In this document: positions 1 to 64,000 of the stretch, one piece after another
Layout of the letters: each line of letters begins with the position of its first letter
How positions within the stretch are numbered: position 1 is the stretch's first letter
Assembly (NCBI RefSeq): GCF_037042905.1
Contig: NC_087251.1
Coordinates: 30,568,001 to 30,632,000, forward strand
DNA from: Lytechinus pictus
Lineage: Eukaryota
DNA: 64,000 nt
Direction of reading: 5' to 3'
Made by a program: the position numbers and the translations under genes
The notes under the pieces: model-generated
What the model saw: the letters and a program-made list of their open reading frames with translations, nothing else
What the model was told of the DNA's origin: nothing
Database searches by the model: none

Positions 1-246
1 CATATTGGCATTTCTGGATTCCCACCGAATGATCCGGCACAGTCAAGTTGCCTATCCTTGATGGTGATTCTCAGGCGATTTGAAAAATAAACTTGCCTTG
101 ACTGAAGGCTTACTGGGAGGAACAGGCTCTTCAGGTGATCATAACAGAAGTTGGATACATAGACTATCAAAATACAATGTCGGTGGCTCAAATCTTCAAT
201 GGGCGGTGGTGTTAAAAAAAGAAACCATGATAATTGGACTACTTAC

Positions 247-368
247 CCTGTTTGGATCAATGCCATGTTGTTCCATTTGAGCCAAGAAGTCAGTTGGGGA
301 GAATTTATGCTCATTTTGAAGATAAACCCGGAGAAGGGCATTGTAATGGGTGACATCAAAGGTAGTTC
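247..368 (-). CDS. LRPPRC: LRPPRC exon 4 (PPR repeat region); gene continues beyond the left edge
   Basis: [38 protein letters not shown] closely matches LRPPRC; 122 nt, phase 1 to 0, donor GTAAGT. Confidence 0.95.
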
Positions 369-812
369 CTGATACAATACAAAATTTGGGCAAAGATAAC
401 ACATTTTCAAGCTGTTGATAATAATTGTCAATACGATAAGAGGCTAATTCTAAATATATCAACATTCACATACAAAGAGATGTTTTGTGAGACAGCTTTC
501 ATGAACATTAGAACCCTCTAAAAATAGTCTTCAATGGAAAAATCAATTAAATCTTAAGGTTATTCCATTTCCCCAGAAAAACAAGAATTAAATGGCATTC
601 AATAGCAAAGATACAGCTATTTCACTTTGGCTTCACATGAATATCAATAATAAACATTAACTAAGACTAAAGTACAGGTAAAATGTGTTTTATTGTACAT
701 ATCATAAGTACATTCTACGATCACATTTCAATATTAACTGATGTTCTTCATGAGATGCCCTTGAAGTGATTTACTTTGAAATCCTATCCAAGTTTTCCAC
801 TGGTCTTCTTAC

Positions 813-935
813 CGAGCTCTTTAAGTTTATCCCATATACTGGAGACAAGTGCTGTCCTCTCTTCAAGGGCTACCTCTGGCAAGAGTGACCCACAGCTTCT
901 GATGAGTAGCAGGGCCTGGTTCGGCTTAGCAGCAC
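813..935 (-). CDS. LRPPRC: LRPPRC exon 3
   Basis: ALLLIRSCGSLLPEVALEERTALVSSIWDKLKELG closely matches vertebrate LRPPRC; 123 nt, phase 1 to 1, AG/GT boundaries. Confidence 0.95.
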
Positions 936-1234
936 CTGGGCATTTAGTAGGGGGGAAGAGAAGAAAGAAAACATTACAAATTTTAATCATTTGGCAGTAA
1001 AAGGACAATGCCTCGGAGGAAAATATTCTAAAATTAGACAGTTCAAAACTCCTTAGATAATTAATCTTTGAAACTACCGTAATTTTTTTTTTAATTAACA
1101 TACAGATAATCTAGAATTTTTCTGATTTTTAAAAAAAGAATCCTGCAATTATTCTTTCTTCCTGATAGTAAAATAATTTGTTTCAAAGCATGGACTGCCC
1201 CAGAGTATCCACATACATTTGTTGGACATATTTT

Positions 1235-1515
1235 GGAGCGTTGTGGACCAGTGGATTAGTCTTCTGACTTTGAAACAGAGGGTTATGGGTTCAAATCCCA
1301 GCCATGACATAATTTCCTTCAGCAAGAAATTTATCCACATTGTGCTGCACTCAACCCAGGTGAGGTGAATGGGTACCCGGCAGGATTGATTCCTTAAATG
1401 CAGGAGCGCTGAAAGGCAGCTCGAGCTAAAGCCGGGGTAATAATAATAACATTGCGCCTCGGAATAGAATATTTCTAGATATATGGCGCTATATAAATGC
1501 CTATTGTTATTGTTT
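1235..1515 (+). mobile_element. tRNA-derived SINE with L2-like tail
   Basis: A-box-like TGGACCAGTGG, B-box GGTTCAAATCCC, core with CACTCAACCCAGGTG..AATGGGTACC, tail GCGCTATATAAATG followed by TATTGT repeats. Confidence 0.8.
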
Positions 1516-1712
1516 ATTTTAAATGGAAAGCACATATCTATGGAAATTCAATTTAATATGGTAAAATCTACATTTCATGATACCCAGCTTTTAAACCTTA
1601 TTGATAAAGAAAACTGTCCATTTACAATTGTAAAAAAAACCAGAATGTCTTCATCATACTGTATAGATTTTTATTTTTTTGGCAGGGATAACAGAAAAAC
1701 ACAATTTCCTAC

Positions 1713-1930
1713 CTAACTTGCAAATTTCATCAAATACAAGAATCAACTGAGCTTTGGTGATTCGTCCCGTTCTTCTGACCATATCGTCTAATCTTCTGAG
1801 AACCATTCTGAATTCATTGTCTGATCTGATTGGCTGAGCGGTCTCCATGGAATCAGGTTGTTCAGCAGACTCGGCAGAGATTGACTGAAACCTGGATATT
1901 GCCGCTGAAAGGCATTGCAGGTTAGAAGTT
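1713..1930 (-). CDS. LRPPRC: LRPPRC exon 2
   Basis: FRMVLRRLDDMVRRTGRITKAQLILVFDEIC matches LRPPRC RLDxSVRRTGRI motif; acceptor tttccag, donor G|GTAGGA; phase 2 to 1. Confidence 0.92.
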
Positions 1931-4900
1931 CTGGAAAGCAAATGGAGAAAGACTTGCTTTGAGGATATTTGAACACATATTTCGAATTTGAAATCTATAT
2001 TTGTCTCAGGGTTTGTATACAGAAATTGCAGTAAGAAGTACATGACATATTTGAATGTTAATGTTATGACATTTTGTAATAGATACTAACACTCATCTGT
2101 TTGTTGATAATATACAGAAAGTTATGTTAAAGTAAATGTGTTTATCTACTTCATTATCTTTAATGTTATTTTCTGCATGTATAACGATATATTGTCATTT
2201 TTGCATTTGTATGTATTGTTCGTTTGTTTGTTAAATGTTGTTACAAATTGTTTTCCGGTTGTCATGCTCAGCTTTACGAACAGATTAATGAAACACTGCA
2301 ATTATGCTCTACACATAATGAATGTTTTCACATATCTCCTCATCCATTTTTTATGTATTTAGTCTCGGGAAAATTTGAGAACTCGAATGAAGAAAAAGCA
2401 ACATTGCTCGCTGCAATTATCTATACATAACTATATCAAAGAACAGTACCCTGTCATGCAAACTTTCCAGGTTTTCATGTGAGAACGCCTATTATATACA
2501 TTTATAGGAAGTGTAGTTTGAAAGACTATTTGCTCCTCAGATATATTATTTGATGTGTTATTTCACGAGTTTTAGGAAGAACATTGTGAAACAAAATTAG
2601 CTGTTGGTGAGAGAGGAAATTCTTGTGACTCTATAATTTAGATTATTTAGCATAATTCACTGTAACACTAATGACTGTACAGACAGTACAGTAATTGATC
2701 CTCAGTGCCACCTTCCAATCACATCATCAAAATGGCCATTGCTGAAGACTTTTCATGGACACAATAACTGAAAAGAAATGAAATGATTTCAAAGAAGAAA
2801 GTTCAACAAAAGATATTGTTGAACTACATTTCAACTACAATTCACTCCTGAGAGTCCTCGACCCAAAGATGTTGGTAGATTTGCTAATGTCATCTCTAAC
2901 TAAGGTACTGAAAATGACTGGAAAACCAGACAAATGCCAACCTAATCAGTCCACAGTGCAAAGTATAAACATTGAATGACTAGCAGAGCCCGTGGTCGTG
3001 GAAATTCCACGGGTTTTTGGGGAGTGATTATCACTGAACAAGCAGTAATTATACATCTTTAATATCAGGCCACCAAAAAAAAATTATTTGAAGGTTTTGG
3101 TGGCCACTTCCATTGACAAGTGGATACCATGTGCGACCATGGGGTCTCAAAAAGCACCCTAAACAAGTATTTTCCATACTCTGAAAATGCACCCCTTAAC
3201 AAGTATTAATTATGGCGTGTGAAACCCTACCCTTAACAAGTATTGGAAACAAAACTATACCCTGAATCGAACCCCTAGCTAGGCACGCTCACACATCACA
3301 AGAGGGCGCTTTTTCGCGAGCTCCGTTCGCTGTACAAAAATTGCGACTGGCGGCGGCAGCGTGACGAAGCGAAATTGAGCTCCAGAGGCATGGCATGGCG
3401 TTGTTCAATCCACTCATACATGTATTATATCGAATGCCAGAAAAATGATTTAGACACCATATGGCTGTGTGACGTATAGACTGACCATCTGACTCATCGG
3501 CACTTCCAGCGAACCAACGAACGACGATCGAGAGGCCTGGAAAATCACTTGTAAGTACCAAATTTGCCTGATTTTGTAGAAATTTTTAGTTTTATGAATA
3601 ATTATATTACTTGCACACTGATGCATCATGATTCATGATGAAGATGAAATTCTAAGCTTTAATTTAACACCGAAATTACGTGGGAAGAACTTGGCGGATG
3701 AAAGCGATTCAGCTTGATGCACAGGCCTGTTGCAGGCAAAATTGTCGCGATTTAGCGCCTTCGCGCTCTTGAATTTTGCGGGGGGGATTTGTCGTCTGCT
3801 TCATCTGCCCTGCACAGTCCCGCGTATCGCTTTCAGTGTGCACATTTGCACTCACTTATTACGTAGGTAATATTATTTTCTTCATTTGTTAGTCATGGAC
3901 CAATTTAACATTTTATTCACTTTAAAAATTTGTTATATTACAATGAACTAGATGCAAAACAAAGCACAAAACCTATTATTTCCTGTTCATTATGAATCAT
4001 GATGGATTAACATCTTATTCTCAGACTTTTGTTTTTACTTGTTTTCACTGTCTTCAGTTTATTTTTTTTGTTAGATCATGTATTGATATCAGAATATGGT
4101 ATGATTTTTTTATTTTTTTCCTTATATGAATATTTGATCTATTATAGACTTGGGGAAATCGATTATTTTACACACTCAGTATTTCTATTTGTAAATTAAT
4201 AAATTGTAAAATGCTACATTTTTTCAGAAATAAATTGGTGAAAGGGGGGGGGGTGCTCCGTTCTGATTTTTTTCCTTTAAATCCCTATGAAAATCACATG
4301 TATTTTTATTTTCAAAGCCCTTATTGAAAATCTTTTCGACTATGATTTGATTTATTTTCTTTTATTATTATTTTTGTTTCCTTCAGGTTTCGTAATCTAT
4401 TCCTGAAAACGCTAAATCGAGTCCATTATCAACTCATCATCCGCATGTCTGGCGACTGGCGAGAAAATTTCCAGGCCGATTGTGAACATCAGTCCAGGCC
4501 AAGGATAAAGCCATGAACGACCATATCTGGCTAATGCCACATGACAAGATCTCTATGCAGGATTACAGCTAGCATATGACTAGCTTGAGAAATTTAAATA
4601 TTCAAGAAAGAAACATAAGATTCTTATCTATTATTTTTTTATTATTTAGAGTTCTGTTTTGTTTGAATTTTTCGTTCTATTTTTCGTGTTTTGTTCTCGT
4701 AAAATTCTTGGAAAAAAATGATTTCTGTGTCATGTACTCCTAACAATTTCAGCACCAATTATTGCACATATTTTTTTCTGCACTGCACTGGGAAAGGGGA
4801 GGGGGGAGTAATTTTTCTTCCAGTATTTTATCATTAGGTGTCATGACTTTTTGATATCTTAATGGCACTTACGTTCTCAGGAATTTTTCCTCATATATGA

Positions 4901-5027
4901 ACTGTGGTCGAAAATCTGAATTATGGAATTGTAATAACTATTATTCAATTGTTTAAAGGGTTTTTTCAGCAAGGTTGCATCATTATTTTGCCTTCCAGAT
5001 ATTATTATTTGGCTTTAATATAAGATC

Positions 5028-5925
5028 ATGGCCAAAATGTCAGAAGAGGTGGATCATCTGCTCCAGCTACCAGCTGATAGGATTACTAATGGAGTTGTCA
5101 TTGATCTACTGCCAAAACTCACAAGAGGAGAGGGAATTACATGGTCACAATTTCATGAAATAGTTCAAAACAAATATGACTCTGAATGTTCTTTAAAGGC
5201 CCTTCAGACCAAGTTAACAAGGATCTATGGAAGGTACATGAAACTAAACAAAACAAAACAAACTAAAGACCAAAATGATGTGAAGGTCAACTATCTGCAA
5301 GAACCTTTCGAGCCCCCAGGAAAAATTGTTCAACCTCCAAAGAATGCTAAAGTAGACCAAGATCACGATGCTGCTAGTCCTAAAAAGAGAAAAGTCTATT
5401 CCAATGATCAAGTAGAAAATTTAGGAAAAGAACTTGAGAGATTCAAGGACATAGTACAAAAAACAGAGAGGGAAGTAATGACTTACAAGAAGAAAGTGAA
5501 GCACCTTGAGAAGGAAATGAAAAAGAATAAAGAAAAGGTTCAGTCTTTCACATCTATATTTGGCAGTGTAAGAGGTGGAAGAAAACGGATTACCGAAACA
5601 ATAAAGCGACTTAAACAATCTAAAAGGGAATGGAGGGTAAACTATCAAATGACAAAGAGTGAAGAAAAACGGAAGACAATTGAAATTACGAGACTTCGAG
5701 CACAATTGCAAGAAGAAAAGAGAAGACGTCAAAGAATTCAAAAGAAATACACAGAGCAAGAAAAAAATCAAGGTCGCCCAGAAGCAACAGGAGATTGAAC
5801 AACTCAAAGAAACTGTTGAAAATCTTCAATATGAAAAAGACAAGTCCCATCATCCTCAACAAATCCAAACCAAGATTGGTCAGTCCTACACCCCTCAGAT
5901 AAGAGAAGCATCCTACTATTTACAG
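5028..5925 (+). pseudogene. DNA transposase gene, first coding exon (basic, coiled-coil N-terminus), frameshifted at the A7 run 5761-5767
   Basis: ORFs 5028-5798 and 5659-5946 join if one A is removed; acceptor ttccag at 4998, donor CAG|GTTGGC at 5925, phase 0. Confidence 0.7.
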
Positions 5926-6921
5926 GTTGGCTTTGAATCAAGTTGATTTATAAAAAATAAAGTGATAGGAATTAAGTCATATAATGTTCATAATAGTCAT
6001 TTCAAAACTCCCCTTGTGACATTTTTAATATGTAAAACAGGTAATTGATCAGATACATGATTGTTTCCTGTGATACAGTACTAAAAACTGATCACAAAGA
6101 CCCAATTTCATAGAATATTGTATTATGGTAAACTTTGCCATTCCGGGGTAACTTGTCTAGAATCTTTGATTTTGATTGGTTGGTGATTAGCATTACCATG
6201 GGATGGCAAAATTACCATTATATTAGCTTGTATTTGTATGCAAAGTTGCCCTTGTCTATGATATAAAAATTACCTACTTCAATTGTTATAAAAATGTAGC
6301 GATTATTGCTTTTACATTTTTCATTAATAGCAAGGATGTTAAAAGGGATTGAAGTTCACTCAAATGCAAATAGAATAATTCAAGAATAGGATCTTTGAAA
6401 CCTTGATAACAATTGGGCAAAAAAGTTATGATGAGCATGTGTATGTTGATAACAGCATAGCTTATTATTTATCAAAAACTTCCTGTCTTCTACAGTTCAA
6501 CTGGTTTCAAGGATTTCATTCCTAATTATTGTTCACAATGAAGTTATTTCTAGAGCATGTTTTATTTCTTCCTATATTTAAACCATTTTAGATAATTTTA
6601 ATTTTGACTCAGTAATCTATAAGCATGTACTCAATTTCTTAAGTTTAAGTAATTTTTACAAAGTTTAATACTGTTTTAAATAACAAAAAGTCTCATTATA
6701 ATTGTTCTGGCAAAAAAGGCAAAGCCCAAATATGCTAACCCCAAATCTAACACTACACATTGATTTTCCTAACATAGTTTTAAACAAACTTCTGTCAAAC
6801 CCTAACCGTAACCAACTGTCATTGGATCAATTGCCACAAGAGCAAATGTCACATCATTCTGATAAAGATTGCATGCAAAATTATTACTGTATCCCTCCCC
6901 ACTTTTATAAATAAATTACAG

Positions 6922-7549
6922 AACCTAGGAGTCGCAGAAGGCAAAGTAAGTGAAGCAATTAGAGTTGTTGCAGAAACTCTATGTGATGTGACCTTCACGA
7001 ATGAGCTACCGTCTCGGCAAACTCAAGGACGCTTTGCTTCTGAGATGAAGGCAATTTGTCGGGACCAGATTGAGGAGCATTTTGTGTCAAAAAGCAATAC
7101 AACATTAAAGTATGATGGGACAACAAAATCGCGAGTTGGTCACCTAGTAGAATGCGAACTAGCTTCTAAAGAGAAAACGTACTTGGTAGGATTATGCCAG
7201 CAAGCTGGAGGAACAAGCGACGAATATATCAGTGCTATCAATGAATCTCTATCGGATGTGAATCCTTTACTGCTTGACGGCATAGCAAATATGATGACGG
7301 ATCGAGCGAGTGTAAATACAGCAATAGACAGGAAACTTTCTGACCTGAAAGGGGAATCTCATATCAACAGCTTCAGATGTGGAATGCACCCTCTGGACAC
7401 CCTTGGTAAGGCATGTGATAATGCATTAAAGGAGAGTGAAAGCCAAGATAAATATCATAGACTTTTCAAGAAGAGAGGGGAGAGTAATACCGCGTGCCTC
7501 ATCAGAAAGGTATCTGATTTATTCCATAATGAGGCAACTGGATGTGGTA
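6922..7549 (+). pseudogene. DDE transposase catalytic exon (hAT-like, CxxH group), truncated
   Basis: Acceptor ttacag at 6921 in frame with the previous exon; motifs LKYDGTT, MMTDRASVN, FRCGMHPLD; transposase-like sequence ends at the junction with another element at 7550. Confidence 0.8.
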
Positions 7550-7900
7550 TAGACCAAAAGCTTCAGTCTCTGTATTTTGGTTGTTCCGCTGAACTACGTT
7601 GGCTCCACTCACCATACATAGACTGAAGGGGATGGGGCCCCGTACCTACAGCCAACGTATAGTGAACTAGCGTTTTATAGATCGCGATTTAAAACTGTTT
7701 TTTAAGCAAAATTGAAAGTTTCATGGTTTCCATGATCAGGGAAATATAAATAACTTAAGTAATTGCATACCTTGGGCCGGAGTTATTGAAAAAAATCCTC
7801 TGGATGATTGAGAAATCTGTCATCTAAGACATTTTCACCTGACCCGTCGGTTTTTCTTGCAAGTTGCCATCTTGAATGACGTCATTATCGTTATTAACTT
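7550..7900 (-). mobile_element. Terminus of a non-autonomous element with subterminal hairpin and CRE/YY1 cassette
   Basis: 7550-7628 is nearly identical to the reverse complement of 57848-57927; 15-bp inverted repeat CTTCAGTCT(C/A)TGTAT; TGACGTCA at 7877-7884. The inner boundary is approximate. Confidence 0.7.
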
Positions 7901-10900
7901 AATGTCTCGAATCGATATATCGCGATTATAACTAGTAGTACTAGTACTAGTATAACTAGTATCGTTTATCTTCGGTTTCGTTCGCATATGGAGCAGATCA
8001 TATAATATCGAAAGCAATATCGATATCACATTCGTGATTGTTGACGTTCGTTCGTAAATATTTTATAGTTTGGCTGCCATTTTGACCATTTTTATCGTGT
8101 TCAACCCAATTAAACATCGGTAAAGTATATTTTTCATGCCTTTTTCATCTATATCGTTTTAAGTATTTTCATAATGGAATATCAAATATTAAAAGTTTGT
8201 TTGTTATACATCCTTAGATTGTAAATTCGATGTGTAAAATTACATCAAACTTTGGACTGTGAATTGACAAAAGGGAGGGAATGAGAACACATGCGAGCCC
8301 ACACGTACACCCTACCGTCGGTAAATGGGGATTACAGTAAAATGTCAGAAATTGTTGAATAAATCCCCAGAAACGACGGTTATTCCTGTCTAGATGTGGT
8401 ATTGCTCTGACATCCTTTCTGAAGACTGCTGGTTGTCCAGCGACAACATTTTTTTTATATTAATTTCCTGTTTGGTCTCATCTCAAATGGTCTAGTCCAT
8501 AGTCGGATGGGACAAGGGCAGATTGAGAGACAGGGCCATCTTTCATCGCTAGGTTGAATACTAGTGCCAACGGGTTGATTACTAGTACCAAAATCCGTCG
8601 CCATATAATTCGATCGCCCGCGCACACAGTCAACTGGTTGAAGAAAAAAATAACGGAAAAAGAATAACCAGCATTTGCTCTTGGAAATAAGACGGGTCTG
8701 AAATTCAGGTAAATTCTGACTATATTTCTATTTGAGGAAACTCTCCAAACGGGTTGAATACTAGTAGGGATCCCAAAACGAAAATCTAATTTTTTAAATC
8801 TATGTTTAAAAGCATTGAAAAGTACCTCACCTGAATCAGCATATTAAAAAACCCCAAGTGAATGACTTTTAGTGTTCCAAAGAGATCTAAATATCTGTTA
8901 ATCTGAGGCTAAAGTGGGTCCGAATTGTGACAGATTTGTGTACAAATTTCATTTTGAAATTTCGTCGACACGTACGCACAGAGCTCGGCACTGAACGAGG
9001 GATTGTGGGCGTGTCCTTTCTCGCCTCGGCCTATTGTTACCCAAATACACAACTCGAACGAAAGTGCGTTCACCGTCCCAGTTAGTCTCGGATCCGAGCT
9101 TATCCAAATAAACAATGATTAAATAACAACAAAAAATAGAAAGAAGAGAAAAGAGAAAAAAAATGGCTCAAATGCAGTCGTTTGGTGACGGATAGTATGC
9201 TCTGACCTCTTGCTGATATAAGGATTAGATATGACATAAGTTTTATGCCATGATAACTAAAGCATGGGGGGCGGGGGCACTGACTTTCAAAATAATAAAT
9301 TCTTTAAACATCTATATCTAGGCAAGGGAGGGTCCAGGATTTTCCAAAGGGGGGAGGGCACTATTAGCGGCGGCAATCAAAAAAATTTAGGGGGGGGGCA
9401 CCAAAATTTTTGACAAAAAAAGGTTATCAAAGGGGGGACCGAAAAAAAAAAATTTAGCCCCCCAAAAAAGGTAACAACGTCCCCCCATAGGCAGCGGGGG
9501 GGGGTCGTGTCTCCCCTAAATTTGAGGTGGGGGACAATCGCCCCCCCCCCTCCTAATTTTTTTGTCGATAACCTTTTTTTTTTGCTTGTCAATTTTTTTT
9601 CCTGCGTGCCCCCTAAATTTCAGTGGACCCCCCTAAAAATTTCATGGGGTCTCCCCTAAAATTTGGTTGATAAACCTTTTTTTTTTTTGGGGGGGGCTTG
9701 TCACAAAATTTTGGTGGTCCCCCTCCCCTAAATTTTTGCTTTCCGTTGCCAATGGTCCCAACCTCAGATTTAGGGGGGACAGGGCCTATGGAGGGCACAT
9801 TTTCCCGATGCAAATTTGATAAGCATTACAAAATGTTTTTACCAAAAATTCAAAGTCATTTCGTCCCTAAAAATTGACAAGCAAAAAAAATAGGGCCTAT
9901 ATAATATATATATAAATATACATATATATATATATATCCTCACTTTCAAGGGGCATGCTTGGGTAAAAAGGGCATGTTTATGTTACAAATTACAAATTTG
10001 GCTCTCGATAATTATGCCCCTTGGATCCACCAGTAATCTAAGTGGAATTTTTTGTTTTGAGTTTTGATATGGCTACCTTCTCGGAGGGCGTCCTCGCCGC
10101 GGTAGCTGGATAGTGCTGCAAAAGAGTAGGCCTTATACATCTTTTGCAGCATTAACTGACACTCCGAGACTTATAATTTTACCTTATACTTAAAACATGA
10201 ATAATACAAAATAAAACATAACACTTGTTTTTGGAGTAAGTTGATGTCAAAATATATTCAGTCTGGGGCATGGTGACTTGGAACTCTGCCCCATATCATT
10301 GTACTTGCCTCGCTCGATTTGTATCATAAAAAAAAATTAAAAATGTTTCCACATTAAAATATAGATCTAAGTACAATGGCCAGAAATAATAGTACGAATA
10401 AGCTAGCAGAATTTGTATCATACCACCCATATTATTGAACGCCAACGAAGGCAGTTTCTAAATCCTGTTTGCTTTATCCCACTTTTCCACTAAGATTTAT
10501 CCCTTTTGCGTGTCATATGAAAGCAGTTTTGTGCGCAGATCTAGCGTACCGGTAGGACCACATGCAGTCATTAATAGCTCTCTTTAATTTTTTTTCAACA
10601 AATGATGTCTCATGCTTTCGTTAAAATTAATAAATTAGAATCCTTGTATATGGCCCTGGGAAGTGGGGTGCTCGGGTTGTGACCCCCAAGTTTTTTTTTT
10701 TTTTTTTTTTTTAGCTGGTGGTGCGTTTTTTGTACACGTATATAGTTTAAAACAGGAAGAAGAATGACATTGATTTTTGTACCGCATTATTTTCATTAAT
10801 TTATTGGTAGAAATACAAAAAAAAAAGTTTTGAAAAAACATTTTTCAAAACTATTCCGCGGCTCCTGGAAGAATGGAGAGATGGACGGAAGGAGAGAAAT

Positions 10901-11260
10901 AAATAGGATGAAGGGGTGGATCCAGCTTTCGCCAAAGGGGGGGGGGCAAATTTTTTTTCACCATTATTTTTCCCCAATCGGCCGCGCGAATATGATTTAT
11001 ATTTGTTTCTTTGAAGAAATGTCACTTCTTAGCTTTTGTCTTATAAATCAACATAAATATATAATATCATAACCCTTTTTATATAGTGCGAGCTAATTTA
11101 TTTAAAAAAAAATGTTTTTCCCCAAAGTTTGAAATTTCTGGGCAATGTTTATCATGAAAAAGATGTGTATGCAACTAAATAATTACTAAGAACGCGAAGT
11201 GCGAACAGAATTGAAATCATAGGCACTTTTTGTAACTTAAACAGGATAGGTATATAACTT

Positions 11261-12522
11261 TTTTTTTTTTTTTTAATTCTGTTTTTATTATACAAATTGA
11301 AATAAATCACAAAATTTACAAATGATTAATAGGTGATTGCAAATCACATAAACACAATTTAGTTACACAAAAAAATAACAACCATAATAATTATTTAAAA
11401 AAAAACCTACCCACTTATCCTCCCCCACCCCCCCCCCCCCAAAAAAAAAAGGAATGTGGCAATGTGTTTGGTAAATAAAGTAGACAAAGCAAAATATACA
11501 AGCTATGATTATATGAAGTGGTTTCCAAACAACTATTCATAGGATTAAAAAGCACAACTGGTTATCCAAGACGACATAATTATAGAGGTTTTTAAAAGAA
11601 TACTAGTAAGTATATCAAGGTGACTGAGATTGCATGAAAAAATGGGATCTGATGTCTACAACCATATAACCAATACAGTGCAGTATTATTAAAAAGTGGG
11701 ACACTAAACCTGTTATACAAAATATACAGTGTTAGTTATCGTGTAACCTGCTGACATTTTTGACAACCAAATTATAAGGTGAATCGCCACTTCTTAAAGT
11801 GAGCGGGCAACTTATTTTTTTTCTTAGCTATCAAATATTCCAAGTCTTGTTGTTTTTTAACAAATGTTTTAAAAAGAGCAAAACTTGGAGGATTATTCTT
11901 AAATTTACATGTATGAATATAATACTTCAAAAGTAAAAAAAGGTATGAAATGAACTTATCAGTTGAGAGTCCGAACATTTTTTCAAAATTAGAACCATTT
12001 ATTTGAACATTATTTTGGGAAATTTTCGTTAAAAGGGATTGCCAAATAGGAATTACCCTTTCACATTCGCAAAACAGGTGGATAATTGTTTCCTCACTTT
12101 TATCACAGAAAACACAATTGGGTGAATCCTTAGATTTAATCTTATACAAAAAATCATTTAATGCTATGGCTTTATGAAAAATCTTAAAATAGAATGATCT
12201 TAATTTAGTATCAATGGTACAAAAAAAATTTGTGTAGTGTACCTTTTCCCAATCGATAGATACTGGTATTGGTAAACGTTCATCCCAATAAGTGTATCTT
12301 TTGTCAGGTGTGTGTGATCCCCTAAATAAAATGTATGAATGTCTAGGGACTTTTTTATAACTCAACAATTTATGTACAATTGTTTCATGAACACCAATAA
12401 TATCAGGGTCAAAACTCACTAACCATTCTTCCGGGATGCACTTAATTAAAAAATTATATTTCCTTCTGTCTGTTTGGGGGATTCCAAAATCTAACACAAG
12501 CTCTTCAAAGAGTTTGTGACCT
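11261..12522 (-). mobile_element. 5'-truncated L1/Tx1-type LINE (ORF2 C-terminus with zf-RVT-like CxxC..HLFxxC), poly(A) tail, 18-bp TSD
   Basis: Open frame 11772-12522 with CVFCDKSEETIIHLFCEC; AATAAA then poly(A); AGGATAGGTATATAACTT at both 11243-11260 and 12523-12540. Confidence 0.92.
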
Positions 12523-14084
12523 AGGATAGGTATATAACTTAGCAATTGATGCGAAGCGCGAGCACAAAATTGGAAGATTTAGACCTAAAAACAAGACATG
12601 TCTAGTCATGTCTTTTAAATCATCATGGAAAGGATGTCAAATTGCCGATCTTTGTTACTTTAATAATGCTCGCGCAAATTAGCGCGAGCATAAGATTTTT
12701 GTATACGTTTTGAACCGATCAAAAAGGTACCTGTTGAGGACTGCTTATTTCACTTAGCCATGGAGACGTTACATATTTCAACAATAAAATAATGCAAGCG
12801 CGAGCCGATTTTTTTTTTTACACTTCTACATAAAGAATGGAAAATTTTAATCAATTATTGTGACCATGAACAGGATCGTCGTTATAAAACAATTAATGCG
12901 AGCGCGAAGCGCGAGCGGAAAAAAAATCGACATTTAGACCTAAAAAATGGGACACTCTACTCCTGTTTTGTATAATAAGGATGAGTAATAGGGGTTCTTC
13001 CTACATAAAAAATGCGAGCACAAAGCGCTAGCAGAATTTTGTTTTTCAGAAACTGGATAATGGTTGAAATACTAAGAAGTTGAGTATCTAGATAGACATG
13101 CGCTCGCGTGTTTCCGATTTAGGCCTACAATCTAGGCATTCTGAATATATATTTTAACATGAAATTGAAAATCAAAGCGAGCGCGAAGCACGACCTTAAA
13201 ATATTTGACATTCTGATCTGAAAAAGGGGTCAATTTCAGCTCAAGTACTTTGTGAGGTGGATTTGGATCGCACTTAATAAAGAGCTGATAGATTTGACAA
13301 AGGACCGGGACATGAAAGTGATGAATATCTTCCTATTCCTCTTGCTAAGAGCGAGATGAAACAGAAAGGACAATTTAACCATTAAAATTAATATCTGATC
13401 TATAAATGCCTAATGAGGCGCGAAATCTGATGATAACATGGTATGAAAACTGGAAATTTCAAGCACTTTTGTAATTATGAATATGATGTATCAGGTAATA
13501 TTTTTAACCGTTTATGCGAGCGCAAGTCGCGAGCCAAAATTTTTATAAGGCCAAGTCACAAGGATTACCCTCCTTTTAACTGCCATTATCAATATGTTAC
13601 TACATTATAACCATGTATTTACTCTACATATGCATTAAATTATGTGAATCCCATAATCTTGAACCATTAATGCTTCTTTCTTTGACCCATGCTATTTCTG
13701 CCCATATATCTCTTGAGGGTTTTTTTTTTCTCTCTCAAGGTGTGTATGGCACATTGAGGAGTATAGAAGCATGTTGGAGATATTGAAAGGGGTAGAATAA
13801 TTGAATGAAATTCACGAATGGGAGAGATGCCGAGGGGGGGGGGGGGCAAAGATGTTGAGACAGAAAGGGGGTTTGAGAGAAAAGAGGGGAATTAACTATA
13901 AAGGAACAGCAGTCAGGAGAGGGAAAGAGAGAGGGGGGAGGAAATCGAAGGAAGATATGCATACGATAAAAGAGTCCTCGTAGAAAAAGTGAGAGAGAGG
14001 GGGGATATGGAACTGAGAGATCATAATGAGATAAGAAAGAAGTAGTAGTGCATGGGCGGATCTATCGCCAATAGGGGGGGGGGG

Positions 14085-14480
14085 TGCCAATTCGTCTGCG
14101 GCCAACTTGTCCACTCATTACATGGTCTACTTTCATTTAGTCTAATGCCAATCTGTCCATCAACATTTCGTCTAACAGCCATTGGTCCATTAACCATTTG
14201 GTCCAATCATCACTTCGTCTAATAACCATCTCGTCTATGACCATTTAGTCTCATAACCGGTTGGTCTAATACCCATTTTATTTTCATTCATTTTGCACAA
14301 TAATACACTTATAGTCCAATTAGATGAAATGGTATATGGACCAAATGGCTTTTGGGTCCACTGGTCATTAGACGGAATGGCATTAGACTAAATGAAAAAA
14401 AAAGACTATGTGGTGAATTGACGAACTGATGGACCAAACGATAGTAGACGAGTTGGCAATTAGACAAATTGGAAATAAAC
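14085..14480. mobile_element. MITE-like element with internal GTCTA/TAGAC subrepeats in inverted halves
   Basis: Ends CCAATTCGTCT.. and ..AGACAAATTGG; left half carries GTCTA/GTCCA units, right half TAGAC/GGAC units. Confidence 0.6.
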
Positions 14481-17378
14481 CGGGGAAGGGGCCGAAAAAT
14501 ATTTGCACCCGTATTTTCCACAATCAGCCGCTCAAAGTTAATAGGGGTAGTCCAAACAGTCACTTCTTTATTCTCATTAAACAGCATACACAAAACACAA
14601 TATACAATAATCTCATAGCCCCTATAGTGCAAGTGCGAAGCGCGAGCTAAAATATTTTTGAAATTTCATGTTTTTTATCCTCAAAATTGAACATTCTGGG
14701 CAATGTTTGTTAAATTGAACAAGATGCGTATTTTACTAAAATTGCTGCGAGCGCGAAGGAGCAAAAAAAAAAGTAAGTAAGAAAAGAGAGAAATATACGT
14801 TCTGGCCTGATCGAAAAGGGACTTGCTAATGGCGGTTTACGGTTAGCCAAGAAGACGATGCATATTTCAATCAAAATAATGCGAGCGCAAAGCTCGAGCT
14901 AAAATGTTTGAAATTCTGACCATAAAAATAGACATTCCAAGCACTTTGTGTATGAACAGAACACAGTGGGAGCACGAAGCGTGAGCGGATAACAATTGAG
15001 ATATATAGACCTAAAAAGGAACACTATTTTATATTTATGTTTTCTAAATCGTGAAAAGGGTGGGTAATTGGTTACCGTCTTACATTATTTTATAATGCAA
15101 GAGCGAGAAGAAATTTTTTTATATTCTAATCTGAAGCGAGATAATTTAAGCATGCTGTTTTCAATAAAGGATAAGCAGCCCGTCTCAATAAACATGCGTG
15201 TTCTAGAATTTGTGCATTCTTAATACACTTTTTATCACGGAAAATCAATAATGCGAGCGCGAAGCGCGAACTGATAATATTGGATATTCCGATGTAAAAA
15301 GGTCAAATTAAGCACTGCACTGTGCAGGAAAATAATCGTAAAGTGGACATGGATTGCTCTTAAAAAATGAGGCGAATGCAAAGCATGAGCTGAAGTTATT
15401 CTGGCCTAGGACCGGGACATTCTAAGGACATTTTTTCATCATAATTATGAATGTCTTCCGATTCCTCTTCCCAAGCGCAAAAAGAAACATGTCGATCTTA
15501 CATTTTGAAAAAGTGACAACTTAATTACGGTATTAGGAATTAATGAAATGTTATTAATATCTTATTTACTAATCTAATAAGCCTAATGAGAGCTCTAAAT
15601 TTGTTGATATTAAAGTGTTAACCCTGGACATTATAAGCACTTTTGTAATTATGAATATGATGCATTAATTACCGGTAACGTACTTTTAGAAATTAATGCG
15701 AACGGCAATTGCGAGCAAATTTTTAATTTAATAAACTTATTATTAACTAAAAAAACTGTCATGAAAAGGCGATTTTAAGTACTTTGATTTATATATATTT
15801 GAGGTATACATAACTCACCAATTTAAGCACGTGCGTGCAATGCTAGCTGATAAGATTTGACAATCAGACCTTAAAAAGTTATATTTTGATAAATTTATGG
15901 AATAGGGCCTACATGAAGAGAATAGGTACTCCACAAATGAAATAATGCTAGGGCACAGCGTGAGCTAAAAATGTTGATACTCAGATCATAAAACGAATAT
16001 TTTACAAAGCACTTTTTTATTGATTCGTTATACCTCGGTCACACTTTTTCTACGGCGAGTAGAAAACAGTCGTTTAAACATTTTTTTGTGCCAGCTAAAT
16101 ATAGGTGGTTTGAATAAAAATGAATAAAACGGCTGTTTCGACTCTCCGTACGGCCGCCGCAGAGCAAATGTGACCGAGGTAAAAATAAAAAAGAATAATG
16201 AAAGTTCAATGTCCTAGCTGACCGTACAGTATATGTTTTGTATTTTGACTGCAAAGCTTGAATGTCAAGCTCATATATATCAGCCTATTGAGCAATAATT
16301 ATGTACTCATCGAAAATGAGCAATGCGAGTGCGAAGCGCGAGCGAAAATTTCAATTTTGCATGTTCTTTTAAATCATCAAAGTCTCCCCTCCCTAATTTT
16401 ATTCCCTTTTCTCCCTCCCTTTTCCCCTCTTCCTTTTCCACTCTCTTTTCCTTCTGTTTCTTCTTCCTTTCTCCATTTTTTGGTCTTTCATCCGCCAACA
16501 GGGGGGGGGGGGGGTGACCGCCCCCTGGATCCTTCTATGGTAGCGATGGTGAAAGCATTTGAATTATTCACCTCACAGTGTTAAACGGGGAAAATAGGAA
16601 ATGGCTAAATTTTGAAAATCATTAATGTGGAGCCCTATTCAAGTTTAGTTTCATCTATATACACCTTGACAGGGGCTGATCCAGGATTTTCCAAAGTGGG
16701 GGCATTCAAGACCTATATGCTAGGAAAAAATCATTCCATACACAAAATTCCTGGGAAAAGTTGAAAAATAAGTCCTCACTTGAGAATGAACGACAAAATC
16801 CACTAACAAATATTTGATATATTACGGGAGGGGGCACCTTTATTTGTCTCCCCTTTCCTTATTCCTCATCCATTCCATAGGCAGATCCAGGTGCCGGACC
16901 CAATTATGGGCGGCGGCAACCCCTCCTACTGGCGGTGCGTTTTTTTTATTTTTTTTTATTTTTACGGCGCAGATCGGGGAGAAAAATTGTAGTCCCCCCC
17001 CCATTAGCAAAATTTTGATCTACCCCGGGTATTTGTCTGTCGTACCTTCCAGTAAATGAAACAACAAAATAAAAAAAATCACCGTTGCACTAGTATTAAA
17101 ATTTTTGCGAGTCTTTTTTTTTTCAAATATTTTTGTTTATAATGGTATTCATTAATTATAATTATAGTGGAGGTTCGCATCCCGAGAATGTGAAATGAAA
17201 AAAAGAAAACAAAAATTGCACTGAACAGGAAACACTAAACGTCCTTTTCAATTCCAATTTACTTAAAGTCATTCAAATAAAAAAATAAGCATAATTTTTT
17301 GATACCTTAACTTGTTCATCACGAATTACAATGAAGCCGACAATTATTTAGGTTTGTTTTGGATTAATCTTTATAATA

Positions 17379-17854
17379 ATTCACTTCAAATAAAATTCAT
17401 ACATTAACAGGAAAATATCACAGAAAATAATTTAAAAAAATTAATTGCAGTTGTATAAAACATCATAGAAAATAACATGACAGATAAATTTTATCTCGAC
17501 AGGCACACTGTTCATTCGATCATAAAACAATCGCGCTGTTTCACTCCTTGTACACGCACAACTCTATCAGTGTTGTTTCATCTTCATCTGTCCTCAATGG
17601 CAAGGACATCAGCATGATTCATTCACTTCAAATAAAATTCATACATACATATACAGGAAATATCAAAGAAAAAATTATATAACAAATCAATTGCAGTTGC
17701 ATAAAACACGATAGAAAATAACATGACAGATGAATTTTATCTCGACAGGCACACTGTTTCATTCGATCATGAAACGATCGCGCTGTTTCACTCATTGTAC
17801 ACGCGCAACTCTATCTGAATTGTTTCATCTGTCCTCAATGCGGCAAACACCAGC
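17379..17854 (+). repeat. Tandem duplication, about 242-bp unit x2
   Basis: ATTCACTTCAAATAAAATTCATACAT...ATCTGTCCTCAATG begins at both 17379 and 17621. Confidence 0.9.
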
Positions 17855-18995
17855 AGTGCAGTGACGATAATAAGTTGCAGTTGCACGTGCGCGGAGAATG
17901 AATTAAATTCGGCGGCTGAGTAAAGTCTAGCGAGAAAGGTACGTCACCAGCGAACTTCACGATAGACCACGCCTACTTGCCGAGGTAACCAACGTTGATT
18001 GACGGCCCATTTAGTTTTTTGAGTAGTATGAAAAAGTACAGGCATGTATAAACTTCATTTTAGTTTGAATTCATTAAAAAAAAACATTTTTCTTCTAATA
18101 TAGATGTTTCAAACATATTCCATGTGGAAAACATAATTTTTTAAACATTTATTGCTATATTTTTATCATGAAAAAAGGATTTCTTACGCAACAACAAGTA
18201 TGATATGTGTGGGCAAGAGAACTACCGTTTTAGCCATAAAGCATATTTTTTATGATTTTATTGTGAGCCTACTCAAGGATTTTTGTTTATTTTTTATGAA
18301 TTTCCAGACCAAGTTCAACAGCGCCGTCTCGAGCTTGCAATAACGCATGCGATCGCACGCATTTTTCTCCATAGCGAATACACGCGACGAAACTCTGTGG
18401 ATTTCTCGTGGATTTAACCTCCAAACGTCACTTTCGATACCACATGAAGGTAAGACACTTCATCCCACATTAGTCAATTTACATAAAGAAAACACAGGGC
18501 CTAATTTTTTTCACTAAGATGAACTAATTTGCTGAGGAAAAGCATTTCAATGCTCATTTTTGCCGTCGAGAACAGACGATGGTGGCAATGCACACTGTTT
18601 ACGCACTTGCAATTGGCTTTTCATTTGCCCATAGCAATTTTGCTCAGTGGATCGGCCGACCTTTTGGTAACTCTAATACTAGTGCCCTTACGGTATTGAC
18701 TATAGTTATAGTATTGTCATAAAAGTGATAAAACCAACACCAAATTTGTATGCGGTGTAACAGGCTTAACGTTGGACCTTAACAGTTAAGTTAGTTGTGA
18801 ATTATCACGAATTGATGCAATCATGCATGTGCAGTGCAGTACAGTGTCGCCTCGCACTCGCGCCTGGCAAGCCAGTCCCTCGCTCGCGCTCGAGCCGAGG
18901 GGACCGGGATGGTCGCCGTGGGCGTGGGCAGAACAAGACTCGGGTCTCACTCAAAACGCGGCGCATATACGCGAGTCAATAATCTGTATATTTAC

Positions 18996-19135
18996 CCCAA
19001 ATTTCTCCCAATAGAGTCATCTAATGTTCTCGCAGATATGATTCGAGCAGAACGTTGAAGACTTGACCTCGCTGCAATTCTTGCAGCTAAGGGTAATAAT
19101 CTGGAAAACTTTAATGACCGAAGAGCGGATGCCAT
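18996..19135 (-). CDS. LRPPRC: LRPPRC exon 1 (coding part; mitochondrial presequence-like MASALRSLKFSRLLPLAARIAARSSLQRSARIISART...)
   Basis: ATG in aaaATGG context; Arg/Ser/Ala/Leu-rich and acid-free for 38 aa; resembles the vertebrate LRPPRC start (MAALLRS). Donor GG|GTAAAT is phase 2, matching the acceptor of exon 1713-1930. Absent from the ORF track because it is under 60 aa. Confidence 0.85.
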
Positions 19136-19299
19136 TTTGATTATGTAGCTTCGCGCACGTGCTGTGACAATTCATTTGCTTATAGTACCGGTACGGTAGT
19201 CTGCAGGCACAGACCCTGATTGGAACTTTGAACAAGATTAGTGTGCCTCCACGCAAAGACTAGCACATACAAAACTTGCTGTTCCAATACAGGCCTTCA

Positions 19300-19476
19300 G
19301 TGTGTGTGTGTGTATTTGAGTTTTGTCAGACGTGTATCAATCAGATATGATTATTTACGTCTGGGACCGACCTTTAACGTCACCATCCGAAAGACGTGAC
19401 CAGGGCTCGAACCTCTGCATCAAATTGTAACTTCCCCGCATAGCTTGGATTACAGGCGCACGCCACAACGCCCAGT
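19300..19476 (-). mobile_element. SINE with 7SL/Alu-like head, Deu-like core and (CA)n tail
   Basis: Minus strand reads CTGGGCGTTGTGGCGTGCGCCTGTAATCCAAGCTA..GGTTCGAGCCC..GTCTTTCGGATGGTGACGTTAAAG..(CA)n. Confidence 0.75.
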
Positions 19477-19676
19477 ACACAAGTCATGAGTAGGCTACAA
19501 TTCAGACCCTTTACTCGAGTGAACGGTTTGCTAATTTCTCAGCAATTTTACAATTTCTTCCAGAATCCTTTGGCACATGTTTTTTATTTATACAAACAGA
19601 CACTTAGGTGGTAATTTTATTGGATTCTGTACGAACTCATTTTGAAATCGTCACCACAACTGGCATTTATCTTTAA

Positions 19677-20131
19677 AGGGATGGTCCAGGCTGAAAATAT
19701 TTATATCTAAATGAATAGAGTAAAATTCACAGAGCAAAATGCTGAAAATTTCATCAAAATTGGATAATAAATAATGAAGTTATTGAATTTTAAAATTTAT
19801 CAATATTTTGTGAAAACAGTTATGTGCACATCGTCATGAATATTCATTTTGGTGGGCTGATGATGTCACATCCCCACTTTCCTTTTTCTTATGTTATTAC
19901 ATGAAATAATAAATGTTTCATTTTTTTCATACATGTGTAAATGAGGTGTCTCCATTATGATGAAATAAGTTGCGGCAATAAATAATGCACTTAATCAGTT
20001 ATCAATCCAATTGTTTAATAAACAATAACTTCGTCATTTGTTATCCGATTTTGATCAAATTTTCAGCATTTTGCTTTGTGAATTTTACTCTACTTATTGA
20101 GATATAAATATATCCAGCCTGGACCATCCCT
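19677..20131. mobile_element. TTAA-flanked MITE (Kolobok-like, AGG..CCT termini)
   Basis: TTAA|AGGGATGGTCCAGGCTG ... CAGCCTGGACCATCCCT|TTAA. Confidence 0.85.
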
Positions 20132-20134
20132 TTA

Positions 20135-21058
20135 AGGGATAATCCGGGCTGAAAATATTTATATATGAATAAAGTAAAATTCAAAGAGCAAAATGCTGAA
20201 AATTTCATCAAAATCGGATAACAAATATGAAGTTATTCGCCCGTATTCTGATAGCAGGTTTAACTAATATTAAACTCAGGTTTAAAGTTGTGGTTTAAGT
20301 ATGGATAGCCAATTCTTACATAAATCACTAATGGTAGAGATATCATATTTCAGCTCATTTGGCTCTCAAATCATTCATAATTGTCTAGGAAGTATAAATA
20401 GATTATTGTCTTCACCATCGATGAATCAGGAAAGAGCATAGTAAACATAAGAAAAGTACAACTTGATAAAAAAAAAATTATGATTTTGGCTCATATACTT
20501 AATCCACAACTTTAAACCTGAGTTTAAGTTAAACCTGACTTCAGAATACGGGCCATTGCGTTTTAAAATTTATCAATATTTTGTGAAAACAGTTATATGC
20601 ACATCGTCATGAATATTCATTAGGTGGGCTGATGATGTCATATCCCCACTTTCATATTTCTTTATTATGTTATTACCCCGGTTATTACATGAAATCAAAA
20701 TTCACTTTTTCATACATGTGTAAATGATGTGTCTCCATTATGACGAAACTTTACATGAAATGCACTTGTCAATCCAATTGTTTTAGTTCGGGTAGAAAAT
20801 TTTGAATAAACCGCCAATAAACCAGCTAATTTCATATGACAAAATACAAAAGAACAAGTGGGATATGACATCATCAGATCACCTAATGAATATTCATGAA
20901 GACATGCCTAGAATTGTTCCAACGGAATAATGCAAATCTTTAAAATTCAATAACTTTGTTATTTGTTATCTGATTTTGATCAAATTTTCAGCATTTTGCT
21001 CTGTGAATTACTCCATATTTTGAGATATAAATATCTCCAGCCTAGCTGGACCATCCCT
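20135..21058. mobile_element. Second copy of the same TTAA MITE, carrying a nested insertion
   Basis: Colinear with 19677-20131; ends GGACCATCCCT|TTAA. Confidence 0.8.
20238..20554. mobile_element. PIF/Harbinger-like MITE, 3-bp TSD ATT
   Basis: TIR GCCCGTATTCTGA..CAGGTTTAAC / GTTAAACCTGACTTCAGAATACGGGCC; interrupts the host sequence GAAGTTATTG. Confidence 0.8.
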
Positions 21059-21062
21059 TTAA

Positions 21063-21676
21063 AGGTCAAGTCCACCCCAGCAAAAAGTTGATTTGATTAA
21101 ATAGAGAAAAATCAAACTAGAATAACGCTGAAAATTTCATCAAAATCGGATGTAAAATAAGAAAGTTATGACATTTTAAAGTTTCGCTTATTTTTTCACC
21201 AAAAAAAATAAATGCACAACTCAGTGACATGCAAATGAGTCAGTCGATGATGCCCATCACTCACTATTTCTTTTGCTTTTTTATTGTTTGAATTATACAA
21301 TACAGTATTTCATTTTTTATAGATTTGACCATAGGCTATAGGAACCGACTTGACTGAACCATATAGCATTAAACAAGGCTAATTCCACATGTTCAGTGAG
21401 GAATTAATCACTGTTTCACTTGACAATGAGGAGAAAATTAGAATATTTCACATTTTATATAAGAAAATACAAAAGAAATAGTGAGTCATCAGCTAGTCTC
21501 CTCATTAGCATACCGACCAAGATGTGCATATAACTGTTTTGTGAAATTAACCAAAACTTTAAAATGTCATAGTAACTTTCTTATCTTACTTCCGATTTTG
21601 ATGAGATTTTAGTGTTATGCTTGTTGGATTTTTCTCTTTTTATTCAAATCAATTTTTGTTGGGGTGGACTTGTCCT
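21063..21676. mobile_element. TTAA-flanked MITE (Kolobok-like), second family
   Basis: TTAA|AGGTCAAGTCCACCCC ... GGGGTGGACTTGTCCT|TTAA. Confidence 0.85.
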
Positions 21677-23195
21677 TTAAGGGTTAATGTGCAGCCTATA
21701 CTGAAGGCCCAAGTTTTTTATGTGCTAGTCTTTGCGTGGAGACACACTTGTTGAGCAAAGTTTCAATCAGGGTCTGTGCCTGCAGAATATAGTGTACTCC
21801 CTACGTAGTGGTATAGTGCAGTGGAGTGAACCATGATCTATTGATCTGAATATATAAGTGCCAGTGGTGCACCTATAATATCAAATGGTGTGAGCTCGAA
21901 ATTTTCAGCAATTTTTTTGTCAAACAGGGTGCTACTATATTATATTTCTCGCTAAAACAGGAAAACTCGAATCGCGAGCAGAATAATTTTGTGCAGATCA
22001 CCCCGAGCGGATTGTTATCTCAGTCAACAGGGAATGTGAGCGTGAAACGCACAAGCGAAACTTATTCCGACAGTAATTTCTAGAGGGTTTATCTACCATT
22101 ATAACACCTATATACCAGATTCCAGGGAGTATTTACTGCCTATGGTGAATATATAAAATACACGTAGCACCCCCAAGGAAAATCCAATGCCAGTGGGGCG
22201 GCACCTCCAGGCACACACTGAGCTATAGAGTGAACCACTGATCTATTGATCTGGATAGATCAGTGGTGTGAGTTAAGCATATATATAGGCCCCTTAGGCC
22301 CCTTTTTGACTTTCTAATTTACTCCATTGGCTCTCTTTTATTAGATAAGCAGTTTTCAGCAGCTTATTTTTGCCATTCATATATATAATCAAAAGGTACA
22401 AGCTAAAAATTTCAGCACTTTTTTTGTCAAAAAGGGTGTACGGTATTTCTCGCTAAAACAAAATACATGCAGGCAGGAAACTCGATATACCCTCGAATAT
22501 AGCGAGCAGATCGATGTGCAGATCAAGTCCGCCGAGCTGATTATCTTAGTCAACAGGGAAGTGAGCGCGAAAAGCAAGCAAAATTTTTATTCTGATAATT
22601 ATTACCAGAGAGTTTATCTATTTTGCATGGCATTTATATTAGAATTTAGGTCTAGATCGATCTATTCCCCCCCCCCCCATCACCTTTCTTCCTCCTCTTT
22701 TTATCATTCTCCCCTCCCAATTCCCTTTTTCTTACTTTTTTCTCTTCCCCTCTTTTATCGCCGCCAATAGGGGGTGAGCCGCTTCGTCCCCCCCCCCCCC
22801 CCCCCGATCCGCCTATACCCCTATATACACTGTCGGTGCCAGCTTGTTTGGTAGGTGTCTGCGTCTGTAGACTAGGTAATGTACATCAGGGTCTGGGACA
22901 AAACAGACTAATTTAGTCAACATGCGCTGACAAGCCCATGCTTGTGGCGAGGCGCCGAGGCTAGCGGAGCGAACCGTGTACTTTGGCCAGAAGTTTAGGG
23001 TGTGATTGCGACGCGACGCCGATGTGCGCCATCAGCATCCCTGCTCCTTCGCCCGCTCTCTCAGTCTCAGATCGCGACTGATCTGACTGAATCACAATTA
23101 TAATTCGCAAAGGTACTACTAGACGTCTACTAGTACTACTAAACTAGCTACTGGAAATCCTGTGAATCTTTGTAATTTGTTGCAAAAGCAAGACG

Positions 23196-23321
23196 ATGGC
23201 CGACACAAGTTCGAAAGATTTGCCTTTCAGGGTGGAGTATGCGAAAAGTAACCGTGCTTCGTGCAAGTCATGTCGCAACAAAATCGACAAAGAGTCATTG
23301 AGATTAGCTAAAATGGTTCAG
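23196..23321 (+). CDS. PARP1: PARP1 exon 1 (zinc finger 1, N-terminal half)
   Basis: [34 protein letters not shown]; donor CAG|GTAAGT, phase 0. Confidence 0.96.
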
Positions 23322-23429
23322 GTAAGTTATACTGATAGACTAAGTTACACTTACACTCAGTTAGCATGGTTAGGCGGCTACTGGAAATGCAATTGGGAAG
23401 ACTAGAGGAAATAGTATCAAGCTCCAGCG

Positions 23430-23570
23430 TAGTCAAAAGGGATGCTCATACTACTAGATACAGCTTCTTCCCTCGAACTACCAAAGATTGGAACGAGTTA
23501 AACATGGACACAACATTGATAAACTCATTAGACTCTTTCAAATCCAAACTCAATCAAAAACCTAGCAAGT
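23430..23570 (+). mobile_element. 3' fragment of a CR1/L2-group LINE ORF2
   Basis: YSFFPRTTKDWNEL...SLDSFKSKL is a typical C-terminal motif. Confidence 0.7.
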
Positions 23571-26500
23571 GACCTGGGGAGATACGAAGAATGGTCCTTG
23601 GAAAGACACCTCCAGACATGTCCTACGTAGGCATGATCTTCTTTGCACACCGCCCGCCACCGTCGGCATTGAGAGAAAATGCGTTTACGGCAAGCCACAC
23701 TGACATATCACCTTTAAACATTTTTTGGTGTTGCACACTGATGCATTTTATCTGTGGCGCCAAGTAATTTTTTTATATGGGGGCTAGTTGTCATCAATTT
23801 CAGGTCGTCTTTTTGCACGGCAAAAACGGATGTCATTTTAACTTCTCCGGGGGTAATGTAGGCCCAAATATTTTTTTAATATGTTTTCTTTTATTCTCCC
23901 TCCGTCCTATCCCCACACCATTTCCATTAATTCTTTTTAAATATCGAAATGGGCGGCACTATCTCTCTGACCCCTCATGCTTTCTCATAATTAAACAACA
24001 TGAAAACATTTTCTTTAAAAGAAATTATGTAAGGTGAAGGTAAAACTGCTTATTTATAACGTTCAGCAAAAAAAAACGTGATACAAAACTTAAATGTTAA
24101 ACATGGTAAATCAATTATTTATTTTTATTTCATTTTCATTATAATTATTATTTTTTTGTTGAGATTAATTTCAATCAATGAAAATTAATTGTCGGATTTG
24201 GGCTAACTAATTGAGATGTGAAAAAGTGAAACAAAACAAAAAATCTGCAGTAACAAAATAGCTAATTGAATTTAAGATACAGATTAGGCCTATATCTTAC
24301 GAATCCATTACAAGTGAAGATAAGTTCATTAAAGAAAAGATTATTGAAAGTCCATACGAAGAGGCGCATTTTAAATCGTAGGGTATGCCCCTTTCGGCCC
24401 CTATGTAATGTTTAAGCAGTAATGTAGTCTCTACTCCTCAACTTTGAAATGTTGAACATATATATTTTTTATATTCTTACACCATATATTCTTATATTAG
24501 CTTCCAGTGATCAAATTTAAAGATGACCTTTATGAACATTGTAATTTTTAGCATTATTTCTGTAATTAGTATTTTTCCATTCGGATTGCACACCTTTTTC
24601 TATGTTTTAATTATTATTGGAAAGCACTACTTTATCCACTTGGACATGTTTGCAGCAATTTTCATATTTTACTTGTCTTCGGTTATTCATCATGCAACTG
24701 AGGTATGTTTATACTCTAAACACTCACACTTGTATTTCTTGCGTTATATCTGACAAATAAAATAAATAAATTAGATTTTTCACAGGCAGCCTCTCATATT
24801 TTCCTTTTTAGTCTCATTCAATCAGACACTGTTGATTTTTTTTACTCCATTCAAACCCTATTTTTACCTCAACAGATAACATATTAATGCATAATTTGCA
24901 AAATCATCATTATATATATGTATTCTGTAAAAATACAGAATATTGAACTAATCAAATGTCGAAATTACTTAGTTAAATCAATTTTATGTCGGACAAGGGT
25001 CTCTTTCGTTGAAATATCAATGAAAGGTGTCTCTAAGAGGACACCGTGTTCTAAATAAGGGAAATACTGAAAATTTCGATTTTATCCAGTTATGTTTGTG
25101 AATCTTGATTTTTTTTCTCTTTTTACCTCATAAAGTAAGCTCCATACATCAATTCTACAATCAGTAATAAATAAAACATTATTTGATCCCCTTTTATTGA
25201 AATATATGATTTTATGAAAAGTCGTCATTCCGAAATAAAAGGTTCAGGTGACGATGAAGACTAAATATTTTTCCGATACTATCGATATCAAACAATGTCG
25301 CGGACTTGAAAGACAAAATTGCCTTCGTGAAACGGAAAGCGCTGATTTGTCGCCAATCTTCCTATCTCGGAAGAATGGTCCTAGGACGTTCTTACGTATC
25401 GCTCATCTCGTCATGCAACAGGCCCCTGCTTACTTGGTGATTTCACACACATCAATAAAGTTGGCGGAGTACAGCAAGTCTGCATATGCCGACTTAACCC
25501 AAGACAAGACAAGTCTAGATCTATTTCATGATTAATCCCTTTGGCAGCTCATACTTCATAGAGAAAGTTATGCTGGGATGATGAATAAAGTGAGCCAGTG
25601 GCAGTGCTTGGATTGAAGTTAGAATTGCAATTGGAGTTGTTCCATAAAATCATATAAAAAGAGTAGGATTCTCACGGACACAATGTTTACATTTTGAATT
25701 TGAAACTGAAAGTGTCATGAATAGCCAGGAGGCTCCTGGAGATTATATCGGGGGCTCCATTTTAAATTTTGTCAAATTTCGGGGGCTCCATTTCTACCTT
25801 TCGGGGGCTACTTTTTGCATTTCGGGGGCTCTTTTTGAATGCTACTTTTTTGTATTTTGAGGATTACCTGTTCACTTATAAATGAATTATTACTTTTTGT
25901 TTGATATTTGGGTGTGTGTGTGTGGGTGGGTGTGTGTGTGTGTGGGTGTGACTGTGAGTTGGACTTGGATATAAATGAATTCAATATGTAATTTCTACTC
26001 AGTCTATTCCAGTACAATACCCTGTACTCGGCCATGTACATGTAATAAAGGCCCACATTATTTATCAAATAGAAATACCCTAACTTTTTGTGAAGTTCTT
26101 TGAAAACGCAGATCTCCATGAAAATTGCATTTCTCTATGGGGAGTCTAAATTTGGTGAGAATGTATTCATTAAGAACTTAAATATACATGACAATGAAGA
26201 AATCATCAAACTTTATTGGCAGTTTTGAATAATATACCCGAAATGTAAACTCTGTCTGAAACAGAAAATCACCATCATTGAGGCCTTTACTGAGCGAATT
26301 GTCCCCCAGAGCTCTGGCAGAGAGACAGAGCTCAGACTGGCTAGCTAATACAAGCGCCAATGCGTGCGCCTGCCGCCTGCCTTGTAAAATAGATGGAGCT
26401 TTGTTTGATGATTTATTGTCTGATATTTACCACATCCCCGAGAAAAATAAAACAAATGATTTTTAAGTTATAATTAATAAATAAGGTAAGTTATTTTGGA

Positions 26501-28942
26501 TGTTAATACAGTAGGCCATTTTGAAAAGCAAAGCCGAATGACAACTCACCAATGTCAATGATAGGTTACTAGACTCAAATTATTTTATCACAGAATTGTG
26601 ATAACTGTAGGGGAAACATGTGCATTAGAAATTGCACATAGTGGTAGTCATAATTGACCCCTATACATGCAACTGTTTCCCGACCGTCGCGTTCATTTTT
26701 TTTCCATACCTGGTACGGTACCATGTGTGTGGAAATACGTGGTACAGGAAAAAAGACGCAACTTCGGAATTTGAAACTGCGCTCCTCGCTATTTTCAAGG
26801 CTTATTCATGATTTTGAGTGTGGATTTTGGATGATTTTTAAATGGTAAGGCAAGGCTCCACATTAACTTTTTTGGTGGTGGCCCGTTCGGGCCATCAAAA
26901 CCTTCAAATAATTTTTTTTGGCGGAGCTCGAGCATATGGCGCTAGTGGTTGGTTGAGTTGTTATCACTCGGCAATAATTTCGGGGGCGACATTCAGATTT
27001 TATGTCGCCCCCGAAAGCATGATTTTGGGTGATTTCGAGGGCGACTTTAGGCATTTCCGGGGCGAATTCGCCCGCCGCCCCCGTGTATTTTTTTCACTGT
27101 TTCATATCACTGACCTGCTTAAGGATAAGGCAAGGGTAATCTCCACGGAGCCACGGGCAGGATGCCATTGCTAATTGCTCTATGCGCACCAAGTATTTTG
27201 GAGACAACAATGTTGCTCAAAAATACTTTTCTTTAAGGTTTTGAGCCCAAACTTATGTAAATGGGCTAAAAGTATATTTACCCCCTGCACGTACTAATGT
27301 ATTTATTCAAATAAATCGAGAAAAATGAGAAAAATAATTGAGAGCAGGAGCGTTTACTTACAGTCTGTTATTGTCACCATCTTGCCGTCTTTGTTATCGT
27401 AGCCTAGCTATAAGACGCGTATAGAGGGTGACAATATCATGACATGATTCATGAGCAGTGCCAACTTAGATAATAAGAATACTTGCATCGGCCGATAAAT
27501 ATGATGAATCGTAAAAAACTTTAAATGCTGAAAATTTCATCAAAATCGGATAACAAATATTGAAATAACGAAGTTATTGAATTTTAAAGTTTATCAATAT
27601 TCTGTGAAAACAGTTATATGCACATGGTCATGAATATTCATTAGAACTGTTTCACCGGAAAATTCAAATCTGAACATTCAACAACTTCATTATTTGTTAC
27701 CTGATTTTGATCAAATTTTCAGCATATTGCTCTGAATTTTACACTATTGAGACATAAATATCTCCAGCCTGGACCATCCCTTTTAGAGCCAAGTTATATG
27801 ATGGTTATAGCTGTAATGGAATCTGACAGTGTCAAACAATCAAGCATTTGTTCCGAAGAAAAAGAGAAAATAAGCCAAACATTGCCAATCTTATTTTTCC
27901 ACACATGGAGTACTAACAGAGAACAAGGTTATGCCGTAACCTTGTTCATTGAATAAGTGCGTTTGATCTTGAACTTCAGATTTTCCAACAGGAGACTGTA
28001 ATGATCATGCTTCATATTATTAGGCTAACATTAAACATGAACATTTTTTCTTTAATTTCACCAAAAAAAATGTTTCAATTGTCATTGTTGCTTGTATTTT
28101 AAACAAAATTAGAGAAAATTAGGGAACTTTTGCCATATTTATAAATTTCTGAAACAATCTGACTTGATGCCGATTTCGGGGACGGGGGGGGGGGGGGACT
28201 ACACCATCTTTGAAGCTGATTAACTCTTAACATGCCATACACACTACTAACCCAACGCCACAGTGCTAATCCGATGCTAATCCCCTGTGCCAGCCACAAA
28301 ACCCCCCTGTGCCACATTGATTTTAGGATCGCGAGCCGTATTCACTCCTTTCAATAGTCATGATTACAATTGCTTGTAACTCTCTAACGATTAGTTTATC
28401 CACAAAATATTGTGTAGTAAAGTTGTAGGAAATTTCATACCACTTATAATGGTGTCCTCATTATATGGATTGGTTATTATCTTTACCGCTAAAATATGAG
28501 TTGTATCAAGTAGTTCCATTTTGTGGAGTGTTTTGTATGGATCAAAAAACCTAGGTCTCTTCCCTCTCGGAGGCGGAGCCATATTTTGTAAAAAATGTAG
28601 AAATACTCGAAAAAGTCGAATGTAAACCGCGTGAGTAAGTTGATCTGTCAGAAAGCAGAGTTCGCACTGCACACAATAGTGCTAATTACGGCGTGCATGC
28701 GATGCGCAATACAATGCAAAACGGCGTAACAATGATTGTAATTCCGAATGTGCGCAGTCATGCACGAAGCAGGCGAGGGTAGGAAACAATGCAAGCACAA
28801 AGCAATCAATAGTAGGCGTGCGAGCACGAGTGTGGCATGTAATAGTAGGATACGTAGCGTGCACAAAGCACTCAATGAGTTAAGGTGCATGGATGCTTAA
28901 CAATCTTCATGATCTTATTTTTTTAATTTTCTTTAATTTCAG

Positions 28943-29030
28943 TCTCCAGTTTTTGATGGGAAGATACCAAATTGGTTCCACTTCCATTGCTTCTTCAAGA
29001 GGAACAAACCAGAATCCCAAGCAGACATTG
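28943..29030 (+). CDS. PARP1: PARP1 exon 2
   Basis: SPVFDGKIPNWFHFHCFFK; acceptor tttcag; phase 0 to 1. Confidence 0.95.
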
Positions 29031-29092
29031 GTACAATATATCATTTATTTTATTATGTTTCTTATAAAGATCTTCATTACCCTAAATACCAT

Positions 29093-29556
29093 GGCCCGTA
29101 TTCTGAAGTCAGGTTTAACTGTACATGTATGTTGTGCTTTCATTTGTTGTAATTGTTATCTTTGAAATTGTATTTTGCTTTATTATCCCTTGCCTAGTAT
29201 TTTTAGATATTGTTTTATCATGTTAAATGTATGATTTTATTTTGGATGCAAATAAAAGGCCATATCAGCCAATCAATCAACAAAAAAACTTAGACCACGC
29301 TCTAACTCCGTACTAAAATTTTGGGAAGCCAAGAAATAAAAAATCAAGTTTATATTTTATATTTCTTATGTTTAATATTTTGTTTCCTTTTGCTGTCATA
29401 ATGAAGAAAATACTTCAGTTATCATTCCCAGACAATTATGAACAATTTGGGTGTCATATGAGTTAATAAATTGAATGTTTACTGTTAGGGATTCATGCCC
29501 CAATTGGCTCTCCATACTTAAACCACAACTTTCAACCCGACTTCAGAATACTGGCC
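29093..29556. mobile_element. PIF/Harbinger-like MITE (TIR family shared with 20238-20554), TSD CAT
   Basis: CAT|GGCCCGTATTCTGAAGTC ... GACTTCAGAATACTGGCC|CAT. Confidence 0.8.
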
Positions 29557-29830
29557 CATGAGTTTAATTTTCATACTTTCATTCTTATAATGAAATCATT
29601 CAGAGTTTAAAGAAAAGAATTTACTTTTCAAGGTCAAAGTGCAATTTACAGATTAATTTTATATTTTGAAACTGGATTTTCTTATCCGTGCTATCACATT
29701 GTAAAAGCTGATGTACATATTGTTCAGCTCACTTTCATAAGAAAATGTAATAAGGTGACATCATTGTTTTACCCAATCAACAGTTGTTCTAAGGAGATTG
29801 TTTCCTTGTGCATTACAATTTACAAGTAAT

Positions 29831-30372
29831 CAGCCCACCTCAACAAAAAAGTTGGTTTGAATAAAAAGAGAAAAATTAAACAAGCATGACGCTGAAAATT
29901 TCATTAGAATCAGTTGGAAAATAGAAAAATACAACATTTTAAAGTTTTGCTTAGTTTCACAAAAACAGTTATATTCACATCCTGTTTGGTATGCAAATGG
30001 GGAGACGGATGACATCATCCACTCGCTATTTATTTTCTTTTGTATTTCATAACATGAAATATTGTCATTTTCTCATTGTCAAGTGAAAAATGTTCCTTCC
30101 TGAACTTCTTGAATTACCAATGTTTTAACATGTGGTTCAAACAAGAGGGCCCTCATTTTTAAACCGTTGAAAATAGAAATATTGTGTAAGTTAAACAATA
30201 AAAGACAAAAGAATTAGTGAGAGAGGGACATCATCGACTCTATTTCCATATCACTGAGTTGTGCATATAATTGTTTTGTGAAAAATAAGCAAAACTTTAA
30301 AAATGTCCCAAGTTTCCTGATTTACATTTGATTTTGATTCAAATCAACTTCTTTCTGGGATGGAACTGACCT
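29831..30372. mobile_element. Degenerate Kolobok-like MITE related to 21063-21676
   Basis: Shared internal sequence; right end GACCT|TTAA; left end decayed. Confidence 0.65.
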
Positions 30373-30601
30373 TTAATTCTTCTTAAAGAGATCATCTATT
30401 TTTTACATGTACAGGTGTTTTTCCATGCTCGCGATACATCAAACACTGCATTTGCTAATTCAGTATATCAGCACATCTTTGAAAGTACCCATATGTAGAT
30501 AATTTTTTTTACCATACCTCACATCTCAGTTGAACACTTCATCATAAATTGCAGATATACTAATATACATAAAGTACTCTTTCCTGTTTCCCAACTTACA
30601 G

Positions 30602-30798
30602 GGGGCTTCCCAAGTTTGAGATGGGATGATCAACAAAGGATCAAGGAGACATTGTCTGGAAAGAAGCCTGGAGGATCGCTCAAAAGTGCAGATCCCGATG
30701 AAGGAGGAGAAAGTAACACAACACTGACTCAGTTTACTGTGGGTTATGCTAGTTCTGGACGAGCAAAATGTCTTCGTTGTGGAGAAAAGATTCCAGAG
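30602..30798 (+). CDS. PARP1: PARP1 exon 3 (end of Zn1, start of Zn2)
   Basis: GFPSLRWDDQQRIK...GYASSGRAKCLRCGEKI; phase 1 to 0. Confidence 0.95.
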
Positions 30799-30941
30799 GT
30801 AAGCTTCCTAGACAGAGTTTGAAATCAGTGAAGACATCATGCACGTACATGTATTTTCTTCTAGATAACACAATGTATTTGTTTTTCTTTATTTTGTTTT
30901 TAACATGCAGTGTGTTCATGTCATACTGGTAGTAATGATAG

Positions 30942-31778
30942 CAGGGTGCTACATAAGCACTTGCCCGATTGCCCGGGGGAAGTAAAAGTTAGAGTTTGGC
31001 AAGTGTTTTGAAGTAAAGACCAAAACTACTTGCCCAAATTGGGCAAGCAAAATTCTCATAGTAGAATTACCAAAATAAGGGTCAATATGATATGATATTG
31101 ACCCTAATTTTGGTCATGGCAGGCAAGATAAAATCACTTTGGAAAAAGAAATGCAATAACAAGGTAGATCAGTTCATGTCAAAAGAGAGAAAAAGTTAAA
31201 TAGTTTTTAAAACCGCAAAACTTTCTTTTGAAGAGGTAAAACTTTTTTTGAAGGATTTCTTTGGGCAAGTGAAATAGATTTTTGGGCAGGTATATTCCAA
31301 ATATTTAAAAATTTGCTTGCCCGACCAGGCAAGTGCTTCTAAAAAGTTTTATACAACTCATAAGATTGTTCTGATTGGTCCAAATCGGATCACATGATAT
31401 TCAGTGAATTGCACTATTGCATCCAAAATGCACTATCCTGCACTCTGACGTCATACCAAAAGTACTATCCTGCACTCTGACGTCAGAGTGCAGGATAGTG
31501 CAAGGTCTGGAATTATCTATAATTTAGATCAAATATAGCTATCGGGACAACTAATTAACATGGGGGAGGAGGGGGCTGTATAAAACAAACAATGCACGCA
31601 TTCTTGTGCATAGAGGACCTAAATAATGAACTCTGTGCTCGACTCGCCAAATGGATATACTGCACTCGGTCCTGCAGACCTCGGTGCGGTATATCCATTG
31701 GCTCTTCTCGCACATTGTTCATTATTTGGCCCTGCATGCACGCGCATACGTGCCTTATGTGTATAATGTAGCACCCTG
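30942..31778. mobile_element. Non-autonomous DNA transposon, TIR CAGGGTGCTACAT, 6-bp TSD TGATAG, with a nested insert at about 31350-31765
   Basis: 13-bp perfect TIR and flanking TGATAG seen directly; internal CTTGCCC/GGGCAAG subrepeats. Confidence 0.8.
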
Positions 31779-32062
31779 TGATAGTCTTGAATTTTATTAT
31801 TTTCTTGGAAAACTTTACTGATGAGTATGTCAGTGACAGGTTTTTTTTTTGGTGGAAGTGTTCTTGAAACCATCATTGTACAAAACTTTGAGATCTATTC
31901 ATCAAAAATTTATCATTTGAATTAGCAACAAGGACTGGCAAGTGTAGGTTTGTTGGACTAAAAAATGTTGTTTAGCACTTTTCTTTTAATTATTCTTGAT
32001 TATGATTGTCTACTTTGTGATCCAATGCTGTTATTATCCGTCTTGTACCCATTCAATATAAG

Positions 32063-32262
32063 ACGACAGTTCGAATCGCCTTCATGGAACCGGTAGAAGA
32101 GTATCAGCCAGTACCCCGCTGGCATCATGTGGATTGCTTTGTTGATGCGAAGTATATGGAGAATGATCTTAGTGAATGGCCTCCTAACGGTACAGCCAGT
32201 ATGCTCACAAGCTTCGATCGTCTGAAGGCTAAAGACCAGAAGATGCTAGAAGAGAAATTCAA
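32063..32262 (+). CDS. PARP1: PARP1 exon 4 (Zn2)
   Basis: TTVRIAFM..PRWHHVDCF..FDRLKAKDQKML; phase 0 to 2. Confidence 0.9.
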
Positions 32263-32807
32263 GTATGTATCCCATGATGTTGCCCTCAAAGTTCATTGAA
32301 AAACACACTGTTTTATAAAAGGAATGTATCAAATCAGATGTAGAATATTAAACTTTTGGCAGTGAGTTATTGAATTTTTCTCTTATTTTCTCTGAGGAAC
32401 TGGTATACAAAACACAAATATTTATAGAAACAAGGAAGCGGTTCATCCAAACCTCAATGTTATATTGAACGCGATATGAAAAAAAAAAAAAGTAATGATA
32501 GTGAGTCATGGATTTCAATTTTTCTGTGAGTGTCGCTAAAGTGCTTAATTGAGGGAGTCTATGATGCCACTACTCAATATATCTTTTCTATTTGATTATA
32601 TGAAATTTAAGATTAAACACTTTTCCTCCAATTTGTTTGACCCCTCCTGGAACATCGATAAGGATGAGATCCTTATTGTAACTAATTGTAGATGTAGTCA
32701 CTAGCGATTAAATATTGACTAACACTGTTTTTGCAACAAGCAATGAAAGAAGTCTTTTTTTCTTATACATTGAATTTTAATCAATATTATCCCGTTTTGT
32801 TTTACAG

Positions 32808-32916
32808 GAAGGCATTGCCAAAGACTAAAGGCAAAGGAAAAAAGAAAGGAAAGACAGGTCCTCCTCCAGAGAAGAAAGCTGCTCCAAAGCTCAGTAAACT
32901 AGATCAAGATCTCAAG
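32808..32916 (+). CDS. PARP1: PARP1 exon 5 (basic NLS-like linker)
   Basis: KALPKTKGKGKKKGKTGPPPEKK..DLK; phase 2 to 0; canonical splice sites. Confidence 0.9.
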
Positions 32917-33270
32917 GTGAAAATTTTTTTCCCTGTAAAGTTGTTAGTTGAGAGATCATCAGTTTTAAATGTTTATTTTCATTTAGAATAAATAATACAG
33001 ACTTCATATACTAATATGATATGAAAATGAATCATAAAGAATTTAAGTATCTTAAAAATTGAAAGTACATTAATTGCATTATAACACAAGACAAGCTTTA
33101 AGGCCATGTGATTTTCATTCTTTACAATGCCCAACTTGTCTCCAGAATGTTTAATAAATATTTTCATCTTAAAGTTAATATCTACAATTAAAGATAATAT
33201 ATCATTAAAGTTATAGTACTATACATCATACTTTTTGATCTGTATTTTTTATGAAATTTTGGCACCTCAG

Positions 33271-33387
33271 ACCCAGAACGACCATCTTTGGGCAATCCGT
33301 GACCAGCTTTACCGATGGGTTAAGAATAATGGACTGAAAGATATACTTGAAGCTAATGATCAGGAAGTCCCTCCAGGAGAAAGTAAG
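33271..33387 (+). CDS. PARP1: PARP1 exon 6 (Zn3/PADR1 N-terminal part)
   Basis: TQNDHLWAIRDQL..LKDILEANDQEVPPGESK; phase 0 to 0. Confidence 0.93.
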
Positions 33388-34064
33388 GTAAGAAAAGAGT
33401 CCTACTTCATCAAGAGTTGTGGTAAAAGAAATGCAAGTTTACTATCGGCTAATAAAATTGATACTGTTGCTGCAAATGTGTTACTATAACAACTTTTATG
33501 AAACAAGACTGTGTGCTCATTTATACCTCATTCTCACTGCCATGTGATCCGTTATGAATGCCACAATTGACTTTTCGTAGCTGATAACAAAAAATATTGA
33601 ACCTTTCTAAAACAAAATCTACGATCAATACTGTTGCCACGGTTGATCTGTTATGATCAATTCAATTAAGACCACAGTTTCCATTGTGGCATGAATCGAT
33701 ACAGTGTGAACAAGGTATTAGGATTTATTAAAAATAATACAGAATAGATAAGAGTCAAGTAAATGAAAGTTTTAATTGTTGTTAACATGATATTGTTCTG
33801 AAAAGAAGAGAGAGTAATTTCTATATCAATGGAATATATCATACCTACTACCACTACTTGGGAGGGGGGGTATGCCATCATAATGTATTAATGTTTTAAG
33901 AGGTTCTTATACCATTTACTGAATTTTACAAAGTGGAGGGCGGGGGTAAGGGTGATTTCTGCGAGTGTCAGGTGAATTTGTGCACCTCCATTTCATTGGA
34001 GCAGGACCATATTTACAAAACTTTTCAACTTCTACTTGAGCTTAATAATTCTGTCATCCTTCAG

Positions 34065-34279
34065 CTTCTGGACAGTGTGGCCGATGGCATGATGTTTGGT
34101 GCCCTTGAGAGTTGTCCCGAATGCAAGAATGGCCAGCTGGTTGTGAGTTCCTCCGGTCTGACCTTCAAGTGTACCGGTAACCTGACATCTTGGACCAAGT
34201 GTCAATACAGGAGCAAGGATGTCCAAAGGAGCAAGACGTGGCACATTCCGGAATATCTCAAGGAAGATATTGATTATTT
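34065..34279 (+). CDS. PARP1: PARP1 exon 7 (Zn3/PADR1)
   Basis: LLDSVADGMMFGALESCPECKNGQL..CTGNLTSWTKC; phase 0 to 2. Confidence 0.96.
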
Positions 34280-34601
34280 GTAAGTCAGTAAACTGTTCAA
34301 CCCTCTAGCATCAGATTGTGCAGCTGATTAATGACTTGTGGCAAATCAGGAACTCAGCAGGTAGCTGTGCTATATGTATCTTAATTAGAATTTCCAGTAA
34401 CTTAAAAATCAGACGACTGTATTTAATTTATAGGGAATGAAATCTGCACTAAAACAATCAAAATCTGACAGCCAGCTTTGACGAATTTTCCCTATTTCTT
34501 GAATACAGTACACATTAGCCCATATTCTGAAATCGGGATTTACATTCAACTCTGGTCTATCTATCGATAGCCAATTATAACAAAAATCCATAACAGTACT
34601 G

Positions 34602-34783
34602 GTGGGTGTTTCATAAAGCTGTTCATAAGTTAAGAGCAACTTAAAGAACGACTGGTGATCCTTTCTTGTGGAAAATGCGGGGGGAAATGGTATATTCATT
34701 GACAATGGTTACGCGTGTAAGAAAGGTTCACCAGTTGTTCTTAAAGTCGCTCTTAAGTTACGAACAGCTTTATGAAACGGCCC
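34602..34783. mobile_element. Harbinger-like palindromic MITE, TSD CTG
   Basis: GTTTCATAAAGCTGTTC..AAG / ..GAACAGCTTTATGAAAC arms of about 60 bp. Confidence 0.75.
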
Positions 34784-35052
34784 CTGGTTTGCTTTAAAAA
34801 CTTCATGAAGACAACCTAATAGCCAATCACAATCAATTGAGGCCTCAATTCTGTAAGCTGCAATTTATTTTGCATTTAAACATAAAACATAGTATTATCA
34901 TGTCAACCTTTGTAGTGTATTTACTTCAAACATGCACAAGGTATCTATTATGGATGTGGCCAAGTGTTCTTCATATAGTTCTGAATTTTAATTTGTAGGA
35001 AATCCTTGCAGATATTTCTGTAAAGTAATGATCAATTGTTTTTGTTATGCAG

Positions 35053-35154
35053 GAAAAGCTTCAAATTTGTTGCCTATAACAAGGGTAAGAGATTGTTTCC
35101 TGAAGAGGAGGAAGAGGCATCAGGAAGCCAAGAGGGAGCAGGAGACGGAAAAAG
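35053..35154 (+). CDS. PARP1: PARP1 exon 8 (Zn3-BRCT linker)
   Basis: KSFKFVAYNKGKRLFPEEEEE..; phase 2 to 2, bridges exons 7 and 9. Confidence 0.88.
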
Positions 35155-35718
35155 GTTTGTTTCCATTTAATTCTCCTTTCGCTATTAAAGCACCCATGGG
35201 AAACATTTCATGATATAATAGTGATTTTCACTGAAAACTGTTATAAGCTACTGAAATCCTTGGATTTGATTGGCTCAGAATGAAGTACTCTTTGAAAATC
35301 ACTGACCTGATGCTCCTGAGACCACCCTCGTAATTAATGGCCATATTGATCTATGTTACATTGGTCCTTTTGCCTCATTTTGTTTTGATAGAGATTTCAT
35401 ATGTCCAGTAGACTGGTTGCTCAGTACTTACCTGTGGTTCTTTCAACCAGTTTCCTCATCCCATTGGGAGCATGAAACAGACTTTTGTTGAAAGCTACTG
35501 AAATCCTTGCATCTGATTGGCAAAAATCACTAACTATTTCATGAAACGCTCCCTTGTAGGGCTGTGCATGAGTGATTGTTGGGAGTTTGGTAACATTTCA
35601 TGATCTTGAATGTTCTACCACTACGCAGACAGAACCCCCCCCCCCCCCCATGTGCAGCAAAACATATTTGGTGTTGGGATGAATAAAAAATTGTGAAACT
35701 TATCTTATTCTTGTACAG

Positions 35719-35885
35719 GAAGTTAGCCAAGAAACCAGAAGAGAAAGCCCTTCACAACTGTACTATCGTACTTCATGGTAAATTATCCAAGAGCAATAAA
35801 GAACTGAGGACAGTCATTCAGGGTCTTGGAGGTGATGTCGCTACTAAGATCACACCGGAAACAGCATGTGTTATTAGCACTGAAG
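35719..35885 (+). CDS. PARP1: PARP1 exon 9 (BRCT)
   Basis: IVLHGKLSKSNKELRTVIQGLGGDV..ACVISTE; phase 2 to 1. Confidence 0.93.
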
Positions 35886-36605
35886 GTATGTTTTGTGAAA
35901 ATTGAGTTTGAATAGAATGGATTCACATTGTGCAGCTAAGTAGCATCACTGCACTGCATATACCATGAGCAGGTATAAAATCAAATAAAATAAAAAGCTA
36001 AAGTAAGGCCTGAGCTGATCTATATTTCAAATAGATCTAGTCCTGTTCCTCATTCCTCCATAAGCCTAATGTTCCATCTATTTTGGTTGTTTGGTCTACG
36101 TTGGACTATGCATACAAGACAGGTGTTGTAGAAAACAAATATTCAATGTTTTATCATTCATGTGACCATTCAAATATTACATTCGGTGCAGTCTATTCAC
36201 TCGGTGCAGTCTATTCAACTCTGTTTCGCGTTGTTGAATAGACTTTCAACTTGTACGCTAATGTATTATTTGGTACAATCGCACTCATAAACGTGTGATT
36301 ATTTGTATACTCTTTGTAGAGACATGTATGAACACCATCCATGAATTCAAAGTCTTTCAAAATTTTATACAGTTCCTGAAATCCATTTATTGAAAAAATT
36401 GGATTATGACTGGTAGGACATCATCGGAATCCAGGAAGTCATTTTTTTTTTTTTTTTTTTTAAACTTTACTCAGCGCTACTTTTTTACAGCGGCTTTTAT
36501 TTCAATTTGTAAAGTTTTATAAGGATGAGGAGATAGGGATCTTGAGGAGAAACAGATTTTCTGACCAAGACTTAACCATTTTTTCTTTGCTTGCTTCAAT
36601 TTCAG

Positions 36606-36751
36606 CTGAAGTAAAGAAGATGAACAAGAAGATGAAGGAAGCCAAAAGCAATGATGTCCATGTTGTTTCAGAAGATTTCCTAGATGCTGTTAAGAATGGA
36701 GGAGCAGCTCTTATGATCACTCAACACAGTATCTGTAATTGGGGATCAGAT
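36606..36751 (+). CDS. PARP1: PARP1 exon 10 (BRCT)
   Basis: EVKKMNKKMKEAKSNDVHVVSEDFLDAV..HSICNWG; phase 1 to 0. Confidence 0.95.
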
Positions 36752-37241
36752 GTAAGATAGAGTATTTAAATGTCTTATTTACCTAGGGTAGCCACTTCAG
36801 CTATAATGATATGTTTTCCCCAGCAGTTCTTCCTCTCAACATTCCCTTAATTGGTCCTTTGACCCTCATTCTCAAGGGGTTTTATCCTTTTCAGAGTTTG
36901 AAGAAGAGTAACTCGTCTCAAACTCAAAAGTGATTTGCTCTAAGAAAAACAGGTTTTAATAACTAGCTTTTAATTGGGCTAATTTAACGTTTTTCGTATA
37001 ATATAATAGATAGGTGTACAAAATCTTTTGAATCCAATTCAATAAACAATATTTTATATGATAAACAGAATATTTTTATTTTATTAACAGAGCTTTTCAA
37101 TTCGATTTGTTTTATTTAGAAGTAAAGTGTGCAAGGAATTTCAAATCTGGCAGTATTCGAACCAAGAATCTGTCTAGTTTTGTACACTTTTAATTCTTGG
37201 GCATTGATATCTCAATACTCAATCACTTGTTATATTTACAG

Positions 37242-37320
37242 CCTACTACTAGAATTGCTGATACAGTTGCTAGTCAATTACCAACTAAGAGTATTGGACA
37301 ACTTCAGAGGGAAAGAGATG
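37242..37320 (+). CDS. PARP1: PARP1 exon 11 (automodification linker)
   Basis: PTTRIADTVASQLPTKSIGQLQRERD; tttacag and GTAAGA; phase 0 to 1. Confidence 0.85.
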
Positions 37321-38074
37321 GTAAGAATTCTTATCACTGTATAAATGATACGTTTTTCCTTTTGGGCCCTGTTTCTTCTATGTTGTAACTTGATGCTGAA
37401 ATTCTTGCTCTTTATTTTCCATCTCTTGCAAACATTTTTGTTCATGAAAATGATGAAATAAAGGAACCAAGAATTATTGATGATTTATCACAACTTTATA
37501 AAAACTGACATATCATTTGTAAAGCCTAGGGTCTCTTTTTTTTTTCCATCTAAAATCTCTGGGGGCCAATGTCATAACAAGGTGGACACCATGCTTGTCC
37601 ACAAGAGCATATTAAAAGGATTTTCACAATGATCAAACATCACAATTATCAAAATTGCCAAAATCAGGTAAACTATTCAATAGCCTTGTGCGAATGGTGT
37701 GCGGAAAGGATATATAGGGACAAATATGTATCCTTTTTGCACACCATTCACATATATTTTTAAACGATAGTACCGTAAAAATAGAATATCTGATACATTA
37801 TTTAGGATGGGGAGGACCTTGCTTGACAGTGGCATATATTTAGAACCTAATATCGCAATAAAAATCAAAACTTCGAACTACCTGTACACATAATAAATCA
37901 AGAAAAAAAGGTAAGATTTTAATGTAGGCTTAAATAGATAAAGGGAACATAATTTAATATTATTTATAGGAAGTTTGTTCAATAGGCCCATATCATACTG
38001 TGCCTTTCCTGATAACTTTCTTATTGAATCATATTTCATATTTAATGATGGTATATTAACCTTTGACCTTACAG

Positions 38075-38155
38075 AGTCAAAGTTCACTGCTGTTTTGCCG
38101 AAGACCTCTAAGATGCAGCTGAAAGGAGGAGCTGTGGTGGAGGATCAAAGTCTAG
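38075..38155 (+). CDS. PARP1: PARP1 exon 12 (immediately before WGR); gene presumably continues beyond the window
   Basis: SKFTAVLPKTSKMQLKGGAVVEDQSL matches PARP1 MKLTLKGGAAVD; phase 1 to 1; donor GTAAGT. Confidence 0.92.
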
Positions 38156-38492
38156 GTAAGTCTACTTTTCGATTTTCTTTCAAGTGTTCTCAAATATAGG
38201 GGGGGGGAACATTCGCAATATTTTTGCAATCCTCAAAGCTTGCAGAAATCCAAGTGTATACTGTAAAGACTAGGGAAGCAGAACATTATAGCCATTTGTT
38301 GTGCAACATTTATGGAAAACTGCCCTGAACTGTGAAAATAATTTGAATTCCAGCATCAACAAGATTTGTGCTTGCGGTGTAATGTTAGTCTGAACCAGTG
38401 TGTGTATTTGTTAACAGGCACCAATCAAGGAGCTCTACTTTTCACATGACACTGCTTGGCCATTTGCAAATAGACAGACACCTCACTTTTAA

Positions 38493-39140
38493 CCCTAATA
38501 TGACTGGGAGGGGGGGGGGTGCTGAATCAGCCCCTCAAAATTTTTCGTGATAAGTCCGCTGTGCTATTTTTTTTTTACTGCGTTGCTTACTGACATTTTC
38601 TTTTCAAGTCTCGCACAACTTTTGAGACCAACTTTGCGACACCCGGGTTCTTGGTGCCAAAAATACGCAACATTTTATAAGTGCATGCGCACCCAAAATT
38701 GCTAAAAAACATGAATTTGCGTACAAATCCAATGCAAATAGTGTTTTTAGCCAAGATTCATAAATGTATCATTATTTTTCCATTTACTGATTAAAATCAA
38801 TTGATTTCATCTTGTCTGTGGTCAAAATAAAGTCCCAGACAATTTCCATTAAAAAACAATAAAAAACGAAAAGCCGAAAAAACACAGAAAAACATAAGGA
38901 ACTTAGAAAACAATAATATACATAACAAAATAAGTGTGATGTTGAATTTTTTTCAAATTACATTTAATCAGATTCCTATATAGAGTCTGTGAACCAAAAA
39001 ATTGCATTTGGGGGGCATTATTTAGTTAATTAGAGCAAATTTGATTTTTACACATAAATTAGCATAATTAGCAATGAGGTTTTTCACAGAATTTGATCCC
39101 CTCGTTTTGTAGATTATGGCACGCGTAACGCGCGTGCCTA
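38493..39140. mobile_element. piggyBac-like non-autonomous element, one end only
   Basis: TTAA|CCCTAA.. terminus followed by a G-run; no matching other end found; extent approximate. Confidence 0.45.
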
Positions 39141-40095
39141 TTTTCTTCGAGATGTCGAGATAATCTTCTAATAGGCATCAAAATAGCCCAATCCATTGAG
39201 GATTAAGTGCACAGAATCCATATGATTGTAGAGCCCTATGACATTATTTTGAGCTTGGAATAAGCAGTATGAATGAAATGTGAAAATAAAGATCCATACC
39301 CATCTTGCAAATAAATCAATTTATGAGAGGTTATAATCAATCAAAATTCTATATATATATATATATTGCTTGATTTGTGGAATCTCAAATTTAGTTGGCA
39401 TGCATAAATTTTAGACGGCCTTTCAGCTCCATCAACCTGAATCAAGTCATTTTTTTGCAGTCAACATTTTGGAGAAACTCTTTGGCTTTCAGATTTGCAA
39501 TGATAATGTGTAAAATTATTGTGTCAGCAATAACAGAATAGTTTCATTCTTCAAGAAGAAAACCAAGATTGATGGGAAAAAAATTGAAAAAAACGAAAAT
39601 GAATGAAAAGTATAAGAATTTTTTTTTTCCGATGAAGTGTAATAGTAATGGACTTTACAATATCAAAATTAATAGAATATGGATTTTTTTTTAAATGAGC
39701 TTATTATTTTCATTCAACCGTCAAAAGTATCAGGTAGAGAATGAGGGGGTCCAACGATGATTTATATAAATAGCTTAATTAATATTCAAGGAAGAAGACA
39801 TTTTTTTTTTATATTCTGTATCACAATTCCCAAAAGTGATCATTAAATCTTGACCTATGTTGCATGTTCAGTCATACATGACTGGACTGAGAAATCAGAT
39901 TTTCACACAGATTTCCATTATTGAACGTAGGAACATTCCTGCTCAATTGATTTTCTTCAAATAATTTTGTTAGAAAGTTATGCTTTCTTGAAACATGGAG
40001 GAGTAATTTTCTTTTTGTGTGTGTGTGTTTAGAAATGAAGGAAGCAGTCTGTTTTATGGTGTCTTATGTCTTGCATTTAACTTTAATGGGATCAG

Positions 40096-42206
40096 CAGAG
40101 CTGCCAACCATTACGTTTTTGCCGTAATCATTACGTTTTTTCATTCAAATTACGGCATTATGGTTTTTCTTTTCAAATTACGTTTTTTGACAATTTTGAT
40201 AATGTGTGTACATAATTGTATGTATGTGGAGTGCGTGTTGAGCCCACTGAACTAGAAATACGTATTTCTAGTTCAGTGGTTGAGCCCGAGATGAGCCTGG
40301 TATTTGCGCGTGCGTAGTCGCCCGCCGGCCGGTTTTCCAACGCACTTTAATAATTTGATAGCGTTCACGTACATATACGTTAGTTGAATATGCGAGCGGC
40401 ATGCATGGTACGAATCGCGATGTATAGCGACTGGTAAATACGTCTGTAACGATGATGACGTCATCCAAGATGGCAACTTACGATGACAAACGAAAGGATC
40501 GAGGATGATTATGTTTTGATCATCATTTGAAAGGAAATAACAGTAACTGCGGTCTAAGGTACGATATTTCTGAATTTTATATATTTTATCTTAAATTTGC
40601 ATGTAATTTCTTTCCTATAAAGTGATGTTTTATGTACAAAAAAACGATCCGAAAATCAGATTTCAGAATTTAGATCTAACCTTACTTGTCTTTACGCACG
40701 GGCCAACACTCTTCAGGTGATCGAGCCAACGTTTGTTCTTCCAGCGCAGAGCGAGGAGTACGATGAATTGGGTAGGGTAATTCCCAAATGTAGTAAGAGA
40801 AGAGTCCATTTGTAATGGAGGGGGATTTGGAGGTTTGAGGGAAATTATTATTCCATTTGCAAAATTTTACAAAAATACTCATCATATATATTAAAGATTG
40901 AATCATCAAAAGATATTTTTCATATACTTTAAAATTAATTGTTGTGATAAAGAAATGAAATTTTGAGGCTATTTTCTTGAATTGATTAATATCAATTCCC
41001 TTCGGATAACGGTACGGTACTGTCTGGTTAATTTTCATCAACTCGTAATCGTATCAAACAAATACGATGAATTCGGCTTTGAAAAGACCTGGAAAGCTCT
41101 TCATTGTCCCTTGAAGTAATAATTCTGGGTGATATTCAACATTTATTGATAGTTTCACATGATTTATACTAGAGAGATGTCCTACTGCCTTTGGAATTCA
41201 TTAAAAAAGTCGGCACTTTAGCATTCAGTTTAGCAGGAATGGGAAGATTTCTTCCCCGGTTCTGGCGGCCTAGATGTCTGCTCTATAGTGCCGTCACTGC
41301 TGGGGATGATTGAGTGTGCGTGCAGTGTGATTGAGGCTGAGCTGTGCACATCGTGAAGTGATTTACGATGGGACTTTTGTGGAATGATTTCAACTTCTTA
41401 TCTATAGATCTATTTGAATTTTAGATTAGATTGATTTATGAATAATTTTTCTATATTTGTGGAATGTTACATGTACACTTCCATTTTATGACACTTTAAT
41501 TTTAAAGGGTACTGTTTGGCAAAAACAATGTTACTTGGGAAGAGAAGTCTGAATTGATGTCAACTTTTTTTTTATATTTCTCTTAGTCTACAATTTGGTA
41601 GTTTTGTCAGGAAACTCAACATAAAACAATTAATTATTTTAGAAGTGGAAAGGAAGCCCCAGAAAAATGGGGCCCTAAAAATGTTCACCAGAACTGATTT
41701 TGGTGCCCCTGAAAGAATTTTTTCTCGACAGATCTTCACTTTGATAAGTGCCGGAGTAGGTTGCACTACAAAATGAAAGGCCTACTTGTCATTTTTAGAA
41801 AAATTTGCCTAGGTGCCCATTTGACAAGAATAAAAGTGGCCTTCATGTCCTTTAGAATGGCCTTGATACCCCTTGAAATTTTGGGGCATCCAAGGCCACT
41901 TTGCCGGTTGCCCCAAGCTGAAAGTGCCCATTTGAAAATGGCCTTGCCCCTCTCAATTCTTAATTCAAGCCCTGCTACTGACTTAATTAAAATAAGGGTC
42001 CAATTTGTAACGCTCCGTTACTTAGCCCAGACTAGGCCTAGAGATTAACTTTTTTTAAATTGTTCACTGCATACATACTTTTTGCATTGGATGTTTGTCG
42101 CATGTCGTTTTAAGGTTCGTTTTAACACATTCCTTTTTTTTGTTGGAAATTCCTTTTTTTGGCCGTAATGATTCCTTTTTTTGCTTGCACAAGGTTGGCA
42201 GCTCTG
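40096..42206. mobile_element. Non-autonomous DNA transposon, TIR CAGAGCTGCCAACC, 6-bp TSD GATCAG
   Basis: 14-bp perfect TIR with GATCAG at 40090-40095 and 42207-42212. Confidence 0.85.
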
Positions 42207-42239
42207 GATCAGTTATTTGGCCATTTCTCTTGACTCCTG

Positions 42240-42396
42240 GGGGGCGTTTCATGAAAGGACTTGTCGGAGGTTTTATCCGACAAGTCCCATTTTATCCGAC
42301 AGTTACCATAGTAACAGTACCTCTCAGCCAATCAACATCAGAGAAAGATGTCAGATCTGACAACTTGTCGGATGAAAATGTTGATGAAACACTCCC
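42240..42396. mobile_element. Harbinger-like MITE
   Basis: GGGGGCGTTTCATGAA ... TTGATGAAACACTCCC with CWG flanks. Confidence 0.6.
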
Positions 42397-44393
42397 CAGA
42401 GCCCTGTCCTACAAAGAATTGGGATAGATTAAAAATCAAACTCAATTTGCAATCAATCTAAAATTCCCATCTCTTAACTTCACAAATTTAGATCAATTTC
42501 AAAGTTGAGATTGATTTGAATCTATCATATGTGTTTGTCAGACGGGGGGCCCAAGAGGGATGTTTTATTGACCAGTACTAAGTGTCTCCCAAACTGATTC
42601 ATTATCAGTCTTGAAGCTCTTTTTTGCCATACACAGTTCATCAAATGCTTGTCAATTCACGGGGGATGAAAAGTCATTGTTAGCAGTTCAACATGTATTT
42701 ACTTAATTGATAAAGTCATTTATACTACTCATACAATGATTCTTGCAATTTGGTTGGTTGAAAGCCATTCAATATTTGATCAATTTTATGCTGCATGCAA
42801 ATTTTATTTTCCATTGCACAGCGACCATGCATTTTTTATACGTCCATTGCATGGTCGAACTCTCTCCTTCAGTGTGTACCACTAAGCATGTGTGTGTACG
42901 TACATTTTGTATGTGTGTGTGTGTGTTTGTGCGCATCAAAGTAAGCGCACTCAGATTCATGAATCAAAGTGCGTCACAAAAGAACAAAAACAATTAACTG
43001 CTTTCATACATCGGAAAATAATATTTTCAGAGAAAATGAATTATCAGACAAAGGCAAAATATGTCTTAATTCCATCTGCATTTATCTGTTTTTTTCTTCT
43101 TCTCTTTTGTCAAATCACAAAATCAAGAAAATTTGTTGTATAAACCAAATGATGCATGTCTTCATTCGTCCATTATGCGACCTATCCACTCTCGTTCAAG
43201 CTGTGTTCACCCCATTGCACTCGGCCTAACAGCTTTATGCAATTGATTGAACAGAGCCTCAACTCGCGTGAGGATAGATCGCCTAAGGAACTCATGTGCA
43301 TGCATCATTTGTATATTATTTCTTTGAATATATTTGATTGGTAGGTACTTATCTAGCAATATCTTACTGCATGATTCTGATTTTGCATCAAGGTATACAT
43401 GTATAGTTTATATCATGTACTTACTAATATTGACACTGCAAAGTGTAGCAAGGGCCCTTGTTCCAAATGACCAATGCTATGTACATGTAACAGTTGATAT
43501 GTTTGTGATTGGGACTTACAAATTTTCTATATACGAATTAATATCAAACCTTTCTAGCTAATGATTTCAGGATAGAAGAGATTACAGATGCATTTGTTCT
43601 TCGATTTATTTTTGTCTCATTTGCACCGCAGAAGGTAGACATGAAGGTTGCTTTTTATTGTGACAAGAATTTTAGGTCAAGGGTCATGAAATTCAACAAA
43701 TTTCTGTATGAAATATTCAACTAAAGGTTATGACTTGTTTTATTTGACACTTGAGAAAATACTTTTTATCCTACCTGCCATAGTAGTGACTACTGCATAG
43801 CAGAAGCTAGACAGGTGCTGATGCAATGGCACTGTTTAAAATCTATTTCATCTTGACTTTACTTTAAAGTATTAATTTCAGTTCACAAATCAAGGCCAAT
43901 TGTCATTTTAGTTCAATAAACCTTTTCCATGTAGTATCAACATTACAAATTCAACCACTGGTTGAAATGTGAATTATTGAGATAATTTTGAATTTTTAAA
44001 TCCCTGTAACATGAAACCTATTTGTTATGGTTACCAAGCATTGGTAATACCTTGTGCAGAATTCAGGTCACTGGATCATGGTCAAGGGTCATTTTGGGCA
44101 ATTGACTGGATGAAAAATTGATACTTTGTTCACTATTTCAAAAGCCGTGCTGTTCAAAAGGTATTTGTTAAAATTGAATTAAATGTGTATGAGATGGTTA
44201 AAACCATGCATGTATCAAGATCATACAAATGAATATGTCAAGTTCTAATGTCCTTTGAGGTCAATGAACTTTGGTATTTTATTACATTATTTGTTTTTCT
44301 TATTTTGAAACTGTATCTTATTGTTTTCATTTATTATGTAGTCAGATGTAAGTTGTTTTCATCAATGATATGAGTAAAATTCCAAATCATATT

Positions 44394-45961
44394 CATACCT
44401 GCCAACCATTCCGATTTTGGCGGAATTATACCGATTTTTAGACCTCCATTCCGAATTCCGAATTTTAAAACCAAAATTCTGATTTTGGGGTCAATCAATA
44501 TTGTGTTGAAATTATTGAAACGGCTGTATGATGCGACTAACGCATGCACGGCTGTAAGATGCGACTAACGCATAAACGACTGGAGCACACGGCTACGCAA
44601 ATGCGCTAGCTACGCTATACACAGCTGAGCGATTTTAAACGGCGCGCAAACACTGCTAAGTACGCAGTTCCATTGCAAATGCATGTGAAAATAACGAGCG
44701 TACACGCAATGGCCGCACTTAAGGTGCTACATTTTGAGGTGTTGTCGTATTCTTCATGTTTTTTTTTAATTATTTTTTCGATATTAGCTTTGACTTCCGG
44801 AAAAAAATGGCGGCTGACATCGGCTAGCGAAAGTGCCAGTTTTTAGTGAGGACATGTTTTCATAATCCACGAACATTGGAAAAACCATGAAAAACTCACT
44901 TTTTTAGACCCCTTGTTTCCTAACTACGATGTTAAGAATCATATATGGTGATATTTTTTATGTGAAATATGGTAATTTAGGTAACAAAAATTCACTTTTT
45001 ATTTGAGGATTTGCTCATGTCGTCGGATAATTTTGTAGTGTGGGAGTGAGTTAGTGAATGTGTAGTGCACATGTCTAGAGTGTGTTGGTGCTCTCAGTGT
45101 TATATTGCCGAGTCTGCTGGGCTGATGAACGGCTGCATACCAACCCCCCGCACACCGACGCAGTTACTCTTAAGTTAGATCTATCCCTACGCAATTTTAA
45201 CATTGATCTGTACTTTATTTTTTGAATAATTGTCAAATTTTTGAGGAAAAAAGGAGATTATCAACTTCCGATCTCAAGTTGAGCCTTCGGAGCCAAACAC
45301 CAAATCTACTTGCTTTGCTTGCCTAAACTCCCGGCGCCCGCCGAGTTGCTTTGCCTCAGCCTCCCCGTCTCACCGGCGCACCGCAAGTGCAGTGGTGGGT
45401 GCGGGTCGGGCGCATGCAGCCGTTAGTTTCGGCTCCATTTTTGTCATGGTTGAAAATCTGCTTTCTTATACCAACAAACACTTATCCAATGTAGGTTATG
45501 ATATAACCTTCTTGTTCCAAGACTCAATTGAATTCTTGAAATTAATTTTTTCTAATTGAAAAGAAAATCTGTGGAGATGAAGATTTGCATCAATCTCATT
45601 TTCCACCAATAGAGGGCCTCACAAAATATGCTCAAAATTAAAGTTTTTGGTGAACAAGAAAAATTGTCCCCAAGTCTATATAGATTTAAATGAAAACAAA
45701 TCATACCTGAATGAAACTGGGTGGTCTTTTGTCACAAAAGTGATATTTTAAAGACTTTTTTAATTTTTAATTGAGAAATAAAAAAAGTAGACTCTACATG
45801 TATGTAGGTCATCCTCTGGTGTGGTAATGAGGGTAAATTTGCGTTAAAAAGTGTAGGGAAATTCAACTTTTACATGCTGAAATCGCAAAGAGTCCCTACC
45901 GTTAGAGCGGGCCGTACACCCGCTCGGCGCCCTCGTAGCTTTGATACTGATTGCAGGTATG
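44394..45961. mobile_element. Non-autonomous DNA transposon, TIR CATACCTGC, 6-bp TSD CATATT
   Basis: TIRs and flanking CATATT (44388-44393, 45962-45967) seen directly; CpG-rich interior. Confidence 0.75.
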
Positions 45962-48867
45962 CATATTACTTAATGTTAAGTAAAGAACTTGAATCATAAA
46001 CAAAATGGATATCCTTCTAAAATTAGTGTGGCTGAAATATTTGCATTTGGTTACTTGGTACAAATTAATTTTATACTTTTATGTAAAGAATTTGATCAAT
46101 TGTGATTATACCTGCACATGAACAGTATGAAAATAAAAACCATTCCCCAAAATCTATATTTGACGCAAAACAAATAGATGGTGTGTTTGATCTGAAATGT
46201 ACAAGAATAGCTGGATTTTTTTTAGCCTAGCTGGAAGATGTCAAATTGGTACTGTTAATGTGTTGATAAGTACCATAATGCTTGAGATGGTGTGTCGTAG
46301 TACCAGCCTGCCTGCTCTTCAGAGTTTACTGGTTGGAGTGCTTGTGGGAAGTCAGCGAGCATTGTGGGTAATGGTAGAGAGGTGTGTAAATCTTAATTGT
46401 GATGACAAGTACCTAGGGACGGTTATTGATTTCTCACTTTGACATTTTAAACTTTTACATCCACTCTTAAAATGAAATGTGTTTGCTCTCCTATTTTGTT
46501 ATATGTGTACAAGGAGTGTCATGTCTATTTTGATGCAGTCCTGTTTGATATGTTGCAACTGTTTTTTAATGCTGTCTTTTTTATTTTATCTCTACGAAAT
46601 TCTGTATTTAAAATAAACTTTATTTTTGCGCATATCCTCTTCATGTTTGAGATTGAAATGATTATGGTGGTTTGGGGTTGTAGTGTTCTCTATTGAGGAG
46701 AACATTGAATACTCTTAAAATATTATTAGCATGTGCTTTTAAAATCTGAATATTTTAGAGTATATTCAATCAAACTATGATTTGTGCATTAATTTTGCAC
46801 TGTCATTTTCATATTATTCTGTTATTATGAATGGTTCTTATTATTTTCATTTTGAGTATACCGTAATTAAATTTACAATGCCTATGAGAACCTGAAAGAA
46901 CTTAGAAGTAACACCATTTAAATCTAAATTTCAATTTATTCAAACATAAAAATAGTATATTATACAATATATAGGAATAAAATGATCAGCAACCCTTTAA
47001 AACCTAGGATGTGATTGGGCCAAAACATCATCTCATCAAAAGATAAAGAAATGCAAATAAATTTACTAATATACTGTAGGTATGTGTATACCAAAGCCCC
47101 TCCACTTCCATTACCCCCCCCCCCTCCCTTTTCCATAAATATATGCAAGGTATTCAACACTGATGGTTTTACTGGCCTGTTTGTGTATATACATTTTTAT
47201 GTCAGGGAGGAATTTATGGTATCTTTGATGTGTAGTGCCGCTAATGACAGTTGAAATATATGGTGTTGGTGTGATGAGTATGTTAAATGACAGGAAAAAA
47301 TGACACATTGAGATGAGGAATTTATTGGAAATGGCTGTGGGAAGGTTTTGGTAAAATAATGGCACAATGGAATGGCAGTTGTTTGTATACATTCTTTTTT
47401 TTCTTCTTCTTCAATGAATTTGTAAGCAAAGGAATTGACCATAAGGGTTTCAGATTCATACTGAAACTTGTGTTTCTCTCTTCCTATTTATCTTGTCTTA
47501 CCACTTTTCCTTTGCAATAGCATTCTGCTTCATTTGTATATAACACTTTGGTTTTCAGTCTTTGTAGCACTTTCTTTTCTTACTTTTTTGGAAATACCCC
47601 TTCTTTGTCTCTGTCTATTTCTACATTGTATCTCTGTTGTTCCCTCTCTCTGACTCCCACTCTCTATCCCTGAATCCTTTTTAATCTACCTAACTATCTT
47701 AATACTTACAATATTTGTTCTCCCATCACACCATCCACAAATTATTTCATGAATGAATAACAAAATTGAAGTCATTGTTTACAAGTGTCAACCATTGCAC
47801 TTGATTAAAATACAAACAATACTTGTATGCTAATGACCCACTTAAGCTGCAAGGATTCTGTGCGCACATTATCACACATCAATTAAATTTCTCCTTCTTG
47901 TTTGGCCTTGATGGTTAATTAAGACTAAAGAGATGTTTTCTTTTCAGGAGCCTTCCAAATAATGGCCCTTAGAAATACTAGAGCAGTGTATTGCTGTGTC
48001 TTTCAAGAGCTCAATATACGTCATAAATTTTCTCAGTGACGTAAATGGTGGATCCATGTGTTGCATATTAAAGGGAGCTATTAAACAAGGCTATTAAAAA
48101 GATGAATGAGGTGTCCAGAAACCTTGACATAGATTTAAATGAAGTATCTCGTATGAATAAAATTTAGAGAATAGGTCAAGAATAGATTAAAAGAATCAAA
48201 ATGTAAGGGGAAAAAATTATATCAAATTATACAATGTGCAATGAATGACAAATAAAAATGATGTGAATTTGTAATTGAAGAATTAGAATACATGTTTAGA
48301 GAAGAAACAAAATTGATCTATAATAAATACATTAAATGAAATGACTAATTAGAAGAACTTAAATGAAAAATTGAAATAAGTAGTCACTACTATCATTACA
48401 TCTAGTAAGAAGAAGAGAAGAATAACAAGAAGAGGAGGAGAGAGGTGGGAAGAAAAAGGAGGAGGAGGGGCAGCGGCAGAGGCTGAGGAAAGAAAGAAAA
48501 TGAGGTGAAAAATAATTTGAACCTTTTGTCTACAAGAACAAATGAAAGGACAGGTTGCCCATATTCTTAATTGTAGTTATACATTTCTTTTATTAGAACT
48601 GTCTCATTGAAATTACAGAATCCAGAAGAATTCAAATTTTTAAATATAATCTTGACTTGTAATATATTATTGTAATTGCAAAATAGAAAGAGTTAAAAAT
48701 ATAAAAAGAAATAAAAAGAGAGTAGGGGGCGGACTGAAGTTGCATGGGCCTTGGAGAAATCAGAAATGAATAGGAATAACTACTCAAACCCTAATTACTT
48801 GGGGGAAAAAATATATGATTTCATAAGAATTTGTTATGTTTAATGCCTGATGGTAGTACTGCTACTT

Positions 48868-49980
48868 CTATAACCAAACATCATTATAACTTGATTGTCT
48901 GTTAAATGTTCTCCTAGAAGCACTTCCATTTTTAATGCTGTTCGCTCTCAAAAGTCTCCTCCTGTTGTATCTGCAGCAGAGAATATCCCAACACTCGTGC
49001 CGAAAACTAGGATTTATCATAGAATAAAGAAGTGGATTTAAAACTGAGTTGAGATACGGTAGAATATTCCTGCAAATGTACACAATCAGCACCTTCATGA
49101 CTTGTGGGTCCTCGTGCACAAAACTGTGATATATTTCAAGGATGGTCCTCGGTAACCAGCATATGATAAAAACAGCAATGACCAGAAGGAGACGCTTGGC
49201 GACGATCAAGCGTGTCTGGTTCATGACCCTACACCGTCCAAGTTGGTGCTGCGCATGGCGGTTTCGTTTCGATAGGACAGAGAAGATACGGAGGTAGTTC
49301 ATTCCTATGACAGTCAATGGTAGGATGAGAGTGATAGACGCCTGGCCTATGGCAAGGAAGATCCTCATTGGAGAACCCACCTTCACCGTGAACCGACACC
49401 CTGGAGCGCCGTAGTAGAACACCGCTGGGAACGCCACCAGGACGGACATGACCCAGATGCAGATGATGATCTTCCGCACCATCCTGGAGTGTATGCGCAT
49501 GTCGAAGGGTCGGCAGAGGGAGTAGAAGCGATCGATGGAGATCCCAACTAGGATCCATGATGAACAGATCAGAGTTTGGTGCCAGATCACCATTATCGCC
49601 TTACACTCAGAAGCTGTGATCCTACGATGCATGGCCATGATCTCAAAGTATATATGCATTGGCACAACAATGATACAGACTGTGCAGTCAGTTATGGCTA
49701 AGCTACAAAGAAAGTGATTTGCTGTTGACTGCTTACGTTTGGTGTTTCTCAGGTACACTAGAATCACCAACATGTTGCCAACTGTTCCAGTGACAAGGAA
49801 AACGGACATGAGCACAAGGTCGACTACAGAATGTATTGCACTTGGTTGAGGAAAGTAGAAAGGGTCAATAGTTGGCTCTTCTTCAGATCCATTTAATAAT
49901 AAACTATTGTTTTGAGTCCCACTATAAATATCATATGATAGAGATTCATAATACCAACTTTCTGTCCCTGTGGAGGCCAT
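48868..49980 (-). CDS. Class A (rhodopsin-like) GPCR, peptide-receptor-like, about 370 aa, single coding exon
   Basis: Seven hydrophobic segments with GN, LAITD, C(TM3), DRF, W(TM4), FIICWLP, NSVLNPLLY and helix 8; N-terminal NxS sites. Start chosen at agaATGg (49980); an in-frame ATG in weaker context lies at 50007. Confidence 0.93.
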   Translation of the reverse strand: MASTGTESWYYESLSYDIYSGTQNNSLLLNGSEEEPTIDPFYFPQPSAIHSVVDLVLMSVFLVTGTVGNMLVILVYLRNTKRKQSTANHFLCSLAITDCTVCIIVVPMHIYFEIMAMHRRITASECKAIMVIWHQTLICSSWILVGISIDRFYSLCRPFDMRIHSRMVRKIIICIWVMSVLVAFPAVFYYGAPGCRFTVKVGSPMRIFLAIGQASITLILPLTVIGMNYLRIFSVLSKRNRHAQHQLGRCRVMNQTRLIVAKRLLLVIAVFIICWLPRTILEIYHSFVHEDPQVMKVLIVYICRNILPYLNSVLNPLLYSMINPSFRHECWDILCCRYNRRRLLRANSIKNGSASRRTFNRQSSYNDVWL

Positions 49981-51284
49981 TCTGCTCTGGGATATATTTT
50001 TTAGCATTAAAGAGCATACATGTGGGGAGGTATCCTTTATTTGTCCAGGTAATGCAAACCACTTCCCTGTGATGTGTTTGCTAATCCTCAAATAAATCCT
50101 CTATCCATTGCATTGCTTATGATGATGTCCAAAGCATACATATACTCCTTGATTCCTTGTTTCATTTTATAGATTTATGTCACTCTCCATTCTTTTACAT
50201 CACATCTTTGTGTCTGGAAACGGCATATCCTGTATATTTCGCCTGGATTCTAGAAAAGTTGGTAAAAGAGAGAAAGAGAGAATCGATTGTAGTGATATGT
50301 TTATTATCCCTTCTATTTTTTTTTATAGCACATTTAGCATTTGACCATGATCTTACAGTATCAAAAGAAATATTTAGATTTGAGACATTTCATATTTTAA
50401 TTTGAAAAAAATTCATTGTTGTTTCGATGAAGATAAACTTCTTTGATAATTCTCCCAGAACTGTACTGTACATCAAATGTAAATTTCAAAAAGTGTGAGA
50501 GGAGAAAGTATTCTCGCCAGGTGAAGAGCATGTTTATATTCACTTTACCCAAAATATCGAGAGCAATATTTTGACAGCTTAGAGAATTTGAGTAATGCCT
50601 TGCTTTCCAAGACACTTAATGACTCAAACTTGTATGGGATAGAAGCTCTTCTGTTTACTTTCCCAGACCTCGTTAGTAAGCACCTCGATGGGTTTAATAG
50701 CGTGCTTCTACGTGCCAGGTTTGTTAGGACATCGCATACCTATTTGTGTAACAATATTTTGGGAGGCTTTTTTAGAAGCAACTTTTGTGCAAAAAAGAAA
50801 ATATGCCAAGATTTGTTTTGGAAGAAAGTTTGATTATTTTTTTTCTTCAATATGAAAGCTACTGACATCAGAGTTCTTAATGCTATTTTGGGTACTTTGT
50901 TTTAAAATTTTAAAGACAGGAATGTGCAACTGAAGCATCCAAATACATACTCATTTTCAGGGTCATTTTGGTGAGAAAGTGTACAGATTTGATTATTTTT
51001 TTTCCATCAAATGCATCAGATGTCTGTATTATTGATTTGAAAAATTAAAAAACCATTCCATTTTTAGCAATTTTATACATCAACCCTTCCTTATCCCATG
51101 TAAGAAAAATGTTTTCTGTAAAAAAGTTTCCTATAAGAGTGGCACATCGCTATATTCCTTATGATCAAAGTACATTCCCACTCCCTCTTGTTTTAGACAT
51201 GTAATATTATTAAATTTAGGGATTTTAAGGCATTCCTAATATAGCTGAAGTATGTGCAAGATGTTCGGTCAATCAAAACGTTAA

Positions 51285-51869
51285 AGGGGAATGAAACCTT
51301 TGGAATAAGTAGGCTTGTGTCGAAACAGAAAAAATCAAAGAAACAGATCAACGAAAGTTTGAGAAAAATTGGACAAACAATGAGAAAGTTATGAGCATTT
51401 GAATATTGCAATCACTAATGCTATAGAGATCCTCCTATTAGCAATGCGACAAGGATGTGTGATGTCACATGTGAACAACTTTCCCTTTGATGGACTGTAA
51501 AATACCCCCAAAATGTATCTTTTTGCTTTTTCTTATGGTGATACAAACTCTTTATCCATGATGCATTCTTTAAAATCTCTAGTACATGCCCTCCTATAGA
51601 AAGAATACATGATTTACTGATAGACGTGATAAAAGAGGCAATTTCAGTGAAATATATACTAAACTAATGGGGAGAGTTGTTCACAAGTGACATCACACAT
51701 CTTTGTCGCATTGCCAATATGAGGATCTCCATAGCATTAGTGATCACAATAATCAAATGCTCATAACCTTTTCATTGTTTGTCCGATTTTTCTCAAACTT
51801 TCATTGATCTGTTTCTTTGATTTTTCTGTTTTCACACAAGCTATCTTGTTCCAAAGGATTCATTCTCCT
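51285..51869. mobile_element. TTAA-flanked MITE (Kolobok-like) with long TIRs of about 200 bp
   Basis: TTAA|AGGGGAATGAAACCTTTGGAA ... TTCCAAAGGATTCATTCTCCT|TTAA. Confidence 0.85.
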
Positions 51870-54004
51870 TTAAGAAATTTGATGGTATGATCATTCACTA
51901 AGCTTTGTTTTACTGAACTCTAGAGTAGAATACAAGCAAGGTGTGTAGGGGGTCATTTCAGGATTATTGAAAATGCCAATCAAGGAATTAATAATTAACA
52001 AAGATAGAATAATTAGACAGTACTTCTATGTAGTCCCATCAGTAATTAAGGCATGTTGACAGTAAATTTACTTAGAAGATCGCCTCATGCTTGTATTTTT
52101 AGCAGGTCTTAATGCAATCACATACAGATTATCGAGACCGGTGTCCTCTTGTCCTCCTTGGTGTGGTCAGGAATTTGCCACTTCCCTGGTGTGGTGTTCA
52201 TGTCACAAGTAATTTTTTATGCTTTTTGTCCCCCTGCATAGTAGAGCAAGACTATAGGCACCGCTTTTCCAACGACAGCAGCGTCAAAATTGAAATCTTA
52301 ACTAAGATTAAGTTTTTTAAAAGCCATAACTTAATTATAAGATTAATTATGTATTTTTTTTGTCAATTGACTGAAACTGAAAATGAAATGAAAATAAAGA
52401 AAGAGGAGTGAAATTTTGAGGCAAAGGGGGGGGGGGTGTATGTTCTCTTGAAACAGTAATTGACCACCATGTTAGCCTTTCCCATCTATTAAAGTGTCCA
52501 CCATTGAATCTTATTCTCAGTCAACCAGCCATGCCTGGTTGCAAATCAATTTAGCCTTACTGATTATCAGCTAATTACTCTATTGACACACCTTGCATTG
52601 GGAATTAGGATGTTTGTAAAAAAAAATACAGATATTTGCATAACATATTAGTGTTATCCTGCAAAGAGTGCTACCTGATCCTTACAAGTGTGCAAACACA
52701 TTATAACACGTGTTACTTGTAGCAGTTTAAGAATATGAGTGTTCATTTGTTTTCTTGAGCTACAGTTTCAGATGAATGTCATACTCGTAAGATCCTTGTA
52801 AATCAAAAATGTTTCCTTTTAAGTTCTATTTCATTTTTTTGTAAATAACATTGGCGAATTTCTTGAATTGTTCTACCAACCTCCAACTGTGGGGATATGG
52901 GTCCAGATTAAAAAGAAATAATGAAAGCTTTTTGAGCCAGTTTGCATTGGTCAAATTCTGTTGTGCAATACTAAATAGTGGCATAAGATTTTTTTATAGT
53001 TTTGGTGAGAGTCCCTGAAGTACTAACTGATTTTGATTATTATCACTCCACAGGGGTGGAAGAGTTAAACTTTAAAGCTTTTTCTTTTCCCTTTTCAGGG
53101 ATTGTCTTCAGCTGTTGGTGAATTACCCCTGTACTAAAGGGGCTTTGCAATTCCATCCCATTTTGTCTCTCTTTATTTGTGTTCACTCCCTAACATTAGT
53201 ATATATATTTTTTGCTATGCCAAAAAAAATTGACTATTATATCACACCTTTAAATACTACATCTAGCTGTATTTCTTTTACTACGTCGTCGTACTACATG
53301 TGCATGTAGATCCCTGTCAATAGACTCCAATTTTCTTATAGGATACCACTAGGATTAAGAAGATAGTAGAGTAAGACATTATCTTATTTTCTATTTGTTT
53401 ATATTAGATGCAGGATAGATATAAATTTGATTCTAGTGACCTAGTATTCTTTGACTTTCAGTAAAACCCAAATTAAAATCTAAATTATACAGAAATGCTG
53501 ATCATATAAATGGGCCCTATCACTTCAGCTGAAAGAAATGCTTTAAACTTGTAATGAAATGTACAGTAATATTCCAAAGGTATTATTTTCCATATTTCAA
53601 AATTATACATCTTTTCTCTGCATGTTTATGTCTTGGTAAGAATTCTTGATAGGTTACAAAATAATGTTTACATGGCTTATTTTGTCATTGTTAAAGAAAT
53701 GATGGGGGTACTAGTAGAAAAATGTTAGATACTTGATTTTTATTCCATTTTTAAATAAGAACAAGATTCCTTTTGATTATTAAAAAAAAAAACCTGCAAT
53801 ATCTACATAGTGATATAGGTAATCTGGGAGAGGTTTCTGAAATCAGCCTTCACATTTCACCCAGTTTACAGTCCCTATCACAACACTTGCCCCAATTCCA
53901 AGAAAGAGTATTCCCCTCTCTATCTCTCTCATTTTCAGTCTCTTTTCATGCTCTCACTCAGTTTGATTTTAGAGAATTCTGCTTTTCTCTATTTTCTTCC
54001 TTCA

Positions 54005-54285
54005 CCTCATCAGATCTTCGGGAACCGCGTTGTTGACAACACGTAGAGTCAAATGCTCATTTGGTGAAAAAGCTTCCGCTAATGGTGCTCCCACTTTGTG
54101 GAATGCACTCTCTTTGACATTATGCAATGACAAGTCTATAGAGTCATTCAAAGCCAACATTAAGACATATCTATTCTCATCATATTTCAAATAACACCCC
54201 CCTTTCTGTGTAATAATTCCCTCTGCGCCTCTGAATAGGAAACTAGATAGAAGGCACACTCTAAATGCTATATATTATCATTATA
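54005..54285 (+). mobile_element. Decayed 3' end of an L2-type LINE
   Basis: Encodes FGEKASANGAPTLWNAL..ESFKANIKTYLF, followed by GCGCCTCTGAA..TAAATG(TAT)n tail. Confidence 0.7.
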
Positions 54286-55701
54286 ATTAAGAGTAGTTTC
54301 ACTTGTAATCTTTGATCTCTTTTCATTCCTAGTTTTAATTTGCTGGCCTTTGTACACATTTGTTTTAAATACAAAAGAGAATTGAATTTCATCCGGCATC
54401 TGGATCCCTTTTTTTATGCACCCTCATGCTTCGTAAATCAACTATACTTTTATTGACGCTACTAAACTTTCACAATCTTTCAGCAGCTCTTTATATATAG
54501 CTTCACAAGCCAGACATTTAATCCCGTAATAAATGTCATTTAGATGTTTATGAACTATGAGACGAAAGAGATCTCAAAGCTCCTTCAGGCAGAACACAAG
54601 AATAACTCCACAAATCTTATTTTAAATAAACCATCTGTCATCTTAAGATTATGAGATTCACATTGAGTCAGTAGTACAGAATATTGTTAGGCAATACACT
54701 CTTGGTTATATTTGAAAGACAAACTGGCAAGCTATTATCTCTTTTTTTTTCTTCAGAATACAAATCTTAGCAAAATTTCAAATAGTTTACCTGCTGAACT
54801 TATTCATTAGCATTATAAAAAGAAGGGAAAACCTAAAAAGGCTTTCCCTTAAAAATATGCATTTATATACATGTATATATATTTCATTGATTACTTTTCA
54901 ATAAAATTATTGCCCCTTTCAGATCAGGATGTGCTTCTCATTCTTTTTCAAACTTGAAAGAAATTAGGTTCAATTATACGATTGATATTGGACTATCATT
55001 TATCATTCCTCTCTTGAAAAAAATATAGTAACAATTTCTTTCATCCATGAATTCTTTGTGAAAATTTCAATTCTATTATTGATAATATTTAGCACCCCCT
55101 TTCTTGGTATTTTTTAAATTTTCTTAATAGCCATTCAAAAACTTATCTTAGGCATTTAGTGATATTACATATTAGGAAGCTACAAACAATGAGTATATCA
55201 CAAAATTGTCAGCTCAAGCATTAGATGGTTGGTGTTACGCCATCCTCCCCCCCCCCCCCCCAAAAAAAGGAGAATTATAATGACTTATAAATTTTTGTTT
55301 GGGTCCTGACCTTTGGGCCATTTAAACATTTTAATTATAAAGTGTACCCATAAATATAAGATTTTACGTCATGTCTTTCAAACGGCTTGTGTTTTATGAT
55401 ATACCCTAAAGTTTTATCTGACATTTAATTCGAACTTTGAAGACTGAATAATCTTTAGATAAATTTGAAAATATATATGTTTGGAGATTAGGTCCATGTA
55501 TGACTTTAGTTTGTAGTGATCCATTAAAAGAGAATTCGATTTTTGATTGATATGTGAGATGATTCCTTATGGAAGGCAAATTAAATTGAAAATGAACAGT
55601 TACACAGACAGTGCTCAGACTGACAGATTTCGTAATCTAAATTTACACTTGTCATTCAGGAATCAGAACAGGGAGATTACTGTTTTACATCAAGAGTGAT
55701 A

Positions 55702-56920
55702 TTAGTCCAGGATAGAAGAGGCATAACCTTGTTTTTTCATATATACAATATTTTTTGATGGTTTCTTGTCAATACGAGGGTGCTGATTATGAATCTGAAT
55801 GATGCCACTCGTGTAACCTTGAGCATTTTCCACAAATTGGCAATATCCAATATGGCCGCCAAAATATGCAAATTACCCATAGAAATCATAAAATTGCCAG
55901 CAAATTGGCTATAAAATGCATGAAATTGTGTGGCAGGAGTGAATAACTCTAAAAAACATAGTTTTTGACAAAATATTTATTTTCTTGATATTCAAAATGG
56001 CCGGCATAGGCCCCTGTATACTCTATTAATTACAATATGAATAGGGAAAACTAATTTTCACAAAAATGATCACAAAACTGCAAGAAATTGTGATCTATGA
56101 ACAAAGTACTGTATGCAAATTATCATTACTAACGAGATATATCATTTATTATGTCATGTATGGGAACATTGCTGTATTTCGATATTTAAAAACGCCGCCA
56201 CTGGCCCAAACAGTACAATGGCCATTGGGGCCAAAAAAATCACAAGAGTGAGCACTAAAATGCATATTATTAAGATAAAGAGTGGAATAATATATTTCGT
56301 TAACAATTATGATTTTAGTCAGTATTCCACTCTTTTATCTTAATAATATGCATTTTAGTGCTCACTCTTGTGAATTTTTTGGCCCCCATTGCCTTTGTAC
56401 ATTATACAATTTGGGCCAGTGGCGGCTATTTTAAAAATTAAAATACAGCAATTTTCCCATACATGACATAATAAATGATATATCTGGTGATTTGCATACA
56501 GTACTTTGTTCATAATATCACGATTTCTTGCAGTTTAGTGCTCATTTTTGTGAAAATTATTTTCCCTATTCATGTTGTACATAATAGAGTATACAGGGGC
56601 CTATGGCGGCCATTTTGAATATCAAGAAAATAAATATTTTGTCAAAAATTATTTTTTCAGAGATTATTTCACTCCTGCCACACAATTTCATGCATTTTGT
56701 AGCCAATGTGCTGGCAATTTTATGATTTTCACGGGTAATTTGCATATTATGGCCGCCATATTGGATTTTGCCAATTTGCGGAAAACGCTCAAGGTTACAC
56801 GAGTGGCATCATTCAGATTCGTAATCAGCACCCTCGAATTGACAAGAAACCATCAAAAAATATTGTATATATGAAAAAACAAGGTTTAGTCAATTTTCTA
56901 CGTGGCCTATCCTGGACTAA
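55702..56920. mobile_element. 1.2-kb foldback element (arms of about 590 bp, 33-bp spacer)
   Basis: TTAGTCCAGGATAG ... CTATCCTGGACTAA; arms are complementary almost to the centre at about 56290-56322. Confidence 0.9.
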
Positions 56921-57092
56921 ATTTACCCTATCTTACCCTATAAACTCACTTGAATCTCTTTAACTCACTTTTTTTATTTCTAAAATTCTTTCTAACAAAC
57001 TTTCAAACTTTTGTTTTATCTATTTAGGTTTTTTAAAATCATTATCATATCAAGTAAAAAAAATATGAGCAGCGTGACCTTACATTATTGTT

Positions 57093-58238
57093 CAGGGATG
57101 CCACTTTTCCGTATTTATACGGAATTCCGGCTTTTTCCCTGCTATCTGTCTTATTTCCGTATTTCCGACTTTTCCTGTTTTCTGTGTATTAAAAAACCGG
57201 AAAGTCCTCCTTTTTTCCCCTCTCTCATGCATGTCGATCGACCGAGTGAGAAATATTTTCCCTAGATATTATTATAAACCCGCGCACTACCCACTACGTT
57301 CAATGAGTTATGCTTTATCGAGGCTTTCCGATTAGAATAAATCCTGGCCAATCAATGTGAGCGACAAGTTCCGAACGCACGCACATAGACAAGCGCAAAG
57401 CAGCGGCACGAATCGCGGTATAATAGCGACTGTTAGATACGTCTGTAAAGATGATGACGTCATCCAAGATGGCAACTTACGATGACCAATGAAGGAATCG
57501 AGGATGACTAAGTTTTGATCATCATTTGAAAGGAATTAGCGGTAACTGCGGTCTAAGGTACGATGTTTCTGAATTTTATATATTTTCTTGTAAGTTTGGA
57601 TGTAATTATTTTTTTATAATGTGACATTTTATGTACCAAAAAACGATCCGAAAATGGGGTTTCCGCCGAATGTTAGATCTAACGTTACTGCTGCATGCTG
57701 ATACGGAACCCAGGGAGCTCCGGCCCGGGAAGCGGGCCGGAGATCCTTGGGTAACGTGTCAGCTAGCCCAAGGAGCTCCGGCCCGCTTTGCAGGCCGGAG
57801 CTCCCTGGGTTAGCTGATACGTTGTCTTTATGTACGGGCCAACAACTCTTCAGTCTATGTATTGGTGAGTGGAGCCAACGCGGTTCAGCTGAACAACCAA
57901 AATACAGAGACTGAAGCTTTTGGTCTAGAGTTCTATGAGAAACACACAACTAATTACCCTCAGTTTTTCAAACCTAATTGACTTCAAAGTCATCGATCAC
58001 AACGAGGTAAGAAGCCACTTGGTCCTCCCCCCCCCCCTCCCCTAAATTTGAGGTGGGGGCGGACCCCCCTCCCCCTCCTAATTTTTTTTTTTTTTTTTTT
58101 TTTTTGCTTGTCCAATTTTTTACCTGTGTCCATCCCAAAATTTAAGGTGGACCCCCCCTAAATTTTTTTCTTTCTTGGACACTGTCCCGGCCCGCGATAA
58201 GTTTCAGTATTTTTGGAGGACACCTAGTGGCATCCCTG
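57093..58238. mobile_element. Non-autonomous DNA transposon, TIR CAGGGATGCCACT, 6-bp TSD ATTGTT, with nested elements
   Basis: 13-bp perfect TIR with ATTGTT at 57087-57092 and 58239-58244. Confidence 0.85.
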
Positions 58239-61200
58239 ATTGTTAACGTGTTATATGGGGTAAAAGAATTAAGCCCAGAAAATATATTTCAAACCCAAAG
58301 GATTCATTAGAGAGAAAAATAAAATAGTCCTCTTGCATGGAGCTTGCAATCAAGCATTAACTGAAAAATCAATAGCAACTTGTTTTTAACAAGTCAAGAT
58401 TGTATTTGGTTGATATTCCTTCAGGTTGATTGCAGAAGTTTATTTAGAAGATTCAGTTTCTCTCTAAAACTGCAGTTGTAGACAAAATTTCATACCCTCA
58501 TACGTTTCTCATAATTCATAAAATCTACATTTAAAGCCTTGTATTCTTGGCCCTTCATCTACTAGTATCTGAATATCTTTTTACAAACCAGACATAAAAT
58601 TCACATTTCAAATCAAGTCTAAGAAATTTTACTTCAAAATGATCTTTACTTTGAAATGATATCTTACTTTTTATTCCTTAAGAGGTACTCTTACATATAA
58701 ATTACAAATCAAAGCAAATGTCAATAGATTTCACTTAACATCTTTAAAGGTCACTTTATTATGTACTTAGTCAGAACCTTATTTAATGGATGTCTGACAT
58801 ATCCTGATACGGTACATGCTCAGAATTGATTACATTTTGACTTGTATCCTATTCCCCCTTTTACGAGTGAAGCTGTTAGAGGTATAAAAAGAATCCATTT
58901 TGTTTGGACAAGTAACATATACCTGTCCTTTGTGGCACTGATTAAATTTGCTCGTGCCGAGAGAGGGAGATAAGGCCTCGGGGTAAACATTTTACAAGAT
59001 GTAACCAATTGACAGCCTCGCCACTTTCATTGTCTCTTGCTCTTTTCAGCAGTGGAAACACAAGTTCTTATATATCACTTGTCTTTCCTTAAACATTTTG
59101 AATATGTTGTTCTTCAAATTCGTAGTTCCATCTTTTTCAACACTGAGTTTTATTCATAGCCAGATTTCACAATTTTATGTATTTTGTTCTATTCTGAAAG
59201 AAAATTGTTGTGTCATTTGGAAGGAGAATATTAAGAAATAAAAACATATGGTCGGGTAATGCATCATGCATTGAATGATACTTAGAAAAATTGTATTGAT
59301 AATTGCTAAGATTTGTAAAATATTTTGTATGGACTTACAGAATTTAGAGGGAAATCAAAGTAACCACAAAGGAGAGATTGTTTACTTAAATTGGTTGTGA
59401 TTTGTGCTTTATTAGAGATTATCTTGGTTTTTAAAGACATTGCTATCTACTGATGATGTGAACACAGATGTATAGATAGAAGAGCTTACAACTCATTCAA
59501 CATTCATGTATTATTAGCCCAGTCATTTGAATCAATATGGTATCCCATTGGGATTAATTCTTATGAACTTATTACCCCTTTGACATTGGAGAGTGAGTCC
59601 TTGTTTTTTGTTGTAAAGTATAATGATTAGGGGGTTTTCGTCATAATAAGGGGAAACAAAGTTTGATTTCTCCCCTGAACATGTGGAATGACCCTAAATT
59701 TGTGTAACCTAATGTGATTTAATCAAGAGGGTCCGTATCATCAAATCTACAAGTATTGGCATTTTCTGTAATTCATGTAATAAAATGCAATTACGGAAGA
59801 CATAATGAAATTGTGACATCACCAGCTTTCAATACATACCATCCTTTTGGGCATGAACATGTATTTTTTTGAAAATATGTTGAATTTTTAAATTTAAAAA
59901 CTTGACATTACATCCAATTTTGATGAAATTGTTCTTGTTAAACTTGTTTGTTTGCTTTTTTTCTTCTCCTTTTTTTTAATCCAAATAATCCTCTCCTTCT
60001 TTGAGGGGGGATGGTCTACCTCTTTAGTTTTTTACCTTTTTATCAACTTGATATTACAGTTGACTTGTGTTTTCATATAGACTGTTGCCTTTCTTTAGGA
60101 ACCTTATTTCCTGATTGATTAGTGATGAGATGACTAGGGGTCAAGGAACCATCATAGTAGGTTATCAGACTCTCGAGATCGATCGTACTCCATAAAATTC
60201 TTTCCCCCATAGGATATGATTTAGGATGATAGAGGAACTTTGTTAGTCATTTTCACAATGATTTACAGCATGCAGAGAGAAATATGACTGTAGAGGGATC
60301 ATTTTGATTTCTAGCAATTCTTCAATGCTTTTGAGTTTCCCCGCTCTTTGGAAATAATCAAGGAAATCATCTACATGTAATTATTAATGAGGTGATCAGC
60401 TCCTTGATTGATTTGAGGCCATTTTCAGCAGCAGCAGGAAATGGAAAGTGTTTGTAATGCCTGTTGTTTAGGTTTAAGATTATTATTTTTTTTATACAAG
60501 TTATGACTTTTAAATTGAAACAAACATGTATCACTATGTCATTCTTGAGATGTGTGTATATGTGTGTGGGCGTGTGTGTGCATAGACAGAAGAAGGAATA
60601 CATTGTATTTTTTTACCTCAGGAATTGGATTCTACCTTCCCCTCTCCGACAGTCTGACAATAAGGGCCGACCATTTAGACACCACTCCAGAAATGTAGAT
60701 CAACCCATTTCCTCCACACCTCGCAATCACATATTGCTCATTATGGATTCAGTTTTGTTTGTGGAAATCATAATTAGTCAGCTTAATGATTGTTAGTACT
60801 TTCGATCAGAGGGAATTTAGCCTGATAGTTCACATAAGGTCTATGTAGGCCCATTTTCCATTCTGCTCTTGTAATAAATCTCCCTATATAGGTCTATTAC
60901 ACTCTCAATTCCCTATGGTACAGGGATGAAGTAGCACCTGTTTTAAGGAATTGGTAGATTCATCTTACATGGTGGGTGTTTTTTTTCCAACTAAAACAGT
61001 TCATTGCTCTTTGCATTACCAAGGACACTCAGTCACACAATGAACTTCAAACTAAACCATATGAAATATTTGACCATCTCTATTCAGTCCATGGTTTGAC
61101 TCATCCCCATTCCCCATTTATTCTATTCTTTTCTGTGCATTATTTGTTTGTTTGTTTTTCAATGTAATGTACTACAAAGCCTTGTTTCATTTACAATATG

Positions 61201-62696
61201 AAGGGAATAATGATCAGTTTAGATGATAAATCTCATCATATGTTGAAAATTGTCTCCAAAATTTATCATGCTGTAAGATGAAAGATCATCTAAAGGAATC
61301 AAGCATCCCAATTTTCAAGTTAGTTGGGGGCATCCCTCATTGTATACTAAGTATGACTGGTTAGAACTCTTTATTTATTGAGTCAATATGAAGACCCTTA
61401 CGACTGGTTGACTATCATCTCTTTGAGAGGTTAGACAAACATGAGTACTCTGAATCATATAGGATTAACACCATCCTAACACCATTTAACACCATCTTGA
61501 ACTGTAAATAAAAAGAAACTTTTTAGACTACAGGCTTACAATATTCCTCATTTATAGTTTAGAATACATGACTTCTAACTGCTCATTCTTTTAGAAGAGT
61601 GTTACTAATTAAAAAAAAATTGCTGATCACCCGAAGGTTCTTTCTCACTCTGCTCTATAGTGTTGGAGGGAATGATTTGGTTTTAATACCAAACTTGAGG
61701 AGCATTTTTGGTTAAAAAAGAGTTCTATGTAAAAATCTGCAAGACCCTTTTATGTAGCAGTCTAAAAAATACCAGATACCAGGAAAATTATTTTTTGGGT
61801 GATGTATCAGCTATTTATAATTATGTTAATTTTGGCCGTTATACCTTCAAGATTATATCTTTTTCTTTGTCTTGTTAGTAAGGTCAGAATGAAAACTGCA
61901 TGATTTTGATCACTGGTCAATTCCTTTTTTATTTTATTTTTTCAATCTTGGTATTATGTTTAAAACAACTTCACTTCAGAATTTTCAACACACAGGTAAA
62001 CAAGCCAAATGTTGAATAACTTAAAATCCAGGCCCATTAACACAAATCTTAGCATTTGATGGTAGAACAAATTTATGATTGATTTGCATTGACCACAATG
62101 TACAATCAAACTTGAAAATCAAGTTTATGATCGATTGTAAAGTGTTGTGATTTAGGGACCAGGAGATGAATTTGTTCTAATTCCCACTGGATTGAAGAAG
62201 AATTTCCGACAATTCAAAGGAGGTTGAGAGGTGAAATTGATATCAAGTACAGATTGACCGATGCTCAACTGGTATGGAATTTGATTGATGGTCAGTTTGA
62301 TAAAAGGCAATATGTGTTTTAATGTTAGGGACCTGCAGGTAAAGTTTGGGTTTAAAATCATCATCTCATTCCTACATCTGTGCCTTTCAGTTATAGACAT
62401 CTGAGTTTATATGCTTATTTGTCTAATGTAAAATATATTTTGGTTATCATATTGAATAACCATGTTCAATCTTTATTTAAATTTGTTCGAAAATGAGCAA
62501 AATTCCTCTTAAGAAAAACAGTCTCTAAATGGGAAGTTCATCCTGACATTAAACTCGTAATAAAAACAGAAAAAATGAAACATATTAATAAGGATTTAGT
62601 GCACATTGATTAAAGAATATTTCAGTTTTGGATTTTGTAAATTTTTGATTTGTGATGTCACAGTTTAGCAGCTTCTACATAATTCGTGTGATATGA

Positions 62697-62890
62697 AAAA
62701 AGACGTTAGAAGATGGGAGTTGCTGCTACCCTGTTTGGCGTTCAACGATTAAAGGGATAGAGCCTCGTCGATCTGGCGCTGCACAGCGGCTGCCGGGCCC
62801 ACGATCAATTGGGCAAAGCAAATTTTCTGAGAATTTCATTTCATGTCTATTTCGAACAATAAATTATGGATTTTGGATTTCTGATGGATT
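62697..62890 (+). mobile_element. 5'-truncated SINE with MetaSINE-like core, inside a decayed MITE
   Basis: AAAGACGTTAGAAGATGGGAGTTGCTGCTACCCTGTTTGGCGTTCAAC resembles the Meta domain from memory; tail of TGGATTT repeats. Confidence 0.55.
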
Positions 62891-64000
62891 TTCAACAAAC
62901 CTTTTTTCTCATTTTCTGCTATTAAACAAAAGAAAATAACTTAATGCCCCCCCCCCCCCCAATATGAATATTCATGACTGCGTCTTCGGAATAAGAGTAT
63001 GGAGAGTTTCCTATTTAGAGATCAACTCTTGCTTTTTGCAGAGATTAGAACATTGATTCCAAATAAAATGATTTAGAAAGAATGTTGCCTTGTAAGTTTT
63101 ACTTGCTGCCGCTACTTGTCTGAAGTTATCAGGACTAAATGCAAAATTTTGAATTGTAGATAATATTTTGTAGGCTATCTATTATCTAGTAAATATTTCA
63201 AGATGTAACAATGTCATTATCCTATCAAGTCCATTTTGGGATAAATATTTATAAACAAAAAGAGAATCTGGACTACTTTTCACCCTCTTCTTATAAACCA
63301 CTATGTCTATAATACTCTGGATCTCGAACCCCCTTGATCTAATCAATGAAGACATAAAGTTGGTTTGAAATAGTAGACTTTTAGTGCCAGGCTGAGCTTT
63401 AAGATATCGTATTTATCAACAAGATGCAGGCAAGCGTCCCTGACATTCAGCAGACCACATTTGTCATCTCTCAAACCTGCTTTCTGCTAATGGCCACTCA
63501 CACTAAGCTGTTGGGATTAAATCAAAGTGTTCTCTGTATTTATAATGCCAAGATAATTTATTTTATAATCATTTTTTTTTGGTGCAATGTTATTTATTTA
63601 GCAATATTTATTTCCTATTTCCAAGAATTAGAAAAGAAAAGTAATAATCATCCAACCTTTAAAAAGAGGAGGTGAATTATTGTTTTTTTCTTCCAGAAGT
63701 GAATTCATGTTTTTAGATTATGAGTTAAATAACCACCACCCCACAAAAAATGAGAAAAGGGGGAAAGAAAAGGAAAAATATTGTAATATAACTTGCATTA
63801 AAATTTAATATTATTTAGTATTGTAGTTCTGTTTTTAAAAGCCAATTATGATTTATATACAATCAAAGTCTCTTTTTGAGAGTAAGGAAATAACTTTTAC
63901 TGGATTTAAATTTTAAAAAAGACTTAAAAAGGGTGTTATTTTCTCAATCAGTAAGAGTGGTAAATAGAGTAGCAGGTCCAGGGGGAATTACATGCAATCA

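Follow-up and report, generated by a model that had tools for sequence, protein, structure and literature searches.

Can a transposon lodged in the first intron of LRPPRC donate an alternative first exon and exchange the mitochondrial presequence of the protein for another basic peptide? The question is raised by a short stretch on the minus strand of the window (the whole 64,000-nt stretch of DNA analysed here), for which the initial annotation had noted a perfect CRE followed by a YY1-like box and an ATG in good Kozak context. Upon re-reading of the sequence, all three elements were found where they had been placed: the ATG at 7870 is flanked by R at -3 and by G at +4 and forms part of an AAGATGG core, and its codons read ATG GCA ACT TGC AAG AAA AAC CGA CGG GTC AG, followed by GTGAAA. 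The open reading frame MATCKKNRRV, which reaches CAG/GTGAAA (the slash marking the exon boundary) after 32 nt in phase 2, was likewise correct in coordinates and frame. At a junction with exon 2, the two spare nucleotides and the first A of that exon would form AGA (R), after which the frame stays open into TSNLQCLSAA; the suggested product MATCKKNRRVR-TSNLQCLSAA is hence in frame with the exon 2 acceptor at 1930, 5.9 kb downstream of the module, which lies in the sense orientation of LRPPRC. The features of the locus are compiled in Table 1.

Table 1. Features of LRPPRC, of the candidate start module and of the repeats that carry it, in window coordinates; splice-site scores are from matrices of the gene's own sites
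Feature	Position	Strand	Basis	Score (bits)	Real LRPPRC sites scoring lower
LRPPRC exon 1, coding part MASALRSLKFSRLLPLAARIAARSSLQRSARIISARTLDDSIGRNLG, 140 nt, phase 2, donor GGG/GTAAAT	19135-18996	-	tblastn and sequence	7.8 (donor)	18/36 donors
LRPPRC intron 1, 17,065 nt, repeat-swollen	18995-1931	-	sequence		
LRPPRC exon 2, including internal ATG at 1848 (start of P0003)	1930-1713	-	mapping of P0003	10.5 (acceptor)	28/35 acceptors
LRPPRC exon 3	935-813	-	mapping of P0003		
LRPPRC exon 4 (PPR)	368-247	-	mapping of P0003; PPR_3 E 6.5e-6		
CRE, perfect palindrome TGACGTCA	7884-7877	-	sequence		
CAAGATGGC box, YY1/TISU-like, AAGATGG core, holding ATG 7870-7868	7874-7866	-	sequence; core compared with passages of PMC2518114		
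Candidate 32-nt coding start, MATCKKNRRV + AG, phase 2	7870-7839	-	sequence		
GT of proposed donor CAG/GTGAAA (7839 donor)	7838-7837	-	sequence	4.8	2/36 donors
In-frame TGA closing the ORF MATCKKNRRVR-stop when the 7839 donor is unused	7837-7835	-	read-through ORF		
Donor-like AAG/GTATGC, exon end 7771, kept between TE subfamilies	7773-7765	-	alignment, matrix	8.5	22/36 donors
Donor-like ATG/GTGAGT, exon end 7613	7615-7607	-	ORF reading, matrix	8.8	25/36 donors
Element A, 843-bp non-autonomous DNA-transposon-like repeat, TAGAC...GTCTA	8392-7550	-	genome copies		
Upstream copy of the 9-bp TSD of A, TACCACATC	8401-8393	-	copy comparison		
Downstream copy of the 9-bp TSD of A, TACCACATC	7549-7541	-	copy comparison		
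Element B, main part, ~4.3-kb low-copy repeat hosting A	3274-7540	+	B copies; end near 3274		
Element B, short end past the A insertion	8402-8450	+	flanks abut in 5 other B copies		
Element C, ~1.15-kb MITE-like repeat, 13-bp TIR CAGGGATGCCACT	57093-58238	+	genome copies		
CRE + CAAGATGGC module in element C	57455-57473	+	motif scan		
Third composite motif copy, in a C-like repeat (about 40100-40760), ATG ORF closed after 7 codons	40456-40474	+	motif scan, alignment		

LRPPRC and its canonical first exon

Judging by its PPR repeats and its end-to-end likeness to annotated LRPPRC, the gene is the LRPPRC orthologue. Pfam reported PPR_3 and PPR_2 at the locus, and a search with the exon 2 peptide matched three long proteins named LRPPRC-like in sea urchins. 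The annotated Lytechinus pictus protein P0003 (XP_063958510.1) showed 100% identity over 63% of the exon 2 query, and each of its 36 coding exons (36/36) has an exact counterpart in the window or in the 60 kb beyond the window start. Exon 2 begins at the acceptor ttgctttccag/AACTTCTAAC. The assembly contained no alternative haplotype of the exon 2 region, whose unique part matched only itself.

The first residue of P0003 is the internal Met of exon 2 (METAQP...) and not a residue of exon 1. Using the N-terminus of the Diadema homologue P0002, we obtained a tblastn match at 19135-19001 with an E value of 2.5e-6. Exon 1 joined to exon 2 reproduces exactly the N-terminus of P0007, an older model of the same species, and the N-terminus of the sister-species model P0004 is nearly the same. 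Intact and in frame with exon 2 through its phase, the canonical exon 1 lies 17 kb upstream, is left out of P0003 and is used by P0007. The internal start of P0003 would fit a 5'-incomplete model, that is, an annotation gap, and a non-canonical 5' exon equally well.

A GC-rich stretch at 22-24 kb, considered as a site of exon 1, was rejected, as a PARP1-like gene on the opposite strand has its first exon there. This gene (23196-23310 and 30499-36800, both on the plus strand; Pfam zf-PARP and PADR1) is divergent from LRPPRC, with the two first exons about 4 kb apart. Further along the window, a single-exon ORF of 410 codons at 48868-50100 on the minus strand encodes a rhodopsin-family GPCR (7tm_1, E 1.9e-39).

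Exon 1 had been taken to encode the mitochondrial targeting peptide, and this assignment is supported by a basic, acid-free N-terminus that is conserved with the urchin homologues. The canonical N-terminus contains six basic and no acidic residues within its first 30 positions, the first acidic residue standing at position 39. The peptide thus looks the way a presequence would be expected to look, and mitochondrial import is predicted from it.

The other 35 introns of LRPPRC have a median length of 699 nt, with none above 2385 nt, and intron 1 is about 24 times as long as this median because of nested repeats, which largely make up its excess length. One further repeat in the intron is a retroelement fragment at 11772-12578 on the minus strand, with a 268-codon ORF matching zf-RVT, a reverse-transcriptase-associated zinc-binding domain.

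The repeats that carry the module

Is the arrangement of CRE, ATG and donor a property of this locus? The origin from a transposable element, suspected in the initial annotation, is borne out: the site lies within an 843-bp repeat, element A, which is flanked by 9-bp target site duplications. With window positions 7700-8100 as the query, the 40 scored places (40/40, from 535 first-look candidates) were all in the same genome at 98-100% identity. The boundaries of element A were sharp with a 6-kb query and recur in full-length copies. The element begins TAGACAGG and finishes GGTCTA, and each of the eight clean copies (8/8) has a 9-bp TSD of unrelated sequence; this count comes from ten loci, from which L002, with a duplicated 60-bp end, and the 5'-truncated L009 were left out. 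In some copies the final 60-72 bp are duplicated in tandem (e.g. 1292-1351 in L002).

Element A is classified as a non-autonomous DNA-transposon-like repeat because it has no tail, yields no tRNA gene in a tRNA scan and no match in Rfam (0 each), and contains no ORF longer than 75 codons. The same zero counts rule out a tRNA-derived SINE or a known RNA gene, and the constant TSD length and missing tail rule out an LTR as well as a SINE/LINE reading. By its TSD length of 9 bp, it may be a Mutator-like or Merlin-like element. In its constant TSD, hundreds of homogeneous copies and lack of a long ORF, element A resembles MITE-type non-autonomous DNA transposons. Its short inverted ends (TAGAC and GTCTA) would make a putative terminal inverted repeat of 5 bp only. 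Unlike in a typical MITE, its 3' 111 bp are common to element C, the terminus of which is unrelated.

The signals themselves are widespread. Allowing three mismatches, the genome contains 348 copies (189 forward, 159 reverse) of the 52-nt core that runs from CRE to donor, compared to none for the reversed control. Its majority form reads ...AAC CGT CAG GTC AG/GTGAAA and gives the consensus peptide MATCKKNRQV. The copy in the window differs by two private substitutions (CGA CGG), neither of which gives rise to CRE, ATG or GT. The 24-nt composite TGACGTCATYCAAGATGGCAACTT has 762 exact occurrences in the genome versus 0 for its reversed control. Within the window, the 19-nt motif of CRE plus CAAGATGGC was found three times against 0.00 expected, always in repeats, and perfect CREs were found five times against 0.43 expected, three of the five within the same TE module. 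The composite exceeds chance so strongly because it is a repeat consensus and not a locus-specific arrangement. Indeed, CRE, ATG and donor signals are the family consensus of element A.

The two remaining perfect CREs, at 31446 and 31478, belong to a short repeated unit, ctatcctgcactctgacgtca (31430-31500, plus strand), which is partly an inverted repeat and lies inside an intron of the PARP1-like gene.

Element A is nested in a second repeat, element B, of which there are about six copies in all, at 84-98% identity. The five other B copies at 96-98% identity (5/5) are without A, and the two flanks of A abut there directly; this A insertion is therefore a late, local event. Element A would thus have inserted, with duplication of 9 bp, into an element B already present in LRPPRC intron 1. 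Element B contains two plus-strand ORFs, 5019-5798 and 6784-7626. For the former, Pfam returned only DUF1664 and GST_C_7, both weak and below the curated cut-offs, and for the latter no family. In a protein atlas, the second ORF was matched by protein-language features at 0.94 to unnamed mollusc proteins and at only 0.76-0.81 to ZBED/hAT RNase-H-like clusters, a weak lead. The end of element B is adjoined by a 165-bp high-copy repeat at 3099-3263, the copies of which show about 92% identity.

The module is also present in element C, for which the search gave 4887 first-look candidates, with copies at 85-94% identity. Although the termini of A and C differ, C contains a 111-bp segment homologous to the 3' end of A. 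Its flanks share ATTGTT. In an alignment of A with two C-like copies, we found the nearly invariant blocks AATCGCG, ATGACGTCATYCAAGATGGCAACTT and GTAACTnCGGnCnAAG/GTA, the last being the 7771 site in A; the CRE/CAAGATGGCAACTT motif is among the conserved blocks, and the GTAACTnCGGnCnAAGGTA block at the 7771 donor-like site is invariant in all three aligned sequences (3/3). The stretch of the 7839 donor, in turn, is an A-specific insertion that appears as a 12-column gap in both C-like relatives, and the ATG of the C-like copies opens nothing but the seven-codon MATYDDQ-stop. The conserved unit is therefore the promoter-like module together with a donor-like site, and not the coding start.

The A family has a promoter-like module consisting of CGCG palindromes, the CRE and the YY1/TISU-like CAAGATGGC box, followed by donor-like sites, and A has this module in common with the older, very abundant family C. 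Its retention between two repeat families with different termini hints at a function for the transposable element. The shared module may have originated from a captured gene 5' end or from an autonomous element.

Splice-site strength and the explanations weighed

How well would the proposed donor work? We scored donors with a matrix built from the 36 donors of LRPPRC itself, i.e. from one gene only, and ranked them by leave-one-out (Table 1). By this single-gene measure, the 7839 donor is below ordinary host strength, and 57 of the 860 GT sites in intron 1 score at least as high. Counting open ATG-to-donor pairs in intron 1 with a donor fitting at least seven of nine consensus positions gave 28 pairs, nine of which are in phase 2, in agreement with the 1-in-3 chance that the initial annotation had attached to the phase match. 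This count is a rough yardstick, since the real exon 1 donor GGG/GTAAAT fits only 6/9 positions, and the gene-specific matrix is the better measure. Three of the intron's ATG-to-donor pairs have an ATG in Kozak context, and the one starting at 7870 is the only phase-2 pair among them. The ATG-to-donor arrangement at 7870-7839 is no more than chance.

We consider it probable that the site, as part of a young intronic transposon, is inert and that its phase match with exon 2 is coincidental. The module would then have yielded a short ORF, and the weak GT 32 nt into it, as by-products, and the common phase would be a 1-in-3 coincidence. LRPPRC itself would most likely be expressed from the intact exon 1 that encodes the presequence, the TE copy being an inert passenger that gives rise at most to rare chimeric transcripts of no adaptive value. 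From these sequence features, we infer that the 7839 site is not used.

Some features speak against inertness. Having a perfect CRE and, in one orientation, an AAGATGG core, the module resembles a genuine promoter, and its sense orientation together with the strong acceptor 5.9 kb downstream would favour use. A TISU-type ATG, which according to passages of PMC2518114 can initiate from very short leaders, would do so as well.

If the module does fire, the sequence points more readily to the downstream donors than to a fusion. The 7771 and 7613 sites score 8.5 and 8.8 bits versus 4.8 bits for the 7839 donor, and the former lies in the block that is invariant among the aligned subfamily sequences. 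As the TGA at 7837-7835 precedes both sites, a transcript using either of them has an 11-codon uORF (MATCKKNRRVR-stop) at the 7870 ATG and encodes no fusion. After splicing to exon 2, LRPPRC would be translated from Met 1848, lacking both the presequence and the TE peptide, and P0003 does start exactly at METAQP. However, P0003 may simply be a 5'-incomplete model, and both P0007 and P0004 use exon 1. Moreover, with at least 348 copies sharing the same module, general activity would be costly, for which reason the module is likely silenced. We regard this course of events as unlikely.

Next in order of probability, the module may be conserved internal DNA of the element, such as a segment bound by transposase or prone to recombination, or a fragment captured from a gene, with an incidental likeness to CRE and YY1/TISU and without promoter activity. 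Its presence in two families with different termini and TSDs fits segment capture or recombination, and in neither A nor C does a coding continuation follow the ATG. However, that the module has hardly changed between diverged subfamilies suggests that the element is under selection, and an AAGATGG box and CGCG palindromes beside a perfect 8-bp palindromic CRE are typical promoter grammar. We hold this explanation to be improbable.

A bolder proposal is that elements A and C have spread a portable CRE plus YY1/TISU promoter with donors to hundreds of sites, and that the LRPPRC copy starts transcripts which run into exon 2 and lack the presequence, either as the MATCKKNRRVR fusion or from the METAQP start. 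We assign this proposal a distinctly small probability.

This leaves the isoform originally suggested, in which transcription would start just upstream of 7870 and splicing from 7839 to exon 2 would yield MATCKKNRRVR-TSNLQ... with an altered, possibly nuclear localisation. Its frame and phase are correct, and apart from the 7870 ATG no ATG in Kozak context within the intron is paired with a phase-2 donor. Yet the 7839 donor is weak, with only 2/36 real donors lower, stronger donors compete downstream, and 348 copies have these signals in common. The young insertion is absent from the five other B copies (5/5), and therefore no long-term selection is claimed. A MATCKK start occurs in none of the five annotated proteins (0/5) of the LRPPRC 90% identity cluster, and a search of the protein collection for short ORFs matching exon 2 returned three candidates, none of which scored. 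The absence of an annotated fusion isoform counts as weak evidence against use of the site.

What would become of the localisation of such a protein? KKNR in MATCKKNRRV fits the pattern K-K/R-X-K/R of monopartite nuclear signals. Among the first 30 residues of the hypothetical fusion N-terminus, six are basic and none is acidic; an acidic residue first appears at position 31. The helical moment resembles that of the canonical form. Exon 2 encodes the stretch ...LSAAISRFQSISA..., including ...AAISRFQS..., and is kept in the fusion. According to the rule that an arginine stands near the cleavage site of presequences, LSAAISRFQSISA is probably the distal end of the presequence. Since the fusion N-terminus is basic and acid-free and the probable presequence end lies in exon 2, a loss of mitochondrial import does not follow, and the non-mitochondrial, possibly nuclear isoform proposed in the initial annotation is not upheld. 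Passages of PMC5435865 describe an N-terminal targeting signal of mammalian LRPPRC and discuss its debated nuclear role, which would count in favour of the proposal. With KKNR set against presequence-like features, the sequence does not decide the compartment of the fusion protein. Taken with its weak donor and generic signals, we judge the fusion isoform to be very unlikely, the least probable of the readings considered here.

Relation to known systems and implications

The fuller TISU consensus contains GGC. Unlike it, the CAAGATGGC context has AAC after ATGGC, and the related C-like copies open a seven-codon ORF only. The likeness lies in the box with its AAGATGG core in one orientation, from which the ATG could start with a very short leader. 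In TISU itself, as described in passages of PMC2518114, the AAGAUGG core fits the YY1 consensus and lies close to the TSS, with a median leader of 12 nt.

The mechanism proposed for LRPPRC would belong to a well-known kind, that of TE-initiated chimeric transcripts, which include LTR- and LINE-driven gene isoforms (PMC5513427, PMC5134097 and PMC12999487). By analogy to these, a sense intronic element presents promoter-like motifs and a donor upstream of a host acceptor, with an ORF that is open into the host exon. For the published cases, which involve an LTR or a LINE, there is transcript evidence. The candidate LRPPRC site differs from them in its weak donor and in belonging to a non-autonomous DNA transposon.

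Dual targeting of mitochondrial proteins by alternative N-termini can come about through alternative first exons or start codons (PMC3575844). The proposal for LRPPRC follows a similar idea, namely that localisation changes when the presequence-coding exon is replaced or skipped. Unlike in such cases, exon 2 of LRPPRC keeps a distal presequence-like part and the replacement peptide is basic and acid-free; therefore, no change of compartment can be predicted with confidence.

For annotation, it is useful to know that the canonical exon 1, although intact, is missing from the current model P0003. Our analysis also calls for caution: a striking arrangement of promoter, ATG and donor within an intron can be plain repeat consensus, and such arrangements need to be compared with the other copies of the family and with the splice sites of the host gene. 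Should LRPPRC make use of the site, it would provide a clear example from an invertebrate in which a DNA transposon has rewired the N-terminus of a conserved mitochondrial RNA-binding protein and perhaps altered its compartment. A portable promoter spread by A and C would, if true, provide a lineage-specific route to an extra-mitochondrial pool of LRPPRC, and with it a natural experiment on whether this protein has a role in the nucleus, which is disputed.

Follow-up and report, generated by a model that had tools for sequence, protein, structure and literature searches.

The stretch of DNA analysed here, a 64-kb window from the genome of Lytechinus pictus, a sea urchin, contains at positions 19300–19476 a short interspersed element (SINE) in minus-strand orientation, running from 19476 to 19300 (Table 1). 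The element consists of three modules within 177 nt and agrees in length and structure with the definition of a SINE, being shorter than 1 kb, non-tandem and built of head, body and tail. The definition used in SINEBase includes these properties and further asks that 60 nt or more be at least 60% identical to tRNA, 5S or 7SL RNA (PMC3531059). The original prediction had placed a 7SL head, a B box, a Deu-like segment and a CA tail in this interval, and all four parts were recovered; the strand, which it had left unstated, is minus. No run of four T's was present within the element, the nearest one being located 26 nt beyond the tail. When the whole element was folded, its stability was like that of shuffled sequences (z -0.18).

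Table 1. Parts of the 7SL-headed element and the first downstream T run, with positions in the 64-kb window.
Feature	Position	Strand	Description or basis
Whole element	19300..19476	-	177 nt, leading from the 7SL-type head through the linker, B box, Inv-size Deu piece and 3' hairpin to the (AC)7 tail
Head, 7SL 5' Alu domain (nt 1-47; SRP-model helices 2, 3 and 4)	19430..19476	-	Rfam SRP alignment and pairing
Predicted Pol III A box, where the 7SL A box sits	19463..19473	-	7/9 fixed positions of the A-box consensus
Linker of 16 nt, head-body junction inside or adjoining	19414..19429	-	4/16 against the SRP consensus
tRNA-type B box, start of homology with tRNA-headed relatives	19403..19413	-	9/9 fixed positions of a tRNA-type consensus
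5' piece of Deu/Nin domain, Inv/alpha size	19364..19397	-	L003 33/34 and L004 34/34 identical
3' hairpin (7 + 6 pairs), predicted to be recognised by a partner LINE	19327..19363	-	Folding and shuffles
A/C-rich end plus (AC)7 tail (19313-19300)	19300..19326	-	Read from the sequence
First downstream TTTT run, possible Pol III stop	19271..19274	-	Sequence scan

Elsewhere in the window, exons of a PARP1-like gene were detected on the plus strand (30499–36760), with zf-PARP in two pieces, below the curated cut-off, and a PADR1 zinc ribbon. A single-exon gene of a rhodopsin-family GPCR is located on the minus strand (48868–50100); its product is 98% identical to a Lytechinus variegatus protein over 92% of the length and 70% identical to one of Diadema, and orthologue-like matches with inconsistent names were found across echinoderms and in a hemichordate. 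Two open frames on the plus strand (5019–5798 and 6784–7626, of 259 and 280 amino acids) had no Pfam match and are possibly remains of a DNA transposon. The segment 7550–7660 is repeated in inverted orientation at 57817–57927. A C-terminal fragment of a LINE reverse transcriptase with zf-RVT is present on the minus strand (11772–12578), and it had no match to the body profile or the 3' end of the SINE. AT-rich inverted repeats of MITE-like type form a cluster with many cross matches (19671–21670, 27523–27794 and 29362–30338). The Rfam microRNA matches near 20025–20240 were rejected as hairpins of an inverted-repeat element unrelated to the SINE. Also a weak match to the tRNA model was detected on the plus strand at 1240–1309 (score 25.8 bits, cut-off 29, E-value 0.46); it could be another worn SINE head or chance.

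The Metazoa_SRP model of Rfam (RF00017) matched positions 19476–19389 with 31.7 bits and an E-value of 8.8e-7 when a query of 311 bases was used. In the whole 64-kb window, searched against 4227 families, the same match had an E-value of 1.8e-4 and was the sole SRP match among the 12 matches at E ≤ 1. The score was below the gathering score of 70, with 223 of the 299 model positions skipped, and it remained under the cut-off because most of the 299-position model is absent from the element. Counted on the printed alignment, nt 1–47 of the element were identical to the SRP consensus in 35 of 44 positions, and nt 48–63 in only 4 of 16. Over nt 1–63 the identity was 39 of 63 columns (62%), carried by nt 1–47, and this value is borderline in relation to the identity given in the SINEBase definition. 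The alignment of the head to the 5' Alu domain of 7SL RNA had been described as gap-free, which holds for nt 1–30; thereafter the alignment includes three inserted bases, and the likeness to 7SL RNA stops at nt 47. Compared by eye, the element agreed with the head of the hagfish element SINE1-1_EBu in 28 of its first 30 nt, and the predicted A box was equal in 8 of 10 positions to both the human and the hagfish 7SL A box quoted in PMC7245038.

Rfam gave no tRNA or 5S match on the element at E ≤ 10, and ARAGORN with default settings found no tRNA genes in the window. The 5' head is nearer to 7SL RNA than to tRNA or 5S RNA, as the head of a SINE1 element is, and the 7SL reading of the original prediction survived both the SRP-model check and the comparison with tRNA.

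When the head was paired in the register of the SRP model, 12 of the 14 pairs were canonical, a number that 43 of 20,000 dinucleotide shuffles also attained. The pairing is weak evidence when taken alone, because 78 of the 127,906 47-mers of the window reach 12 pairs in the same register. In two of the three pairs of the closing helix, both bases differ from the Rfam consensus, with the pairing retained. The first four bases of the head are repeated at the 3' junction and may be target sequence or microhomology; if they are target sequence, the argument from the closing helix would be weaker. The free-energy fold of the head included helices 3 and 4 in the same register as the SRP model and lacked the closing helix (-8.0 kcal/mol in the SRP register versus -14.1), and the stability of the fold was like that of shuffles (z 0.18).

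The body following the head is not 7SL. The 3' helix of the SRP model aligned to it with many broken pairs, and the stretch included in this part of the SRP match is also common to two tRNA-headed loci of metagenome contigs, L003 and L004. Both internal Pol III boxes of SINEs are present, 60 nt apart, the B box with 9/9 and the A box with 7/9 of the fixed positions of the consensus motifs. The internal B box noticed earlier is thus found to be of tRNA type, and it differs from the 7SL B boxes quoted in PMC7245038.

The Deu-like motif occurred once in the window and in none of 100 shuffles. Compared by eye, the segment of about 34 nt fits the opening row of Fig. S4 in PMC7245038, an alignment in which the full Deu domain is 131–142 nt long. 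The segment covers the start of the domain only, and the full central domain of Deu/Nin elements is not present. Of the Deu-like core proposed originally, therefore, the start of the domain (ca. 34 nt) stands while the full domain of 131–142 nt does not. The 5' part of Deu/Nin has been termed Inv/alpha and listed for echinoderms (PMC5804259, PMC4758252), and the position and size of the piece fit the description of Inv/alpha. The core thus corresponds to the 5' part of Deu/Nin, and the element is not a Deu-SINE.

Just before the tail there is a hairpin of 13 pairs, which was missed in the original prediction. Its folding energy was -13.0 kcal/mol (z -4.65, reached by 0/1000 shuffles) for 19320–19366, the tightest of three stretches folded, and the z-values for the two wider stretches were about -2.9 to -3.0. 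All 13 pairs are invariant across the element, L003 and L004, and hence do not provide covariation support; the differences among the three sequences are situated in the loop and bulge. The element does not end in the poly(A) that goes with L1 in the Alu/B1/Urop type, its tail being (AC)7 after the hairpin, at 19313–19300, in agreement with the (CA)n tail noted earlier.

The scan of metagenome contigs with the core motif produced four loci (L001–L004), of which L003 and L004 include the whole body, L001 is of full Deu type and L002 has 26 nt only. The body motifs were not found in viral contigs or in prokaryote genomes (0 in both). In BLASTN comparisons to the element, L003 was 91% identical over 111 nt (E 3.7e-42) and L004 88% over 94 nt. 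In the body at 19413–19313, L003 was identical to the element in 91 and L004 in 90 of the 101 positions, and within the hairpin both were identical to it in 36 of 37. The BLASTN match of L003 starts at 19413, exactly where the B box begins. The head of the element was identical to the heads of L003 and L004 in 21 of 47 positions each, which is approximately the level of the flanks (11/24). Also the linker of 16 nt showed no likeness to the same stretch of L003 and L004, as 2532 and 2581 of 5000 shuffles, respectively, scored equally.

Neither the L003 nor the L004 head had an SRP match or a tRNA match in Rfam, L003 only producing a weak match to the tRNA-like mascRNA (E 2.2). Compared to the consensus motifs, the A boxes had 8/9 (L003) and 9/9 (L004) and the B boxes 9/9 (L003) and 7/9 (L004) of the fixed positions, and the spacing of the boxes in L003 is 44 nt, as in tRNA. 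These box motifs point to a tRNA origin of both heads. The two loci thus have the body, hairpin and end of the element, but tRNA-type heads without an SRP match. The tail of L003 is of the same type as that of the element, while L004 has a (CAAC)n tail. The near identity of the body with L003 and L004 may mean a related urchin, strong constraint or horizontal spread. The flanks of the two loci had no match in the window. The L004 element (178–372) combines the body with a longer head (69 nt between the boxes), a hairpin loop enlarged by a 9-nt duplication and the (CAAC)n tail, and represents a third head and tail combination on one body. L001 (189–470) has a tRNA-type head and, by eye, a full-length body of Deu/Nin type; it aligned to the element over 23 nt only, and the body profile matched it only at positions 18–49. 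The body motifs were not found in paper texts, nor as a SINE sequence in the supplements searched.

No second copy of the element was detected in the window with BLASTN, nhmmer or the body profile of three sequences, and the exact pattern of head, B box and core was found at 0 loci in metagenome contigs and 0 in viral contigs. The element is assigned to a family on the basis of the shared body, and this status is to be read as a prediction. Among the sequencing-run matches listed, 20 of the 24 runs contained part of 18300–20500, and none of them was RNA.

No target-site duplication longer than 4 nt was detected at the junctions of the element. The 3' flank is formed by a short repeat (19197–19293), of which an inverted second copy without the SINE is located at 21694–21789 (89% over 82 nt), and this repeat adjoining the SINE tail may be the insertion target. 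The likeness to the repeat at 21694–21789 is clear at the 3' flank and weak at the 5' flank (25/3000 random 50-mers). The surroundings of the element are AT-rich DNA amid repeats that are present also elsewhere in the window.

The element very probably belongs to a SINE family that gained its 7SL head through a head swap, because its body is near-identical to that of the tRNA-headed L003 and L004 and the homology starts at the B box. The claim that a SINE body of an invertebrate carries a head of 7SL type is upheld by the SRP match without a tRNA match on the head, the sea-urchin host and the body shared with SINE-like loci, and an Alu-like element is likely to have arisen independently in an invertebrate. 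We infer that the source of the head was the urchin's own 7SL gene. In a tRNA-type SINE with this body, the 5' half would have been replaced by the 5' domain of 7SL RNA, most likely through a template switch or a recombination event immediately upstream of the B box. The product would be transcribed by Pol III from a hybrid promoter, with the A box from 7SL and the B box left from the old tRNA head, and the head would bind SRP9/14 and carry the RNA to ribosomes in the way the 46-nt 5' domain of Alu does (PMC11760393).

Copying would take place by target-primed reverse transcription, with the enzyme of an L2/CR1-type LINE recognising the 3' hairpin and the microsatellite tail. A partner of this type is suggested because the hairpin and the microsatellite tail occur together with the lack of a long duplication. 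LINEs of L2/CR1 type generally leave short or no target duplications. Stem-loops at the 3' end mark pairs of the stringent type, and the urchin SINEs tabulated in PMC3747384 are tRNA-headed with L2 or CR1 partners. With the body profile, no end of a partner LINE matching the hairpin or body was found in the window. The more specific reading, that this is an active sea-urchin SINE family which arose when exactly the minimal SRP9/14-binding 5' domain of 7SL was grafted onto a tRNA-type SINE, with the tRNA B box kept as the second promoter half, is given about an even chance.

The same parts could have been joined only once, if a LINE enzyme switched onto 7SL RNA during the insertion of a tRNA-type SINE and left a chimeric retrocopy, a single dead copy. 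This agrees with the single copy in the window and with the exact pattern of head plus body being found at 0 loci of the metagenome and viral contigs, and one-round chimeras of such kind are known (PMC11760393). The promoter boxes and the exact 5' domain have nevertheless been kept, as expected under selection for further rounds, and a one-off event is considered improbable. Even less probable is that the element is an ordinary tRNA-derived SINE, the 5' half of which has drifted to a chance likeness to 7SL. Besides the tRNA-type B box, ARAGORN with relaxed settings gave a tRNA-Pro-like shape over the head, but with the same settings also eight calls in four loci of about 550 nt, while the default settings gave none and Rfam no tRNA at E ≤ 10. 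Six of the seven pairs of an acceptor stem can be formed with the stretch following the B box, but this number was reached in 3 of 20 registers and is hence unspecific, and the T stem has 3/5 pairs only. On these grounds (default ARAGORN, Rfam, the acceptor and the T-stem pairs) the cloverleaf reading of the head was rejected. Moreover, drift does not sit well with the 35/44 identity to the SRP consensus and the E-value of 1.8e-4 on the whole window, nor with a head that is unalignable to the heads of the relatives sharing the body.

The lowest probability of all is given to a head from outside the urchin, either as contamination of the assembly by a vertebrate element of Alu type or because a ready-made element was gained horizontally. 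The hagfish SINE1 has a similar head, but 7SL 5' ends are conserved across animals and the likeness is therefore expected if the head is of host origin. Two metagenome contigs have nearly the same body, and it has been proposed that Nin-domain SINEs moved horizontally between lancelet and urchin (PMC5804259). The element is, however, without an evident 3' 7SL segment, without the poly(A) of Alu and without the RTE parts of the hagfish element, and it has an AT-rich setting among the repeats of the window, which also includes a Lytechinus gene.

The head swap, which is preferred here, can be compared to systems already described. The treatments of 7SL-derived SINEs in PMC7245038 and PMC13023118 name supraprimates, hagfish and shrew moles only, and PMC10886601 agrees. 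In the elements described in the first two of these sources, 7SL has a central deletion and both of its ends are kept. No invertebrate case was found in the literature searched. The view that 7SL SINEs are known mainly from primates, rodents and tree shrews has to be widened to hagfish (PMC7245038) and shrew moles (PMC13023118). In repeat databases such as Repbase and Dfam, the body may bear the name of a SINE2 family of urchins, and the element itself could be listed there under a tRNA label.

The closest comparison is the element SINE1-1_EBu, described from the hagfish Eptatretus burgeri (Kojima 2020, PMC7245038), which also has a 7SL head on an older tRNA-derived SINE and has been modelled as the same kind of chimera, with the same proposed route. 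Both have a microsatellite tail and a partner other than L1, the latter being inferred for the urchin element. SINE1-1_EBu, as described in the same source, includes 96 nt of the 5' end of 7SL together with the 3' end, i.e. the whole Alu domain and the 7SL B box, whereas the urchin element has 47 nt only and a B box of tRNA type. The hagfish element further has bipartite RTE parts and target duplications of ~17 bp, in contrast to no duplication >4 nt here. In comparison to that description, the Inv-size Deu piece, the 3' hairpin and the invertebrate host are features of the urchin element. The Alu, FLAM, B1 and Tu elements of supraprimates and Urop of shrew moles have the 5' Alu domain of 7SL with the A box at their 5' end (PMC7245038, PMC13023118), as the urchin element has. 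They are, as these sources present them, made of centrally deleted 7SL with poly(A) and use L1, while the urchin element has no evident 3' 7SL segment, a non-7SL body and (AC)n. The structure typical of Alu/B1/Urop/Ebu1-1, with both 7SL segments and a B box in the 7SL region, is not that of the element.

With the Inv/alpha and Deu/Nin SINEs, such as the urchin families SINE2-3_SP and SINE2-8_SP/2-6/2-4b, the element shares the 5' start of Deu/Nin directly after the B box (PMC5804259, PMC4758252, PMC3747384). According to their descriptions, on which the comparison is based, these families are tRNA-headed, and the element is without the rest of the Deu domain. On structural grounds the element is assigned to work like a SINE1 and its head is that of a SINE1, but it is neither of the Alu/B1/Urop/Ebu structural type nor a full Deu-SINE.

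In the experiments of Moldovan et al. (PMC11760393), the 46 nt of the minimal Alu 5' domains SA46/AY46 bound SRP9/14 as well as the 86-nt domain. These 46 nt supported about 86% of Alu activity; without a B box SA46 is not transcribed again and moves once. The boundary of the urchin head (nt 46–47) corresponds to this laboratory minimum for SRP9/14 binding and retrotransposition, and by analogy binding is predicted for the element. Where SA46 is without a B box, the element would restore one from its tRNA-derived part.

Why 7SL heads are rare among SINEs, although Alu is the most successful of them, is an open question. The three independent origins of 7SL-SINEs presented in PMC7245038 and PMC13023118 are all vertebrate and all include both halves of the Alu domain. 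If the more specific reading given above is true, the element would be the first 7SL-derived SINE of an invertebrate and the first in which the Alu domain is without its 3' half. A family of invertebrates with nt 1–47 only would show evolution reaching the minimum that deletion mapping of Alu revealed in HeLa cells (PMC11760393). It would also be a natural test of whether a SINE profits from SRP9/14-mediated targeting to ribosomes even when its L2/CR1 partner reads a hairpin, the tRNA-headed parent sharing the body providing a built-in control. As tRNA-headed elements with nearly the same body exist, giving two heads on one body and tail, the worth of the 7SL head would be directly measurable.

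Follow-up and report, generated by a model that had tools for sequence, protein, structure and literature searches.

Promoter-like motifs in sea urchin PARP1 and LRPPRC introns belong to three DNA transposon families, including hAT6-like shells that lie almost always parallel to host genes

Introduction

Cut-and-paste DNA transposons are usually assumed to be indifferent to gene direction when they insert, and transposon-derived alternative promoters of host genes are a known kind of regulatory sequence. AcademH elements were reportedly defined by Kojima in 2020. They create 9- or 10-bp target duplications (available text of PMC10045372), and hAT6 elements are defined by 6-bp duplications (available text of PMC12730594). 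De novo insertions of Ac/Ds, P, Mu, piggyBac and Minos have been sorted by their preference for the TSS, the TTS or the gene body (PMC7337890, in part), and the word "orientation" is absent from its main text. The available portions of PMC9341512 and PMC2836564 do not address orientation relative to host genes. A literature search, whose coverage mostly left aside subscription journals, Repbase Reports and supplements, found no report of orientation-locked hAT insertion. In bacteria, IS30 targets sites beside its own ends, and the junction promoter that results drives its transposase (PMC9333248, in part).

We analysed a window of sea urchin DNA, meaning the whole 64,000-nucleotide stretch, that holds AcademH-type and hAT6-like elements, two groups of known kinds. 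The AcademH-type elements resemble described ones in their 9-bp duplication and in relics of a helicase and a DUF6589-type transposase, and the same genome has an element with a convergent transposase and RecQ-type helicase. They differ in that this lineage yielded gene-less or deleted copies only. A conserved outward unit of putative CRE, YY1 word and splice donor, and insertion 9 bp beside family ends, are extra features here relative to the available parts of PMC10045372 and PMC10799480. The other group, which we call shells, resembles hAT6 elements in the 6-bp duplication, the short CAG...TGCCA terminal inverted repeat (TIR) and the repeat-rich left end. The shells differ in that no cognate transposase was found and in their near-absolute co-orientation with host genes. 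Like Ac/Ds, P, Mu, piggyBac and Minos, they show insertion tied to transcribed genes (available text of PMC7337890).

Results

Three motifs in three element families

A sequence-only reading of the window had described one mobile cassette in three copies, consisting of a putative CRE, a putative YY1 site and a splice donor. The 29-mer is present where it had been placed, at 40451-40479 (+), 57450-57478 (+) and 7889-7861 (-), and each copy is sense to its host gene, the plus copies in PARP1 and the minus copy in LRPPRC. The likeness of the two plus copies, given as about 300 bp, is borne out by a 285-bp alignment at 86% identity. The donor positions 40558 and 57557 are each the last exon base preceding GT, and all six ATGs upstream of each donor are closed by stops, as had been claimed. 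The idea of a single cassette did not survive: the copies are parts of three element families whose ends and target duplications differ, and the interval 40408-40730 lies in the interior of a 2,111-bp element. The hairpin terminus said to be shared marks the true end of the 7.5-kb element only. At 57 kb it survives as a relic at 57927, and the element itself runs on for another 311 bp to 58238.

7550..8392, minus strand: element A, non-autonomous AcademH-type transposon, 843 bp, in LRPPRC intron 1; ends TAGAC...GTCTA
7861..7889, minus strand: putative CRE and YY1-type motif of the A lineage; CGCG word near 7919-7927; donor GT at 7770
38050..38155, plus strand: PARP1 exon 12 (start approximate)
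40096..42206, plus strand: element C, hAT6-like non-autonomous shell, 2,111 bp, in PARP1 intron 12; TIR CAGAGCTGCCAACC
40407..40716, plus strand: captured B-lineage AcademH fragment in C; motif 40451-40479; donor GT 40559; right end decayed
57093..58238, plus strand: element B, hAT6-like non-autonomous shell, 1,146 bp, in PARP1 intron 12; TIR CAGGGATGCCAC
57287..57927, plus strand: right-hand part of a B-lineage AcademH element, captured in B; motif 57450-57478; donor GT 57558; AcademH right end 57927

The three window motifs sit in three different non-autonomous DNA transposons of the sea urchin genome. Helitron, MITE-hairpin and single-cassette readings were ruled out by the termini and target duplications.

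The host genes were placed by exons, within and beside the window, that match protein records labelled as PARP1 and LRPPRC of sea urchin. Twelve PARP1 coding exons lie between 23196 and 38155, and exon 13 begins just past the window at L091:1387 (window-equivalent 65387). Since exon 12 ends at 38155 and exon 13 is outside the window, both plus motifs lie in sense in the 27-kb PARP1 intron 12. LRPPRC exon 2 spans 1962-1711, exon 1 probably lies near 19135 (a single homologue match, E 4e-4), and the minus motif between them is in intron 1. LRPPRC and PARP1 stand head to head with about 4 kb between them (window 19135-23196). PARP1 intron 12 also encloses an intronless rhodopsin-family GPCR gene in antisense, at 48868-50100 (-). 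A 1.16-kb fold-back element with YY1-type words occupies 55725-56886, 200 bp upstream of element B.

The exact 19-base core of the motif has 796 matches in the 812-Mb genome (433 forward, 363 reverse), compared with 0 for a control pattern, so its frequency is far over chance. Finding three motifs within one 64-kb window has P 4e-5 if uniform spacing is assumed, with about 0.5 such windows expected genome-wide. The first 30 matches on contig C1, classed by eye from a BLAST table, comprise 17 A-type, 7 B-matching and 2 C carriers, 2 sister-lineage stand-alone elements with A-like ends, and 2 other carriers.

Element A and its AcademH-type relatives

Copies of element A are 97-98% alike with identical end bases. 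A 9-bp target duplication, the size known for AcademH, flanks 26 of 28 full-length copies; in the window it is GATGTGGTA, at both 7541-7549 and 8393-8401. The donor in A scores 9.3 bits, and host donors span 0.1-11.3. The outer 24 bases of the right end have 2,371 exact genome matches.

7550..7660, minus strand: AcademH-type right end with internal inverted repeat ("hairpin"), 88% to 57817-57927
5019..7549, plus strand: broken, probably hAT-like transposase gene split by element A, in LRPPRC intron 1; ORFs 5019-5798 and 6784-7549

The two other AcademH traits, a superfamily II helicase gene and an Academ-type transposase, are represented in a 4-kb family that shares A's ends and is likewise flanked by 9-bp duplications; of 40 scored, about 20 are near-identical copies. 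Its left end carries a DEAD-helicase exon reading inward (E 5e-6), which matches at 48% the helicase encoded by a convergent element on contig C10. Its N-terminal ORF has 36% identity (E 1e-20) to coding exon 1 of a multi-exon gene; the last exon of that gene matches DUF6589, which we take to be an Academ marker. The examined part of 74 matches to this ORF yielded no intact autonomous parent with A's termini, and ten DUF6589 loci with 14 flanking regions yielded no autonomous element bearing A's ends. Longer "A" copies at C2 and C1 proved to be nested insertions or deletion derivatives.

The separate, unrelated C10 element (L106-L108, G000:C10:32.26-32.28 Mb) is an AcademH element with terminal inverted repeats of about 110 bp and convergent DUF6589 transposase and RecQ-type helicase genes; a CRE lies about 45 bp ahead of its helicase start. 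The L112-L114 region and L175-L186 hold several long DUF6589 ORFs (1,500-1,850 aa), each after an ORF that we presume to be SGNH-esterase-like.

The inverted repeat inside the right end (window 7550-7630; L169:765-846) is likely functional, because its two arms change together between families, from CTTCAGTCT to CTTCGGTCT, an A>G switch in a family without the cassette. An AG that could be read as an acceptor belongs to this inverted repeat and is absent in family D.

The gene split by element A resumes its frame a few codons beyond the element, past 8393. Its family is a lead only, from Atlas matches of 0.78-0.81 to ZBED1 RNase-like clusters; Pfam and structure-database searches returned nothing, and the element ends were not located.

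AcademH-type ends often stand exactly 9 bp from another family end and have the target 9-mer in common with it. This occurred at 12 of 30 loci, in 9 distinct junctions (L256-L260, L263, L266, L267, L273, L277, L278 and L284; also at L041, L047, L163, L171, L240 and L246), and suggests that AcademH elements insert beside existing family ends. The pairs in the 30-locus set are right-right (7 of 12) and right-left; a left-left pair occurs at L171. IS30 and IS911 are alike in inserting beside an existing end, but the AcademH pairs have a 9-bp spacer and are commonly head-to-head right ends, whereas IS30 makes left-right junctions only (PMC9333248, in part). Many AcademH right ends also have one common 14-base flank (L261, L262, L270-L272, L281, L283), which implies that another carrier or a repeated hot spot exists.

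hAT6-like shells and capture of the cassette

Elements B and C have short TIRs of 12-14 bp with the form CAG...TGCCA, which together with a repeat-rich left end we take to be hAT-type. Of 30 loci of C, whose copies are about 98% alike, 24 have both ends, and all 24 show the 6-bp duplication; so do 22 of 29 end pairs of B, with 3 further pairs at 7 bp. Most copies of S, a shell family without the cassette, have it as well. In the window, element B is flanked on each side by ATTGTT. No autonomous copy with the shell TIRs and no cognate hAT transposase was found in the loci examined. Neither group yielded an intact autonomous parent, so the name hAT6 is based on the 6-bp duplication and on the likeness of the TIRs. 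A further shell without the cassette lies in PARP1 intron 12, with the same polarity as B and C:

44394..45961, plus strand: fourth element, hAT6-like shell without cassette; left end CATACCTGCCAACC, subterminal repeats, CATATT on both sides (one copy examined)

The captured fragment in C is 82% identical over 325 bp to a stand-alone element in L254, and the captured part in B is 88% and 94% identical to it. Five shell families with 6-bp duplications (B, C, E, F and G) hold the right 300-640 bp of this sister AcademH lineage, and the repeat-rich shell end is upstream in all of them. Most of B is contained in E. The relic right end has three different flanks, so there were at least three captures, and retention of the motif in shells is partly ascertainment, since the loci were searched by motif. 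L254:327-4578 holds a hAT6-like element that encloses a second one with the same polarity, plus a complete stand-alone AcademH element with its 9-bp duplication. This arrangement is a capture at an early stage.

Origin of the motif

In the 4-kb family, the ATG of the transposase ORF lies about 175 bp inward of the CRE, and the ORF reads inward, opposite to the YY1-to-donor direction. The same layout, in which the motif lies about 330 bp from the right end and the inward transposase ATG about 175 bp further on, recurs in L229, L237, L238, L242 and L249. Given its place about 175 bp before an opposite-reading transposase start in longer relatives, the motif is likely the AcademH element's own promoter. 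Between A and the sister lineage (L237 vs L253), the motif is identical at 18 of 19 bases, the donor region is 70% identical and the right end 90%, and the sequence between is at 43-48%. This contrast with the flanks would be the footprint expected of a functional promoter in active ancestors.

The proposal of a promoter-like unit is thus upheld in altered form, as a motif conserved across two AcademH lineages upstream of a predicted transposase start; promoter activity and CREB/YY1 binding are what its words would predict. The check proposed with it, whether the motif is conserved beyond the rest of its element, came out negative within families. Among 30 young copies each of A, B and C, windows as conserved or more made up 38%, 31% and 79% respectively, in a test whose power is low because the copies are young. 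Movement does not require the motif: it is missing from mini-elements of about 105-150 bp and from family D (446 bp), both of which have 9-bp duplications.

In all three window copies the transposase frame is deleted; most likely the cassette is a mere passenger there and does nothing for PARP1. The conserved donor points outward, away from the transposase, and our best explanation gives no account of it.

Orientation relative to host genes

Loci in this analysis are a non-random sample, and exons on both sides are visible at some of them only. At host exons confirmed by Pfam, shells with the cassette were sense at 22 loci and antisense at 0, and shell family S without the cassette gave 9:0. 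Stand-alone AcademH elements with the cassette gave 4:3. Shells pooled (31:0) differ from stand-alone AcademH (4:3) with a Fisher P of 0.004. A simple exon caller gave sense to antisense counts of 50:2 for shells with the cassette, 16:1 for family S and 17:7 for stand-alone AcademH. The last figure leans towards sense (P 0.06) and would allow a weak effect of the cassette.

The sense bias that had been attributed to the cassette therefore exists genome-wide but is owned by the shells. The cassette does not cause it, since a shell family lacking the cassette is biased alike and stand-alone cassette copies stand at 4:3 by Pfam.

The exon caller is crude. It was trained on 40 PARP1 and LRPPRC exons, and in cross-validation at the chosen threshold its strand calls were correct at 17:2 and 9:0. 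Set 1 held 40 ten-kb loci from the exact-motif list (21 called, 18 sense and 3 antisense). Set 2 added 154 loci, most of them top BLAST matches with little flanking sequence, and 55 of these received a call. Element classes in the caller counts were corrected by hand before the 50:2 and 17:7 figures. The family S control used a 0.43-kb shell with 418 exact left ends; 30 loci were put to the caller, and the repeat-rich end was again upstream.

In the Pfam check of set 1, 76 of 78 candidate exons were submitted. Transposon-derived matches were dropped before counting. In sense these were an endonuclease at L291, reverse transcriptases at L077 and L143, and P2RX7_C at L133, which we take to be mobile; in antisense, a hAT dimerisation match at L320, whose element class was not assigned. 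Two weak matches were dropped as implausible, Exonuc_VII_S at L026 (sense) and Dehydrin at L291 (antisense, E 0.002).

Shells were near exons more often than A copies (47/88 vs 5/29, P 0.001). Target sites at 92 insertions had a weak, roughly symmetric preference. Strong acceptors and poly(A) words had no consistent antisense placement across shells. A bulk base-skew orientation test on 127 loci (T/A 0.006 +/- 0.006, G/C 0.030 +/- 0.008) gave no clear direction and was superseded by the exon calls.

No support for a truncated PARP1

The sequence-only reading had also proposed that the cassette could provide the promoter and first exon of a truncated PARP1 made of WGR and catalytic domain, which would be a reason for it to be kept sense. 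This claim is unsupported. The cassette donors are on par with host donors (8.0 bits), the sense bias is real, and public annotation splits PARP1 across intron 12 into separate N- and C-terminal models. That annotated split is probably wrong, however, and the bias arises without the cassette.

When joined in silico to PARP1 exons 13-14, neither cassette exon supplies an open ATG; an in-frame Met comes only after 11 ATGs, where WGR ends. A transcript from cassette to exon 13 would therefore not yield WGR plus catalytic domain. The annotated C-terminal model starts MTG, and intron 12 has just one ATGACNG|GT, at 61353, which falls within none of the elements.

Spliced contigs from runs X1 and X2 have 1,787 and 1,644 nt ahead of exon 13, the size of exons 1-12 and not of the 108-nt cassette exon. 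Both runs come from one study and are not recorded as RNA, but the contigs are joined at GT-AG exon borders; that they carry exons 1-12 is judged from length. The X3 contig ends 25 nt short of exon 13, and is thus mute on upstream exons. Among 15 listed of 37 contig joints at 46000-64000, none starts from 57557, though assembled contigs cannot show absence. Contigs that run unspliced through the donor are of multi-copy family origin and not assignable to a locus.

The window cassettes are like known transposon-derived host promoters in having promoter-like words and a splice donor, in sense, in an intron. They differ in having no open frame for a WGR plus catalytic protein and no conservation in place above the rest of the element; no chimeric transcript was seen in the assembled contigs.

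Discussion

The reading that we favour, at a probability of roughly 70%, is that a promoter at the transposase end of AcademH elements was kept in gene-less derivatives and captured by hAT6-like shells, which likely insert with fixed polarity to host transcription. In ancestor elements, the AcademH right-end promoter would drive an inward transposase. Gene-less derivatives would keep the promoter motif, and several shells would capture it. An asymmetric hAT-type transpososome may then be steered to transcribed gene bodies, with the repeat-rich end upstream at insertion. It could read elongating Pol II or the chromatin that goes with it, or else a co-directional fork, and the cassette would ride along.

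Shells likely sense the direction of host transcription at insertion, since copies with or without the motif are almost always gene-parallel. We lean somewhat towards polarity being set at insertion and not by later selection; insertion bias and strong selection are not separable in standing copies. For the broader statement, that these hAT6-like cut-and-paste elements have a transcription-set left-to-right polarity in gene bodies and have carried a captured promoter in sense into housekeeping genes genome-wide, we would give even odds.

The alternative that survives best, although we consider it unlikely, is that shells insert without regard to orientation and antisense copies are purged by selection against splice acceptors, poly(A) signals or antisense transcription. 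Element B does have two strong acceptors on its antisense strand, AATAAA is more frequent in antisense in one S copy and in G, and the shells are located in essential housekeeping genes. However, B, C, G and the 0.43-kb S shell are biased alike despite largely unrelated interiors. Element C has no strong antisense acceptor and an AATAAA ratio of 1:1, and in B and F AATAAA is on the sense strand. Purging would also have had to act on C copies just 0.4% off their majority, while stand-alone AcademH elements are antisense at 3 of 7 Pfam-confirmed loci.

Two further explanations concern the cassette itself. By analogy with IS30, it might be an outward junction promoter that drives the helicase once the AcademH right end is joined to a left end in a circle or tandem. 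This would make sense of the CRE-YY1-donor polarity, which agrees with the helicase direction, of a donor region 70% kept between lineages, of an acceptor scoring 8.4 at base 136 of the left end, and of the family ends that stand 9 bp apart at 12 of 30 loci. We think it improbable: the nine-base rows are right-right in 7 of 12 cases and IS30 junctions are solely left-right, the helicase side bears its own YY1-like word, and no circle junction or transcript was seen.

No better placed is the idea that the CRE and YY1 words serve transposition, with host proteins helping to handle the element end. The spacing of about 330 bp to the right end is fixed across lineages and the motif is repeatedly retained in shells, as this would predict, but the mini-elements and D family move without the motif, right ends outnumber motifs by 2,371 to 796, and S shells spread to 418 exact left ends without it. 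A cassette retained to make truncated PARP1 is very improbable, given closed ATGs, a C-terminal model start that fits 61353 only, and contigs with sequence the size of exons 1-12 before exon 13.

Our favoured reading leaves the PARP1 claim unsupported and the direction lock of the shells as the finding worth following. A group with all 31 of its Pfam-confirmed copies parallel to the host gene would suggest that a transposase is targeted through elongating transcription or the chromatin that goes with it. Hundreds of young copies would let the lock be checked simply by counting on an annotated genome. The lock would also mean that a promoter-like passenger can reach hundreds of genes in sense without selection for any benefit to the host. 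That would be a caution against taking "sense in an intron" as a sign of function.
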